Assembly (NCBI RefSeq): GCF_016127575.1
Contig: NZ_CP066019.1
Location: 1,950,001 to 1,982,000, forward strand
DNA from: Cupriavidus necator
GTDB lineage: Bacteria; Pseudomonadota; Gammaproteobacteria; Burkholderiales; Burkholderiaceae
Direction of reading: 5' to 3'
DNA: 32,000 nucleotides
Notes under the pieces: model-generated
What the model was told of the DNA's origin: nothing
What the model saw: only the letters and a program-made list of their open reading frames with translations
The model's database searches: none
Part shown: one piece after another, positions 1 through 32,000 of the stretch
How the letters are laid out: every line of letters starts with the position of its first letter
Position numbering within the stretch: the stretch's first letter is position 1
Program-made: the position numbers and the translations under genes

Positions 1-1219
1 TCAGTGAGCCGCCGATGGCCAGCGCAAGCTGGTGCGCAATCGCCAGGCCCAGGCCGGTGCCGCCGGTCTCCCGGTTGCGCGATGCCTCAAGCCGGACAAA
101 CGGCTGCAGCACGGACTCCAGCTGCTCAGCCGGGATGCCGGGCCCGCGGTCGAGCACGCTGATGGTCACCGCGCCGCCGTCCTCGCGGTGCACGCTCAGC
201 TCCGCCGCCCCGCCGAACTTGAGGGCGTTGTCGGTCAGGTTGGTCAGGATGCGGCGCAAGGCGTGCGGGCGCGTGTCGAGGGTGCCGCCGGCACGCTGCA
301 GGATGGTGACGGCCTTGCCGGTGTCCTGGTAGTCGTAGACCAGGCTCTCGACGAACGAGCCGATGTCGATCCGCGACGGCGTCTCGCCATCGCCATGCAT
401 GGCGCGCGCGTAGGCCAGCCCCTCCTTCACCAGCGTTTCGATCTCGGTGAGGTCTTGCACCAGCTTGCGCTTTTCCTCAGAGTCTTCCGTCATTTCTGCG
501 CGCAGCTTCATCCGCGTGATCGGCGTCTGCAGGTCGTGGGAAATCGCGGCCAGAATCTGCACGCGCTCCTCGACAAAGCGGGCAATGCGTTCGCGCATGG
601 CATTGAATGCGCGCGCGGCGCGCACCAGTTCGGTGGGCCCGGTCTCGCCCAGCGGCTGGGTCCTGGCATTCGGGTCGAGCGCGTCGGCGGCATTGGCCAG
701 CGCCACCAGCGGGCGGATCGCCAGGCGCACGCCAAGCCAGCAGCACAGGATCAGCAGCAGCAACTGGATAAGCAGCACATAAGGCAGCCATTGCGCGACC
801 GGCGTCGGCTTCGGATGCACGTCGATGGTCAGCGGGCTGCCATCGCTGAGGGTCAGGTGGGCCTGCATGCGCTTGCCCTGGCCGGGGATGGACTCGACCC
901 TGACCGGGAAGCGGCCGCCGCTCGCTTCCATGATCCGGTCGGCAACTTCCGTGGCCTGCGCGGACATCTCTGGCACGCCCGGCAGCCCCGGCCCCAGGAT
1001 GTATTGGTAGGCGCCGCGATTCACGTGGCGCAGCCACTGCGGGCGCTCCGCCGCGGGCAGGCGGTCGAGGATGGCGATCGAGGTGGAGACGTCGGTCTCC
1101 AGGGTGCCGAGCATGACCTTGCGCGCGGTAATGTAGCGCTCGGCAAACAGTACGCCGAACGACAGGCCATGGGCGACGATGAGGCCGGCCAGCAGGATCA
1201 GGAACAGCCGCGCGCCCAT
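1..1219 (-). CDS. Sensor histidine kinase, EnvZ-like (3' end cut by window edge)
   Basis: Absent from the ORF track because no stop lies in the window. The reverse frame opens at ATG 1219..1217 (MGARLFLILLAGLIVAHGLSFG...). It contains an H-box AAISHDLQTPITRM, an N-box LTNLTDNALKF, and G-boxes DRGPGIP and GGTGLGLAIA. It runs off the window at nt 2 (...LALAIGGSL). The start lies 29 nt downstream of the response-regulator stop. Confidence 0.85.
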   Translation of the reverse strand, partial: MGARLFLILLAGLIVAHGLSFGVLFAERYITARKVMLGTLETDVSTSIAILDRLPAAERPQWLRHVNRGAYQYILGPGLPGVPEMSAQATEVADRIMEASGGRFPVRVESIPGQGKRMQAHLTLSDGSPLTIDVHPKPTPVAQWLPYVLLIQLLLLILCCWLGVRLAIRPLVALANAADALDPNARTQPLGETGPTELVRAARAFNAMRERIARFVEERVQILAAISHDLQTPITRMKLRAEMTEDSEEKRKLVQDLTEIETLVKEGLAYARAMHGDGETPSRIDIGSFVESLVYDYQDTGKAVTILQRAGGTLDTRPHALRRILTNLTDNALKFGGAAELSVHREDGGAVTISVLDRGPGIPAEQLESVLQPFVRLEASRNRETGGTGLGLAIAHQLALAIGGSL

Positions 1220-1248
1220 CGTACGGGGCCAGGGCAAGGCACGGAGAT

Positions 1249-1992
1249 TCACTGGCGTGCCTCCCGGATCTCCACGGGCGTCGAGAAGACATAGCCCTCG
1301 CTGCGCACGGTCTTGATGTAGCGGGGCTCGCGCGCGTCGTCCCTGAGGTGCTGGCGCAAGCGGCTGACCAGCAGGTCGATCGAGCGCTCGAACATTTCCG
1401 CTTCGCGGCCCTGCGTGAGGCTGAGCAGCTGGTCGCGGTTGAGCACGCGCTGCGGATGGTCGACAAAGACGCGCAGCAGCCGGTATTCCGCGCCGCTCAG
1501 CGCGACGATGACGCCATCCTGGTCAATCAGGTGGCGCGCGGTGGTGTCGAGCTGCCAGTCGCCAAATGCAAGCAGCTGCCCCGCCTCGGTGATCTGCAGG
1601 TTGGGCGGAAGCATCCGGGTCCGCCGCAGCACCGCCTTGATGCGGGCCAGCAGCTCGCGTGCGGCGAAAGGCTTGGCAAGATAGTCGTCGGCGCCCATTT
1701 CCAGGCCGATGATGCGGTCGGTCTCGTCGCTGCGCGCGGTCAGCATCAGCACCGGGGTGGCCTTGTGCTTGCCCGCCCGCAGTTCACGGCACAGCACCAG
1801 GCCATCGTCGCCCGGCATCATCACATCCAGCACGATCAGGTCGACGCTGTTCACGTCCAGGAACGACCGCATGTGCCGCCCGTCAGGCACCACGGTAACG
1901 CGCAAGCCGTTCTTGGTGAGGTAGGTTGAGACCAGTTCACGGATTTCGCGGTCGTCATCCACGATCAGGATGTGGTCGGTGTGTGCTTCCAT
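1249..1992 (-). CDS. OmpR-family (OmpR-like) DNA-binding response regulator
   Basis: Track ORF 1249..2103, trimmed to the internal Met MEAHTDHILIVDDDREIRELV. Receiver domain motifs DD...D...K are present, and a winged-helix C-terminus (RYIKTVRSEGYVF) closely resembles E. coli OmpR. Confidence 0.9.
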   Translation of the reverse strand: MEAHTDHILIVDDDREIRELVSTYLTKNGLRVTVVPDGRHMRSFLDVNSVDLIVLDVMMPGDDGLVLCRELRAGKHKATPVLMLTARSDETDRIIGLEMGADDYLAKPFAARELLARIKAVLRRTRMLPPNLQITEAGQLLAFGDWQLDTTARHLIDQDGVIVALSGAEYRLLRVFVDHPQRVLNRDQLLSLTQGREAEMFERSIDLLVSRLRQHLRDDAREPRYIKTVRSEGYVFSTPVEIREARQ

Positions 1993-2099
1993 CGGCGTCA
2001 CCTTGGCAGATTGATTGAAAACCGCCAGGCGCGGCGCCGGGCACCGAAAGATTAACGCAATACGGCGCGACGGGTATTCCCCCATCGCGCCGTCGGGTA

Positions 2100-2135
2100 A
2101 CACCCGCGGTGCGCCGGCGCGCGCCGCGGGGGTGT
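2100..2135 (-). terminator. GC-rich hairpin just after the SDR stop (possible terminator, no U-tract)
   Basis: ACACCCGCGG (2100-2109) pairs with CCGCGGGGGTGT (2124-2135), 5 nt downstream of stop 2140 on the minus strand. A second 9-bp hairpin ACGGCGCGA/TCGCGCCGT lies at 2062-2093. Confidence 0.35.
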
Positions 2136-2139
2136 CCGC

Positions 2140-2850
2140 TCAATGCCCTGCGCTCTGGCCGCCGTCTACATGCAGGATCTCGCCCGTGACGAACGGCGCG
2201 TTGTCGAGATACAGGACCGCATCGACGATATCGCGCATCTCGCCCATATGCCCCACCGGGTGCAGGGCGCCCAGCGCCTCATGGGTTTCCGGCGCATGCA
2301 TCGGCGACTTGATGATGCCGGGCGCGACCGCGTTGGCGCGGATGCCGGTCCTGGCGTACTCGATGGCAAGCGACTTGGTCGCGGCGTTCAGGCCACCCTT
2401 GGTCAGCGAGGCCAGCACCGACGGCACCCCGCTGATCGCATGGTCGACCAGGCTGGTCGTGATGCTGACCACGTGGCCGCTGCGCTGCTTCTCCATTTCG
2501 GCGATGGCCAGCTGCGTGATATGGAAGAAGCCCGTCAGGTTGATGCCGGTGACGGCCGCGTAGTCCTCGTCGGTATAGCTGGTGAACGGCTTGGCGACGA
2601 AGATGCCGGCGTTGTTGACCAGGGTGTCGATGCGGCCGAACCTTGCCACGGCCTCGGCGACGACGCGGCGCGCCGTGGACGGATCGGCGATATCGCCGGC
2701 GACTGCCAGGATGTCCTGGTCGTCCGACGGCTTGATGGTGCGCGCCGTGGCGACAACGCGATGGCCGCGCTCCCGGAACGCCTTGACCAGTTCGGCGCCA
2801 ATGCCTTGCGATGCGCCCGTGACGACTACGACTTTCTGTGCTGCACTCAT
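2140..2850 (-). CDS. SDR-family oxidoreductase
   Basis: Track ORF 2140..3135, trimmed to MSAAQKVVVVTGASQGIG (TGxxxGxG Rossmann motif). NNAG motif present. The upstream part of the ORF has no homology signal. Confidence 0.9.
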   Translation of the reverse strand: MSAAQKVVVVTGASQGIGAELVKAFRERGHRVVATARTIKPSDDQDILAVAGDIADPSTARRVVAEAVARFGRIDTLVNNAGIFVAKPFTSYTDEDYAAVTGINLTGFFHITQLAIAEMEKQRSGHVVSITTSLVDHAISGVPSVLASLTKGGLNAATKSLAIEYARTGIRANAVAPGIIKSPMHAPETHEALGALHPVGHMGEMRDIVDAVLYLDNAPFVTGEILHVDGGQSAGH

Positions 2851-3139
2851 TTTCTTGAACCTCGATGTAGATTGAATCGGCTTGTTTGCCGATCGGGCCG
2901 GCGGCTCCGATGGGTTCCAATCTAGGCAATTCGCTTCCGTATTCGAAGACCCTGGCGGCACAAACAGTCTTGCGCCACAAGCACAAATGGAGCGGGACGA
3001 ATCCTCCGGCGCGCCTGGCGTGCGCAGCCTCATGGTCACTTCGGCGCAGGCCACGGCCCGGACATCGACTTCTGCCAGTGGCGCACATATGATGGATACA
3101 TCGCTTGATCCGGTGCGGCCTGCGGTCGCAAGCAAAGAA

Positions 3140-4051
3140 ATGAAACGGCAATTCGATGACCTTCAGCTTGGCAGCATCGAGCTGTTCTGCCTGGCCGCGG
3201 AGCTGGGCAGTTTCACCGCGGCGGCAGTGGCCGCGGGCGTGACACCGCCCGCAGTCAGCCGCACTGTGCAAAGGCTGGAAGAGCGCCTGGGGGTGCGGCT
3301 GTTCGTGCGGACCACGCGGCAGATCCGCCTGACCGACGAAGGCCGGGTGTATTTCGAGCAGAGCCGCGGCGCACTGGCGCAGCTGGTGGACGCGGAGCGG
3401 CAGATCAGCGGCCAGCAGGCTGCCCCCGCGGGGCGCTTGCGGATCAGCCTGCCGACCCCTTACGCGCACTATCGCGTGCTGCCGGTGCTGCCGGCATTCC
3501 GCGAGCGCTACCCCGAGGTCGAGATCGACGTGCACATCAGCAACCGCAACGTGGATTTCGCCGATGACACCTATGACCTGTCGGTGCGCGGGCGTGCGCC
3601 GGATGACTCGAACCTGATCGCGCGCAAGCTGGAAGACGCGGAGCTGGTGGTGGTGGCAACGCCTGGCTATCTGCGGCGTGCCGGCACACCGCAGTCATTG
3701 GAGGACCTGCTCAGGCATGAGTGCATCCAGTTCGAGCGCCCGAGCAGCGGCCGGCGGATCCCATGGACGTTCCGGGTCAACGGCGAGGACACGGATATCG
3801 TGACCGCCGGCTCGTATGCGGCGTCAGAAGACATCCTGGGCGGGGCCACGCTGGTGCGCGCCGGCGCGGGCCTGTTCCAGACCTACCGCTTCGTCGTGGA
3901 ACAGGACCTGCGCGACGGCACGCTGGTGGAGGTGCTGAAGGACTACGGCGGCAGTACGCGCCCCTTTGTGCTGCTGTACCCGTCCGCGCGCCACGTCTCG
4001 CGCCGGGTACGGGCGTTCGTCGACTTCCTGGTCGAGAAGTTCTCGGCGTAG
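3140..4051 (+). CDS. LysR-family transcriptional regulator
   Basis: Track ORF 2882..4051. The LysR HTH begins right after Met 3140 (MKRQFDDLQLGSIELFCLAAELGSFTAAAVAAGVTPPAVSRTVQRLEERLG). Divergent from the SDR at 2140-2850. An alternative start at 3089 is possible. Confidence 0.85.
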   Translation: MKRQFDDLQLGSIELFCLAAELGSFTAAAVAAGVTPPAVSRTVQRLEERLGVRLFVRTTRQIRLTDEGRVYFEQSRGALAQLVDAERQISGQQAAPAGRLRISLPTPYAHYRVLPVLPAFRERYPEVEIDVHISNRNVDFADDTYDLSVRGRAPDDSNLIARKLEDAELVVVATPGYLRRAGTPQSLEDLLRHECIQFERPSSGRRIPWTFRVNGEDTDIVTAGSYAASEDILGGATLVRAGAGLFQTYRFVVEQDLRDGTLVEVLKDYGGSTRPFVLLYPSARHVSRRVRAFVDFLVEKFSA

Positions 4052-4066
4052 CGGCTCACGCCGCGC

Positions 4067-4531
4067 TTATTCAGGCCGGATCTGGGCAATGACCACGAGG
4101 ATCACGGCCGCATTCGCCGGCTGCTGGAAGTGCGAGGAAATGGTGCGCGCGTGGCCGGCCTTCTCTGCCAGCACCTCGCCAAACAGGTCCGAGGCACCGT
4201 CGAGCACCGCCGGCTGCCCGAACCAGCCGGGCGCGCTGGAAATGTGCCCGTCGACGCGGACGATGTGGTCTAGGCGCTCGAAGCCACCCAGGTAGGCATG
4301 GATCTGCGCCAGCACGTTGAGCGCCGCCAGCTCGGCGGCACGCTTGCCCTGCCCGACATCCAGGTCCTTGCCGACCTGGCCTTGCCAGACCACCTTGCCA
4401 TCCTGCAAGGGCAACTGCCCGGAAATGAACAGGAGGTCGCCGGCCTGGCTGACCGCGGTATAGCTGCCCAGGGGCTGCGGTGGCTGCGGCAGCACCAGGC
4501 CGCGCGCTGCGAGACGTTCTTGCACAGACAT
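4067..4531 (-). CDS. RidA/YjgF/L-PSP family protein
   Basis: 154-aa ORF. The stretch GSYTAVSQAGDLLFISGQLPL...GKVV...GKDLD is typical of the RidA family. GGAG Shine-Dalgarno upstream of the ATG. Confidence 0.9.
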   Translation of the reverse strand: MSVQERLAARGLVLPQPPQPLGSYTAVSQAGDLLFISGQLPLQDGKVVWQGQVGKDLDVGQGKRAAELAALNVLAQIHAYLGGFERLDHIVRVDGHISSAPGWFGQPAVLDGASDLFGEVLAEKAGHARTISSHFQQPANAAVILVVIAQIRPE

Positions 4532-4680
4532 GCTGGCTCCAATCAGGTGAGGGTCACGCGACCAACTCTATGTGCGCGCCAGCCTGGGATAAAGGCATGG
4601 CGCGGAACAGGAATTGGTACCTGGGGTAACAAGTCGGATACCCGACTTCCTTGCATGCCCCTGTACCGGCACGGCCGCCC

Positions 4681-5631
4681 CTACGCGGTCTGCAGTTCGT
4701 CGCCGCGCGCCATGCGCCGGATCGCCTGCGGCGGTTGGCCGAACGCCCGCAGGAACGCACGCCGCATGCGCTCGCGGTCGCCGAAGCCGGTATCCCGCGC
4801 CACCACATCGATGGCATGGCGGCCGCCTTCCATCATCAGCCTGGCCGCCTCCACGCGCAGGTGCTCCACGGCCTTGGCGGGGGTCTGCCCGGTCTCGTCA
4901 CGAAATGCGCGCGCGAACTGCCGCGGGCTCAGGTGCGCCGCATCCGCCAGTTGTTCCACCGAAAGTTCCTGTTGCAGGTTCTGCCGCGCGAAATCCAGCG
5001 CGGCACGAATGCGGTCCGAGCGCGGTTCCAGGTCCAGCAGTGCCGAGAACTGTGACTGGCCGCCGGCGCGCCGGTGATACACGACCAGCAACTTCGCCAC
5101 ATCGCGCGCAACCGCGGCGCCCGCGTCCTTCTCCACCAGCGCCAGCGCCAGGTCGATGCAGGCCGACATCCCGGCCGAGGTCCAGACCGGGCCATCGATG
5201 ATGAAGATGCGGTCCTCTTCCACGCCGACGTTCGGAAAGCGCCGCCGCAACTGCTCCGCGTAGTACCAGTGCGTGGTGGCGCGGCGGCCGTCCAGCACCC
5301 CGGCCTCGGCCAGGTTGAAGGCACCGGTGCAGGTGGCGCCGATGCGCCGCGAAGTACGCGCCGCACGCTGCAGGAACTTCACCAGGGCGGGCGGCGTGGG
5401 CAGCACGTCGTTGTCTCCCACCACCAGCACGGTGTCGAAGCGACGCTTGCCGAACGGCTCGGTGCCGACGGAAAAGCCACCGGAACTCAACACGGGGCCG
5501 CCATGCTCGGACAGCAGGTGGACCTTGTACAGCGGCTCTCCGAGCGAGCGGTTGGCGAACTCCAGCACCGTCGAGACCGCGAGGTTCAGCGCCTGGAAGC
5601 CGGGATAGAGGGCAAGGGCCACGTGATGCAT
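4681..5631 (-). CDS. GlxA-family (DJ-1/PfpI domain + AraC HTH) transcriptional regulator
   Basis: Track ORF 4681..5772, trimmed to MHHVALALYPGFQALNLA. Has an N-terminal glutamine-amidotransferase-like domain (ATCTGAFNLAEAG). The C-terminus carries two AraC HTH motifs (LSPRQFARAFRDETGQTPAKAVEHLRVEAARLMME; FGDRERMRRAFLRAFGQPP). Confidence 0.9.
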   Translation of the reverse strand: MHHVALALYPGFQALNLAVSTVLEFANRSLGEPLYKVHLLSEHGGPVLSSGGFSVGTEPFGKRRFDTVLVVGDNDVLPTPPALVKFLQRAARTSRRIGATCTGAFNLAEAGVLDGRRATTHWYYAEQLRRRFPNVGVEEDRIFIIDGPVWTSAGMSACIDLALALVEKDAGAAVARDVAKLLVVYHRRAGGQSQFSALLDLEPRSDRIRAALDFARQNLQQELSVEQLADAAHLSPRQFARAFRDETGQTPAKAVEHLRVEAARLMMEGGRHAIDVVARDTGFGDRERMRRAFLRAFGQPPQAIRRMARGDELQTA

Positions 5632-5800
5632 GTCGATCTCCCGAGGGCAGCAGGAAGGTGTCCTTCCCGGATGGCAGAAAAGGTGGCATCTATGACATTG
5701 GTGCCAACGCCATTGTGCGCCTAATCTTGGCTTCACGCAGCCGGCCGATCCAGCGCCGACCGCCACCAACATCCCCCCTCACTGAATCTGGAGCTTTGAC

Positions 5801-6604
5801 ATGACCACGCACAACCATTCCGGCACCGCCCTCATCACCGGTGCTTCTTCCGGCATCGGCGCCATCTATGCGGAGCGCCTGGCGCGCAGGGGCCACGACC
5901 TGATCCTGGTGGCGCGTAACCGCGCGCGGCTGGAAGCACTGGCCCGCCGGATTACCGACGATACCGGCCGCTCGGTCGAAATCGTGACCGCGGACCTTGG
6001 CCAGGCAGCCGATGTACGACGCATCGAAGAGATCCTGCGCACGGATGCAAGCATCACCACGCTGGTCAACAACGCCGGCTTCGGCGGCGCGGCACCGCTG
6101 CTGCAATCGGATGTCGACACCATGCAGGCAATGATCGAGCTCAACGTCACGGCGCTGACCCGGCTCACCTACGCCGCCGCCCCGGCGTTCGTTGCGCGCG
6201 GCGAGGGCACCATCATCAATATCGCCTCGATCGTGGCGGTCGCGCCCGAGGTCCTGAACGGTGTCTACGGCGCCACCAAGGCGTTTGTGCTGGCCTTTAC
6301 CCAGTCGCTGCAACATGAGCTTGCGGGCAAGGGCGTGCGCATCCAGGCGGTCCTGCCGGGGGCCACCCGCACCGAGTTCTGGGACACCGCCGGCCAGCCG
6401 GTCGAGAACCTGCCGCAATCGATAGTCATGAGCGGCGACGACCTGGTCGACGCGGCCCTGGCAGGGCTGGACCAGGGCGAGGTGATTACCGTGCCGTCGT
6501 TGCCCGACGTGGCCGACTGGAACACGTTCGAGGCGGCACGCGCCGCGCTCGGCCCCAATCTTTCGCGTGACCAGCCCGCTACCCGGTACGGCGTTGCCCG
6601 GTAA
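5801..6604 (+). CDS. SDR-family oxidoreductase
   Basis: MTTHNHSGTALITGASSGIGAIYAERLARRGHDLILVARN, plus NNAG and YGATKAF (YxxxK) motifs. Divergent from the GlxA regulator. Confidence 0.9.
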   Translation: MTTHNHSGTALITGASSGIGAIYAERLARRGHDLILVARNRARLEALARRITDDTGRSVEIVTADLGQAADVRRIEEILRTDASITTLVNNAGFGGAAPLLQSDVDTMQAMIELNVTALTRLTYAAAPAFVARGEGTIINIASIVAVAPEVLNGVYGATKAFVLAFTQSLQHELAGKGVRIQAVLPGATRTEFWDTAGQPVENLPQSIVMSGDDLVDAALAGLDQGEVITVPSLPDVADWNTFEAARAALGPNLSRDQPATRYGVAR

Positions 6605-6732
6605 CTGACGGCTCGCGGACGCGCGCGGCCTTTACACCACCTTCCCCGGGGCGCGCGGTATCCGGCAAGCGCTCCGGCCGCCGCGCGCCTCCTCCCTGCC
6701 GCCTACGCCAGCAGGCGCCTCCCATGGTCCTT

Positions 6733-6846
6733 TTGTATCGCTATGTATCAAGCACAGGGGACGATACGTGCCCTGACAGAAACAGGGTCTCCACGCTATA
6801 GCGCAGATACACCGGTTTCCTTTAATGCATCTCGTGGACCGACGGC
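6733..6846 (+). promoter_or_regulatory. Conserved non-coding block upstream of small repeat-protein gene (copy 1)
   Basis: Homologous to 14886-14999 (about 74 of 114 positions identical in my manual alignment). Shared blocks: TGTATC direct repeats (6734-6739, 6744-6749), ACGATACGTG (6761-6770), CAGATACA (6804-6811), AATGCAT (6824-6830), and CGTGG.CCG.CGGC. Confidence 0.45.
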
Positions 6847-6910
6847 ATGCGTCGACAAGACGATCCCCCGGCCGCGCAGTTCAACCCAGACCTCAAGGAA
6901 ACCGACCAAG

Positions 6911-7219
6911 ATTACCGATCTCACCAAGCGCATTGTTCTCGCCCTCGCCCTGGCAGCTGCCGCCGCCGGCGCCCAGGCCGCCGGTCCCGGTGCGCGCGAT
7001 CCGTTCAGCGAAGGCGCACGTTCCGTGCAGGACGCACGCAACGCATTCACCGACGGCGCCCGCGCCGTGCAGGACGCACGCGACCCGTACACCGAGGGCG
7101 CGCGCAATGTCGACCCGTACGACAAGGGTGCACGCATCCTGGCCGGCTGGGACCGCACGGGTCCGTCCGCTGATCCGGCGCGCAGCTTCGATCCCTACCA
7201 GGACGGCGCCCACGCCTGA
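6911..7219 (+). CDS. Small secreted tandem-repeat protein, DP[FY]x[DE]GAR repeats (copy 1; start codon uncertain, possibly ATT)
   Basis: Track ORF 6743..7219. Signal peptide KRIVLALALAAAAAGAQA|AGPG, then the repeats ARDPFSEGARSVQD / ARNAFTDGARAVQD / ARDPYTEGARNV / DPYDKGAR ... DPYQDGAHA. Paralogous to 15063-15374. AAGGAA Shine-Dalgarno at 6895-6900, but no ATG/GTG/TTG before the signal peptide. ATT at 6911 is the only start-like codon. Confidence 0.6.
   Translation: MTDLTKRIVLALALAAAAAGAQAAGPGARDPFSEGARSVQDARNAFTDGARAVQDARDPYTEGARNVDPYDKGARILAGWDRTGPSADPARSFDPYQDGAHA
6992..7135 (+). repeat. In-frame tandem repeats (42/42/36/24 nt) encoding the DP[FY]x[DE]GAR units
   Basis: Direct reading: three to four successive units with the GGCGC(A/G/C)CG core (GAR), preceded by GA(T/C)CC(G)T(T/A)C (DPF/DPY). 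Confidence 0.7.
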
Positions 7220-7240
7220 TAGCAGGGCATTGACCCTCGG

Positions 7241-8323
7241 CTATTCCGCTGCGCGCGGCGCAGCCGTGGAACCCCGCACGATCAGCTGCGGCGTCAGTTG
7301 CACGGTGACGGCATCGGAGGCTGGCTTGTCGATCTTCCTGAGCAGGAGACGGGCTGCCTCCTCGCCCATTTCGTGGACGGCAATGCGCACGGTGGTCAGC
7401 GGCGGCGTCAGGGCGTCGGCGAAAGGCATGTCGTTGTGGCCCACCACCGAGACATCCTCGGGGCAACGCATGCCGTGCTCGCGCAGGTAGTCGTAGCAGC
7501 CCATCGCCACCAGGTCATTGCCGGCGGCGATAGCGGTCACCTGCGGAAATGCCGCGAAGAGCTGCTCGCATGCGAGCCGGCCGGCCTCGCGCGAATAGCT
7601 GGCGGCCTCCATGACTTGCCATTCCCCGCGGCGCAGGCGGTGGCGCTTGACCGCCTGAAGAAAGCCCTCGCGACGCAGGAAGCCGGTCGACAGCGTGGCT
7701 GGCCCGGCAATATGCCCGATGCGGCGGTGGCCCAGGCCGACCAGGTGGTCGACCGTCTGCCGCATGGCCAGCAGGTTGTCGCTCACCACGCAGGACACCC
7801 GGCCCGTGTCATCGCCCCGGTTGACCGTGACCACGGGGATATGCTGCTTAAGGCAGTAGGCGAGGATCGGATCGTCCCGTTCCGCGGTGGCAAGCACCAG
7901 TCCTTCGACTTGCCGGCCGATCATCTGGTCGATGACAAAGCGCTGCCGGCTCTTGTCGGTACCGGCATTGACCACGATCGGCACGTAGCCCTGCTGCGCC
8001 AGCACGGATTCGATCCCGGCCAGGATGGGCGGAAACACCGGGTTGGAAATATCGGGCAGCACCACGCCCACCAGTCCGGAACGCTGGGTGCGCAGCCCCG
8101 CCGCGATGCGGTTGGGGCGAAAGCCGCGCGCCTCGGCAACCTCCAGGATGCGGGCCGCCACGTCCTCAGCCACCAGGTGCCGCGTGGCCGGGTTCATCAC
8201 TCGCGAGATGGTCGAGTAATGCACGTCGATCTCGGCAGCCAGGTCTTTCAGGGTGAGGCGCTTGCGCTCAGGCATGACGGCAGTTGGCGGGGCGGCAGCC
8301 CGGGGAGGGTTGGAAACCACCAT
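7241..8323 (-). CDS. LacI-family transcriptional regulator
   Basis: 360-aa ORF with HTH LKDLAAEIDVHYSTISRVMN and a periplasmic-binding-like core. Last gene of the minus-strand cluster. An alternative start at 8275 (MPERKRLTLKDLA) is possible. Confidence 0.85.
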   Translation of the reverse strand: MVVSNPPRAAAPPTAVMPERKRLTLKDLAAEIDVHYSTISRVMNPATRHLVAEDVAARILEVAEARGFRPNRIAAGLRTQRSGLVGVVLPDISNPVFPPILAGIESVLAQQGYVPIVVNAGTDKSRQRFVIDQMIGRQVEGLVLATAERDDPILAYCLKQHIPVVTVNRGDDTGRVSCVVSDNLLAMRQTVDHLVGLGHRRIGHIAGPATLSTGFLRREGFLQAVKRHRLRRGEWQVMEAASYSREAGRLACEQLFAAFPQVTAIAAGNDLVAMGCYDYLREHGMRCPEDVSVVGHNDMPFADALTPPLTTVRIAVHEMGEEAARLLLRKIDKPASDAVTVQLTPQLIVRGSTAAPRAAE

Positions 8324-8367
8324 TCTAAGCCAGCCCCGCGCCGTCGCCGCACGCCTGCCGGGTGCCG

Positions 8368-9351
8368 CTACTGCCCCGCTTTCACGCCGGATTGCCTGAC
8401 CACCGGCGCCAGCTTGCCGATCTCCGCCTGGATATAGGCAGCGAACTCCTGCGGCGACGAGCGCTTTGGCTCCGCGCCCTGGGCGGCCAGGCGCTCGCGC
8501 ACATCCGGCGCGGCCAAGGCCTTGCCGATCTCGGCATTGAGCGCATCGACGATTTCCTTCGGGGTGCCGGCGGGCGCCAGCACGCCGAACCAGGAGTCGA
8601 ACGCGTAGCCGGGGAAGCCGGACTCCGCCACCGTGGGAATCTCCGGCAGCGCGCTGGCGCGCCTGGCCGTGGTGACCGCCAGCGCCCGCAGCTTGCCCTG
8701 CCTGACGAACGGCATGGCCGATACGCTGGGCGCAAACATCATGTCGCCCCGGCCAGCCATGACGTCGGTCAGCGCTTCGCCCGTGCCCTTGTACGGGATA
8801 TGGACGATGTCAATGCCGGCCTGCATCTTGAACATCTCGCCGCTCAGGTGGGTGGAGCTGCCCGAACCCGCCGAGTCGAAATTCAGCCCGCCCGGCGTCG
8901 CCTTGGCGGCGTTGACGACGTCCCGCACCGACTTGTACTTGCTGGCGGCATTGACCACCAGCACATTGGGGACCGTGGCCACCAGCGAGACCGGCGCGAA
9001 GTCCTTCACCGTGTCATACGAGAGCTTGGGATACAGCGTGGCGTTGATGGCGTGCCCGACCGAAACCAGGATCAGCGTGTAGCCATCCGGCGCCGCCTTG
9101 GCCACGCCGGTGGCACCCAGGGTGCCGCCGGCGCCGGGGCGGTTGTCCACGATCACCTGGTAAGTGCCGCCCTCGCCCATCTTGCTGCCGATGATGCGCG
9201 CCAGGATGTCGGTGGCGCTGCCGGCCGAGAACGGCACCACCAGCCGGATCGGCTTGCTGGGATATTGCGGTTGCGCGTGGGCGGCGGGTGCGGCCGCCAG
9301 CATGAGCGATGACGCCAGCGCCAGCACGGTGCCTTGGATGGATCGAATCAT
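8368..9351 (-). CDS. Bug-family (TctC-like) tripartite tricarboxylate transporter substrate-binding protein
   Basis: Track ORF 8368..9387, trimmed to MIRSIQGTVLALASSLMLAAAPAAHA (signal peptide) with a GAGGAG SD 7 nt upstream. Bug hallmark YPSKPIRLVVPFSAGSATDILAR present. Confidence 0.9.
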   Translation of the reverse strand: MIRSIQGTVLALASSLMLAAAPAAHAQPQYPSKPIRLVVPFSAGSATDILARIIGSKMGEGGTYQVIVDNRPGAGGTLGATGVAKAAPDGYTLILVSVGHAINATLYPKLSYDTVKDFAPVSLVATVPNVLVVNAASKYKSVRDVVNAAKATPGGLNFDSAGSGSSTHLSGEMFKMQAGIDIVHIPYKGTGEALTDVMAGRGDMMFAPSVSAMPFVRQGKLRALAVTTARRASALPEIPTVAESGFPGYAFDSWFGVLAPAGTPKEIVDALNAEIGKALAAPDVRERLAAQGAEPKRSSPQEFAAYIQAEIGKLAPVVRQSGVKAGQ

Positions 9352-9405
9352 TCTGTGTCTCCTCACTCCAGAAGCGAGCGCGAACACCGCGCGTCGCCGA
9401 TGAAT

Positions 9406-9432
9406 GCGGCATGCCCATGCCGGGCGTGCCGC
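9406..9432 (-). terminator. Hairpin after the porin stop (possible attenuator or terminator)
   Basis: CGGCATG-CC-CATGCCG (9407-9422), with alternative outer pairing GCGGCA/TGCCGC (9406-9411 / 9427-9432). Lies 6 nt downstream of stop 9439 on the minus strand. U-tract is weak. Confidence 0.35.
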
Positions 9433-9438
9433 CCTGCT

Positions 9439-10542
9439 TCAGAAGAAGTGCCGCATGCCGAGCGCGACCGTCTGCGGGTCTGAACCCGCGCTCACGCCCA
9501 GTTCATTGATGGCAAAGTCGTAGATCGCATTGCGCTTGTTGTTGATGCGGCTGTAGTACGCATACAGCGCGGTGCGCTTGGACAGCGGATAGTCATAGCC
9601 GACCGTGACCTGCGTGGCACCCGTTTCCGCGCCACTGCGGAAGAAGCCCACGGTCTCGGTCGCATTGCCCGCGCCATTGCTGGCAAGGCCAAAACCGACG
9701 CGCACGCTGCCCGGCCCGAGCTTCTGCACCAGCGACGCGTAGTACCCGTTGCGGGTCAGGTCGCCGGTCGCGGTGCGGTAGTGGAGCCGTTCATAGAGCA
9801 GCGCCACGGTGGTGGTGGGGAACTTGTACGAGACGCCCGCCTTCATCGCATCATCGTTGCGGCCGGCGGTCTGGTAGTGCTGGTGGACTTCATAGGCCAG
9901 CACCACGTTGAGCGGGCCGTTGTCGTAGGCCGCCGAGAACGAATACAACCCGGGATTGCGCGGTACGGTGGTCTTCTCCTCATTCACGCCCCACGCCGCG
10001 GCGCCGCTGAAGCCGGCGAACGACGGCGACTTGTAGACGATGATGTTCTTCTGCCGGCGGTCGAACGAGCTGGTGTCCTGGACGTTGTCGGAGCTGGACG
10101 TGGAGCCGTTGCCGATCAGCGCCATATAGCCGGCGGTGGTCGGATAGTACGGGTCGTAGGCCATTGTCGATTCGGTGTATGGGGTCTGCCAATGCCCCAG
10201 GAACAGCGTGCCGGCATCGCCCTGCAGCCCCACCCGCGTATTGCGCCCGGCCACCTGGCCTTGGCCGGTATCGAGCGAGAAATTGCTTTCGATCTGCCAG
10301 ATGGCTTTCAGGCTGCCGCCCAGGCCTTCTTCGCCGCGCATGCCGAAGACTGAGCGGTTGTTGGTCAGGCGCCCCACGCCGCCAAGGCGGGTGCCGTCGG
10401 TCGCGGTGTTGGCATAGGAATACTCCAGTGCCGTATTGATGCGCCCGTACAGCGTCACGGCCGACTGCGCGCTGGCCTCGCCGCCACAGGCTGCGGCCAT
10501 GGCCAGCATGAGCAGATGGCTGGGCTTTCTGATGGACTTCAT
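9439..10542 (-). CDS. Outer-membrane porin (Gram-negative trimeric porin family)
   Basis: Track ORF 9439..10704, trimmed to MKSIRKPSHLLMLAMAAACGGEASA|QSAVTLYGRIN with a GGGGAGA SD. Alternating beta-strand pattern. C-terminal ...VALGMRHFF is typical of Burkholderiales porins. Confidence 0.9.
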   Translation of the reverse strand: MKSIRKPSHLLMLAMAAACGGEASAQSAVTLYGRINTALEYSYANTATDGTRLGGVGRLTNNRSVFGMRGEEGLGGSLKAIWQIESNFSLDTGQGQVAGRNTRVGLQGDAGTLFLGHWQTPYTESTMAYDPYYPTTAGYMALIGNGSTSSSDNVQDTSSFDRRQKNIIVYKSPSFAGFSGAAAWGVNEEKTTVPRNPGLYSFSAAYDNGPLNVVLAYEVHQHYQTAGRNDDAMKAGVSYKFPTTTVALLYERLHYRTATGDLTRNGYYASLVQKLGPGSVRVGFGLASNGAGNATETVGFFRSGAETGATQVTVGYDYPLSKRTALYAYYSRINNKRNAIYDFAINELGVSAGSDPQTVALGMRHFF

Positions 10543-10597
10543 TTGTCTCCCCTGGTTTGTCGTGGTTGTTGTGGGCGGGCCGTCTGCCCCGCTCTTT

Positions 10598-10611
10598 TGC
10601 AATCGTTTGCA
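10598..10611 (-). promoter_or_regulatory. LacI-type operator-like near-palindrome TGCAATCGTTTGCA
   Basis: Lies in the 85-nt cupin-porin spacer, 17 nt after the cupin stop. Differs by one arm position from the perfect palindrome at 14662-14675. Confidence 0.5.
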
Positions 10612-10627
10612 GTCCGGCCCAAAAACA

Positions 10628-10969
10628 TCAGCTCTTGGGATACGGCATCGCCAGCAACAGCATCGCCGGCCGATTGCCCGGGTTGAACACCTGCCGCGCC
10701 TCACCCGGCGCCACGCGCACGGAATCGAACTGGGCCAGCGTCACGCGCTCGTCGGGCGTGGCGATGCAGACTTCGCCTTCCAGCACGACGTAGTGCTTTT
10801 CCACGGGCGCGGCATCCATCGACGTATGGCCGCCCGGCAACAGCACCGAGACCCCCATCCACAAGGCTTCGGACGGTCCCGCTTCATGCCCTTGCAGGCG
10901 CAGGCAGTGCATGCCTTCATGATTGGCCGGAAAGTAGGCCGGCGCCTGCGCGAACCGGGTCGTGTTCAC
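10628..10969 (-). CDS. Cupin-domain protein
   Basis: 113-aa ORF with a GTG start that overlaps the MDR stop (GTGA). The stretch GGHTSMDAAPVEKHYVVLEGEV...VRVAPGEARQVFN fits the cupin_2 two-motif pattern. Confidence 0.8.
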   Translation of the reverse strand: MNTTRFAQAPAYFPANHEGMHCLRLQGHEAGPSEALWMGVSVLLPGGHTSMDAAPVEKHYVVLEGEVCIATPDERVTLAQFDSVRVAPGEARQVFNPGNRPAMLLLAMPYPKS

Positions 10970-11943
10970 GGCTTCAGCACCACGCGTTCGGTCGCGCCTT
11001 GCAGGACCGCCCGGTAGGCCTCCTTGGCGTCGGAGAGCGAATAGGTGTAGTCGGAGAAGACCGGGAACGGCCGCAGCGCACCCGAGGCGAACATCGGTGC
11101 GAGCTGGTCAAGGATGCCCGCGCAGGCGTTGCTGTCCAGCGCAAGGGTGTCGACGCCCACATAGGTGTGCTGGCCACGATAGAAGGCGAAGATGTCAAAC
11201 GGCACCGGCTTCTCAATGGTCGAGATGAAGATCTGCGCCGCGCCGATCGCCATGGCCTGGTTGGCCTGTTCGAAGTAGGGGCTTCCCACCGTGTTGTAGA
11301 CGATGTCCGCACCGTGTCCGTCGGTCTCTTCGCGCACCACCGCGGCAATGGATTCGCTGCTGGCATCGATCATGCGCACGTCGCCGCTGGCATGGCCGCG
11401 ATAGGCTTCCGCGGTGCGCTCCACCGCAAAAACACGCGCGCCGAGCGCGGTGGCGATCTGGATCGTAGCCTGCCCCACCTTGCCATTGCCGCCACACACC
11501 AGCACGGTGCTGCCAGCCTGCGGCATGCCCGCGCGGCGCAGCCCTTCATAGGCGGTAATGAACGGCACCCCCACGGCGCCGGCTTCCAGCAGCGACACCG
11601 ACGCCGGTTTGGCGCGCACGGCGCTGGCCTGGATGCGCAGATACTTGCCATGCGTGCCGTCGCGGCGGATGCCGAGCTCGCCGCCGCTGCCCCAGACCGG
11701 CTGGCCCAGCAGCTCGGAGGGTCCGTCGACCACCAGGCCTGCGTAGTCGCGGCCTGGCGTGCGCGGCCAGACCGCATGCGGCATCAGGCCGAGCGTTGCC
11801 TTCACGTCGCTCGGATTGACCCCGGCACTGGCCACTTCGATGATGACCTGACCCTGCGCCGCTTCCGGGCGCGGCACGCCGAGCAGCTCCAGCTGCAGGG
11901 CGTCGATATTGGCGGCTTTCTCGCTGACTCGAATGGTGTTCAT
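10966..11943 (-). CDS. MDR-superfamily NAD(P)H-dependent oxidoreductase (quinone oxidoreductase/zinc-ADH-like)
   Basis: Track ORF 10966..12306, trimmed to MNTIRVSEKAANIDALQLE with an AGGAAGGAAG SD. Motifs: GVNPSDVK, and the Rossmann motif VLVCGGNGKVGQATIQIA. Confidence 0.9.
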   Translation of the reverse strand: MNTIRVSEKAANIDALQLELLGVPRPEAAQGQVIIEVASAGVNPSDVKATLGLMPHAVWPRTPGRDYAGLVVDGPSELLGQPVWGSGGELGIRRDGTHGKYLRIQASAVRAKPASVSLLEAGAVGVPFITAYEGLRRAGMPQAGSTVLVCGGNGKVGQATIQIATALGARVFAVERTAEAYRGHASGDVRMIDASSESIAAVVREETDGHGADIVYNTVGSPYFEQANQAMAIGAAQIFISTIEKPVPFDIFAFYRGQHTYVGVDTLALDSNACAGILDQLAPMFASGALRPFPVFSDYTYSLSDAKEAYRAVLQGATERVVLKP

Positions 11944-11984
11944 GGTGCTTCCTTCCTGAAATGTTTGGTTCGGTATGGCCGGGA

Positions 11985-12869
11985 TCAGGCCTCGCGCAGG
12001 CCAAGCGTGCGCCGGGCCTCGGCCGACGACGCAATCTCGCCGCCGAGCGACCTGACGATGTCGCGCGCCTTGGCGACCAGCGCCGCGTTGCTTGGCGCCA
12101 GCACGCCCTTCTCCAGATAGATGTTGTCTTCCATGCCGACACGCACGTGTCCGCCTGCAAGCCATGCCTGGGCCACGATCGGGAACTCCGCGCGGCCGAT
12201 GCCGAAGGCCGACCAGTGGGCGCCGGCGGGCAGCATGCTGCGCGCGTAGAAAATGGTTTCCGGCGTGGCCGCAAAGCCGTACTTCACGCCCAGCACCAGG
12301 GTCCACAGGCCGGGGCCGTCCAGCACGCCTTCACGGATGAAGTCGAGCGCCATATTGAGGTCGCCGGAATCGAAGATCTCCAGCTCGGGCATGACACCGG
12401 CCGCGCGGATCACGCCGGCCATCTTGCGCACGTTGGTGGGCGTGTTGATGACCACGTCGCCGCCGGAGTTCATGGTGTTCAGGTCGAGCGAGCAGACGTC
12501 CGGGCGCAGCGCCGCGATGTGTTCGACGCGCTTGGCGGGATGCAGCAGCGTGGTGCCCGGCGCGGCCACGCGCGGCTCGTCCTCGCTCGGCACGAAGCGG
12601 CCACCGGGCCCGGTGGTGAGGTTGATGATCAGCGAGCGGTTGCGTTTGCGGATGCGGTCGATGACATCGGCGTAGTAGTCGAGCGACATCGACGGGCGCC
12701 CCGTTTCGGGGTCGCGCACGTGGATGTGGGCGGCGGCTGCGCCGGCCTCGGCGGCTTCCAGCGCGGCGTCGGCAATCTGGGCCGGCGTGACCGGCAAGCC
12801 GGGGTGCTGCTCCGGGGTGACGATATTACCGGTCACCGCGCAGGTGATGATGGTCTTGCGTGCGTGCAT
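11985..12869 (-). CDS. BKACE-family (3-keto-5-aminohexanoate cleavage enzyme-like, DUF849) beta-keto acid cleavage enzyme
   Basis: 294-aa ORF. MHARKTIITCAVTGNIVTPEQHPGLPVTPAQIADAALEAAEAGAAAAHIHVRDPETG is the characteristic BKACE N-terminus (TIM barrel; HxH zinc site). Confidence 0.9.
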   Translation of the reverse strand: MHARKTIITCAVTGNIVTPEQHPGLPVTPAQIADAALEAAEAGAAAAHIHVRDPETGRPSMSLDYYADVIDRIRKRNRSLIINLTTGPGGRFVPSEDEPRVAAPGTTLLHPAKRVEHIAALRPDVCSLDLNTMNSGGDVVINTPTNVRKMAGVIRAAGVMPELEIFDSGDLNMALDFIREGVLDGPGLWTLVLGVKYGFAATPETIFYARSMLPAGAHWSAFGIGRAEFPIVAQAWLAGGHVRVGMEDNIYLEKGVLAPSNAALVAKARDIVRSLGGEIASSAEARRTLGLREA

Positions 12870-12920
12870 GAGCGAAGGTCAGTGATGGAAATTCGGTTGG
12901 GTAAACAAGCGGGGCCCGGC

Positions 12921-13670
12921 CTATCCAAGCTGGCGGCCGCCGTCCACGACGATGGTGGTGCCGGTGGCAAAGCGCAGCGACGTCGCGCACGCCGCGATGG
13001 CATCGGCCACGTCCTGTGCCTGGCCGACGCGCTTGAGCGGCGTCGACTTGGCGGCGCGCTCGTTGAAGCCGCTGTCGCGTCCCGGCACGAAGGCGGTATC
13101 GACCACGCCCGGTGATACGTTCAGCACGCGGATATGCGGCGCCAGCGCGCGCCCGAGCGACATCGCCATGACATCGAGGCCGGCCTTGGCAGCGCAGTAC
13201 GCAACGTTGCTGCCCTGCCCCGTACGGCCGGCGATGGACCCGACATTGACCACCAGCCCGTCGCCATTGGCGCGCAGGTGCGGCGCGAACGCACGGATCG
13301 CAGCAAACTGCCCGCGCCAGTTGATGGTAAACAGTTCATCGATCAGCGCATCGTCCAGGGCGTCCAGGTCGGCGTGCGGGATCGCCCGCGTAAAGCCTGC
13401 GGTGTTCACCAGGATATCGACGCGGCCGTAGTGATGGCTGACCTCGTCGGCCAGCGCGCGCAGCGAGGCGCTGTCGGCAACCTCGGCCACAGCGGCAAGA
13501 TGGTTGCCGGCCGGCAAGGCCGCCGCGGCACTGGCCGCCTCGTCGGCGTCGCGCCCGGTCAGCACGACGCTTGCGCCAAGGCGCGCCAGCGTTTCACCGG
13601 CGGCAAAGCCGATCGCGCCGGTGCCGCCGAGGATCACGGCCACCTTGCCGGAAAGAAAAGTAGCACTCAT
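12921..13670 (-). CDS. SDR-family oxidoreductase
   Basis: 249-aa ORF with GKVAVILGGTGAIG, NTAG and YCAAKAG (YxxxK) motifs. Confidence 0.9.
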   Translation of the reverse strand: MSATFLSGKVAVILGGTGAIGFAAGETLARLGASVVLTGRDADEAASAAAALPAGNHLAAVAEVADSASLRALADEVSHHYGRVDILVNTAGFTRAIPHADLDALDDALIDELFTINWRGQFAAIRAFAPHLRANGDGLVVNVGSIAGRTGQGSNVAYCAAKAGLDVMAMSLGRALAPHIRVLNVSPGVVDTAFVPGRDSGFNERAAKSTPLKRVGQAQDVADAIAACATSLRFATGTTIVVDGGRQLG

Positions 13671-13712
13671 GGTTTCAATGTGGGAATGGGTCAGGGGAAG
13701 CCGATCCGGCGA

Positions 13713-14648
13713 TCAGTCGATCGGCGGCTTCGGGAAGGTCTGCTCGCCGGGCTCGAGCGTGAAATCGAACGCCAGTGTGTAGAACGGCGCCGGCACATCG
13801 CCCCACGGGCTGGGGCCTTGATGGTGCAGCCGGAGATCGCCAACCAGCTGCCGATGCACGCCGAACGTGACATCGGATTCCAGCTTGTCCGGCGCGTCGG
13901 CAAACACCTGGGTGACGAGCGTCCGGTAACCCGGCGCCGCGACGATGAAATGGATATGCGCCGGCCGGTACGGATGGCGTTGCTGCTCGGCCAGTAGCGT
14001 GCCTACCGGGCCGTGGGTCGGCACGGGATAGCCGGCAGGCCGTACCGTGCGAAAGTGGTAGCCGCCGCTTTCATCGGTATGGAAGCAGCCGCGCAGGTTG
14101 CGGTCGGGCTGGGCCGGATCCTGGTTGTCATACAGTCCCACCGGCGACGCCTGCCAGATCTCGACCAGCGCGCCTGGCAGCGGCGTGCCATCGGTCGCCC
14201 GCACGGTGCCGCTGACCAGCAGCGGCAAGCCAGGCGCGTCGTCCTGCACCACGCAGTCACCGCAGTCATAGCGCGGCGCGTTGGCGCGATAGAACGGGCC
14301 CAGCAGCGCGCCGGGCGTGCGCCCGTCCCTGGTGCTGTTATTCATGACGGTCACCAGCGTCGACAGCCCCAGCACGTCGGCAGCCAGCACAACCTCGTTG
14401 TGTTTGGCATTGGTCGCATGGCCCAGGCTGGCGATATACCCCAGGGCAAGCTCGAATTCCTCGTCGGACAGCCGCACCTCGGACAGGAACCCGTGAAGGT
14501 GCCGCACCAGGGAATCCATGATGAAGCGCAGGCGGGGATTGGCGGTATTGGCCATGGCCGCCTGGACCACGCCTGTCACCGAGTGTTCGTCCTCGATCAG
14601 CGCCAGACGCTCGCCTTGTGGCGCCTGCCGCTCGCTGGAAGTTTCCAT
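13713..14648 (-). CDS. Intradiol ring-cleavage dioxygenase (hydroxyquinol/catechol 1,2-dioxygenase family)
   Basis: Track ORF 13713..14666, trimmed to METSSERQ (AAGGAGG SD 6 nt upstream). N-terminal helical domain (NPRLRFIMDSLVRHLHGFLSEVRLSDEEF). C-terminal domain carries LLGPFY, GLYDNQ, RPAHIHF (Tyr/His iron ligands). Confidence 0.9.
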   Translation of the reverse strand: METSSERQAPQGERLALIEDEHSVTGVVQAAMANTANPRLRFIMDSLVRHLHGFLSEVRLSDEEFELALGYIASLGHATNAKHNEVVLAADVLGLSTLVTVMNNSTRDGRTPGALLGPFYRANAPRYDCGDCVVQDDAPGLPLLVSGTVRATDGTPLPGALVEIWQASPVGLYDNQDPAQPDRNLRGCFHTDESGGYHFRTVRPAGYPVPTHGPVGTLLAEQQRHPYRPAHIHFIVAAPGYRTLVTQVFADAPDKLESDVTFGVHRQLVGDLRLHHQGPSPWGDVPAPFYTLAFDFTLEPGEQTFPKPPID

Positions 14649-14661
14649 GTTTTGCCTCCTT

Positions 14662-14702
14662 TGCAAACGTTTGCATTATCGGCGGTTTCGACGGATGGTC
14701 AA
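14662..14702 (-). promoter_or_regulatory. Sigma70-like promoter (-35 TTGACC, 16 nt, -10 GATAAT) overlapped by perfect LacI-type operator TGCAAACGTTTGCA
   Basis: On the minus strand: TTGACC (14702-14697), 16-nt spacer, GATAAT (14680-14675). The last T of the -10 is the first base of the 14-bp perfect palindrome at 14675-14662. AAGGAGG and ATG 14648 follow immediately. Confidence 0.6.
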
Positions 14703-14885
14703 GGTCGAAGTTGGTCACCGCCACGACTAGCAACGGCTGCCGTTCAACCAGAATCACAATCAAAACAAGGGCGTACGGAGGATTTTCGGGAGAAACCCTA
14801 GGTGCATGCAGAGGCGCAGAATGTGGCGCATAAGCCTGTCCGAGTCCCCTGCCGATGCGGCTCCCCAGCCCGTTCGCGCATGAAT

Positions 14886-14999
14886 TTGTACCCGTCTGTA
14901 TCACGCAGCTGCAACGATACGTGTTTCGACAGAGACACCCCTCACGCGCTACGGGCCAGATACATCGATCGCCTTAAATGCATTCCGTGGCCCGGCGGC
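14886..14999 (+). promoter_or_regulatory. Conserved non-coding block upstream of small repeat-protein gene (copy 2)
   Basis: Partner of 6733-6846. Shared blocks: TGTACC/TGTATC (14887-14892, 14897-14902), ACGATACGTG (14914-14923), CAGATACA (14957-14964), AATGCAT (14977-14983). Confidence 0.45.
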
Positions 15000-15062
15000 G
15001 ATCCTCAACAAAGCCAGTCCCTGCCGCGCAATACCGAACCCAAACCTTTAAGGAAGACGATC

Positions 15063-15374
15063 ATGACTACCCACAACATCGCCAAGCGCTTTGTCTTCGC
15101 CATCGCCCTGGTTGCCGCCGCTGCCGGTGCGCAGGCCGCCGCACTGTCCCAGCCGGGCGCGCGAGACCCTTTCACCGACGGTGCCCGCTCCGTGCAAGAG
15201 GCACGCAGCCCGTACAGCGACGGCGCGCGTGCCGTCGACCCGTTCACGGACGGTGCGCGCAACGTCGATCCGTACTACGACGGCGCACGCACCCTGTCCG
15301 GCCTGGACCGCACCGGCGTTTCAGCGGACCCGGCGCGCAGTGTCGACCCCTATCTTGACGGCGCCTACGCCTGA
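15063..15374 (+). CDS. Small secreted tandem-repeat protein, DP[FY]x[DE]GAR repeats (copy 2)
   Basis: Track ORF 14802..15374, trimmed to the ATG at 15063 with an AAGGAAG SD 6 nt upstream. Signal peptide MTTHNIAKRFVFAIALVAAAAGAQA|AALSQPG. Repeats ARDPFTDGARSVQE / ARSPYSDGARAV / DPFTDGARNV / DPYYDGAR ... DPYLDGAYA. Confidence 0.8.
   Translation: MTTHNIAKRFVFAIALVAAAAGAQAAALSQPGARDPFTDGARSVQEARSPYSDGARAVDPFTDGARNVDPYYDGARTLSGLDRTGVSADPARSVDPYLDGAYA
15159..15290 (+). repeat. In-frame tandem repeats encoding the DP[FY]xDGAR units (copy 2)
   Basis: Four successive units of 42, 36, 30 and 24 nt, read directly from the sequence. Confidence 0.7.
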
Positions 15375-15407
15375 ACCCCGACTTTCTGAATAAACAAGGA
15401 GCGCATC

Positions 15408-15827
15408 ATGACCCGTATCGAAAAAGTGCTGTACACCGGCAAAGTCCACATCAGCGCAGGCGGACGCGACGGCGAAGCCCATAGCGATGACGGCCGGCTG
15501 AACCTTCAACTGTCCTCGCCGGGCACCAAAGGCCCGGGCACGAACCCGGAGCAATTGCTCGCCACGGGATGGTCGGCGTGCTTTATCGGCGCGATCGGGC
15601 TGGCCGCCGGCAAGATGAACGTGAAGCTGCCGGCCGAGCTTTCGGTCGACGCCGAGGTTGACCTGGGCATGGCTGGCGAGGCCTATTTGCTGCAGGCCCG
15701 GCTCAATGTCCACATCCCCGGCATCGACCGTGAAGTGGCCCAGGCACTGGTGGATACCGCGCACCGGACCTGCCCATACTCGAAGGCCCTGCACGGCAAC
15801 ATCCACGTCGAGACCAACCTGGTCTGA
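15408..15827 (+). CDS. ohr: Organic hydroperoxide resistance protein Ohr (OsmC/Ohr family)
   Basis: 139-aa ORF with an AAGGAG SD. Starts MTRIEKVLYTGKVHISAGGRDG. Both catalytic Cys contexts are present (GWSACFIGA and HRTCPYSKA). Confidence 0.95.
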   Translation: MTRIEKVLYTGKVHISAGGRDGEAHSDDGRLNLQLSSPGTKGPGTNPEQLLATGWSACFIGAIGLAAGKMNVKLPAELSVDAEVDLGMAGEAYLLQARLNVHIPGIDREVAQALVDTAHRTCPYSKALHGNIHVETNLV

Positions 15828-15837
15828 CACACACCGT

Positions 15838-15865
15838 GACCTGCCTGAGGCCAACCGGGCAGGTC
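15838..15865 (+). terminator. Hairpin between ohr and the downstream membrane-protein gene (possible attenuator)
   Basis: GACCTGCC (15838-15845) pairs with GGCAGGTC (15858-15865) around a 12-nt loop. No clear U-tract. Confidence 0.3.
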
Positions 15866-15886
15866 ATCTTCCGGAAGGAGGCTCCC

Positions 15887-16402
15887 ATGCCGAAGATTGG
15901 CATTTCGGTACAGGCTGCGGCACTGAATATCCCGCCAGGCACGTTCCATGGCATTACCCTGATCGGGGCCGTGGTGGCTGCCGTTACGACTTTCCTGACG
16001 CTCACCGCAGCGCTACCCGCCTGGGCCATGTTCCTTGGCTGGGTCGCATTCAACACAGGCTCGCAGACGGCGCGCGAAGGCGCAGCGAACCTTGCGGCAT
16101 TCCTGCTCGGCATCGTCTTCGGTGCTGCGACCGGACTGCTGATTGGATGGCTGACGCCGCGCTTCGGTGACCTGGCTACACCGCTCGCGGTGTTCGGCGA
16201 CGTGGTACTCGTGCTCAGCCTGCGCGCGCTGCCACGGATCAACAATCCGCTTGCCTATTTCCTTGGCCTGATCAGTTTCTTTGCTGCGAGCCAGCCACCG
16301 TCGCTGATGTTGTTAGGGGCGCTGGCCGCTGCCGGTGTGCTCGGCGCGATCGGCGCCGGTATCAGCAACGTGCTGCAGGCGCGACTGGCGCGCGCAGTTT
16401 GA
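15887..16402 (+). CDS. Inner-membrane protein, DUF1097-like (4-5 TM helices)
   Basis: Track ORF 15836..16402, trimmed to MPKIGISVQAAALNIP with a strong GGAAGGAGG SD. Highly hydrophobic with Gly/Ala-rich helices. The family assignment is from memory of YcdZ-like proteins. Confidence 0.75.
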   Translation: MPKIGISVQAAALNIPPGTFHGITLIGAVVAAVTTFLTLTAALPAWAMFLGWVAFNTGSQTAREGAANLAAFLLGIVFGAATGLLIGWLTPRFGDLATPLAVFGDVVLVLSLRALPRINNPLAYFLGLISFFAASQPPSLMLLGALAAAGVLGAIGAGISNVLQARLARAV

Positions 16403-16480
16403 GCCGGCTTGTCTGCGCCGAGCAGGCAACGCTCAGCCGAGCCGGCGCGGGATCGCCTATCGCTTTCACGCGCGCGCCCC

Positions 16481-16696
16481 TCAGACCACGTTGATCGTGA
16501 CGTCGATGTTGCCCCGCGTGGCCTTGGAATACGGACAGGTCTGATGCGCCTCGTGCGCCAGGGCCTCCGCGGTCTCGCGCTCCACGCCTGGGACGTGCAC
16601 GTTGAGGCGCGCCTGCAGGCAATACGCATCGCCCGCCATGCCGAGGTCGACTTCGGCGTCGATGGCCACGTTCTCTGGCAGTGCAATCTTTATCTT
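16481..16696 (-). pseudogene. Ohr paralogue remnant (C-terminal ~70 codons only)
   Basis: KIKIALPENVAIDAEVDLGMAGDAYCLQARLNVHVPGVERETAEALAHEAHQTCPYSKATRGNIDVTINVV aligns with residues ~69-139 of the intact Ohr at 15408-15827. The N-terminal half, including the first catalytic Cys, is missing. Confidence 0.8.
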
Positions 16697-16987
16697 CCTG
16701 GCTGCCAGGATGCGCGCCGTTTCAACGCGCAGCTGCTCGACTGCACGTGCGGGTGATTGACCGGTGTTCAGCCGGAACTCGCGGCCGAAGTGGCGTGGGC
16801 TCATATGCACGGAATCTGCGAGCCTTTCAACCGAGAGGTCTTCGTGCAGGTGGGTTCGCCGAAGATTCGCAGGAATGCCCGCCGCATGCGTTCGGGTCGG
16901 TGAAGCCCGTCAGGCTGGCGATGCGCTCGACGGTGAGTCGATCTGCGTCTATCAGGGTTTCTTCGCCCCTGCGTGGAACACGACGTT
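16697..16987 (-). pseudogene. AraC/GlxA-family HTH fragments (frameshifted, permuted order)
   Basis: Three reverse frames give RRGEETLIDADRLTVERIASLTGFTDP / ERMRRAFLRIFGEP (HTH-2-like), followed by HLHEDLSVERLADSVHMSPRHFGREFRLNTGQSPARAVEQLRVETARILAA (HTH-1-like). The latter is fused in frame to the Ohr fragment (track ORF 16481..16810). Confidence 0.7.
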
Positions 16988-17884
16988 CTAGCGTTTGCGC
17001 GCGTAGAGACTCGGTGGTTGGCCGACGTGCCGGCTGAACGCGGTGCTGAAGGTAGTTGCCGAGCCGTAGCCGACCCGTTCAGCCACTTCGGCGATCCCGA
17101 TGTCATGGCGACGGAGCAGGTCCTTCGCCACGGCCATGCGCCAGGCGATCAGGTATTCCATCGGTGGCATTCCCACGGCGCGCGTGAAGCGCTCAAAAAA
17201 GGTCGAGCGCGACAGCGCTGCCTTCCTGGCGAGTTGGGCCACCGTCCACGAGCGCGCGGGATCGGCGTGCATCTGCCGCATCGCTGACGCGAGTCGCGTA
17301 TCGGTCAGGCCACGCAGCAGCCCCGGGGGCGCGTCCTCCCCCGAAGTTGAGCGCAGCGCTTCGATCAGCAGCACCTCCACCAGGCGCGTGAGCACGAGCT
17401 CGCGCCCCGACCTCCGTTCACCCGATTCCTCGCTGACGAGCCGCACGATTGCCGAAAGCCGCTCGGCGCCGCGCACATGCACCAGCGCCGGCAGCAGCGA
17501 CACCAGCAACGCAGCATTGGACGAGTCGAAGACGAAGTAGCCGCCGAGCAGTCGCACATCGGGGCGTCCACCGCGCCTGCCGTGACGAACTTCGCCCATC
17601 GGCGCGGGCGTGACTTTGGGGTCGATGCGCTCGGGCGCCACCGGCTCAAAGCCCGACAAGGTGAAGCCCGGCGTTGCCGGCAGGAGCACGAAGTCGCCCG
17701 TCTCAAGCGTGAGGGCATGCTGGCCGTCGACGGCGAGACGACAACTGCCCTCGAGCACGGCGCAGAAGCTTGGCTGGCCGAAGTCAGCGTAGCGAACACC
17801 CCAGCGGCCGGCGCCGCTGATGGACTTCGAGAACACGGCACGCGGCTGAAGCAGCGAGATGACTTCTGACAGGGGATCGCTCAT
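16988..17884 (-). CDS. AraC-family transcriptional regulator (cupin-type N-terminal sensor domain)
   Basis: Track ORF 16988..17920. The likely start is MSDPLSEVISLLQPRAVFSK (17884), typical of this subfamily; the alternative is 17920. C-terminal HTHs: WTVAQLARKAALSRSTFFERFTRAVGMPPMEYL and IAEVAERVGYGSATTFSTAFSRHVGQPPSLY. Confidence 0.85.
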   Translation of the reverse strand: MSDPLSEVISLLQPRAVFSKSISGAGRWGVRYADFGQPSFCAVLEGSCRLAVDGQHALTLETGDFVLLPATPGFTLSGFEPVAPERIDPKVTPAPMGEVRHGRRGGRPDVRLLGGYFVFDSSNAALLVSLLPALVHVRGAERLSAIVRLVSEESGERRSGRELVLTRLVEVLLIEALRSTSGEDAPPGLLRGLTDTRLASAMRQMHADPARSWTVAQLARKAALSRSTFFERFTRAVGMPPMEYLIAWRMAVAKDLLRRHDIGIAEVAERVGYGSATTFSTAFSRHVGQPPSLYARKR

Positions 17885-17982
17885 CGCCGGACGATTGCAA
17901 ATGAAATCTGGACTTTTCATTGTAGGCAGTCCGTCGCATCCCCGCTATCGTTGCCGGCATCCAAACCACCACCGAAACCCTC

Positions 17983-18726
17983 ATGAAAACCGTGCTGATT
18001 ACCGGCTGCTCCTCTGGCTATGGCCTTGAAACCGCGCGCCACTTCCACGCGCAGGGCTGGAACGTCATCGCCACCATGCGAACGCCGAACGAAGAACTCT
18101 TGCCCCGATCCCACCGGATCCGCGTGCTGGCGCTCGACGTGACGAAGCCCGACAGCATCGCCGCCACGCTTGCAGCGAGCGGAGCCATCGACGTGCTCGT
18201 CAACAACGCGGGCATCGGCCTGTTTGGCGCCTTCGAGGCCACTCCGATGGCCACGACGCGCGAGGTGTTCGAGACCAACACGTTCGGCGTGATGGCGATG
18301 ACCCAGGCGGTGCTGCCCCAGTTCCGTGCGCGCAGGTCGGGCGTGGTGGTGAACGTGACCTCGAGCACGACGCTGGCGCCGATGCCGATGGTAGCCGTCT
18401 ACACCGCGAGCAAGATGGCCATCGAAGGCTTCACCGCATCGCTCGCGTTCGAGCTCGAAGCGTTCAACGTGAGCGTGAAGCTGGTCGAGCCAGGCTACGG
18501 ACCGACCACGCGCTTTACCAGCAACGGGGGACCGCGCATGGAGGGCCTGATCCCCGAGGCATACGCGTCTTGCGCGCAGGGCATCTTTGCTTCCCTCTCG
18601 CAACCGGCAGCGGTGACGACCGAGGCCGAGGTGGCCGAAGCGGTTTGGCGTGCCGCCAACGACAGGTCCGGGCTGCTTCGGTTTCCGGCAGGTGCCGATG
18701 CGGTAGCGCTGGCTCATTCGGGATAA
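17983..18726 (+). CDS. SDR-family oxidoreductase
   Basis: MKTVLITGCSSGYGLETARHF, NNAG, YTASKMA (YxxxK). Divergent from the AraC regulator. Confidence 0.9.
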   Translation: MKTVLITGCSSGYGLETARHFHAQGWNVIATMRTPNEELLPRSHRIRVLALDVTKPDSIAATLAASGAIDVLVNNAGIGLFGAFEATPMATTREVFETNTFGVMAMTQAVLPQFRARRSGVVVNVTSSTTLAPMPMVAVYTASKMAIEGFTASLAFELEAFNVSVKLVEPGYGPTTRFTSNGGPRMEGLIPEAYASCAQGIFASLSQPAAVTTEAEVAEAVWRAANDRSGLLRFPAGADAVALAHSG

Positions 18727-18756
18727 CCGTCGAAGGGTCTGGCCCTTCGACGGTTT
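18727..18756 (+). terminator. Rho-independent terminator
   Basis: Perfect 11-bp stem CCGTCGAAGGG / CCCTTCGACGG (18727-18737 / 18743-18753), 5-nt loop, then TTTG. Begins 1 nt after the TAA stop. Confidence 0.7.
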
Positions 18757-18817
18757 GCCGCACCAGGTATCGGAGCCCAATCGCCCCGGAGGCTGGCGCA
18801 TCCCCACACGCCCGAGG

Positions 18818-18840
18818 CATAATCGTGAAACTGGTTTCAC
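18818..18840 (+). promoter_or_regulatory. -10-like CATAAT plus PtxS-type operator GTGAAACTGGTTTCAC upstream of the LacI gene
   Basis: CATAAT at 18818-18823. TGAAACTGGTTTCA at 18826-18839 has arms perfectly inverted and one central mismatch. Lies 16 nt upstream of ATG 18856. Confidence 0.6.
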
Positions 18841-18855
18841 CGAGACCCGAACCCT

Positions 18856-19911
18856 ATGCCGCGCCCTGTTATCCGACCTGTGTCCGACCAGAAACCTGCA
18901 GAGAAACTCACCATCCAGGACGTTGCCGACTATGCGGGCGTGTCCAAGGCAACCGTATCGCGCTACCTGAACCGGGGCGGCGAGCAGCTTTCCGCGGACG
19001 TGGAGGCGCGCGTCGCCGCGGCCATCCGCGCGCTCGGCTATAGCCCCAGCCCGATGGCGCAGGGGCTCAAGCGCGGCAAGTCGCGCCTGATCGGCCTGGT
19101 GGTCGCGGATGTCTCCAATTCGTTCTCGGTGGCCGTGCTGCGCGGCGTTGAGAAGGCCTGTCGCGACGCCGGCTACATGGTGATGCTGTTCAACCTCGGC
19201 AATGACGAGCAACTGGAGCGCGAAGCCATTCGCTCGCTGTCGGCTTACCGGGTCGAGGGCTTTATCCTGCACACGCTGGGCCACGATGCCGGCGCCCTGG
19301 CCGATGCGGCGCAGTTGGGCAAGCCAGTGGTCCTGGTCGACCGCAAGGTCGGCGATGCCGAAGTCGACCTGGTGGCCCTGGACAACCAGACCGCCGTCCA
19401 GGAAGCCGCCGGCCACCTGGTCGAAGCCGGCTACCGGCGCCTGCTGTTCATCAGCGAGCCGATCAAGGCCATCAGCTCGCGCAACGAGCGGGCGCGCGCG
19501 TTCCAGGCCTTTGTCGCCGAACACGTGGACACGGTTGGAGGGACCGTTTTTGAAGCCCAGCGGGGTGACGACGATGCCCTGGATGAAGCGCTGCGCGCGC
19601 TGCGCCGTGGCGCCGGACAGGCACCCGTTGCCGTGCTGGCGGCCAACGCCGTGATCTCGCTGCGCGTGGCCGCATCGGCCGCCAGACTAGGGTGGCAGCT
19701 TGGCGCCGACCTGGGCCTGATCGGCTTCGATGATCCGGAATGGGCTGCACTGGTCGGTCCTGGCCTCAGCGCCATTTCCCAGCCCACCGACGATATCGGG
19801 CGCGTTGCCACCAACTGCCTGATAGAGCGCCTGCAAGGCACGCAGCTGCCGCCGCGCCGGGTGCTGTTGCCCGGCACGCTGGTCACGCGCGGATCGACCC
19901 GCCGCGCCTGA
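18856..19911 (+). CDS. ptxS: LacI-family repressor, PtxS-like (2-ketogluconate utilisation regulator)
   Basis: 351-aa ORF with HTH LTIQDVADYAGVSKATVSRYLN. Sits next to a kguE/kguK/kguD-like operon. Three copies of the palindrome I recall as the Pseudomonas PtxS operator (TGAAACCGGTTTCA) flank it. Confidence 0.85.
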   Translation: MPRPVIRPVSDQKPAEKLTIQDVADYAGVSKATVSRYLNRGGEQLSADVEARVAAAIRALGYSPSPMAQGLKRGKSRLIGLVVADVSNSFSVAVLRGVEKACRDAGYMVMLFNLGNDEQLEREAIRSLSAYRVEGFILHTLGHDAGALADAAQLGKPVVLVDRKVGDAEVDLVALDNQTAVQEAAGHLVEAGYRRLLFISEPIKAISSRNERARAFQAFVAEHVDTVGGTVFEAQRGDDDALDEALRALRRGAGQAPVAVLAANAVISLRVAASAARLGWQLGADLGLIGFDDPEWAALVGPGLSAISQPTDDIGRVATNCLIERLQGTQLPPRRVLLPGTLVTRGSTRRA

Positions 19912-19962
19912 TCGCAGAGCCCTTCCCCACCGGCGCCCGCCGTGCCCGCCTGATCCACGCCT

Positions 19963-19990
19963 GCACCCGCTGCGCACGTCCAGCGGGTGC
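19963..19990 (+). terminator. Hairpin downstream of ptxS (candidate terminator)
   Basis: Perfect 10-bp stem GCACCCGCTG / CAGCGGGTGC with an 8-nt loop. The T-run (GTTT) comes only ~12 nt later. Confidence 0.45.
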
Positions 19991-20049
19991 CTGACGTGCC
20001 TGTTTCCACATCCGCCAAACGCAGTTTTTGACCGTAAGGGTTTCCACTG

Positions 20050-20094
20050 TTGGATCTCTGAAACCGGTTTCCTATAATCCTGAAACCGGTTTCA
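20050..20094 (+). promoter_or_regulatory. Promoter (-35 TTGGAT, 17 nt, -10 TATAAT) bracketed by two PtxS-type operators
   Basis: TTGGAT 20050-20055. Operator 1 TGAAACCGGTTTCC at 20059-20072, inside the spacer. TATAAT 20073-20078. Operator 2 is the perfect palindrome TGAAACCGGTTTCA at 20081-20094. Confidence 0.7.
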
Positions 20095-20153
20095 AAACGG
20101 TGCTTGCCCAACGCTGCGACGCCAGCGACACATTCCATAAACGTGCAGGAGAC

Positions 20154-20960
20154 ATGATGAACGTCCAACGCTTGTTGCGCCGCGCAGCCGCGCCCGTGCT
20201 GACTCTGCTGGTCCTGACCAGCGCCGCTTTCACCGCCCAGGCGCAGACCGTCGCCGAGATCGTCAAGAAGGGCAGGGTCACCATCGGCGTGGTGACCGGC
20301 GCCCCGCCCTTCGGCACCACGGACGCCACCGGCAAGCCCGCCGGCTATGACGTCGACGTGGCCAACCTGCTCGGCAAGTACCTGGGCGTGCCGGTCGATA
20401 TCGTTCCGCTCACCTCGCCCAGCCGGATTCCGGCGCTGGAGGCCGGCAAGGTCGATTTCCTGGTCGCCACACTGGCGCCGACGCCCGAGCGGGCGCGGGC
20501 CATCATGTTCAGTGCACCCTACAGCGCGTTCGAGCTGACCATCTTCGCGCCCGTCGCTGCCAAGTACGCCAGGCTGACGGAACTCGGGAAGAAGAAGGTG
20601 GGCGTGACGCGCGGCACCACGCAGGACACCGCGCTGACCCGGCTGGCCGTGCCCGGCATGAACATCGTCCGCTTCGAGGACGATGCCACCTGCGCGCAGG
20701 CGCTGATCAGCAACCAGGTCGAAGCCATTGCCCTGCCCAATACCACCGGCAACGAGATCATGAAGGCGCGCGGTGCCGGCAAGTTCGACGCCAAGTTCGC
20801 GTTCTCGGTGCAGCCCAATTCAATGGCCGTGCGCCGCGACGCCTTCGAGCTGCGCCAGTGGCTCAACACCACCATCTCCTACGTCAAGCTGAATGGCGAA
20901 CTCGACGCCATTGCGCAGAAGTGGACCGGCAAGGCGCTGCCTGCGCTGCAAGCGTTCTGA
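20154..20960 (+). CDS. ABC transporter substrate-binding protein (polar amino acid / SBP_bac_3 type)
   Basis: Track ORF 20028..20960, trimmed to MMNVQRLLRRAAAPVLTLLVLTSAAFTAQA (signal peptide). AGGAG at 20147-20151 favours ATG 20157 or 20154. GYDVDVANLL and FSAPY motifs present. Confidence 0.9.
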   Translation: MMNVQRLLRRAAAPVLTLLVLTSAAFTAQAQTVAEIVKKGRVTIGVVTGAPPFGTTDATGKPAGYDVDVANLLGKYLGVPVDIVPLTSPSRIPALEAGKVDFLVATLAPTPERARAIMFSAPYSAFELTIFAPVAAKYARLTELGKKKVGVTRGTTQDTALTRLAVPGMNIVRFEDDATCAQALISNQVEAIALPNTTGNEIMKARGAGKFDAKFAFSVQPNSMAVRRDAFELRQWLNTTISYVKLNGELDAIAQKWTGKALPALQAF

Positions 20961-21014
20961 ACCAGGCCGTCTGAGGTTGCGCGCCGGCGCCAGCCGGCGT
21001 GCCAGGAGACCCCC

Positions 21015-21773
21015 ATGAACTACCAATTCGAATGGACCCCGGTGCTGTCGCAGCTGGACCGCTTCGCGGAAGGCGCGGCGATGACGCTGGCGCTCAGCTT
21101 CGGCTCGATCCTGCTTGGCACAGTGGTCGGCACCGCCGGCGCGATTGCCGCCGCTTTTGGCGGCCCCTGGCTGCAGCGTGCCACCAGGGCATATGTCGAA
21201 GCCATCCGCAACACGCCCTTCCTGATCCAGCTCTTCATCATCTTCTTCGGCTTGCCAACCGTGGGCCTGCAGATCGATGCCGTCACCGCCGCGGTGATTG
21301 CCATGACCGTCAACCTCGGCGCCTACTCGACGGAAATCATCCGGGCCGGCCTGCAGGCAGTTCACCGCTCGCAACTCGAGGCCGCCGCCGCGCTGGGCAT
21401 GACACGCTGGCAGCTGATCCGCCACGTCGCCCTGGTGCCGGCTTTCGAGAAGGTCTATCCGGCCCTGACCAGCCAGTTCACGCTGATGATGCTGACGTCG
21501 AGCGTGGTGTCGACGATCTCGGTGGAAGAGCTGACGGCGGTCGCCAGCCAGGTCGATTCGCAGACCTTCCGCACCTTCGAGAGCTACATCCTGGTCATGT
21601 TCGTCTATATCGGCCTGGCACTGATGCTGCGCGCCATATTCGGCCTGATCGGCAACCTCGTGTTCAAGCGGCGCCGCGTGGTGGCGCGCGCACGAAAGCT
21701 GGCCCGCACAGCCCGCATCGCGCCAATGGCGCAGGCGGAACTGACGGCAGCGGCTGCAGGGAGCGCGCAATGA
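21015..21773 (+). CDS. ABC transporter permease (amino-acid type)
   Basis: 252-aa ORF with an EAA-like loop (AAAALGMTRWQLIRHVALVPA) and the IRNTPFLIQLF motif. Confidence 0.9.
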   Translation: MNYQFEWTPVLSQLDRFAEGAAMTLALSFGSILLGTVVGTAGAIAAAFGGPWLQRATRAYVEAIRNTPFLIQLFIIFFGLPTVGLQIDAVTAAVIAMTVNLGAYSTEIIRAGLQAVHRSQLEAAAALGMTRWQLIRHVALVPAFEKVYPALTSQFTLMMLTSSVVSTISVEELTAVASQVDSQTFRTFESYILVMFVYIGLALMLRAIFGLIGNLVFKRRRVVARARKLARTARIAPMAQAELTAAAAGSAQ

Positions 21774-22420
21774 TCACCGAGTTCTCCTGGAATCATCTTG
21801 AAATCCTGCTGCTGGCAGCGCGCTGGACGCTGTGGGTGACCTTGCTCGCCTTCGTCGGCGGCACGCTGGCCGGCTTCCTGGTGGCGCTGGCACGTACCTC
21901 CAGAAGCCCGATGCTGCGCCTCGCCAGCACGGCCTATATCCAGGTCGTGCAAGGCACGCCGGTGCTGATCGTGCTGTTCCTGAGCTACTACGGACTCTCC
22001 GTGCTCGGGCTCAAGCTGTCGCCGATGGTCGCGGCCATGCTGGCGATGTCGATCTACGCCAGCGCCTACCTTGGCGAGATCTGGCGCGGCTGCATCGAGG
22101 CCGTGCCGCAAGGACAGTGGGAAGCCAGTGAAGCGCTCGCCCTCACCCGCTGGCAGCAGCTGCGCTATGTGGTGCTGCCGCAGGCCGTGCGGCTGGCCTT
22201 GCCGCCCACGGTGGGATTCTCGGTCCAGCTGGTCAAGAACACCTCGATCACTTCCATCATCGGCGTCATCGAACTGACCCGCGCCGGCCAGTTGATCAAC
22301 AACGCGACCTTCCAGCCCTTCGCGGTCTTCGTCGTCGTCGCACTTATCTACTTCGCGCTCTGCTTCCCGCTGTCGGCGGCGGCGCGGCGCATGGAAAGGA
22401 GGCTCCATGTCAATCGTTGA
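21770..22420 (+). CDS. ABC transporter permease (amino-acid type), second subunit
   Basis: Distal part of track ORF 20999..22420. ATG 21770 overlaps the preceding stop (ATGA). Starts MITEFSWNHLEILLLAARWTLWVTL. Motifs VQGTPVLIVLF and EASEALALTRWQQLRYVVLPQA. Confidence 0.9.
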   Translation: MITEFSWNHLEILLLAARWTLWVTLLAFVGGTLAGFLVALARTSRSPMLRLASTAYIQVVQGTPVLIVLFLSYYGLSVLGLKLSPMVAAMLAMSIYASAYLGEIWRGCIEAVPQGQWEASEALALTRWQQLRYVVLPQAVRLALPPTVGFSVQLVKNTSITSIIGVIELTRAGQLINNATFQPFAVFVVVALIYFALCFPLSAAARRMERRLHVNR

Positions 22421-23141
22421 AGCACAAGGCGTGCACAAGTCATATGGCGCTGTCGAAGTCCTGAAGGGCGTTTCGTTTGCGATCGAGCCGGGCCAGGTGG
22501 TCGCCATCATCGGCCGCAGCGGCTCCGGCAAGAGCACCATGCTGCGTTGCCTGAATGGCCTGGAGACGATCAACGCCGGCGACATCACCGTCGCCGGGCA
22601 CAAGCTGGATCACGACCGCAAGCGCTTGCTCGACCTGCGCCGCGACGTGGGCATGGTGTTCCAGAGCTACAACCTGTTTCCGCACCTGACCGTGGGCGAG
22701 AACATCGCGCTGGCGCCGTCCATCGTGAAGAAGATGGCAGCCAGCAAGATCGACGGCATCGTCGACCAGGTGCTGACCCAGGTCGGCCTGCTCGACAAGA
22801 AGGACTGCTACCCCGAGCAGCTCTCGGGTGGCCAGCAACAGCGTGTGGCCATCGCCCGTTCGCTGGCGATGGAGCCCAAGGTGATGCTGTTCGACGAGGT
22901 CACCTCCGCGCTCGACCCCGAGCTGACAGCGGAAGTGCTTCGGGTCATGGAGAACCTCGCTGCCTCCGGCATGACCATGGTGCTGGTCACGCATGAAATG
23001 GAGTTCGCGCGCCGCATGGCGCATACCACCATCTTCATGCACCAGGGCAAGGTCCACGAGGCGGGGCCATCGAAGGCGCTGTTCGCGCAGCCGCGGACAC
23101 CGGAACTGCAGCAATTCCTCGGCGCGGGAGCACTGAAATGA
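22407..23141 (+). CDS. ABC transporter ATP-binding protein
   Basis: Walker A GRSGSGKST, signature LSGGQQQRVAIAR, Walker B VMLFDEVTSALD. AAGGAGG SD. Confidence 0.95.
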   Translation: MSIVEAQGVHKSYGAVEVLKGVSFAIEPGQVVAIIGRSGSGKSTMLRCLNGLETINAGDITVAGHKLDHDRKRLLDLRRDVGMVFQSYNLFPHLTVGENIALAPSIVKKMAASKIDGIVDQVLTQVGLLDKKDCYPEQLSGGQQQRVAIARSLAMEPKVMLFDEVTSALDPELTAEVLRVMENLAASGMTMVLVTHEMEFARRMAHTTIFMHQGKVHEAGPSKALFAQPRTPELQQFLGAGALK

Positions 23142-23926
23142 GCCATTGGCAAGCAGATGCTGCTTCGCGCCCGCCGGTGCTGATCTCGTTGACAGCCTAT
23201 GGCGCCGACTTCGCCCTGCGCGACGGACAGGCCGCACTCGCGCGGATTGCCGCGGCAGCCGGCGCGGACGGCGTGGAATTTCGCGGCGAACTCCAGCGCG
23301 GGCACAAGGATGAAGTCATTGAACAGCGCGAGGTCGCCCGGCAGCATGGGCTGAGCGTAGTCTGGTCCAGCCCGGAAGGCCTCTGGAGCGAAGCCGGCAG
23401 CCTCGATGCCGCCGCTCTCGACCGTGCCTTCACGACCGCGCTGGCGCTCGGTGCGACCCGGGTCAAGATGTCGCTTGGCGGCTATCGGGAAGGCACGGCA
23501 CTGGAAGCACTGCTTCCCTGGCTGCGGCACGATGGCATCGAACTCGTCGTGGAAAACGACCAGACCGCCCAGGCCGGCACCGTGCCGCCGTTGCGCGATT
23601 TCTTCGCGCGTATCACGGCGCTCGGCGAGAACGTGCCGATGACCTTCGACATGGGCAACTGGCACTGGACCGGCGAAGACCCGCTCGACGCCGCGCAGGT
23701 CTTCGGCGCCGGCGTCGGCTACGTGCACTGCAAAGGCGTGCAGCGCACGCCTGCCAAATGGATCGCGGTGCCGCTTGATCAGTCGGCGGCACCCTGGCGC
23801 AGCGTCTTGCGCCGCCTGCCCACGCACGTTGCGCGTGCGATCGAATTCCCGCTGCAAGGCGAAGACCTGGTGCAGGTCACGCGCCATCATGTCGAACTGC
23901 TGCGTTCGGTGGAGGTCCCCGCATGA
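23138..23926 (+). CDS. kguE: Sugar-phosphate isomerase/epimerase, xylose-isomerase-like TIM barrel (KguE-like)
   Basis: 262-aa ORF with an ATGA overlap at both ends. Position and family match kguE of the Pseudomonas ptxS-kguEKTD locus (synteny argument). Confidence 0.75.
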   Translation: MSHWQADAASRPPVLISLTAYGADFALRDGQAALARIAAAAGADGVEFRGELQRGHKDEVIEQREVARQHGLSVVWSSPEGLWSEAGSLDAAALDRAFTTALALGATRVKMSLGGYREGTALEALLPWLRHDGIELVVENDQTAQAGTVPPLRDFFARITALGENVPMTFDMGNWHWTGEDPLDAAQVFGAGVGYVHCKGVQRTPAKWIAVPLDQSAAPWRSVLRRLPTHVARAIEFPLQGEDLVQVTRHHVELLRSVEVPA

Positions 23927-24867
23927 GCACCGATCTTGACGTGGTCACGCTGGGCGAGGCGATGCTGATGCTGGTCGCCGGCGAAGCCGGGCCGCTCGAA
24001 GGCGCGCAGACCTTCCACAAGCGCACCGCCGGTGCCGAGACCAATGTGGCCATCGGCCTGTCGCGCCTGGGCCTGAAGGTTGGCTGGGCCAGCCGGCTGG
24101 GCGACGACTCGATGGCCCGCTACCTGCTCGGCGAAATGCAGCGCGAAGGCGTGGATTGCAGCCAGGTGGTGTGCGAGCCCGGTGAGCGCACCGGTTTCCA
24201 GTTCAAGGGCCGGGTCGACGACGGCAGCGATCCCCCCGTCGAATACCACCGCCGCGGCTCGGCGGCGAGCCGCATGAACCCGGAGCACCTGGACGGCAGG
24301 TGGCTGCGGCGCTCGCGGCACCTGCACGTCACCGGCGTGTTCCCCGCGCTGGCCGCAGGCACGCAGGCCGCCACGCGCCAGGCCATCGCCACCATGCAGG
24401 CCGCCGGCCGCACGATCTCATTCGATCCCAACCTGCGGCCCACGCTGTGGGCCTCGCCCGAGTTGATGCGGGAGACGCTGAACGACCTGGCGCAGCAGTG
24501 CGACTGGGTGCTGCCCGGCATCGAAGAGGGCCGCTTCCTCACCGGCCACGCCGAGCCGGAACGCATTGCCGCCTTCTACCGTGCCCGCGGCGCCAGGCTG
24601 GTGGTGGTGAAGCTGGGCGCCGACGGCGCCTACTTCGATGGCGAGGCCGGCACCGGCCATGTCGAGGCATTCAGCGTCGAGCATGTTGTCGATACCGTTG
24701 GCGCCGGCGATGGCTTTGCCGTCGGCGTGATCAGCGCGCTGCTGGAGGGCCGGCCAGTGCGCGACGCCGTCCGGCGCGGCGCCTGGATCGGCGCCCGCGC
24801 GGTGCAGGTGCGCGGCGATACCGAAGGCCTGCCGACCCATGCCCAGCTGGCGGCCGCCAGTTTGTGA
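23923..24867 (+). CDS. kguK: PfkB-family sugar-acid kinase (2-ketogluconate kinase KguK / KdgK-like)
   Basis: MSTDLDVVTLGEAMLMLV...GAETNVAIGLSRLG at the N-terminus and the C-terminal DTVGAGDGF motif of PfkB kinases. Confidence 0.8.
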   Translation: MSTDLDVVTLGEAMLMLVAGEAGPLEGAQTFHKRTAGAETNVAIGLSRLGLKVGWASRLGDDSMARYLLGEMQREGVDCSQVVCEPGERTGFQFKGRVDDGSDPPVEYHRRGSAASRMNPEHLDGRWLRRSRHLHVTGVFPALAAGTQAATRQAIATMQAAGRTISFDPNLRPTLWASPELMRETLNDLAQQCDWVLPGIEEGRFLTGHAEPERIAAFYRARGARLVVVKLGADGAYFDGEAGTGHVEAFSVEHVVDTVGAGDGFAVGVISALLEGRPVRDAVRRGAWIGARAVQVRGDTEGLPTHAQLAAASL

Positions 24868-24887
24868 AGCCACTGCAAGGATTACCC

Positions 24888-25877
24888 ATGCGCAAGAATG
24901 TCCTGGTGTTCCGCCCGATTCCTGATGACCTGCTCGCCAGGATCGAATCGGAGCACGATGTGATCGTGGCCGACCCGCGCCAGCCGGCACAACTGCCTGC
25001 CTTCCGCGCCGCGCTGGCAAACGCCCATGGCCTGATCGGCTCCAGCGTGAAGCTGGGCGCAGCGGAACTGGCCGAAGCGGGCCAGTTGGAGGTGATCTCG
25101 AGTATTTCGGTCGGAGTCGACAACTACGACCTTCCCTGCCTGCACCGGCGCGGCATCACCCTGTGCCACACGCCCGGCGTACTCACCGAGACCACCGCCG
25201 ACACTGTCTTCGCGCTCATCATGGCCACGAGCCGCCGCCTGGTCGAGCTTGCGGCGCATGTGCGCGAAGGCCGCTGGGCCGCCAACATCGGCGAGGGCCT
25301 GTTCGGCTGGGACGTGCACGGCAAGACCCTGGCGATCCTGGGCTTCGGACGCATCGGCCAGGCCGTGGCGCGACGCGCGGCGCTCGGCTTCGGCATGGAG
25401 GTGCTCTACGTCAACGAGACCGCGGCGGAACCGCGTGACCTGGTGGGACGCGCCACCCGGACGGATCTCGACGATGCCTTGCAGCGAGCCGATATCGTCG
25501 CCGTCACGCTGCCCCTGACCGACAGCACGCGTGGCCTGATGGGCCTGCGCGAGTTCGCGCTGATGAAGCCGGGCGCCATCTTCGTCAACGGCGCCCGCGG
25601 CCAGATCGTGCAGGAAGACGCGCTGCTCGCGGCGCTCGACAGCGGCCACCTGCGCGCGGCCGGGCTGGACGTCTTCGCCACCGAGCCACTGCCGCAGGAT
25701 TCACCGCTGCGCAGCCATCCCAGGGTGACAGCCCTGCCCCATATCGGCTCGGCCACGCATGAGACCCGGCGCGCCATGGCCGAACTCGCCACGCGCAACC
25801 TGCTGGACGCGCTCGCCGGGCGGCAGCCCGCCGCGCGCTTCGACCTCGCGGCCTTTGCCGCCCGGGCAGCCGCCTGA
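24888..25877 (+). CDS. kguD: D-isomer-specific 2-hydroxyacid dehydrogenase (2-keto-6-phosphogluconate reductase KguD / TkrA-like)
   Basis: Distal part of track ORF 24300..25877. ATG 24888 with an AAGGA SD. Motifs GFGRIGQAVARR (NAD site), NGARG, HIGSAT. Confidence 0.8.
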   Translation: MRKNVLVFRPIPDDLLARIESEHDVIVADPRQPAQLPAFRAALANAHGLIGSSVKLGAAELAEAGQLEVISSISVGVDNYDLPCLHRRGITLCHTPGVLTETTADTVFALIMATSRRLVELAAHVREGRWAANIGEGLFGWDVHGKTLAILGFGRIGQAVARRAALGFGMEVLYVNETAAEPRDLVGRATRTDLDDALQRADIVAVTLPLTDSTRGLMGLREFALMKPGAIFVNGARGQIVQEDALLAALDSGHLRAAGLDVFATEPLPQDSPLRSHPRVTALPHIGSATHETRRAMAELATRNLLDALAGRQPAARFDLAAFAARAAA

Positions 25878-25892
25878 TACGGACACGCTGCC

Positions 25893-26855
25893 TCACTTCC
25901 GCAGGTTGGTCCTGGCCACCAGTACCTTCATCACCGCGTTGTCTGCCGCGATCATCGCCTTGAAGGTCGCCGCGTCGGCATAGGCAATCCCAAGGTTCTG
26001 CCGGCCCAGCGCCGCCACGAAGACAGGGTCCGCCACCGCCTTGCGGCTGGCGGCCGCGAGGGTTTCGAGCACTTCAGGTGGCGTGCCCCTGGGCGCGGCC
26101 AGTCCGCGCCATGTGCCGATCGAGAGGTCGATACCGCGCTCACGCAGCGTCGGAACGTTCTCGAAGCCCCTGACACGCTGCCCGGCCATCACCGCGAGCG
26201 TCTTCACCTTGCCTGCGGCCACATAGGCCGATACTTCGGCCGGACTGACGGCCACCGCGTCGATATGCCCGCCCATCAACGCCACCAGGGCCGGCGCCGC
26301 ACCGGAGAACGGCACATGATTGAATTTGACGTGCGCCTTGTCCTCCAGCGCCGTCGCCGCCAGGTGCCAGATCGAGCCCGGGCCGGAATTCCCGACCTGC
26401 ACCTCCCCCGGGTGCGCCGCGGCGAATGCCAGGAACGCCTCGATGGTGTTCCAGCGCGAGTCGGCCTTGACCGTGATCGCCGACGGATCGGCATTCAGGC
26501 GCGCGATCGGCACCAGCTCGGCGGCGTCGAGGGTGGTCGGCCCGAGATGCGGGACGATCACGGCTTCCGCGATGATGATGCCGAGCTTGTAGCCATCGGG
26601 CCTGGCGCGGGCCACTTCCGTCATGCCGATGGCGCCGCTGGCACCTGGCTTGTTCACCACGGTCAGCGGCTGCGGCAGGTACTTTCGCATGGCTTCGCTG
26701 AAGGCCCGCGCAACCGTGTCGGTACCACCGCCCGCCGTGCTTGGCACCACGAGTTCGACAGGATGATCCGGGTAGGGCGCCGCGGGCGCCTGGCCGACGA
26801 CGGCAAGTGAGGCCAGCAGGGCGGCCATGTGAAACAGCTTGCGGGGCGATCGCAT
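25893..26855 (-). CDS. Bug-family (TctC-like) substrate-binding protein
   Basis: 320-aa ORF. Signal peptide [25 protein letters not shown]. Bug hallmark [25 protein letters not shown]. Confidence 0.9.
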
Positions 26856-26929
26856 CTATGGCTCTCAATTCAGGGGGGGCGGAGAAGTTGATTCCGTTGG
26901 GGGAAGCCTCGGACACACGACGTGAAAGA

Positions 26930-27110
26930 CCATCGCATCCCGGATATGGGTTCTTGTCCGAGAGCGCGGATTTTGCCAAAGCCGTTGGAAGGGACGGGTT
27001 GGGCATCGGGCCTACCGCGGCTTCGATCCGGCGCATGGGCGACAAGGTCAGCGCCAAACGCGCCATGATCGAAGCCGGTGTCCCCGGCGTTCCGGGCTCC
27101 GAGGGCGCAC
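26930..27110 (+). pseudogene. Biotin carboxylase (biotin-dependent carboxylase alpha subunit) N-terminal fragment
   Basis: Within track ORF 26741..27223. [17 protein letters not shown]...[35 protein letters not shown] matches the conserved [10 protein letters not shown]...FIGP...MGDK..AK......GVP.VPG segment. About 60 of ~450 codons remain, with no N-terminus and no ATP-grasp remainder. Confidence 0.6.
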
Positions 27111-27281
27111 CGACAGATTCTACGCCAGCCCCCTGGCCGAAGAGACCTACTCGCTGCTCGACCGCACAGTCGAAGCCGGCGAGAGAGTGGGTGGCTTACC
27201 TCCGTGTCGGTTCAGTGCGGTGAACGCCGGAGAACGCGGCGTGCCAGGCGCGCAGCTTGCCGACAGCGGTACGCTGGTTCG

Positions 27282-27782
27282 CTAACGGGCTGACTCCTTC
27301 CTTGCCGCACGCGTTCTAGCGGCCTTGCGGGCCGCTTCGGAGCGACCGGCAGCTCCCTTGGTGCTGGCGGCCTTCTTCGCGGCAGCCGAGCGATCGGTCG
27401 CCGTGCGCTTGCTTGCCGCGCTCTTGGCCTGGGCAGACAGCGCCTTGGGAGAAGCACCGGCGGTGCTCTCGCGCTTGAGTGCCTTGAGCGCGGCCTGGGA
27501 CCGCTTGGCCGTGCTTTCTGAACTCGCCCGTCGCGGTGCAGCCTTGGCGGCAGCAGCCTTGGTTTCCGCCTTGGTCGCGCCCTTCTTTGGCGGCACATCG
27601 ACGCCAGCGCGGCGTGCCTCCGACAAACCGATCGCTATGGCCTGCTTGGCCGAGCGCACGCCGTGCTTACCCTTTCGCACGGCTTCGATCTCGTCGTGAA
27701 CGAAATGGCCGGCCTGGGTGGTCGGCGACTTGCCTGCTCTCTTGTCTGCCCTGGCTTTGGCTATGCTCGATGCCCTTGGCAT
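27282..27782 (-). CDS. DUF6496-like small protein with Lys/Ala/Ser-rich histone-H1-like C-terminal tail
   Basis: Distal 166 codons of track ORF 27282..28637. ATG 27782 with a GGAGA SD 5 nt upstream. N-terminal domain GKSPTTQAGHFVHDEIEAVRKGKHGVRSAKQAIAIGLSEARRAGVDVPPKK, then about 100 aa of KAAxK/AAKKA low complexity. Confidence 0.8.
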   Translation of the reverse strand: MPRASSIAKARADKRAGKSPTTQAGHFVHDEIEAVRKGKHGVRSAKQAIAIGLSEARRAGVDVPPKKGATKAETKAAAAKAAPRRASSESTAKRSQAALKALKRESTAGASPKALSAQAKSAASKRTATDRSAAAKKAASTKGAAGRSEAARKAARTRAARKESAR

Positions 27783-28006
27783 GGTCGTCTCCATGACGGC
27801 CGCGGTCATCCGGCACGGGCCATGGCAGATGCAATGTCCGCGGCGCTGTTCAGGGCCCGCCATCTGCCGGCGGGTTAAAAAAATCCCTCGCAAATGTCGT
27901 TCCAGGCGTGCAACTGGCGCGCCACTGCCACTCATAGAGGCGACGGTTGTACTGCCGCGTGCGAAATCTGCACACCTTGGGCCAAATCTACCCTGCGAGA
28001 CGCGGT

Positions 28007-28909
28007 CTACACCAGGCAACGCGGCGCCTGGAATTCGATCACGTCCTTGATGACATCGCGCATCTCCGTGATCAGCAGGCGCGCGTCGTCGCGACGCCAT
28101 TGCACGACATAGTGCAGCGGTTCCAGCGCGCCGCCCTTCTTCAGTATCTGCAACACCCCGCGCGCTTCCAGCGCTTCGGCCCACTGCCTTGGCATGAAGG
28201 CGAAACCCAGCCCCTCCGCCACCATGCCGACCACAGCGCCCCAGCTGTTGCACACCAGGCGACGGTTGACCGCCATGCCACGGGTGGCCAGCCACTGGTC
28301 GAGCACCCGGGTGCCGCCCGCGCCGACCGGCAGGGACAGCAGCAATTGCTCCGCCATCAGCCGCCGGGGATCGTCGGTGCCGGTCTGGTCGATAAAAGAC
28401 TCGCTCGCGACCCAGACAAAGTCGACCTGCGCGATCCGCTCCGACGCGAGGCTGCTGCGCGATGACGGCCCGGCGATCACCGCGAGGTCGAGTTCGCCAT
28501 CTTCCAGGCGCTGCTCCAGCACCTGACCGATATCGACGTAGGGCTCGAGCTGAAGCTCGGGGTGCCGGATGGCCGTCTGCCGTACCAGCCGGGGCAGCCA
28601 GGTCAGGCCGCTCAGTTCGCCCAGGCCCACGCGGCAACGGCCTTGCAGGCCACGGCTCTGCCCCGCTGACTGCTGCAACTCGGCCGCGACCCGCAGCAAT
28701 TCGCGGATGCGCGGCAGCATCTGCTCGCCCTGCGCCGTCAGTTCGGCGCGGCGGCCGCTTCGGTCGAACAGCTGCACGCCGAGGGAGGTTTCAAGCTCGG
28801 CCACCCGCTTGGACAGCGAAGACACGGACAGATGGCAGCGGTCGGCGGCTACCGAGAAGTTGAGGCAGGTCGCGGCCCAGTAGAAGGCTTCCAGTTGCTT
28901 GAGGGTCAT
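28007..28909 (-). CDS. LysR-family transcriptional regulator
   Basis: MTLKQLEAFYWAATCLNFSVAADRCHLSVSSLSKRVAELETSLGVQLFDR. Divergent from the operon starting at 29041. Confidence 0.9.
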   Translation of the reverse strand: MTLKQLEAFYWAATCLNFSVAADRCHLSVSSLSKRVAELETSLGVQLFDRSGRRAELTAQGEQMLPRIRELLRVAAELQQSAGQSRGLQGRCRVGLGELSGLTWLPRLVRQTAIRHPELQLEPYVDIGQVLEQRLEDGELDLAVIAGPSSRSSLASERIAQVDFVWVASESFIDQTGTDDPRRLMAEQLLLSLPVGAGGTRVLDQWLATRGMAVNRRLVCNSWGAVVGMVAEGLGFAFMPRQWAEALEARGVLQILKKGGALEPLHYVVQWRRDDARLLITEMRDVIKDVIEFQAPRCLV

Positions 28910-28944
28910 GGGATCCGCGCCGCGGGCGGCGATTATTAGTTTCC

Positions 28945-28982
28945 TAAAAGCGAAATTATAGCTTCGTTATTTTTCGCTTTTA
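28945..28982. promoter_or_regulatory. 11-bp perfect inverted repeat TAAAAGCGAAA-N16-TTTCGCTTTTA in an AT-rich divergent promoter region
   Basis: Arms at 28945-28955 and 28972-28982, inside the only markedly AT-rich stretch of the window (about 28930-28990). The spacer contains TTATAG. Lies between the LysR gene and its divergent operon. Confidence 0.5.
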
Positions 28983-29040
28983 TCGATTCCCTGCGGTTGC
29001 TAGATTGAAGCCTCGTCGTCGCCTTGGCCCCCTATCGATC

Positions 29041-30342
29041 ATGTCAGCTCTTCATGCCCCTGCTGCAGAAAACGCCGCTGACCGCGCCACAGATGCCGTC
29101 GGCACCGCTTCCGCGCCGCGCGTGACGACTGCAAGCGCAAGCGGCGCAGGTACCTTGCGCCGCCAAGTGCTTTCGCTGAACGACCTTGAACCGCTCGCCC
29201 GCCGCCGCCTGCCCCGGCCGCTGTACGCCTACGTCAGCGGTGCGGTGGAGGACAGCGTCTCGCTGGCGGAGAATCGCCGCGCCTTCACCGAGATCGCGTT
29301 GCGGCCACGCGTGCTTGCCGGCGTGGCCACGCGCGAACTGGACTTCGAGCTGTTCGGCAGGCGCTATGCCGCCCCCTTCGGCGTTGCACCCATGGGCATC
29401 GCCGCGTTGTTCGCTTACCGCGGCGATATCGTGCTCGCGCAGGCCGCGCAGCAGGCCGCGGTGCCGGCGATCATGAGCGGTTCATCGCTGATCCGGCTGG
29501 AAGAAGTGATGGCAGCCGCGCCCGGCACCTGGTTCCAGGCCTACCTGCCCGGCGACGTGGCGCAGATCGACGGGCTGTTGTCGCGCGTCGAGGCGGCAGG
29601 CGTATCGACGCTGGTGATCACCGTCGATACGCCCGTTGCGGGCAATCGCGAGAACAACGTGCGCGCCGGCTTCTCGACACCGCTGCGGCCAAGCCTGCGC
29701 TTGGCATGGCAAGGCATCACGCATCCGCGCTGGCTGCTCGGCACTTTTGCGCGCACGCTGCTGCGGCACGGCATGCCGCACTTCGAGAACGCCTATGCGC
29801 ACCGCGGCGCGCCTATCCTGTCATCGCGCGTGCTGCGCGACTTCTCCGACCGCGCGCATTTCACCTGGACGCACCTTGAAGCCATCCGCCGGCGCTGGCA
29901 AGGCACGCTGGTGGTCAAGGGCATCCTGACCGCGGAAGACGCCTTGCTGGCGCGTCGGCACGGTGTGGACGGGGTCATCGTTTCGAACCACGGCGGCCGG
30001 CAACTCGACGGCGCCATCGCGCCGCTGCGCGTCCTGCCTGAGATCGTGCACGCCGTGCCCGACCTGCCGGTGATGCTCGACAGCGGCGTATGCCGCGGCA
30101 CCGACGTAATCAAGGCGCTCGCGCTCGGCGCGCGTTGCGTCTTTGTCGGCCGGCCGTTCGCCTATGCGGCGACGGTCGGGTCCACCCCCGGCGTGGCGCA
30201 CGCCATCGACTTGTTGCAGGCCGAGATCTCGCGCGATATGGCAATGCTCGGCCTGACCCGGCTGGCAGACATCGGCCCTGCCTGCATCCGGCCTGCCGCT
30301 TCACTACCCCACATGCCCCCTCACCCGGAGACTTATCGATGA
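29041..30342 (+). CDS. FMN-dependent alpha-hydroxy acid dehydrogenase (LldD / mandelate dehydrogenase family)
   Basis: Track ORF 29005..30342 (TTG). The first ATG is at 29041. The conserved core starts LSLNDLEPLARRRLPRPLYAYVSGAVED and includes IVSNHGGRQLD and DSGVCRGTDVIKALALGA. The ~45-aa Ala/Thr-rich N-terminus may not be translated, because in-frame TTG 29155 and GTG 29167 are alternative starts. Confidence 0.85.
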   Translation: MSALHAPAAENAADRATDAVGTASAPRVTTASASGAGTLRRQVLSLNDLEPLARRRLPRPLYAYVSGAVEDSVSLAENRRAFTEIALRPRVLAGVATRELDFELFGRRYAAPFGVAPMGIAALFAYRGDIVLAQAAQQAAVPAIMSGSSLIRLEEVMAAAPGTWFQAYLPGDVAQIDGLLSRVEAAGVSTLVITVDTPVAGNRENNVRAGFSTPLRPSLRLAWQGITHPRWLLGTFARTLLRHGMPHFENAYAHRGAPILSSRVLRDFSDRAHFTWTHLEAIRRRWQGTLVVKGILTAEDALLARRHGVDGVIVSNHGGRQLDGAIAPLRVLPEIVHAVPDLPVMLDSGVCRGTDVIKALALGARCVFVGRPFAYAATVGSTPGVAHAIDLLQAEISRDMAMLGLTRLADIGPACIRPAASLPHMPPHPETYR

Positions 30343-31019
30343 GCACGCTTCACGGCTTTCGCATCCACCCCAAGCCGGCGCCGACTGCCAGCAACGCGCT
30401 GCTGGAACGCTACCGCAGCTTCCCGGTGGCCAATGTCAGCGACGCAATGTGCCGCACCGTCGGCACCACGCGGCTGCGGCCCTATCACCGGCGCGATGGC
30501 GTCATGGCCGGCCGCGCCCTCACCGTGCGCACGCGCCCGGGCGACAACCTGATGGTGCACAAGGCCCTCGACCTCTGCGGACCCGGCGATGTGATCGTCG
30601 TCGATGCCGGCGGCGCCGGTCCCAATGCCATCATCGGCGAGATCATGCTGGCGCTGGCGATCGCGCGCGGCGCAGCGGGCTTCGTCATCGACGGCCTGAT
30701 CCGCGACAGCGATACGATCGGCAAGGAGACGTTGCCCGTGTATGCGCGCGGGGTCTCGCACCGCGGTCCTTACAAGGACGGTCCCGGCGAATTGCATGTG
30801 CCCGTCTGCATCGACGGCATGGTGGTGCGCCCCGGCGACCTGGTGCTGGGCGATGGCGACGGCCTGCTGGTCGTTGCGGCCGAGGATGCCGAGGAAATCG
30901 CCGCGCGCGTGGAGAACGTACAACGCACCGAAGCAGCGGTGCTCGAGTCGATCGCGCAAGGCCGCGCCGATCGGAGCTGGGTCGAGCGCACGCTGCGCGA
31001 AAAGGGGGTGGTCGTATGA
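30339..31019 (+). CDS. RraA-family protein (HMG/CHA aldolase / oxaloacetate decarboxylase-like)
   Basis: Distal part of track ORF 30090..31019. ATG 30339 overlaps the preceding stop (ATGA), with GGAGA SD. Motifs: NVSDAM, GDVIVVDAGG, AIIGEIMLALAIARGAAGFVIDGLIRD. Confidence 0.85.
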   Translation: MSTLHGFRIHPKPAPTASNALLERYRSFPVANVSDAMCRTVGTTRLRPYHRRDGVMAGRALTVRTRPGDNLMVHKALDLCGPGDVIVVDAGGAGPNAIIGEIMLALAIARGAAGFVIDGLIRDSDTIGKETLPVYARGVSHRGPYKDGPGELHVPVCIDGMVVRPGDLVLGDGDGLLVVAAEDAEEIAARVENVQRTEAAVLESIAQGRADRSWVERTLREKGVVV

Positions 31020-32000
31020 ACGCGCCCGTCCTGCTGATGCCTGCCGCCGGCACGGTGGTCCGTTTCGACCACTGGCTGGACGCAGCCTTTGACCGCATCA
31101 TTACGGCCACGCCAGGCCTGACGCTGCACACCTGCGCCCGCGAAGGCGCCGACGCGGCCGCCTGGGACCGGCTGTCCGGCGCCCATGTCTACCAGATCTC
31201 GGCCGCCAAGGACGAGATCCCGCGCCGCTGGTTCGCCGACGCCGCGCTGCTGGCGCGCTGCCCGAACCTGCTGGCGGTGTCGTCCAGCGGCTCCGGCTGC
31301 GACACCATCGACATCGATGCCTGCACCGAGGCCGGCGTCGCGGTGCTCAACCAGGCCGGCGGCAACGCCGACTCGGTGGCGGAGATGACGCTGGGCCTGA
31401 TGCTCGCGGTACTGCGCCGCATCGCCGAATCCGACCGCAGCCTGCGCGCGCACAACTGCGAGAGCCGTGAGGACCTGATGGGCCACGAACTGCGCGGCCG
31501 CACGCTCGGCCTGGTCGGCGTGGGCCACGCGGGCCGCCGCGTCGCCGCACTCGGCCGCGCCTTGGGCATGCGCGTGATCGGGTGCGACCCGGCGCTGGAT
31601 GCGGCGGAGCTGTCCGCACGCGGCGCACAGGCCGTGTCCTTCGAGGAATTGCTGCGCAGTGCCGACATCGTCTCGCTGCATTGCCCGCGCGATGCCACCA
31701 CGCTGCGCATGATGGATGGCGCCGCCTTTGCCGCGATGCGGCCGGGCAGCATCTTCGTCAGCACCGCGCGCGGCGGCATCCACGATGAGGGCGCGCTGCA
31801 TGCGGCGCTGGCCAGCGGCCATCTTGCCGGCGCCGGTCTGGACGTGTGGGACCAGGAGCCGCCACCACGCGCCCACCCCTTGCTCGCGCTGGACAACGTC
31901 GTCGCCACCTTCCACACCGCTGGCGTTACTCACGAGGCACGGCGCAGGAACGCCGAACTGGCCGCCACTCAAATCGTCACGCTGCTGACCAGTGGCGAGC
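31016..32000 (+). CDS. D-isomer-specific 2-hydroxyacid dehydrogenase (PGDH-like), 3' end beyond window
   Basis: Not in the ORF track (no stop in the window). ATG 31016 overlaps the preceding stop (ATGA). Starts MNAPVLLMPAAG. Motifs GLVGVGHAGRRVA (NAD site), STARGG, FHTAGVT. Confidence 0.85.
   Translation, partial: MNAPVLLMPAAGTVVRFDHWLDAAFDRIITATPGLTLHTCAREGADAAAWDRLSGAHVYQISAAKDEIPRRWFADAALLARCPNLLAVSSSGSGCDTIDIDACTEAGVAVLNQAGGNADSVAEMTLGLMLAVLRRIAESDRSLRAHNCESREDLMGHELRGRTLGLVGVGHAGRRVAALGRALGMRVIGCDPALDAAELSARGAQAVSFEELLRSADIVSLHCPRDATTLRMMDGAAFAAMRPGSIFVSTARGGIHDEGALHAALASGHLAGAGLDVWDQEPPPRAHPLLALDNVVATFHTAGVTHEARRRNAELAATQIVTLLTSGE

Follow-up and report, generated by a model that had tools for sequence, protein, structure and literature searches.

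The stretch of DNA analysed, referred to herein as the window, comprises 32,000 nt of Cupriavidus necator NZ_CP066019.1 (1,950,001–1,982,000, forward strand). It harbours two genes for small CopQ-like proteins, an ohr gene and the genes of a two-component system, as follows.

1–1258, minus strand: EnvZ-like histidine kinase (HK), partner of the response regulator, cut by the start of the window
1249–1992, minus strand: OmpR-like response regulator (RR), the candidate trans-factor, with OmpR as best NCBIfam model (256 bits)
6911–7219, plus strand: CopQ-like gene 1, with a signal peptide and DPY/F-x-DGAR repeats
15063–15374, plus strand: CopQ-like gene 2, with an ATG start, 103 aa
15408–15827, plus strand: ohr (organic hydroperoxide resistance; TIGR03561, 150 bits), 33 nt 3′ of gene 2

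Both small proteins display the features of the CopQ family, and their homologues derive almost entirely from Cupriavidus and its relatives. Members of this family are small, possess a signal peptide and three to four RDxxTDG-type repeats, and are restricted to Cupriavidus and Ralstonia (PMC2864759). C. metallidurans alone has 19–21 such genes, which are among its most strongly metal-induced, and the genome paper for that organism explicitly set aside the regulatory sequences upstream of them for later study (PMC2864759); the function and regulation of the family are poorly understood. Gene 1 has AAG (6908–6910) at the position of the family ATG, with ATT at 6911 being the only nearby in-frame candidate start, and its orthologue in locus L010 begins with ATG. 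Homologues of gene 2 are annotated either as CopQ or as hydroxyquinol 1,2-dioxygenase, the latter label being apparently wrong. The adjacent ohr is a probable operon partner of gene 2: amongst 42 Cupriavidus and Ralstonia loci (numbered with the prefix L) fetched with the CopQ-like protein as query, 13 contain an Ohr homologue within the 6-kb locus, lying directly downstream of the CopQ-like gene in those inspected.

Each CopQ-like gene is preceded by a copy of the same non-coding module, the parts of which are given below. Columns refer to the alignment of homologous modules; column n corresponds to position 6725+n in copy 1 and 14878+n in copy 2.

6732–6846, plus strand: module copy 1 (columns 7–121), containing the operator array, a −10-like element and the start of the predicted transcript
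6734–6749, minus strand: sites S1 and S2 of copy 1, TGTATC-N4-TGTATC (GATACA on the minus strand), 10-bp period, facing away from the gene
6763–6768 and 6775–6780, plus strand: S3 (GATACG) and S4 (GACAGA) of copy 1, 10-bp period
6795–6799 and 6806–6811, plus strand: S5 (GCTAT) and S6 (GATACA) of copy 1, 11-bp period, at predicted positions of about −35 and −25
6821–6826, plus strand: −10-like hexamer of copy 1, TTTAAT, with a predicted start at about 6833–6834
6834–6875, plus strand: predicted 5′-terminal mRNA hairpin of copy 1 (GUGGACCG...CGGCCGC) in the MFE fold, holding the block CGTGG.CCG.CGGC
6895–6900, plus strand: Shine–Dalgarno sequence of copy 1, AAGGAA, in the conserved context AAGGAAAnCGAyCATG
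14885–14999, plus strand: module copy 2
14887–14902, minus strand: S1 and S2 of copy 2, TGTACC-N4-TGTATC
14916–14921 and 14928–14933, plus strand: S3 (GATACG) and S4 (GACAGA) of copy 2
14948–14952 and 14959–14964, plus strand: S5 (GCTAC) and S6 (GATACA) of copy 2
14974–14979, plus strand: −10-like hexamer of copy 2, TTAAAT, with a predicted start at about 14986–14987
14987–15027, plus strand: predicted 5′-terminal hairpin of copy 2 (GUGGC...GCCGC)

Ungapped pairing of 6733–6846 with 14886–14999 yields 78 identities in 114 positions, where a preliminary description of this DNA had counted about 74; all other offsets within the window, on both strands, average 29.0 (sd 4.7), with a runner-up of 50. 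The sequence blocks named in that description are likewise found in place, with the TGTATC repeats at 6734 and 6744, 10 bp apart, matched by TGTACC and TGTATC at 14887 and 14897 in copy 2. ACGATACGTG lies at 6761–6770, CAGATACA at 6804–6811, TTTAAT or TTAAAT followed by GCAT at 6821–6829 and 14974–14982, and CGTGG.CCG.CGGC at 6833–6846. The upstream edge of the homology is abrupt (approximately 6732 and 14885), with the flanks at chance level. Downstream, as had been noted, it is weak until a conserved Shine–Dalgarno context is reached. The start-codon position lies 182 nt from module column 1 in copy 1 and 184 nt from it in copy 2, confirming the net 2-nt indel reported earlier, and the two copies therefore stand in different frames relative to their own genes. 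The coding regions have diverged at synonymous sites, also as described, with third codon positions identical in 57 of 98 cases (58 %, chance 40 %) versus 68 % for the module (chance 25 %). The pattern TGTAY-N5-TGTAT occurs in the 32 kb at the two modules only (expected 0.00).

With regard to conservation beyond the window, 25 of the 42 loci contain the module before CopQ-like genes, with 27 occurrences altogether (E-values of 2e-53 to 3e-8), copy 2 being near-identical to that in L001, from Cupriavidus sp. UYPR2.512. The 27 sequences align without gaps over 125 columns, 21 of which are invariant and grouped in the hexamers and the −10-like element; nhmmer with the resulting profile recovers copy 1 at E=2.4e-27 and copy 2 at E=8e-32. 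The blocks are thus retained in homologous upstream regions of related loci, which agrees with the shared cis-regulatory element initially proposed. Nor is the module confined to CopQ-like genes: in L011 it stands directly before ohr, in L018 before a dipZ-like gene and in L030 before an ORF of a mer island, and in L049 it precedes both a copQ-like–hydrolase and an ohr–redoxin pair. In divergent intergenic regions the array is present in both orientations. A metagenome scan from DNA alone, using the pattern TTTGTA-N6-TGTATC-N14-ATAC, returned 45 loci with a module match. A gene of the reference set lies downstream in 28 of 46 usable matches (19 DipZ or redoxin, 3 CopQ-like, 2 Ohr, 3 hydrolase and 1 RR–HK), and the other 18 are without any such gene. 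An RR orthologue is encoded in 21 of the 45 module loci versus 6 of 75 loci carrying the pattern only.

Each module contains six GATACA-like hexamers (S1–S6, the borders of which were drawn by eye from conservation), with a 10–11 bp period within pairs; S1 and S2 are directed away from the gene, the other four towards it. This arrangement corresponds to that of OmpR/PhoB operators, which have at least two half-sites of 6–7 bp repeated every 10–11 bp. Across the 27 sequences, TGTA (columns 9–12) and GTAT (columns 20–23) are invariant, and T19 is nearly so; A41, A51 and C52 within S3/S4 and T72, A73, G81, A82, A84 and C85 within S5/S6 are likewise invariant. S3/S4 mirror S2/S1 about column 31, such that S1–S4 together form a dyad, and over columns 4–60 the module profile also matches itself in reverse complement. 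It could be that this distal dyad and the proximal S5–S6 pair bind different proteins. S6 ends 9 bp upstream of the conserved −10-like TT(A/T)AAT, which would place S5 at the −35 position. Within that hexamer A99, A100 and T101 are invariant, and T96 and T97 nearly so; TTTAAT agrees with the −10 consensus of C. metallidurans, TAnAAT (PMC7563307), at four of the five positions that the latter specifies, bearing a T at the second position where the consensus has A. A simple sigma-70 scan gave no plus-strand site at either module and one minus-strand match near 14675–14702, and a terminator scan gave none at either module. Readings of the CCTTAAAT region as a sigma-54 (GG-N10-GC) or sigma-32 promoter were dismissed by eye, as the spacing or the downstream −10 conservation does not fit, and the LysR-type pattern ATAC-N7-GTAT, also checked by eye, is absent.

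The −10-like hexamer at 6821–6826 puts about 100 of the 114 nt before the predicted transcription start, and so the term leader, as first applied to this block, is probably a misnomer; CGTGG.CCG.CGGC alone, its last part, would be transcribed. The 5′-terminal hairpin that holds this last block is formed by 17 of 18 homologous UTRs, versus 9.1 ± 2.0 in shuffles. RNAalifold of the predicted UTR alignment gave neither a consensus structure nor covariation, single-sequence MFE z-scores of the UTR are about 0, and UTR lengths amongst homologues differ by non-multiples of 3. A string search of the transcription-start supplement for C. metallidurans CH34 (PMC9045368), a strain that may lack the module, revealed no start with the −10 or S6 strings of the module and a single, unrelated CTTAAATGCG on pMOL28. 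A BLAST comparison of the module with PLSDB plasmids returned other Cupriavidus and Ralstonia chromids only, and none from CH34.

The regulator gene most consistently associated with these arrays is that of the OmpR-like RR. The window RR scores 256 bits on the OmpR model, below the equivalog cutoff of 331, and 143 bits on the CopR/CusR heavy-metal model. It is 46 % identical to E. coli OmpR, with similar recognition helices. The window HK displays 53 % identity by blastx over 419 aa to the HK of L034, for which EnvZ is the best match at 177 bits, below a cutoff of 415. Judged by the NCBIfam cutoff, the system is an OmpR/EnvZ-like paralogue and not OmpR proper. In L009, L013, L015 and L034 the RR–HK genes lie immediately upstream of the module, a copQ-like gene, ohr and a redoxin gene, in that order; the window RR is 88–89 % identical to the RRs of the first three and 78.5 % identical to that of L034. 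The upstream regions of the RR genes themselves carry the same hexamer arrays. Orthologues at 84–88 % identity occur in Rhizobium, Bradyrhizobium, Agrobacterium and Bosea, flanked by dipZ, ohr/osmC, msrA, hydrolase and GST genes, and the intergenic arrays there take the form TTGTAC-N4-TGTAC ... GTTACA ... GACACAT-N4-GATAC, the last pair being a form of S5/S6. Operators of the OmpR/PhoB type typically co-occur with the gene of their RR, which often has autoregulatory sites of its own, and such co-occurrence of the RR gene with the arrays is seen in beta- and alpha-proteobacteria as well as in the metagenomes. In the window the RR lies 4.7 kb and 12.9 kb from the modules and is not adjacent to either, and in C. 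taiwanensis (L048) it is unlinked from its targets. A PDB sequence search with the RR found generic OmpR/PhoB-family structures only, and literature searches retrieved no described two-component system linked to dipZ/ohr. The earlier suggestion of a response-regulator-type site is strengthened by the OmpR-like half-sites, their 10–11 bp phasing and the co-localisation of an RR gene with the element.

Taken together, the module is probably a portable promoter/operator cassette that is bound by the OmpR-like RR and that acts as DNA rather than RNA. Practically no credence can be given to the notion that the similarity is a neutral remnant from a gene that was recently duplicated, or that it reflects an extension of the coding region at the N-terminus. 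Long in-frame upstream extensions are indeed open (ORFs 6743–7219 and 14802–15374), but the module is better conserved than synonymous sites whilst its flanks are at chance level, its blocks are retained across genera and before unrelated genes, the copies and the variable UTR lengths break the frame, and conservation within the module has no 3-nt periodicity. These comparative data already contradict it, and uphold the original statement that the block is not a protein extension. The structured 5′ leader raised as a possibility in the preliminary description is also very improbable; such an RNA, be it a riboswitch, an attenuator or a platform for sRNA binding, would be transcribed from a promoter lying upstream of the block. 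TGTATC is complementary to GATACG and TTGT to ACAA, two nested stems (8–11/51–54 and 19–24/38–43) are proposed by RNAalifold, and a hairpin apparently forms at the downstream edge of the block. Against this, the consensus for the 27 modules, folded as one strand, reaches only −4.83 kcal/mol with a covariation term of −0.29 and double changes in 1 of 10 pairs, so that the covariation test on the aligned modules supports no structure. The stems are near-invariant in sequence, with uncompensated breaks in L005, L006 and L007, and Rfam 15 yields nothing across the window at the gathering threshold, nor in 6600–6960 at E ≤ 1. Moreover, no conserved stretch upstream of column 7 is fit for a promoter, and the occurrence of the array in both orientations does not suit a leader.

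An ECF-type sigma promoter, with one TGTATC serving as the −35 element (e.g. TGTATC-N17-CGTG, columns 19–45) and the remainder as a long leader, seems similarly remote. TGTATC is similar to the −35 elements of some ECF factors, e.g. TGTAAC for Bacillus subtilis sigma-X, and the 17-nt spacing to the conserved CGTG fits. This would, however, leave unexplained the dyad, the conserved −10-like TTAAAT and the presence of six phased hexamers facing both ways; CGTG is only moderately conserved (1.4 bits at C42, 0.5–1.0 bit at columns 43–45), and the gene neighbourhoods have no recurrent ECF sigma gene. Unlikely, rather than remote, is that the array is the operator of another factor, be it an OhrR/MarR repressor, a LysR-type protein or a CopR/AgrR-type metal RR, with the OmpR-like system being a mere neighbour. 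The ohr genes are classically under OhrR control, genes of the MarR family neighbour CopQ-like genes in L014, L016, L023 and L026, and LysR genes are close to 10 loci. Despite this, L016, L023 and L026 are without the module, the ohrR–ohr pair of L014 is upstream of and separate from its module, and the LysR neighbours are inconsistently placed, with none in the alpha-proteobacterial or L009/L034-type clusters; given this inconsistent linkage, both were dismissed as the regulator. CopQ-family genes of C. metallidurans are AgrR/CopR-type targets, with an AgrR box at prsQ2 (PMC7380067), but that box, ATKACANNNNTGTMAT, is unmatched in either module at ≤2 mismatches. The OmpR-like RR is the sole regulator that recurs beside the arrays across taxa.

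For a cassette controlled by this RR, the following course of events can be proposed. The phosphorylated RR would bind the hexamer sites in tandem and, we infer, activate rather than repress transcription, which would start at about 6833 for copy 1 and 14986 for copy 2. The resulting 5′ UTR, of some 77 nt, would begin with the GC-rich hairpin and end with the strong, conserved Shine–Dalgarno sequence. Across proteobacteria the regulon would comprise, besides the two-component system itself, dipZ-like reductant transporter/thioredoxin fusions, TlpA-like redoxins, Ohr, MsrA, alpha/beta-hydrolases and GST; several genes for CopQ-like small periplasmic proteins have also acquired the cassette in Cupriavidus and Ralstonia. 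This gene set suggests that the regulon answers oxidative or thiol damage in the cell envelope. As a tentative reading, about which some doubt is warranted, we therefore propose an undescribed and widespread envelope oxidative/thiol-damage regulon under an unusually conserved OmpR/EnvZ-like system (RR identity of 84–88 % between Cupriavidus and Rhizobiales), with an unusual six-site operator in two orientations, core targets of dipZ, TlpA-like redoxin, ohr, msrA and hydrolase, and CopQ-like proteins recruited in Cupriavidus and Ralstonia. If true, such recruitment would imply that this CopQ-like subgroup serves periplasmic redox and oxidative-damage defence, and not metal binding as such. For one CopQ subgroup, this supplies a delimited cis-element together with a specific candidate regulator and a consistent group of putatively co-regulated genes, within an apparently uncharacterised two-component regulon that would extend well beyond Cupriavidus. 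The 115-bp cassette could also be used as a stress-responsive promoter part.

Parallels to this arrangement can be drawn from several known systems. DsbRS of P. aeruginosa and HprSR-msrPQ of E. coli adjoin and activate dsbD/dipZ-type or methionine-sulfoxide-repair genes under copper or oxidant stress, and here too a two-component system is encoded beside periplasmic redox-repair genes. Those regulators are, however, CopR/CusR-like and their boxes differ, with no orthology indicated; DsbRS is mentioned in PMC11195947. Closer in taxonomy are AgrR/CopR of Cupriavidus metallidurans (prsQ2 and the cop genes), which share with the present case the genus, CopQ/PrsQ targets and an RR of the OmpR/PhoB family. 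In contrast, the AgrR box ATKACA-N4-TGTMAT is absent from both modules at ≤2 mismatches, and AgrR belongs to the CopR/CusR heavy-metal subgroup, on which the window RR attains 143 bits versus 256 on OmpR.

In class II activation at the pho box, PhoB binds a direct-repeat pair of 11 bp that replaces the −35 element and ends about 10 bp before the −10. The module similarly has a pair with an 11-bp period near the −10 and no recognisable −35 element, although its half-site is GATACA where that of the pho box is CTGTCAT, its repeats are oppositely oriented to the gene, and it has extra distal sites. The system with the best family matches, OmpR for the RR and EnvZ for the kinase, is OmpR–EnvZ of E. 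coli. Its targets ompF and ompC have several tandem OmpR sites that reach about 100 bp upstream of the promoter, and the module also has several tandem sites over about 100 bp upstream. It departs from this precedent in that the RR, at 46 % identity, is below the equivalog cutoff (256 versus 331 bits), the putative targets are redox/repair and CopQ-like genes rather than porins, a dyad arises from the inverted orientation of two sites out of six, and the proximal pair would overlap the −35 position rather than sitting upstream of it. The ChIP-exo motif of E. coli OmpR, KWWGTTACAT in 10-bp repeats (PMC5438342), resembles the elements described herein, with the half-site GATACAT being one position removed from GTTACAT and recurring with a period of 10–11 bp.

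The module, its downstream genes and the two-component pair discussed here are arranged within the window as follows:

6732-6846 (+), module copy 1
6911-7219 (+), CopQ-like gene 1
14885-14999 (+), module copy 2
15063-15374 (+), CopQ-like gene 2
15408-15827 (+), ohr (TIGR03561), beginning 33 nt after CopQ-like gene 2
1249-1992 (-), OmpR-like response regulator (RR)
1-1258 (-), its EnvZ-like histidine kinase partner (HK), truncated by the window edge

The stretches at 6733-6846 and 14886-14999 are real homologues, displaying 78 identities over 114 positions in an ungapped alignment (the preliminary description had counted about 74), against a mean of 29.0 (sd 4.7) and a runner-up of 50 for all other window positions on both strands. 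All of the sequence blocks named in that description are present, and TGTAY-N5-TGTAT occurs only twice in 32 kb (expected 0.00), both times within a module copy. The similarity has an abrupt upstream edge at ~6732/14885, with chance levels 5′ of it, and declines past ~6846/14999, staying weak until it returns at the ribosome-binding site. Neutral duplication is contradicted: the CopQ-like coding regions (70/98 identical residues, 76.5 % DNA identity) match at 57 of 98 third codon positions (58 %, chance 40 %), confirming that synonymous sites have diverged considerably, whilst the module retains 68 % (chance 25 %), and is thus the better kept of the two. A coding extension is similarly contradicted, as the distance from block to start-codon position is 182 nt for copy 1 and 184 nt for copy 2, placing the two in different frames, as the previously noted net 2 nt indel had implied.

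With regard to conservation beyond the window, 42 loci were obtained by a protein-based scan (one genome per species), and a first profile, built from only the two window copies, gave 27 matches in 25 of them (E 2e-53 to 3e-8), nearly all directly 5′ of a CopQ-like gene on the same strand. The 27 copies align over 125 columns with zero gaps and 21 invariant columns, so that the blocks proposed for such a comparison are indeed kept; column n corresponds to position 6725+n (copy 1) or 14878+n (copy 2). The consensus reads TTTGTA..c.T.TGTATCa.GC...CGATACgtg.cC.gACA.Aa...cGCTAC.gGcg.GATACatCggtC.cCTTaAAT.C.TtCCgtGGcc...gCG, followed by a variable 50-70 nt and then a conserved AAGGAAAnCGATCATG. Its conserved bases are six GATACA-like hexamers, delimited by eye.

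Table. GATACA-like hexamers of the module (alignment columns)
S1, columns 9-14, TGTAYS, GATACA-type, bottom strand
S2, columns 19-24, TGTATC, bottom strand, 10 bp from S1
S3, columns 38-43, GATACG, top strand
S4, columns 50-55, GACAGA, top strand, 10 bp from S3
S5, columns 70-74, GCTAC, top strand
S6, columns 81-86, GATACA, top strand, 11 bp from S5

S1/S2 mirror S3/S4 about a centre at column 31, and the profile therefore matches its own opposite strand. A conserved TT(A/T)AAT (columns 96-101; A99, A100 and T101 invariant) starts 9 bp past the end of S6 and agrees with four of the five specified positions of the Cupriavidus metallidurans -10 consensus, TAnAAT (PMC7563307). If this is the -10 element, transcription would start at about column 108-109 (~6833 and 14986), placing S5 at -35 and S6 at -25, with a predicted 5′ UTR of ~77 nt. 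A simple sigma-70 scan returned zero sites at either copy, as an activator-dependent promoter would lead one to expect, though this proves nothing.

The module is not tied to CopQ-like genes. A second copy lies directly 5′ of ohr in L011, and in L018 a second, divergent copy precedes, by ~45 nt, a ~600 aa DsbD_TM-redoxin-Thioredoxin_10 fusion ('DipZ-like'), whilst in L030/L031 a signal-peptide ORF on a mer/metal island has the module upstream. In 13 of the 42 loci the CopQ-like gene has an Ohr homologue within its 6 kb locus, and in the loci inspected this homologue lies immediately 3′ of it. Locus L018 (2255-2927, C. lacunae) holds two full modules back to back, ~420 bp apart, one predicted to drive the dipZ-like gene and the other the CopQ-like gene; this species has at least six copies (L007, L008, L010, L017 and two in L018). 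Positions 1-3800 are identical in L030 and L031, although one is assigned to a Ralstonia sp. and the other to a plasmid contig of Cupriavidus, and read merP-merT-merR, module, 122 aa signal-peptide ORF, CopQ-like gene and a 133 aa ORF with no Pfam match; a mobile metal-resistance island apparently carries the module with it. An SDR gene (2151-2852 (-) in the window) and a YjgF-family gene (4067-4531 (-)) recur together in L005, L006, L008 and L011, with the former also in L001 and L010, and may represent a conserved neighbourhood rather than regulon members.

Clustering of the genes around the 42 loci for recurring neighbours reveals an OmpR-family response regulator adjoining the module in L009, L013, L015 and L034, in the order RR-HK, module, copQ-like, ohr, redoxin. 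The window RR is its orthologue (88-89 % identical to L009/L013/L015, 78.5 % to L034, and 100 % to that of Cupriavidus sp. GA3-3). The best family models are OmpR for the RR (256 bits, cutoff 331) and EnvZ for the HK, as scored with that of L034 (177 bits, cutoff 415), and with scores below cutoff the pair is thus an OmpR/EnvZ-like paralogue; identity to Escherichia coli OmpR is 46 %, with a similar recognition helix. The regions upstream of the RR genes bear the same array, as at L009 239-286, where TTGTATGGCTTTGTGG...AGATACATTGCGATACA lies between RR and a divergent dipZ-like gene; in L034 a degenerate module reads towards a divergent CcdA/DsbD-like gene. In L049, a Ralstonia contig, RR-HK is divergent from dsbD_TM, and full modules precede both copQ-like->hydrolase and ohr->redoxin. 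RR orthologues 84-88 % identical occur in Rhizobium, Bradyrhizobium, Agrobacterium and Bosea (P0185-P0240), flanked by DipZ-like, OsmC/Ohr, MsrA, alpha/beta-hydrolase and GST genes. Their intergenic arrays read TTGTAC-N4-TGTAC ... GTTACA ... GACACAT-N4-GATAC, then CCTTATGCGG, and are matched by the Cupriavidus profile at E 0.002-0.014 (2e-6 upstream of the Bosea RR). For a two-component regulator, such identity between beta- and alpha-proteobacteria is unusual, and suggests either that the cluster as a whole has spread horizontally or that constraint is very strong.

A metagenome collection was also scanned, by DNA alone, with TTTGTA-N6-TGTATC-N14-ATAC, which covers S1-S3 only. The module profile matched 45 of the 120 returned loci at E<1e-3 (GC content 0.53-0.69). 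The same gene set lies downstream (same strand, within 1.5 kb) in 28 of 46 usable matches: 19 DipZ/DsbD_TM or redoxin, three CopQ-like, two Ohr, three hydrolase and one RR-HK. Of the 45 profile-matching loci (317 kb), 21 contain an RR orthologue (≥65 % identity), usually in divergent orientation at a distance of 70-150 nt, as against only six of the 75 loci matching the pattern alone (534 kb). The DNA motif thus predicts both regulator and regulon.

The main rival is that a different regulator, of OhrR/MarR, LysR or CopR type, acts on the module, but none shows consistent linkage with it; an ECF promoter is contradicted by specific results. The alternative previously raised, a structured 5′ leader, fares no better. 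RNAalifold on the 27 sequences yields only two short stems, built from the invariant hexamers (-4.83 kcal/mol, covariation term -0.29), with a double change in one of ten pairs and with uncompensated breaks in L005, L006 and L007. Rfam has zero matches to the module, no conserved sequence 5′ of column 7 could serve as promoter of a transcribed 'leader', and the array is present in either orientation within divergent intergenic regions; the block is therefore read as DNA-level sites. The sole RNA-like signal is at its 3′ edge: 17 of 18 homologous UTRs have a ~40 nt hairpin closed by the five nt that follow the predicted start (GUGGCC...), as against 9.1 +/- 2.0 (maximum 14) in shuffles keeping the first six bases. 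Overall UTR folding energies are unremarkable (mean z -0.07), and no alignment-level structure emerges. The last block of the preliminary description (CGTGG.CCG.CGGC) may, tentatively, be the predicted transcript start plus the 5′ arm of this hairpin. The GC-rich hairpin opening the predicted transcript (6834-6875 and 14987-15027), after which many copies have a semi-conserved GCGCAAT(A/C)CC, may be an mRNA-stabilising 5′ stem-loop.

Both CopQ-like genes encode ~100 aa products that combine a signal peptide with DP(Y/F)-x-(D/E)GAR repeats and have no Pfam or NCBIfam match. Homologues are essentially limited to Cupriavidus and relatives (a strain UYPR2.512 protein is 98 % identical) and are named CopQ or 'hydroxyquinol 1,2-dioxygenase', the latter evidently by error propagation. 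Many entries carry it (15063-15374; P0001-P0024; ~100 aa signal-peptide repeat proteins), whilst it is the adjacent gene, at 13713-14666 (-), that encodes the real dioxygenase (Dioxygenase_C/N); the label looks like a propagated annotation error. At 6908-6913, CopQ-like gene 1 has AAG where its paralogue and the orthologue in L010 have ATG; a rare ATT at 6911 is the sole nearby in-frame start, the next in-frame ATG (6743) lying within the module. Translation may begin at this ATT, or the gene may have become a pseudogene recently. A 109 aa ORF at 16481-16810 (-) joins an AraC-type HTH_18 fragment to an Ohr/OsmC C-terminal half that shares 64 % identity with the window Ohr over residues 65-139 of the latter, and is probably the remnant of a second ohr copy. 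The window genes belong to the CopQ/CzcJ/MmmQ family of C. metallidurans, where 19-21 paralogues are strongly metal-induced; the family is found only in Cupriavidus and Ralstonia, and its upstream regulatory sequences were left for future work (PMC2864759; PMC7563307).

Module conservation and RR linkage thus favour the earlier suggestion of a shared cis-regulatory element whose 10 bp-phased repeats would fit a response-regulator site. The mechanism proposed is inferred, as regards RR binding, activation rather than repression, where transcription starts and what is sensed: the EnvZ-like kinase would phosphorylate the OmpR-like RR, which would then bind the phased GATACA-type sites and activate an otherwise weak promoter. 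S5/S6 would take the place of the -35 element in the manner of a pho box, whilst S3/S4 and the inverted S1/S2 would supply cooperative upstream binding; alternatively, S1-S4 could be a relic of a bidirectional dipZ<->RR arrangement. In view of the gene set, the system may respond to envelope damage of an oxidative or thiol kind. For the CopQ family, which is poorly understood, the module provides a concrete regulatory handle, and for one subgroup a putative link to periplasmic redox defence.

The OmpR/PhoB-family operator-promoter is a well-known type of element; the present module, its candidate regulator and regulon appear undescribed in the searchable literature. Its half-site and 10-11 bp period are similar to those of the OmpR motif KWWGTTACAT / GTTACATTTTGTTACAT (PMC5438342). 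Whilst an AgrR box is absent from the module, the AgrR operator at prsQ2, from the same genus, mixes inverted and in-phase direct half-sites (PMC7380067), as does the module.

Follow-up and report, generated by a model that had tools for sequence, protein, structure and literature searches.

Two small genes, here called ORF A and ORF B, lie on the forward strand of the window (the whole stretch of DNA analyzed, 32,000 nucleotides of C. necator H16 chromosome 2). ORF A occupies the H16_B1791 locus (6908 to 7219; stop codon, 7217 to 7219), and ORF B encodes 103 amino acids from an ATG start (15063 to 15374, corresponding to AM260480.1, 2039626 to 2039937). The original prediction had placed the two reading frames at 6911 to 7219 and 15063 to 15374, and both spans and frames were borne out. 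For ORF A, the frame and end stand, but the triplet at 6911 is ATT, not a canonical start; the ancestral ATG corresponds to 6908 to 6910. Read from 6911, the ORF A product is ITDLTKRIVLALALAAAAAGAQA followed by AGPGARDPFSEGARSVQDARNAFTDGARAVQDARDPYTEGARNVDPYDKGARILAGWDRTGPSADPARSFDPYQDGAHA, and that of ORF B is MTTHNIAKRFVFAIALVAAAAGAQA followed by AALSQPGARDPFTDGAR...DPYLDGAYA. The two had also been taken for paralogues, in agreement with BLASTP of ORF A against ORF B (E = 2e-36; 71% identity in the mature part). GC3 is 0.78 to 0.80 in ORF A and ORF B versus 0.54 to 0.63 in their in-frame upstream extensions, and dN/dS relative to orthologues is 0.12 to 0.36; these values indicate that both are true coding sequences. 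We found no reports on the H16 locus tags in the literature.

As had been proposed, each product begins with a Sec signal peptide, ending in AQA, and continues with about 80 Cys-free residues. Signal peptides were judged by inspection and alignment (K/R n-region, Ala/Leu/Val h-region, and AQA at positions −3 to −1). That of ORF A, ITDLTKRIVLALALAAAAAGAQA, spans 6911 to 6979, with a K/R n-region, an h-region of Ala and Leu, and AQA as the cleavage motif, and aligns with those of 20 family members (21 members altogether); it contains no Cys and hence no lipobox, and inspection of its sequence found no twin-Arg motif. The predicted tandem repeats were recovered as well: ORF A has two matches to the strict motif DP[FY]x[DE]GAR and ORF B has three, and a loosened form, [DNS][PA][FY]x[DEK]GA[RHY], detects five units in each. 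When each mature sequence was shuffled, 0/100,000 shuffles reached five units (maximum, 1). Motif positions, the shuffle test, and the family consensus place four tandem units in ORF A (DPFSEGAR, NAFTDGAR, DPYTEGAR, and DPYDKGAR; 6998 to 7135) at spacings of 14, 14, and 10 residues; by family alignment, these are followed by a conserved spacer module, ILAGWDRTGPSADPARSF, and a C-terminal unit, DPYQDGAH (7136 to 7213). The parts of ORF B are arranged in the same order on the forward strand (signal peptide, 15063 to 15137; tandem units, 15165 to 15290; spacer, 15291 to 15344; last unit, 15345 to 15368).

Sequence comparison assigns both products to the CopQ-like family (CopQ/CzcJ/MmrQ/PrsQ). ORF B matches CopQ of pMOL30 (L048:6359-6595) with a BLASTP E value of 3e-15 and 38% identity over 81 residues. 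The suggested comparison with CopQ, CzcJ, and MmmQ was the right lead, and the novelty implied by the original prediction does not hold: in 2010, Janssen et al. described from C. metallidurans a family, confined to Cupriavidus and Ralstonia, whose members have a signal peptide and an RDxxTDG motif repeated three to four times with defined spacers (PMC2864759). Membership in an already characterized family of known function had been named as grounds for refutation; this applies by half, to the family, which was already named, and not to its function. We found 177 homologues, of which the named ones are nearly all from Cupriavidus and several are labeled CopQ. Restriction to Cupriavidus and Ralstonia extends to 46/46 genome loci and to 16/16 and 145/145 plasmid/chromid records. 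Paralogues number two in the window, at least six loci in C. lacunae S23, and 21 in CH34 (PMC7563307). Profile searches of Pfam-A, NCBIfam, PADLOC, and the PDB returned no family or structure (noise only, E ≥ 0.76), and long matches in the representative library (P0134, P0149, P0230, and others) were rejected as unrelated repeat proteins. Relatives of about 100 residues are widely misnamed "hydroxyquinol 1,2-dioxygenase." The likely source of this wrong name is a genuine intradiol dioxygenase gene (Dioxygenase_N plus Dioxygenase_C; 13713 to 14648, reverse strand), a divergent neighbor of ORF B that lies outside the system proposed here.

The subfamily to which the window genes belong is built on a shared repeat unit. 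Among 116 subfamily units, position 1 is D/S/N, position 5 is D/E, position 6 is G, and position 3 is Y or F in every case (116/116), and the unit ends in Arg in 108/116; units are spaced by 14 residues 58 times and by 10 residues 24 times. The 26 subfamily proteins contain 2 to 10 units. A spacer module, xAGxDRTGxSAxPARS-x-DPYxDGA, recurs family-wide, in several copies in some members, and a C-terminus ending in D-G-A-x-A is conserved in the family. The terminal Arg, the near-identical repeats in variable copy number, and the conserved C-terminus would suit a precursor that is cut at Arg into many copies of a short secreted DP[YF]TDGAR peptide with a signaling or chelating role. We consider such a precursor extremely improbable, since the locus neighborhoods show no conserved protease, modification enzyme, or exporter beside CopQ-like genes, and since the AGxDRTGxSAxPARS spacer, needless in a simple precursor, is conserved too.

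The composition noted originally was also recovered: ORF A and ORF B lack Cys, are dominated by A, D, G, R, and P, and in addition lack Met, with seven aromatic residues per mature chain. The subfamily as a whole is Arg and Asp rich (Cys, 0%; Met, 0.3%; His, 0.9%; Lys, 0.3%), and the mature ORF A and ORF B chains have a pI of 4.4 to 4.9 and a net charge of only −3 to −4. Their charge-hydropathy position is on the disordered side, disorder-promoting residues make up 73 to 77%, and AlphaFold gave a pLDDT of 53.5 and a pTM of 0.18, with the sole helix at residues 3 to 25 and no secondary structure past the signal peptide. Together, these predictions suggest that the mature chains are intrinsically disordered, although AlphaFold drew on a shallow alignment of 21 sequences, and its low confidence is no proof of disorder. 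The earlier suggestion of an intrinsically disordered periplasmic stress protein fits the AlphaFold and charge-hydropathy results, as well as the linkage to ohr and an EnvZ/OmpR-like system described below.

New in the subfamily is the conservation of ∼175 bp of upstream sequence, which includes a TTTGTAY-N4-(T/A/C)TGTATC direct repeat and is present in 24/26 subfamily genes from Cupriavidus and Ralstonia. Upstream of ORF A, this noncoding region (6732 to 6907, forward strand) comprises the direct repeat TTTGTATCGCTATGTATC (6732 to 6749), CGATACG (6762 to 6768), CTGACAGA (6773 to 6780), GCTATAG (6795 to 6801), AGATACA (6805 to 6811), a candidate −10 element, CCTTTAAT (6819 to 6826), CGTGG with a possible hairpin (6833 to about 6884), and a Shine-Dalgarno sequence, AAGGAA (6895 to 6900). 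Upstream of ORF B (14885 to 15062, forward strand), we find the direct repeat TTTGTACCCGTCTGTATC (14885 to 14902), CGATACG (14915 to 14921), TCGACAGA (14926 to 14933), GCTACGG (14948 to 14954), AGATACA (14958 to 14964), CCTTAAAT (14972 to 14979), CGTGG (14986 to 14990), and AAGGAA (15050 to 15055). When the 32-kb window was scanned with an 18-nt position weight matrix, the only copies were those before ORF A and ORF B, each at ∼32 bits, with no other site at or above 12 bits. A stricter operator pattern gave 20 matches in 445 kb of loci, 20/20 upstream of a CopQ-like gene, and one extra matrix site was located in L039, before a DsbD/CcdA-family gene and a redoxin gene. Run over metagenomes, the operator pattern hit eight AT-rich sites, all by chance, and added no members to the regulon. 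By blastn, the upstream region was found in five chromids only and had no match in the CH34 replicons of the plasmid collection. The best homologue on the CH34 chromid falls into a different subfamily and is not preceded by the upstream motif, so CH34 transcription start data are not transferable to the window genes.

A scan for sigma-70 promoters and terminators gave no sites at the ORF A or ORF B locus, and Rfam returned nothing for the whole window or the upstream region (gathering thresholds, or E ≤ 1). Membership in the AgrR regulon was considered by comparing the AgrR box, ATKACANNNNTGTMAT (PMC7380067), by eye; since only a TGACA half-site occurs upstream, the genes were not assigned to that regulon. 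A hairpin following CCGTGG appears in single-sequence folds of most genes, beats shuffles in only ∼7/24 sequences in an ungapped stem test, and is missing from RNAalifold, which found no consensus structure in the upstream region. A hand-specified helix was 71.9% paired, versus 63.6% in shuffles and 29 to 47% when slid, with four pairs changed on both sides; because this helix was derived from the same sequences, we propose a 5′ hairpin downstream of CCGTGG only tentatively.

In ORF A, the codon at 6908 to 6910 is AAG in four independent H16-lineage assemblies. The codon is ATG in sister strains L058-L062, in which the protein is identical or has 2 residue differences, and in 25/25 other subfamily genes compared; the loss of ATG to AAG is confined to the H16 lineage. 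The annotated 158-aa H16_B1791 model is an artifact. Its ATG (6743) lies inside the direct repeat, the extension has a noncoding GC3 of 0.54, and the sequence conserved upstream of ORF A does not keep the same reading frame as its counterpart upstream of ORF B. In-frame ATG, GTG, and TTG codons are all absent between 6743 and the signal peptide. We put it slightly above even odds that ORF A in H16 is a crippled or dead allele, in which the T-to-A change kills normal initiation, leaves trace initiation from ATT at most, and yields no 158-aa product. However, AAGGAA, a good Shine-Dalgarno sequence, still precedes the ATT by 10 nt, the reading frame is otherwise intact, and one pipeline annotates a 102-aa product from the ATT (L057). 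ATT can initiate translation at low efficiency, infC being the textbook case. With its ATG lost, ORF A would probably be barely translated in the H16 lineage, leaving ORF B as the working copy. The widely used strain H16 carries a natural start codon knockout of one paralogue, and isogenic-like strains retain the ATG; the assembly GCA_051903405.1 is one example with ATG.

The window also contains a candidate regulator of the conserved upstream region. An OmpR-like response regulator (1252 to 2001, reverse strand) and its partner, an EnvZ-like sensor histidine kinase (2 to 1258, reverse strand; cut by the window edge), lie 5 kb from ORF A and 13 kb from ORF B and so are not adjacent to either gene in H16. 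The regulator shares 77 to 89% identity with the orthologues that immediately precede the CopQ-like-ohr pair in five other species, and orthologous regulator-kinase pairs stand directly upstream of a CopQ-like gene in L010, L012, L016, L018, and L039. Adjacency in these five loci, together with an operator-like direct repeat of ∼10-bp period that is both present and specific, makes the regulator a candidate for control of the upstream region, on the basis of gene neighborhood and motif shape. Placement of the gene right after that of the kinase in five species, a candidate operator specific to CopQ-like genes, and a small, secreted product without enzymatic features could also point to a feedback modulator or co-sensor, one induced by the EnvZ-like kinase system that binds its periplasmic domain or is titrated by damaged envelope, as CpxP is for CpxA. 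Nevertheless, we think this role quite improbable: many paralogues lie far from two-component systems (as with the C. lacunae and CH34 sets above), 2 to 10 variable units would be unusual in a specific protein-protein partner, and the Pfam search showed no resemblance to CpxP, Spy, or ZraP.

ORF B is followed after 33 nt, on the same strand, by ohr, encoding an Ohr-family organic hydroperoxide peroxiredoxin (15408 to 15827, forward strand; OsmC domain; TIGR03561, 150 bits versus a cutoff of 88.85). Given this spacing and orientation and the absence of a terminator-like site between them, ORF B and ohr are probably cotranscribed. An Ohr gene adjoins a CopQ-like gene in 13/46 loci, ORF B included; in nine of the 13, ohr lies 30 to 80 nt downstream on the same strand, and the other four have an Ohr paralogue upstream and, close by, an OhrR-like MarR regulator. 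From the gene content of the window, both ORF A and ORF B are outside any metal resistance cluster. Cotranscription of ORF B with ohr would place the subfamily in an envelope or oxidative damage response, not in a dedicated metal efflux cluster.

In C. metallidurans, family members are metal induced (PMC2864759, PMC7563307): strong metal induction is documented for copQ, czcJ, and mmrQ, which are part of the pMOL30 clusters cop, czc, and ncc (PMC2864759), and PrsQ1 and PrsQ2 are required for evolved silver resistance (PMC7380067). These observations, and the acidity of the mature proteins, favor a classical periplasmic metal buffer, in which Asp/Glu pairs (with Thr/Ser) would chelate Zn, Cd, Ni, Co, or Cu(II) as a high-capacity sponge that aids efflux. 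So does the D-x-x-x-[DE]-G core of the unit, which loosely resembles calcium-binding DxDxDG loops (EF-hand-like, dockerin, and thrombospondin type 3) in its Asp at position 1, acidic residue at position 5, Gly at position 6, and tandem arrangement. However, the supposed loop always has an aromatic residue at position 3 and has Pro at position 2, which leaves the unit without a third calcium ligand; there was also no Pfam match, and we rejected the calcium-binding loop. The linked regulator is of the OmpR/EnvZ rather than the CopR/CzcR type (143 bits against the heavy-metal type TIGR01387; cutoff, 279), and neither window gene has the metal resistance neighborhood of the pMOL30 genes. The conserved Arg of each unit would largely neutralize the carboxylates; together with the low net charge, this makes for no obvious cation sponge. 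The near absence of His, Cys, and Met from the subfamily sequences argues against binding of soft metals such as Cu(I) and Ag(I). We regard a metal buffer as possible but doubtful.

Our preferred account, to which we assign a probability of roughly 60%, is that ORF A and ORF B encode CopQ-like, Sec-exported, disordered, nonenzymatic stress effectors under the control of the conserved upstream region and a two-component system, with a link to Ohr. The proteins would be exported by Sec, cut after AQA, and released into the periplasm as disordered chains of ∼8 kDa, composed of units of 10 or 14 residues, for which the consensus is (A-R)-D-P-[YF]-[TS]-[DE]-G-A-R-(S-V-Q-D), plus the AGxDRTGxSAxPARS spacer module. 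Transcription in the subfamily would be driven from the ∼175-bp region, in which the TTTGTAY-N4-(T/A/C)TGTATC repeat and downstream GnTAC repeats most likely form the operator of the OmpR/EnvZ-like system (2 to 2001); for ORF B, the transcript probably includes the Ohr peroxiredoxin gene. The molecular action would most likely be stoichiometric, multivalent, low-affinity binding: cationic toxicants or damaged parts of the envelope would be shielded or buffered by contact with the repeated Asp/Glu pair, the aromatic residue, and the Arg in each unit.

A bolder extension, which we consider unlikely, is that Cupriavidus and Ralstonia have an envelope oxidative damage regulon, not recognized before, with the subfamily as its signature output; this regulon would comprise the EnvZ/OmpR-like system, the TTTGTAY-N4-(T/A/C)TGTATC/GnTAC operator, and an oxidation-resistant shield. 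The system would coinduce the repeat protein, Ohr, and periplasmic thiol-disulfide proteins (TlpA-like and DsbD/CcdA-like). The repeat protein, rich in Arg, Tyr, and Asp and without Lys, Cys, or Met, would be not a metal chelator but a multivalent shield, possibly forming condensates through Arg-aromatic contacts, that guards periplasmic or outer membrane components. If such a regulon exists, metal induction in C. metallidurans would be secondary to envelope damage. More broadly, the CopQ-like family is among the most strongly stress-induced gene sets of the model metal-resistant C. metallidurans, and it still has no Pfam or NCBIfam model or structure despite its role in evolved silver resistance. 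The subfamily offers a testable handle, with a highly specific candidate operator upstream and a candidate OmpR/EnvZ-like regulator, and its conserved operon-like link to Ohr and periplasmic redox proteins favors oxidative or envelope damage over metal chelation. Two annotation errors come to light as well: H16_B1791 is modeled with 158 aa, and proteins of about 100 residues bear the propagated name "hydroxyquinol 1,2-dioxygenase."

The window proteins share features with several known systems. Like Spy, CpxP, and ZraP of enterobacteria, they are small, secreted, and nonenzymatic and would respond to envelope or metal stress through two-component systems; Spy, CpxP, and ZraP are sometimes encoded beside their kinase and act stoichiometrically. 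However, the enterobacterial proteins fold into alpha-helical dimers and bear LTxxQ motifs; the window proteins are predicted to be disordered repeats and match no Pfam family. DUF4148 (PF13663), which the original prediction had put forward for comparison, likewise comprises small Burkholderiaceae proteins with a signal peptide and an unexplained function, but it is not built of DPxxDGAR repeats, and neither window protein matched it even at E ≤ 10. Bacterial hydrophilins and KGG-repeat proteins (YciG/YmdF type) are also short, Gly-rich, charged, disordered tandem repeats, and they are induced by stress; in contrast to those cytoplasmic, Lys-rich proteins, the window proteins are secreted, Arg/Asp rich, and nearly devoid of Lys (0.3% in the subfamily), with no sequence match between them. 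The closest comparison is with CopQ (Rmet_6121), CzcJ, MmrQ, MmmQ, MmtQ, MmsQ, and PrsQ1/PrsQ2 of C. metallidurans, which are likewise small, with a Sec signal peptide and no Cys, and which likewise carry an RDP[FY]TDG core at least three times with fixed spacers and occur in Cupriavidus and Ralstonia only. In prototype CopQ, the core is followed by Gly/Ala-His-Ser (DGGHS/DGAHS), whereas the window subfamily has Ala-Arg without that His. Further differences of the window genes are a signal peptide specific to their subfamily, MTTxIAKRFVFAIALVAAAAGAQA, the AGLDRTGVSADPARS spacer, and the conserved upstream region. Finally, the window genes lie outside metal resistance clusters, and their subfamily is linked to ohr and an OmpR/EnvZ-like system rather than to CopRS, CzcRS, or AgrRS.

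ORF A (6911 to 7219) and ORF B (15063 to 15374; positions 2039626 to 2039937 in AM260480.1) are both present on the plus strand in the frames originally proposed; the window is part of chromosome 2 of C. necator H16. Each begins with a Sec signal peptide, in which a K/R n-region is followed by a core of Ala, Leu, and Val and then by AQA at -3 to -1, and continues into a mature part of about 80 residues made up nearly throughout of short repeats. With a loosened motif, [DNS][PA][FY]x[DEK]GA[RHY], five units were found per protein, a count that none of 100,000 shuffled versions of each mature chain attained (highest shuffle count, 1). The composition is dominated by five residues (Ala, Asp, Gly, Arg, and Pro), and Cys and Met are absent. 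The secreted tandem-repeat protein of the original prediction, Cys-free and rich in these five residues, is a real feature that had been read correctly. The proposed duplication also held: on sequence similarity, the two ORFs are paralogues (E = 2e-36; 71% identity across the mature part). GC3 was 0.78 to 0.80 within the ORFs compared to 0.54 to 0.63 in their in-frame upstream extensions, and dN/dS against orthologues was 0.12 to 0.36; both are true coding sequences under purifying selection. The C-termini of ORF A (7202 to 7216), ORF B (15357 to 15371), and their relatives read D-G-A-x-A-COOH (AYA, AHA, ANA, ALA, or ARA), a small, non-polar, and strikingly conserved ending that a PDZ-domain protease might recognise.

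Searches of Pfam and NCBIfam returned no match for either protein, including to DUF4148, a comparison suggested earlier, and neither matched PDB sequences or PADLOC. A homology search recovered 177 relatives, the named ones nearly all from Cupriavidus, of which some were called "copper resistance protein CopQ" and many, implausibly, "hydroxyquinol 1,2-dioxygenase." Exactly this architecture has been described in the genome paper of C. metallidurans CH34, where CopQ-like proteins are strongly metal induced and confined to Cupriavidus and Ralstonia (PMC2864759). ORF B matched the prototype CopQ, encoded on pMOL30 between copH and copL, at E = 3e-15, so the earlier lead to CopQ/CzcJ/MmmQ was the right one. 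The genus restriction was reproduced here (46/46 genome loci, 16/16 plasmid or chromid records, and 145/145). When 1.84 billion representative proteins were searched with a profile, only 241 clusters were recovered at E ≤ 1e-3; the few long matches among representative proteins were rejected as unrelated repeat proteins. Since architecture, CopQ match, and genus restriction agree, we assign ORF A and ORF B by sequence to the known CopQ-like family, and because that family is already described, their novelty as a family is low. CH34 has 21 counted copQ homologues, in a family termed "still poorly characterized" (PMC7563307), and evolved silver resistance requires the CopQ-like PrsQ1 and PrsQ2 (PMC7380067). 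The dioxygenase label is widespread on CopQ-like proteins of about 100 amino acids in NCBI and UniRef (P0001, P0002, P0004, P0007, P0011, P0016, P0017, and others); a genuine intradiol dioxygenase gene (13713 to 14648) lies divergently next to ORF B, suggesting a propagated annotation slip.

DNA conservation between the two loci reaches upstream from the start codon for about 175 bp (6732 to 6907 for ORF A and 14885 to 15062 for ORF B in the DNA alignment). Because the conserved blocks sit in different frames in ORF A and ORF B, this conservation is non-coding. The region is common to 24 of the 26 subfamily genes, across many Cupriavidus and Ralstonia species, and in loci L002 to L039 lies about 170 to 190 nt upstream of the CopQ-like genes. 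It comprises, in this order, TTTGTAY-N4-(T/A/C)TGTATC, a direct repeat of period 10 bp and the candidate operator; CGATACG; (C/T)TGACA; GCTAC-N6-GATAC; CCTTAAAT, which may be a -10 element; CCGTGG; a GC-rich stretch that varies; and the Shine-Dalgarno sequence AAGGAA. GnTAC repeats also occur in the region. In the 32-kb window, a position weight matrix of the 18-nt repeat picked out two sites, one before each ORF (each about 32 bits), and no other site of ≥12 bits. All 20 matches to a stricter pattern, sought across 445 kb of loci, lay upstream of a CopQ-like gene. One additional matrix site occurs in locus L039, before genes for a DsbD/CcdA-family protein and a redoxin; apart from this site, the region is specific to the CopQ-like subfamily. 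It had no Rfam match. A possible GC-rich hairpin directly downstream of CCGTGG (6833 to 6884 and 14986 to 15035) has weak statistical support; its stem varies by clade (GTGGCC/GGCCGC versus TGGCAGCG/CGCTGCCA), and RNAalifold found no consensus structure.

A candidate regulator is suggested by gene context. In five species (loci L010, L012, L016, L018, and L039), a two-component system made up of an OmpR-like response regulator and an EnvZ-like kinase is encoded directly ahead of the CopQ-like-ohr pair. Orthologues are present on the minus strand of the window (regulator at 1252 to 2001, 77 to 89% identical; kinase at 2 to 1258); in H16, this system has moved 5 to 13 kb from ORF A and ORF B. 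The regulator scored best against OmpR and fell well under the cutoff of the heavy-metal CopR/CzcR family; the system is of the OmpR/EnvZ-like rather than the CopRS/CzcRS type. OmpR-family regulators usually bind direct repeats whose period is about 10 bp, and given the period of the upstream repeat, we infer that the OmpR/EnvZ-like system controls the conserved region.

The direct H16 neighbours of both ORFs are unrelated catabolic and regulatory genes. Across the compared loci, an Ohr-family peroxiredoxin gene (TIGR03561) adjoins the CopQ-like gene in 13 of 46. In nine of these (L002, L006, L008, L010, L012, L015, L016, L018, and L039), ohr follows 30 to 80 nt downstream on the same strand, as it does at ORF B (ohr at 15408 to 15827); in L017, L019, L027, and L030, the gene just upstream encodes an Ohr paralogue, and an OhrR-like MarR regulator is encoded close by. 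TlpA-like periplasmic redoxins are commonly next after ohr. No terminator-like site was found between ORF B and ohr, and the two are likely co-transcribed. The searchable literature yielded no report linking CopQ to Ohr. Downstream of ohr, H16-type assemblies carry a DUF1097 gene together with a truncated fragment resembling AraC (about 15836 to 16850; 3825 to 4787 in L050). Strains L051 and L053 lack both at the same place, apparently through an insertion or deletion specific to certain strains.

In the H16 lineage, the start codon of ORF A has been lost. Codon 6908 to 6910 is AAG in H16, in four independent H16-lineage assemblies, and ATG in 25/25 other subfamily genes compared; sister strains with identical or almost identical proteins (L058 to L062) have ATG. 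No in-frame ATG, GTG, or TTG occurs upstream of the signal peptide short of 6743. Because the ATG at 6743, annotated for the long form H16_B1791, sits in the operator repeat (TTTGTATCGCT-ATG-TATC) amid non-coding GC3, the 158-amino-acid model is an artefact. The only possible start for the secreted form could be a weak ATT at 6911, called by one annotation pipeline. In H16, ORF A probably represents a near-null allele that arose recently.

Across 116 units compiled from 26 subfamily proteins (2 to 10 per protein), the consensus was (A-R)-D-P-[YF]-[TS]-[DE]-G-A-R-S-V, with an invariant Gly, Ala in 113, and Arg in 108; a period of 14 residues occurred 58 times and one of 10 residues 24 times. 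Just before the last unit comes another conserved module, xAGxDRTGxSAxPARS, which is duplicated in longer relatives. The middle section of P0014 (Cupriavidus sp. UYMSc13B) is garbled (…DARVPSTRSRTRAQRGSVLRRAR…), consistent with a frameshift and compensating shift within the array, and shows instability of the repeats. AlphaFold with a 21-sequence alignment gave a pLDDT of 53.5 and a pTM of 0.18, with the signal-peptide helix as the only secondary structure, and ORF A and ORF B (pI 4.4 to 4.9) fall on the disordered side of the charge-hydropathy plot; the disorder raised in the original prediction is thus predicted.

We favour a role as a stoichiometric, multivalent shield or buffer that would act in the periplasm and would be induced by envelope or oxidative damage. 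A classical metal sponge is plausible but less likely, given the lack of His, Cys, and Met in the subfamily (0.9%, 0%, and 0.3%; Lys, 0.3%), the conserved Arg in each unit (Arg, 11% overall), a net charge of no more than -3 to -4, and the fact that neither the regulator nor the gene context is related to metal resistance. Feedback of the CpxP type is less likely again, and a peptide precursor very improbable. Direct experimental handles are available in the operator and its candidate regulator, in the linkage to Ohr, and in the natural variant of the start codon. The subfamily also differs from the prototype in the unit itself: CopQ has Gly/Ala-His-Ser after the core, whereas ORF A, ORF B, and their subfamily have Ala-Arg there.

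Follow-up and report, generated by a model that had tools for sequence, protein, structure and literature searches.

In the classical hydroxyquinol (1,2,4-benzenetriol) pathway, a hydroxyquinol 1,2-dioxygenase is followed by an Fe-ADH maleylacetate reductase and then by PcaIJ and PcaF. A different ending, in which a β-keto-acid cleavage enzyme (BKACE) converts β-ketoadipate to acetoacetate and succinyl-CoA, has already been published (Bastard et al., 2014, groups G3/G4). Such BKACE-ended β-ketoadipate pathways are known from the pca clusters of Rhodobacterales and Methylobacterium, from the catBCD operon of Cupriavidus necator H16, which holds another BKACE gene (COG3246) than the one described below, and from NCBIfam NF053568, an equivalog from C. 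necator H16 that takes its name from the 3-oxoadipate:acetyl-CoA reaction. Thus, the non-canonical route that an earlier note put forward for the present locus is not new in principle, H16 itself having a paralogue named for it. What is new here is the operon and a BsfD-like BKACE subfamily, for which we found no prior experimental characterisation; our literature search returned no experimental work on any cluster member.

The window, a 32-kb stretch of C. necator H16 chromosome 2, carries five genes on its minus strand, encoding a ring-cleavage dioxygenase (13713-14648; 311 aa; CAJ96581), an SDR (12921-13670; 249 aa), a BKACE (11985-12869; 294 aa; CAJ96579), an MDR (10966-11943; 325 aa; CAJ96578), and a cupin (10628-10969; 113 aa; CAJ96577). 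The successive gaps are 42, 51, and 41 nt long, and the last two genes overlap at a GTGA, the MDR stop/cupin start junction reading gccGTGAac. All five ORFs show a coding-type GC3 (0.82-0.89), whereas in the longer version of the MDR ORF the added 5′ segment reaches only 0.53, and the start giving 325 aa is therefore correct. Independent public gene calls for C. necator H16 chromosome 2 (AM260480.1) contain the identical five genes, and Pfam matches all five products, in agreement with the packing and the enzyme identities read earlier from the DNA alone. The absence of the classical partners also holds, as the whole 32 kb contains no gene for an Fe-ADH maleylacetate reductase, PcaIJ, or PcaF. 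Genes absent from the window may still be present elsewhere in the genome; chromosome 2 of C. necator NH9, a close relative, carries pcaIJF.

The five-gene order is identical in 72 of 80 related loci from other species, spanning Cupriavidus, Pandoraea, Paraburkholderia, Trinickia, Variovorax, and Undibacterium, and the order recurs in Polaromonas JS666, Noviherbaspirillum, and a Caulobacteraceae MAG. In total, gene order is kept in at least nine genera, this alphaproteobacterial MAG included, and the operon is shared by many soil bacteria. The arrangement is a genuine operon and not due to chance, and the concern that the cluster might lack co-conservation does not apply, since the genes keep their order in so many genomes.

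A putative sigma-70-like promoter (TTGACC-16 nt-GATAAT; 14675-14702, minus strand), matching 10 of 12 consensus positions, precedes the dioxygenase gene. Adjoining its -10 box, 27 nt 5′ of the dioxygenase ATG, lies a candidate operator, O1 (14662-14675), a perfect 14-bp LacI-type palindrome, TGCAAACGTTTGCA; a second candidate, O2 (10598-10611; TGCAATCGTTTGCA), differs from O1 by one mismatch and falls after the cupin stop and before the start of a porin gene. Searching the window for the palindrome with up to two mismatches returned 2 sites, versus 0.11 expected by chance. In every genus, almost all related loci have the O1 motif directly 5′ of the dioxygenase gene, and an O2-type site is kept at the equivalent relative position in most Cupriavidus loci.

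Behind O2, the porin gene (Porin_4; 9439-10542) opens a second minus-strand transcription unit downstream of the enzyme genes, followed by genes for a TctC/Bug periplasmic carboxylate-binding protein (8368-9351) and a LacI-family regulator (7241-8323; Pfam LacI HTH and Peripla_BP). A start at 8275, giving 344 aa, is also possible for the latter. A LacI homologue (at least 40% identity) adjoins the cluster in 72/80 loci, and a TctC/Bug gene lies beside it in Cupriavidus and Variovorax (59/80 loci), as well as in Polaromonas. Because the operator is common to both units, the porin, Bug, and LacI genes can be linked to the enzyme genes, as had been supposed. LacI-type repressor control is predicted for the H16 operon: the LacI protein would bind TGCAAwCGwTTGCA operators that overlap the enzyme-operon promoter and precede the porin-TctC-lacI unit, with repression presumably relieved by an effector.

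Our leading reading, tentative and still short of probable, is that the cluster forms a LacI-repressed lower-pathway module for a 1,2,4-trihydroxy aromatic ring that ends at the BKACE, without PcaIJ or PcaF. The ring would probably arrive as, or derive from, a carboxylate (aromatic or otherwise) that the cell imports, and the dioxygenase would open this presumed substrate to 3-hydroxy-cis,cis-muconate or maleylacetate. Reduction of the C=C bond, by the MDR or by an Fe-ADH maleylacetate reductase if present, would then give 3-oxoadipate. From what characterised BKACEs of other subgroups do, we infer that the BKACE would condense acetyl-CoA with this β-keto acid and cleave the product to acetoacetate and succinyl-CoA; PcaIJ and PcaF would then not be needed.

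Several features of the neighbourhoods bear on this proposal. Carboxylate-type transporters (TctC, a PcaK-like AAHS MFS transporter, and DctA) occur under or beside the operator; counting against the proposal, transport genes vary widely among genomes and include RbsB-like sugar-type and LIV-type ABC systems. Acetoacetate-consuming genes, which count in its favour, adjoin the cluster in two lineages: Paraburkholderia, with an acetoacetate decarboxylase family gene and a second SDR of 260 aa (from its gene context, a putative 3-hydroxybutyrate dehydrogenase), and Undibacterium, with the 3-oxoacid CoA-transferase ScoAB. On the other side, no operator precedes these acetoacetate-utilisation neighbours, and the Undibacterium cluster region appears rearranged. 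The scheme also leaves out the SDR, the cupin, and a γ-carbonic-anhydrase/PaaY-like protein of other genomes; the earlier note rightly listed the SDR and cupin but placed neither in its route, although both are conserved to the same degree as the remaining cluster genes.

The dioxygenase carries PF04444 (Dioxygenase_N) and PF00775 (Dioxygenase_C) and scores 212 bits against 1TMX, 199 against PnpC, and 198 against a 6-chlorohydroxyquinol dioxygenase, versus at most 134 bits against catechol 1,2-dioxygenases in the PDB. With 1TMX it shares 41% identity, and the Fe ligands Y164, Y197, H221, and H223 as well as Arg218 align. By sequence, the enzyme groups with hydroxyquinol 1,2-dioxygenases, clearly nearer to them than to the catechol type. 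From this placement a maleylacetate-type product is expected, in line with the ring cleavage to a (hydroxy)muconate or maleylacetate suggested before, with hydroxyquinol-type rings as the likely substrate.

The SDR (Pfam adh_short/adh_short_C2) is classical and FabG-like, with a GGTGAIG glycine motif followed by VVLTGRD and with Ser/YxxxK catalytic residues; it reaches no NCBIfam equivalog, and its top PDB matches are FabG-type reductases at ~114 bits. In SDRs generally, a VVLTGRD-type motif points to NADPH, which suggests that this enzyme uses NADPH for reduction. The cupin is a minimal single-domain Cupin_2 protein in whose sequence the canonical metal-ligand histidines are missing: H17 is its only invariant histidine, the His of motif 1 is variable (H/Y/R/G/S), and an invariant Arg takes the place of the one in motif 2. 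Its AF2 model (pLDDT 92.9) is nearest in fold to TM1459 and RemF, which are uninformative on function.

The MDR (ADH_N and ADH_zinc_N) is of the quinone-oxidoreductase/enoyl-reductase type and NAD(P)H-dependent by family. None of its NCBIfam matches reaches its cut-off, the best being the PIG3 family (113 bits against 296.8), with acrylyl-CoA reductase families also among the neighbours; in the PDB, it lies near 3GAZ, PKS enoyl-reductase domains, and zeta-crystallin-type quinone reductases. Seven genomes have a canonical maleylacetate reductase within the cluster or adjacent to it, and all seven also keep the MDR; in five Paraburkholderia loci, the BKACE remains but the MDR has been deleted. 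Its proposed role as the maleylacetate C=C reductase is therefore doubtful. Noviherbaspirillum encodes a maleylacetate-reductase-family Fe-ADH directly 5′ of the five genes and behind the shared operator, which makes 3-oxoadipate plausible as an intermediate; in Undibacterium, a bona fide maleylacetate reductase lies 3 kb downstream of the cluster (429 bits to 3JZD, 339 to GraC 3W5S), and five Cupriavidus clusters are flanked by 57-61% homologues.

In an unlikely but serious alternative, the MDR would be a (hydroxy)benzoquinone reductase. It would either keep an autoxidisable triol or tetrol in the reduced state or act on an anionic hydroxyquinone taken up by the cell, and a classical maleylacetate reductase encoded elsewhere would carry out the C=C reduction. 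Its matches to quinone-oxidoreductase families would fit, as would its being dispensable in some genomes and beside maleylacetate reductase in others, the pattern of an accessory reductase, although a quinone substrate is read from family names. In one variant, dihydroxybenzoquinone would be reduced to tetrahydroxybenzene, and ring cleavage and ketoreduction by the SDR, for which its NADPH-type motif speaks, would let the BKACE release acetoacetate and malyl-CoA; this variant comes from chemical reasoning alone. H16 is not known to carry the NH9 plasmid that bears a maleylacetate reductase. Since that enzyme is reported only from the plasmid in NH9, H16 may need its MDR for the C=C step, which argues against a pure quinone reductase.

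The BKACE itself belongs to PF05853 (DUF849; 334.7 bits) but stays under the cut-off of every NCBIfam equivalog, with 174.6 bits against 350 for the 3-oxoadipate:acetyl-CoA acetyltransferase. Its closest characterised relative is BsfD (PDB 9ZSC; 367.6 bits, 57% identity, gapless over residues 2-292), so that it has the ~20-residue loop after β3, Arg91, and Phe166; its subfamily placement therefore falls within the BKACE family, in a BsfD-like subclade, and outside the 3-oxoadipate equivalog. This loop, together with H48, H50, E247, R91, and F166, is invariant among 85 aligned copies. The BsfD equivalent of Arg91 contacts the distal anionic phosphonate of a 3-oxo acid, and an invariant Arg91 would fit a dicarboxylic β-keto acid such as 3-oxoadipate. 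Activity on 3-oxoadipate, as first suggested, thus draws on published family activity and Arg91, against which stand the failed equivalog and a relative that does not cleave: BsfD acetylates its substrate and then decarboxylates it. The window enzyme also has Phe in place of the catalysis-implicated Tyr of Kce, 3LOT, and 3E02.

It is accordingly conceivable, if rather improbable, that the BKACE performs BsfD-like chemistry, C-acetylating a ring-cleavage-derived β-keto acid with acetyl-CoA, releasing CoASH, and decarboxylating the product to a 1,3-diketone (for example, 3-oxoadipate to 4,6-dioxoheptanoate, or maleylacetate to maleylacetone). This is precisely the chemistry of its nearest characterised homologue, which has the same loop, Arg91, and Phe166, and the scheme gives work to both reductases, which with the cupin would process the diketone, and to the γ-carbonic-anhydrase-like gene, which in 18 loci is fused to the stop codon of the BKACE gene and would relate to the released CO2. 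However, adding two carbons to reach a toxic-type diketone would be odd in a catabolic operon that has neither a hydrolase nor a metal-dependent dioxygenase for diketones and whose cupin lacks metal ligands. Moreover, the BsfD authors could not trace the altered chemistry to Phe166, and active groups G3 and G4, with published active-site logos '..WFEF..' and '..SFYEF..', probably also carry Phe there, by our mapping of logo positions. The neighbouring acetoacetate-utilisation and maleylacetate reductase genes suit the canonical reaction better.

Equally improbable is that the BKACE acts directly on maleylacetate, a β-keto dicarboxylate in its own right, to give acetoacetate and maleyl-CoA, whose enoyl-thioester the MDR would reduce to succinyl-CoA. 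This would explain an MDR beside the BKACE even in genomes with maleylacetate reductase, and it suits the acrylyl-CoA reductases and PKS enoyl-reductase domains near the MDR; the γ-carbonic-anhydrase-like hexapeptide protein, which matches PaaY and CaiE, both tied to CoA-ester pathways, would be a thioesterase safety valve. Against it, maleyl-CoA is a chemically unstable thioester, the MDR matches the PIG3 quinone-oxidoreductase type best with no cut-off reached, five loci manage without it, and the maleylacetate reductase within the Noviherbaspirillum regulon would serve no purpose. That the five genes are mere neighbours of unrelated function is scarcely credible, given their order across at least nine genera, including the alphaproteobacterial MAG, their tight or overlapping spacing, and the common conserved operator.

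Compared with the hydroxyquinol pathway, the BKACE-ended module thus proposed shares a hydroxyquinol-clade dioxygenase and, in seven relatives, a nearby maleylacetate reductase, but the H16 operon and window hold no maleylacetate reductase, PcaIJ, or PcaF, having instead an SDR, a BKACE, an MDR, and a cupin under LacI-type control. With BKACE-ended β-ketoadipate clusters it would share the reaction of 3-oxoadipate with acetyl-CoA that replaces PcaIJF. Its BKACE is, however, a separate paralogue with a longer post-β3 loop bearing Arg91; the dioxygenase linked to it is of the hydroxyquinol and not of the protocatechuate or catechol type, and its partners are an SDR, an MDR, and a cupin, with no cycloisomerase or lactonase genes. 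The DUF849 enzyme BsfD, from the flavophos biosynthetic pathway of Burkholderia, shares with the window BKACE the Zn ligands, Phe166, Arg91, Arg226, Tyr251, and Lys254, and each presumably accommodates a 3-oxo acid whose distal group is anionic. BsfD acts on 3-oxo-4-phosphonobutanoate within a PepM phosphonate biosynthetic cluster, whereas the window BKACE lies in a catabolic operon, and no PepM gene occurs in any cluster neighbourhood examined. As in oxidative deoxyribonate catabolism and anaerobic phloroglucinol degradation, an SDR-type dehydrogenase stands beside a BKACE, which here would likewise release acetoacetate; unlike those systems, the present operon adds a ring-cleavage dioxygenase, and its SDR has an NADP(H)-type motif.

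The window comes from C. necator H16 chromosome 2, and the operon on its minus strand encodes, in order of transcription, an intradiol dioxygenase (311 aa, 13713-14648), an SDR (249 aa, 12921-13670), a BKACE-family protein (294 aa, 11985-12869), an MDR (325 aa, 10966-11943) and a cupin (113 aa, 10628-10969). The tight packing reported in the earlier note, with gaps of 42, 51 and 41 nt and a GTGA overlap between the MDR stop and the cupin start, was borne out, as were all the gene families that it named, which were confirmed with Pfam; the public gene calls on AM260480.1 agree with ours. 3' of the operon, the same strand carries genes for a porin, for a TctC/Bug protein and for a regulator of the LacI family, and the 32-kb window indeed encodes no Fe-ADH maleylacetate reductase, PcaIJ or PcaF. 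We tentatively interpret the operon as a LacI-repressed lower-pathway module, in which the dioxygenase would cleave a hydroxyquinol-type ring to maleylacetate, a candidate reductase would convert maleylacetate to 3-oxoadipate, and the BKACE protein would cleave 3-oxoadipate with acetyl-CoA to give acetoacetate and succinyl-CoA. With its predicted substrates and products, this scheme has, in our estimate, somewhat less than an even chance of being right.

Upstream of the operon, the region 15063-17920 holds a 103-aa ORF with no Pfam match, genes for OsmC, DUF1097 and a Cupin_6/AraC regulator, and a short fragment of AraC type joined to an OsmC-like piece; the 122-aa HTH_AraC/OsmC call in this region looks like a gene remnant. 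On the plus strand, 18856-24867 carries the gene for a second LacI-family regulator, followed by those for an SBP_bac_3 protein, two permeases, an ABC ATPase, a xylose-isomerase-like TIM-barrel protein and a PfkB kinase, and resembles a cluster for taking up and phosphorylating an amino-sugar or Amadori/opine-like compound, with no connection to the operon. A further TctC gene is found at 25893-26855. Within 28007-31019, a LysR regulator gene (28007-28909, minus) diverges from the gene for an FMN-dependent alpha-hydroxy-acid dehydrogenase (29005-30342), and after the latter comes an ORF of the RraA-like aldolase/decarboxylase family.

Scanning one genome per species yielded 80 loci that encode close BKACE relatives, at which genes were identified with tblastn and public gene calls. 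At 72 of these loci, all five genes are present in the order seen in the window, on one strand and within 5.5 kb, in a scan spanning Cupriavidus, Pandoraea, Paraburkholderia, Trinickia, Variovorax and Undibacterium. A search that started from cupin homologues led to this gene set again in Polaromonas sp. JS666, in Noviherbaspirillum denitrificans and in a metagenome-assembled genome of a Caulobacteraceae member. The cluster is thus co-conserved, and the earlier note, which had named missing co-conservation as grounds for refuting its proposal, is not refuted on this point. Its most conserved member between genera is the BKACE protein, with 74-80% identity versus 53-59% for the dioxygenase. In C. 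basilensis OR16 (contig003, loci L029/L088) and C. yeoncheonensis (locus L037), a second, rearranged paralogous cluster comprises genes for LacI, SDR, BKACE, MDR, cupin, LacI, RidA, an NMT1-like protein, dioxygenase, a hexapeptide protein and porins, with several copies of the operator motif described below; its BKACE is 91% identical to that of the window, and its dioxygenase 55% identical. The Polaromonas sp. JS666 locus (L089, 1-13023) has the five core genes within a run of 17 same-strand genes, which also encode YciI, two Peripla_BP_6 proteins, RidA, an ABM monooxygenase, a LIV-type ABC transporter, an NMT1-like protein, TctC and a hexapeptide protein; in this strain, the extra genes may account for the peripheral reactions by which the substrate for ring cleavage arises.

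The dioxygenase presents a helical Dioxygenase_N domain (PF04444, 81 bits) and a catalytic Dioxygenase_C domain (PF00775, 150 bits). Previously described as of hydroxyquinol/catechol type, it can now be placed with the hydroxyquinol clade: five hydroxyquinol-type structures score 186-212 bits, among them the hydroxyquinol 1,2-dioxygenase 1TMX (212 bits, 41% identity), PnpC (199) and 6-chlorohydroxyquinol dioxygenase (198), whereas catechol, chlorocatechol and protocatechuate enzymes reach at most 134, 116 and 50 bits, respectively. It also scores far below every cut-off of the NCBIfam catechol and chlorocatechol equivalogs. In the HMMER alignment, with positions counted by hand, the Fe(III) ligands Y164, Y197, H221 and H223 of 1TMX are identical in the dioxygenase, and Arg218 is aligned too. 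Among the residues that we take to form the 1TMX substrate pocket, L80, D83, G109, P110, F111, P200 and R218 are identical, and the other four are replaced (V107L, F108L, I199V, V251T). A hydroxyquinol-like substrate and a maleylacetate-type product are a reasonable inference, and a substituted triol is a possible substrate because these four pocket positions differ. One source names the H16 protein “protocatechuate 3,4-dioxygenase beta subunit”.

The BKACE protein matches PF05853 (DUF849) over its full length (334.7 bits, profile positions 1-274), and the Zn ligands H48, H50 and E247, together with R91 and F166, are invariant in it and in 85 orthologous copies. It reaches no NCBIfam equivalog cut-off, scoring 253.5 bits against the Kce equivalog (cut-off 382), 207 against the 3,5-dioxohexanoate enzyme (cut-off 430) and 174.6 against NF053568, “3-oxoadipate:acetyl-CoA acetyltransferase” (cut-off 350); lysine-fermentation genes, the context of Kce, are absent from its vicinity. 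The reaction of 3-oxoadipate with acetyl-CoA to acetoacetate and succinyl-CoA is already known for other BKACE groups (via PMC4922564), and has been reported in Methylobacterium pca clusters lacking pcaIJF (PMC8963497) and in Rhodobacterales (NetSyn supplement). The earlier proposal that this protein cleaves 3-oxoadipate and so bypasses PcaIJF therefore has published precedent elsewhere in the family, but the protein itself falls below the NF053568 cut-off; as the exemplar of that equivalog comes from C. necator H16, this strain has another paralogue for the 3-oxoadipate reaction. A comparative-genomics study has proposed that beta-ketoadipate is cleaved in H16 by the product of a COG3246 gene of the catBCD operon, which is under CatM/BenM control (PMC6449761). 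The public name of the window protein, “3-keto-5-aminohexanoate cleavage protein”, is a family-level transfer and is misleading, and several public records name four of its orthologues (P0065, P0066, P0089 and P0110) “NADPH:quinone reductase”, a label that looks to have slipped from the neighbouring MDR gene.

Its closest characterised relative is BsfD (PDB 9ZSC), the DUF849/BKACE-family enzyme of flavophos biosynthesis, to which it aligns without gaps from residue 2 to 292 (367.6 bits, 57% identity). BsfD uses acetyl-CoA to acetylate C2 of 3-oxo-4-phosphonobutanoate and performs no retro-Claisen step, the adduct decarboxylating to 2,4-dioxopentylphosphonate; its authors implicate Phe166, which replaces the usual Tyr, the missing capping helices, and Arg91, which contacts the phosphonate from a loop insertion of ~20 residues after beta3 (10.64898/2026.01.15.699783). 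The window protein agrees with BsfD in having Phe166, in placing Arg91 on an extended loop that follows beta3 and in lacking capping helices, and because of these common features, acetylation followed by decarboxylation is a live alternative to cleavage. The operon BKACEs, which form one clade with BsfD, may share its chemistry and convert ring-cleavage products to 1,3-diketones (succinylacetone or maleylacetone analogues) for processing by the SDR, MDR and cupin, an outcome that we consider improbable. The position of Kce Tyr145/PdKce Tyr173, a Tyr implicated in canonical catalysis, is occupied by Phe166 in the window protein and by Phe in BsfD and 3C6C, and by Tyr in Kce (2Y7D), 3LOT and 3E02. 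Published active-site logos read “...WFEF...” and “...SFYEF...” for active G3/G4 proteins and “...FFEY...” for a G1 protein; if, as we infer, the logo residue after Glu corresponds to the Tyr145 position, Phe at this position occurs in active G3/G4 enzymes and is compatible with normal cleavage, which tempers the case for BsfD-like chemistry. Arg91, for its part, supports a substrate with a distal anionic group, which could be 3-oxoadipate, maleylacetate or 3-oxoglutarate.

For the reduction of maleylacetate in the 3-oxoadipate scheme, the earlier note had the MDR stand in for maleylacetate reductase. The MDR is of the zinc-free quinone-oxidoreductase/enoyl-reductase type, not of the Fe-ADH maleylacetate-reductase family, and matches the PIG3 family, acrylyl-CoA reductases, PKS enoyl-reductase domains and zeta-crystallins, none of them at cut-off. 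The substitution is chemically reasonable but is weakened by gene context in other genomes. In Undibacterium, a Fe-ADH gene 3 kb downstream of the cluster clearly encodes a maleylacetate reductase (3JZD, 429 bits; GraC, 339), five Cupriavidus clusters are flanked by maleylacetate-reductase homologues with 57-61% identity, and Noviherbaspirillum has a 50%-identical homologue behind the shared operator. The MDR is kept in all seven of these loci, and it is cleanly missing from five Paraburkholderia loci that retain the dioxygenase, SDR, BKACE and cupin. C. necator NH9 reportedly carries pcaIJF on chromosome 2, but its maleylacetate reductase gene solely on a plasmid (PMC6379261), so the MDR may be needed in C. 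necator itself. Rival assignments would have the BKACE protein cleave maleylacetate directly, with the MDR as an enoyl-CoA reductase, or the MDR act as a hydroxyquinone reductase.

A perfect 14-bp palindrome of LacI-operator type, TGCAAACGTTTGCA, lies 27 nt upstream of the dioxygenase ATG, abutting the -10 hexamer of a sigma-70-like promoter (TTGACC-16-GATAAT), and a copy with one mismatch is found in the gap that separates the cupin stop from the porin start, giving two operator-like sites in the window versus 0.11 expected by chance. Nearly all related loci, in every genus, have the motif directly ahead of the dioxygenase gene, and a LacI homologue adjoins the cluster at 72 of the 80 loci. 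The window LacI protein combines an N-terminal HTH with a periplasmic-binding-protein fold (Pfam), and the palindrome has a central CG. Because the putative operators are shared, the motif is conserved across genera and the LacI gene is adjacent, the enzyme genes and the porin-TctC-lacI unit most likely constitute one regulon, on which the LacI protein would act as repressor.

In other genomes, the operator marks different partners. Two Paraburkholderia have it with genes for a PcaK-like aromatic-acid/H+ symporter, a porin, RidA and an NMT1-like protein, and another Paraburkholderia group has it in the intergenic region that precedes an RbsB-like ABC system; in C. basilensis OR16 it marks the porins of the second, rearranged cluster, and in Noviherbaspirillum a Fe-ADH gene directly upstream of the five genes. 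A sugar or cyclitol substrate was also considered, in keeping with the LacI regulator and the RbsB-like system of some Paraburkholderia, but most of the co-regulated transporters are of carboxylate or aromatic-acid types. Along with peripheral genes at other loci (amidohydrolases, an ABM monooxygenase, RidA and a PLP enzyme), the varied transporters point to a common core that is supplied with different precursors in different genomes. At the Undibacterium arcticum locus (L064), the promoter/operator segment that precedes the dioxygenase gene is apparently duplicated (2310-2430 versus about 6100-6190, 3.8 kb further upstream), with ~1.2 kb of low-coding DNA between the duplicated segment and scoAB, which suggests a past rearrangement or insertion. 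ScoAB, a candidate regulon member, was set aside, as the operator-like site 1.2 kb before it falls within the apparently duplicated promoter fragment, with non-coding DNA behind it.

Gene content around the core also varies. A gamma-carbonic-anhydrase/PaaY/CaiE-like hexapeptide-repeat gene lies between the BKACE and MDR genes, overlapping the BKACE stop, at 18 of 88 loci (such as L045, 8879-9424; L086, 10879-11418; L091, 7470-8030). Its carriers are Pandoraea, Paraburkholderia, Trinickia and Undibacterium, as well as the second copy of the cluster in Cupriavidus; such a gene occupies the same position in Noviherbaspirillum, Polaromonas has a hexapeptide gene where its cluster ends, and H16 and Variovorax are without one. 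Three Paraburkholderia carry, after the cupin, an acetoacetate-decarboxylase-family gene, a second SDR gene (260 aa), whose product is, from its context only, a putative 3-hydroxybutyrate dehydrogenase, and a patatin gene, and Undibacterium encodes 3-oxoacid CoA-transferase subunits upstream of the cluster. These acetoacetate-related neighbours, which are not behind operators, modestly favour acetoacetate as the product.

The SDR is of FabG-like type and carries an NADP(H)-type motif. In the cupin, the histidines that usually bind metal are missing, and an invariant Arg occupies the motif-2 His position; a function as a Dke1-type beta-diketone dioxygenase or other metalloenzyme was rejected, since the canonical His ligands are not conserved. 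It has no sequence match in the PDB, and its predicted model (pLDDT 92.9) resembles TM1459, RemF and DddK, generic small cupins that offer no functional lead. It aligns over its full length with the NCBIfam equivalog “beta-D-galactosidase”, based on an M. tuberculosis protein (108 bits, cut-off 175), an odd label for a 113-aa cupin without metal ligands; the M. tuberculosis gene presumably has genes for an SDR and a DUF849 protein in its vicinity. The phloroglucinol pathway (SDR, cyclase, dehydrogenase and BKACE) was considered as an analogy but rejected, as no cyclase-family gene is present and the published pathway mentions no cupin.

Hydroxyquinol pathways handle aromatics derived from lignin, flavonoids and pollutants, and C. 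necator H16 is a major biotechnology chassis. If the route from a hydroxyquinol-type ring through 3-oxoadipate to acetoacetate and succinyl-CoA is correct, soil Burkholderiales and at least some Caulobacterales would finish the hydroxyquinol pathway without PcaIJ or PcaF, by a dedicated, repressor-controlled route, and metabolic reconstructions of H16 would therefore be affected. Aromatic lower pathways ending in a BKACE are of a kind already known, even in C. necator H16. Our literature search found no description of this operon, of its association with a dioxygenase of hydroxyquinol type, of its LacI operator or of its membership of the BsfD sub-clade, and none of the clusters in the NetSyn supplement has such a gene content.

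The operon is a well-defined, easily testable problem with a small chance of unusual chemistry. Unlike the setting of BsfD, no annotated cluster neighbourhood contains PepM, Pmm synthase or PsfC. The operon offers a natural test bed for a question raised in 2026, namely what determines whether a DUF849 enzyme cleaves the acetylated intermediate, as BKACE enzymes do, or lets it decarboxylate, as BsfD does (10.64898/2026.01.15.699783); all the residues blamed to date for the BsfD outcome are carried by these catabolic orthologues. BsfD-like chemistry, if true, would represent an entirely new disposal route for an aromatic ring and would identify the evolutionary source of the key enzyme of flavophos biosynthesis.
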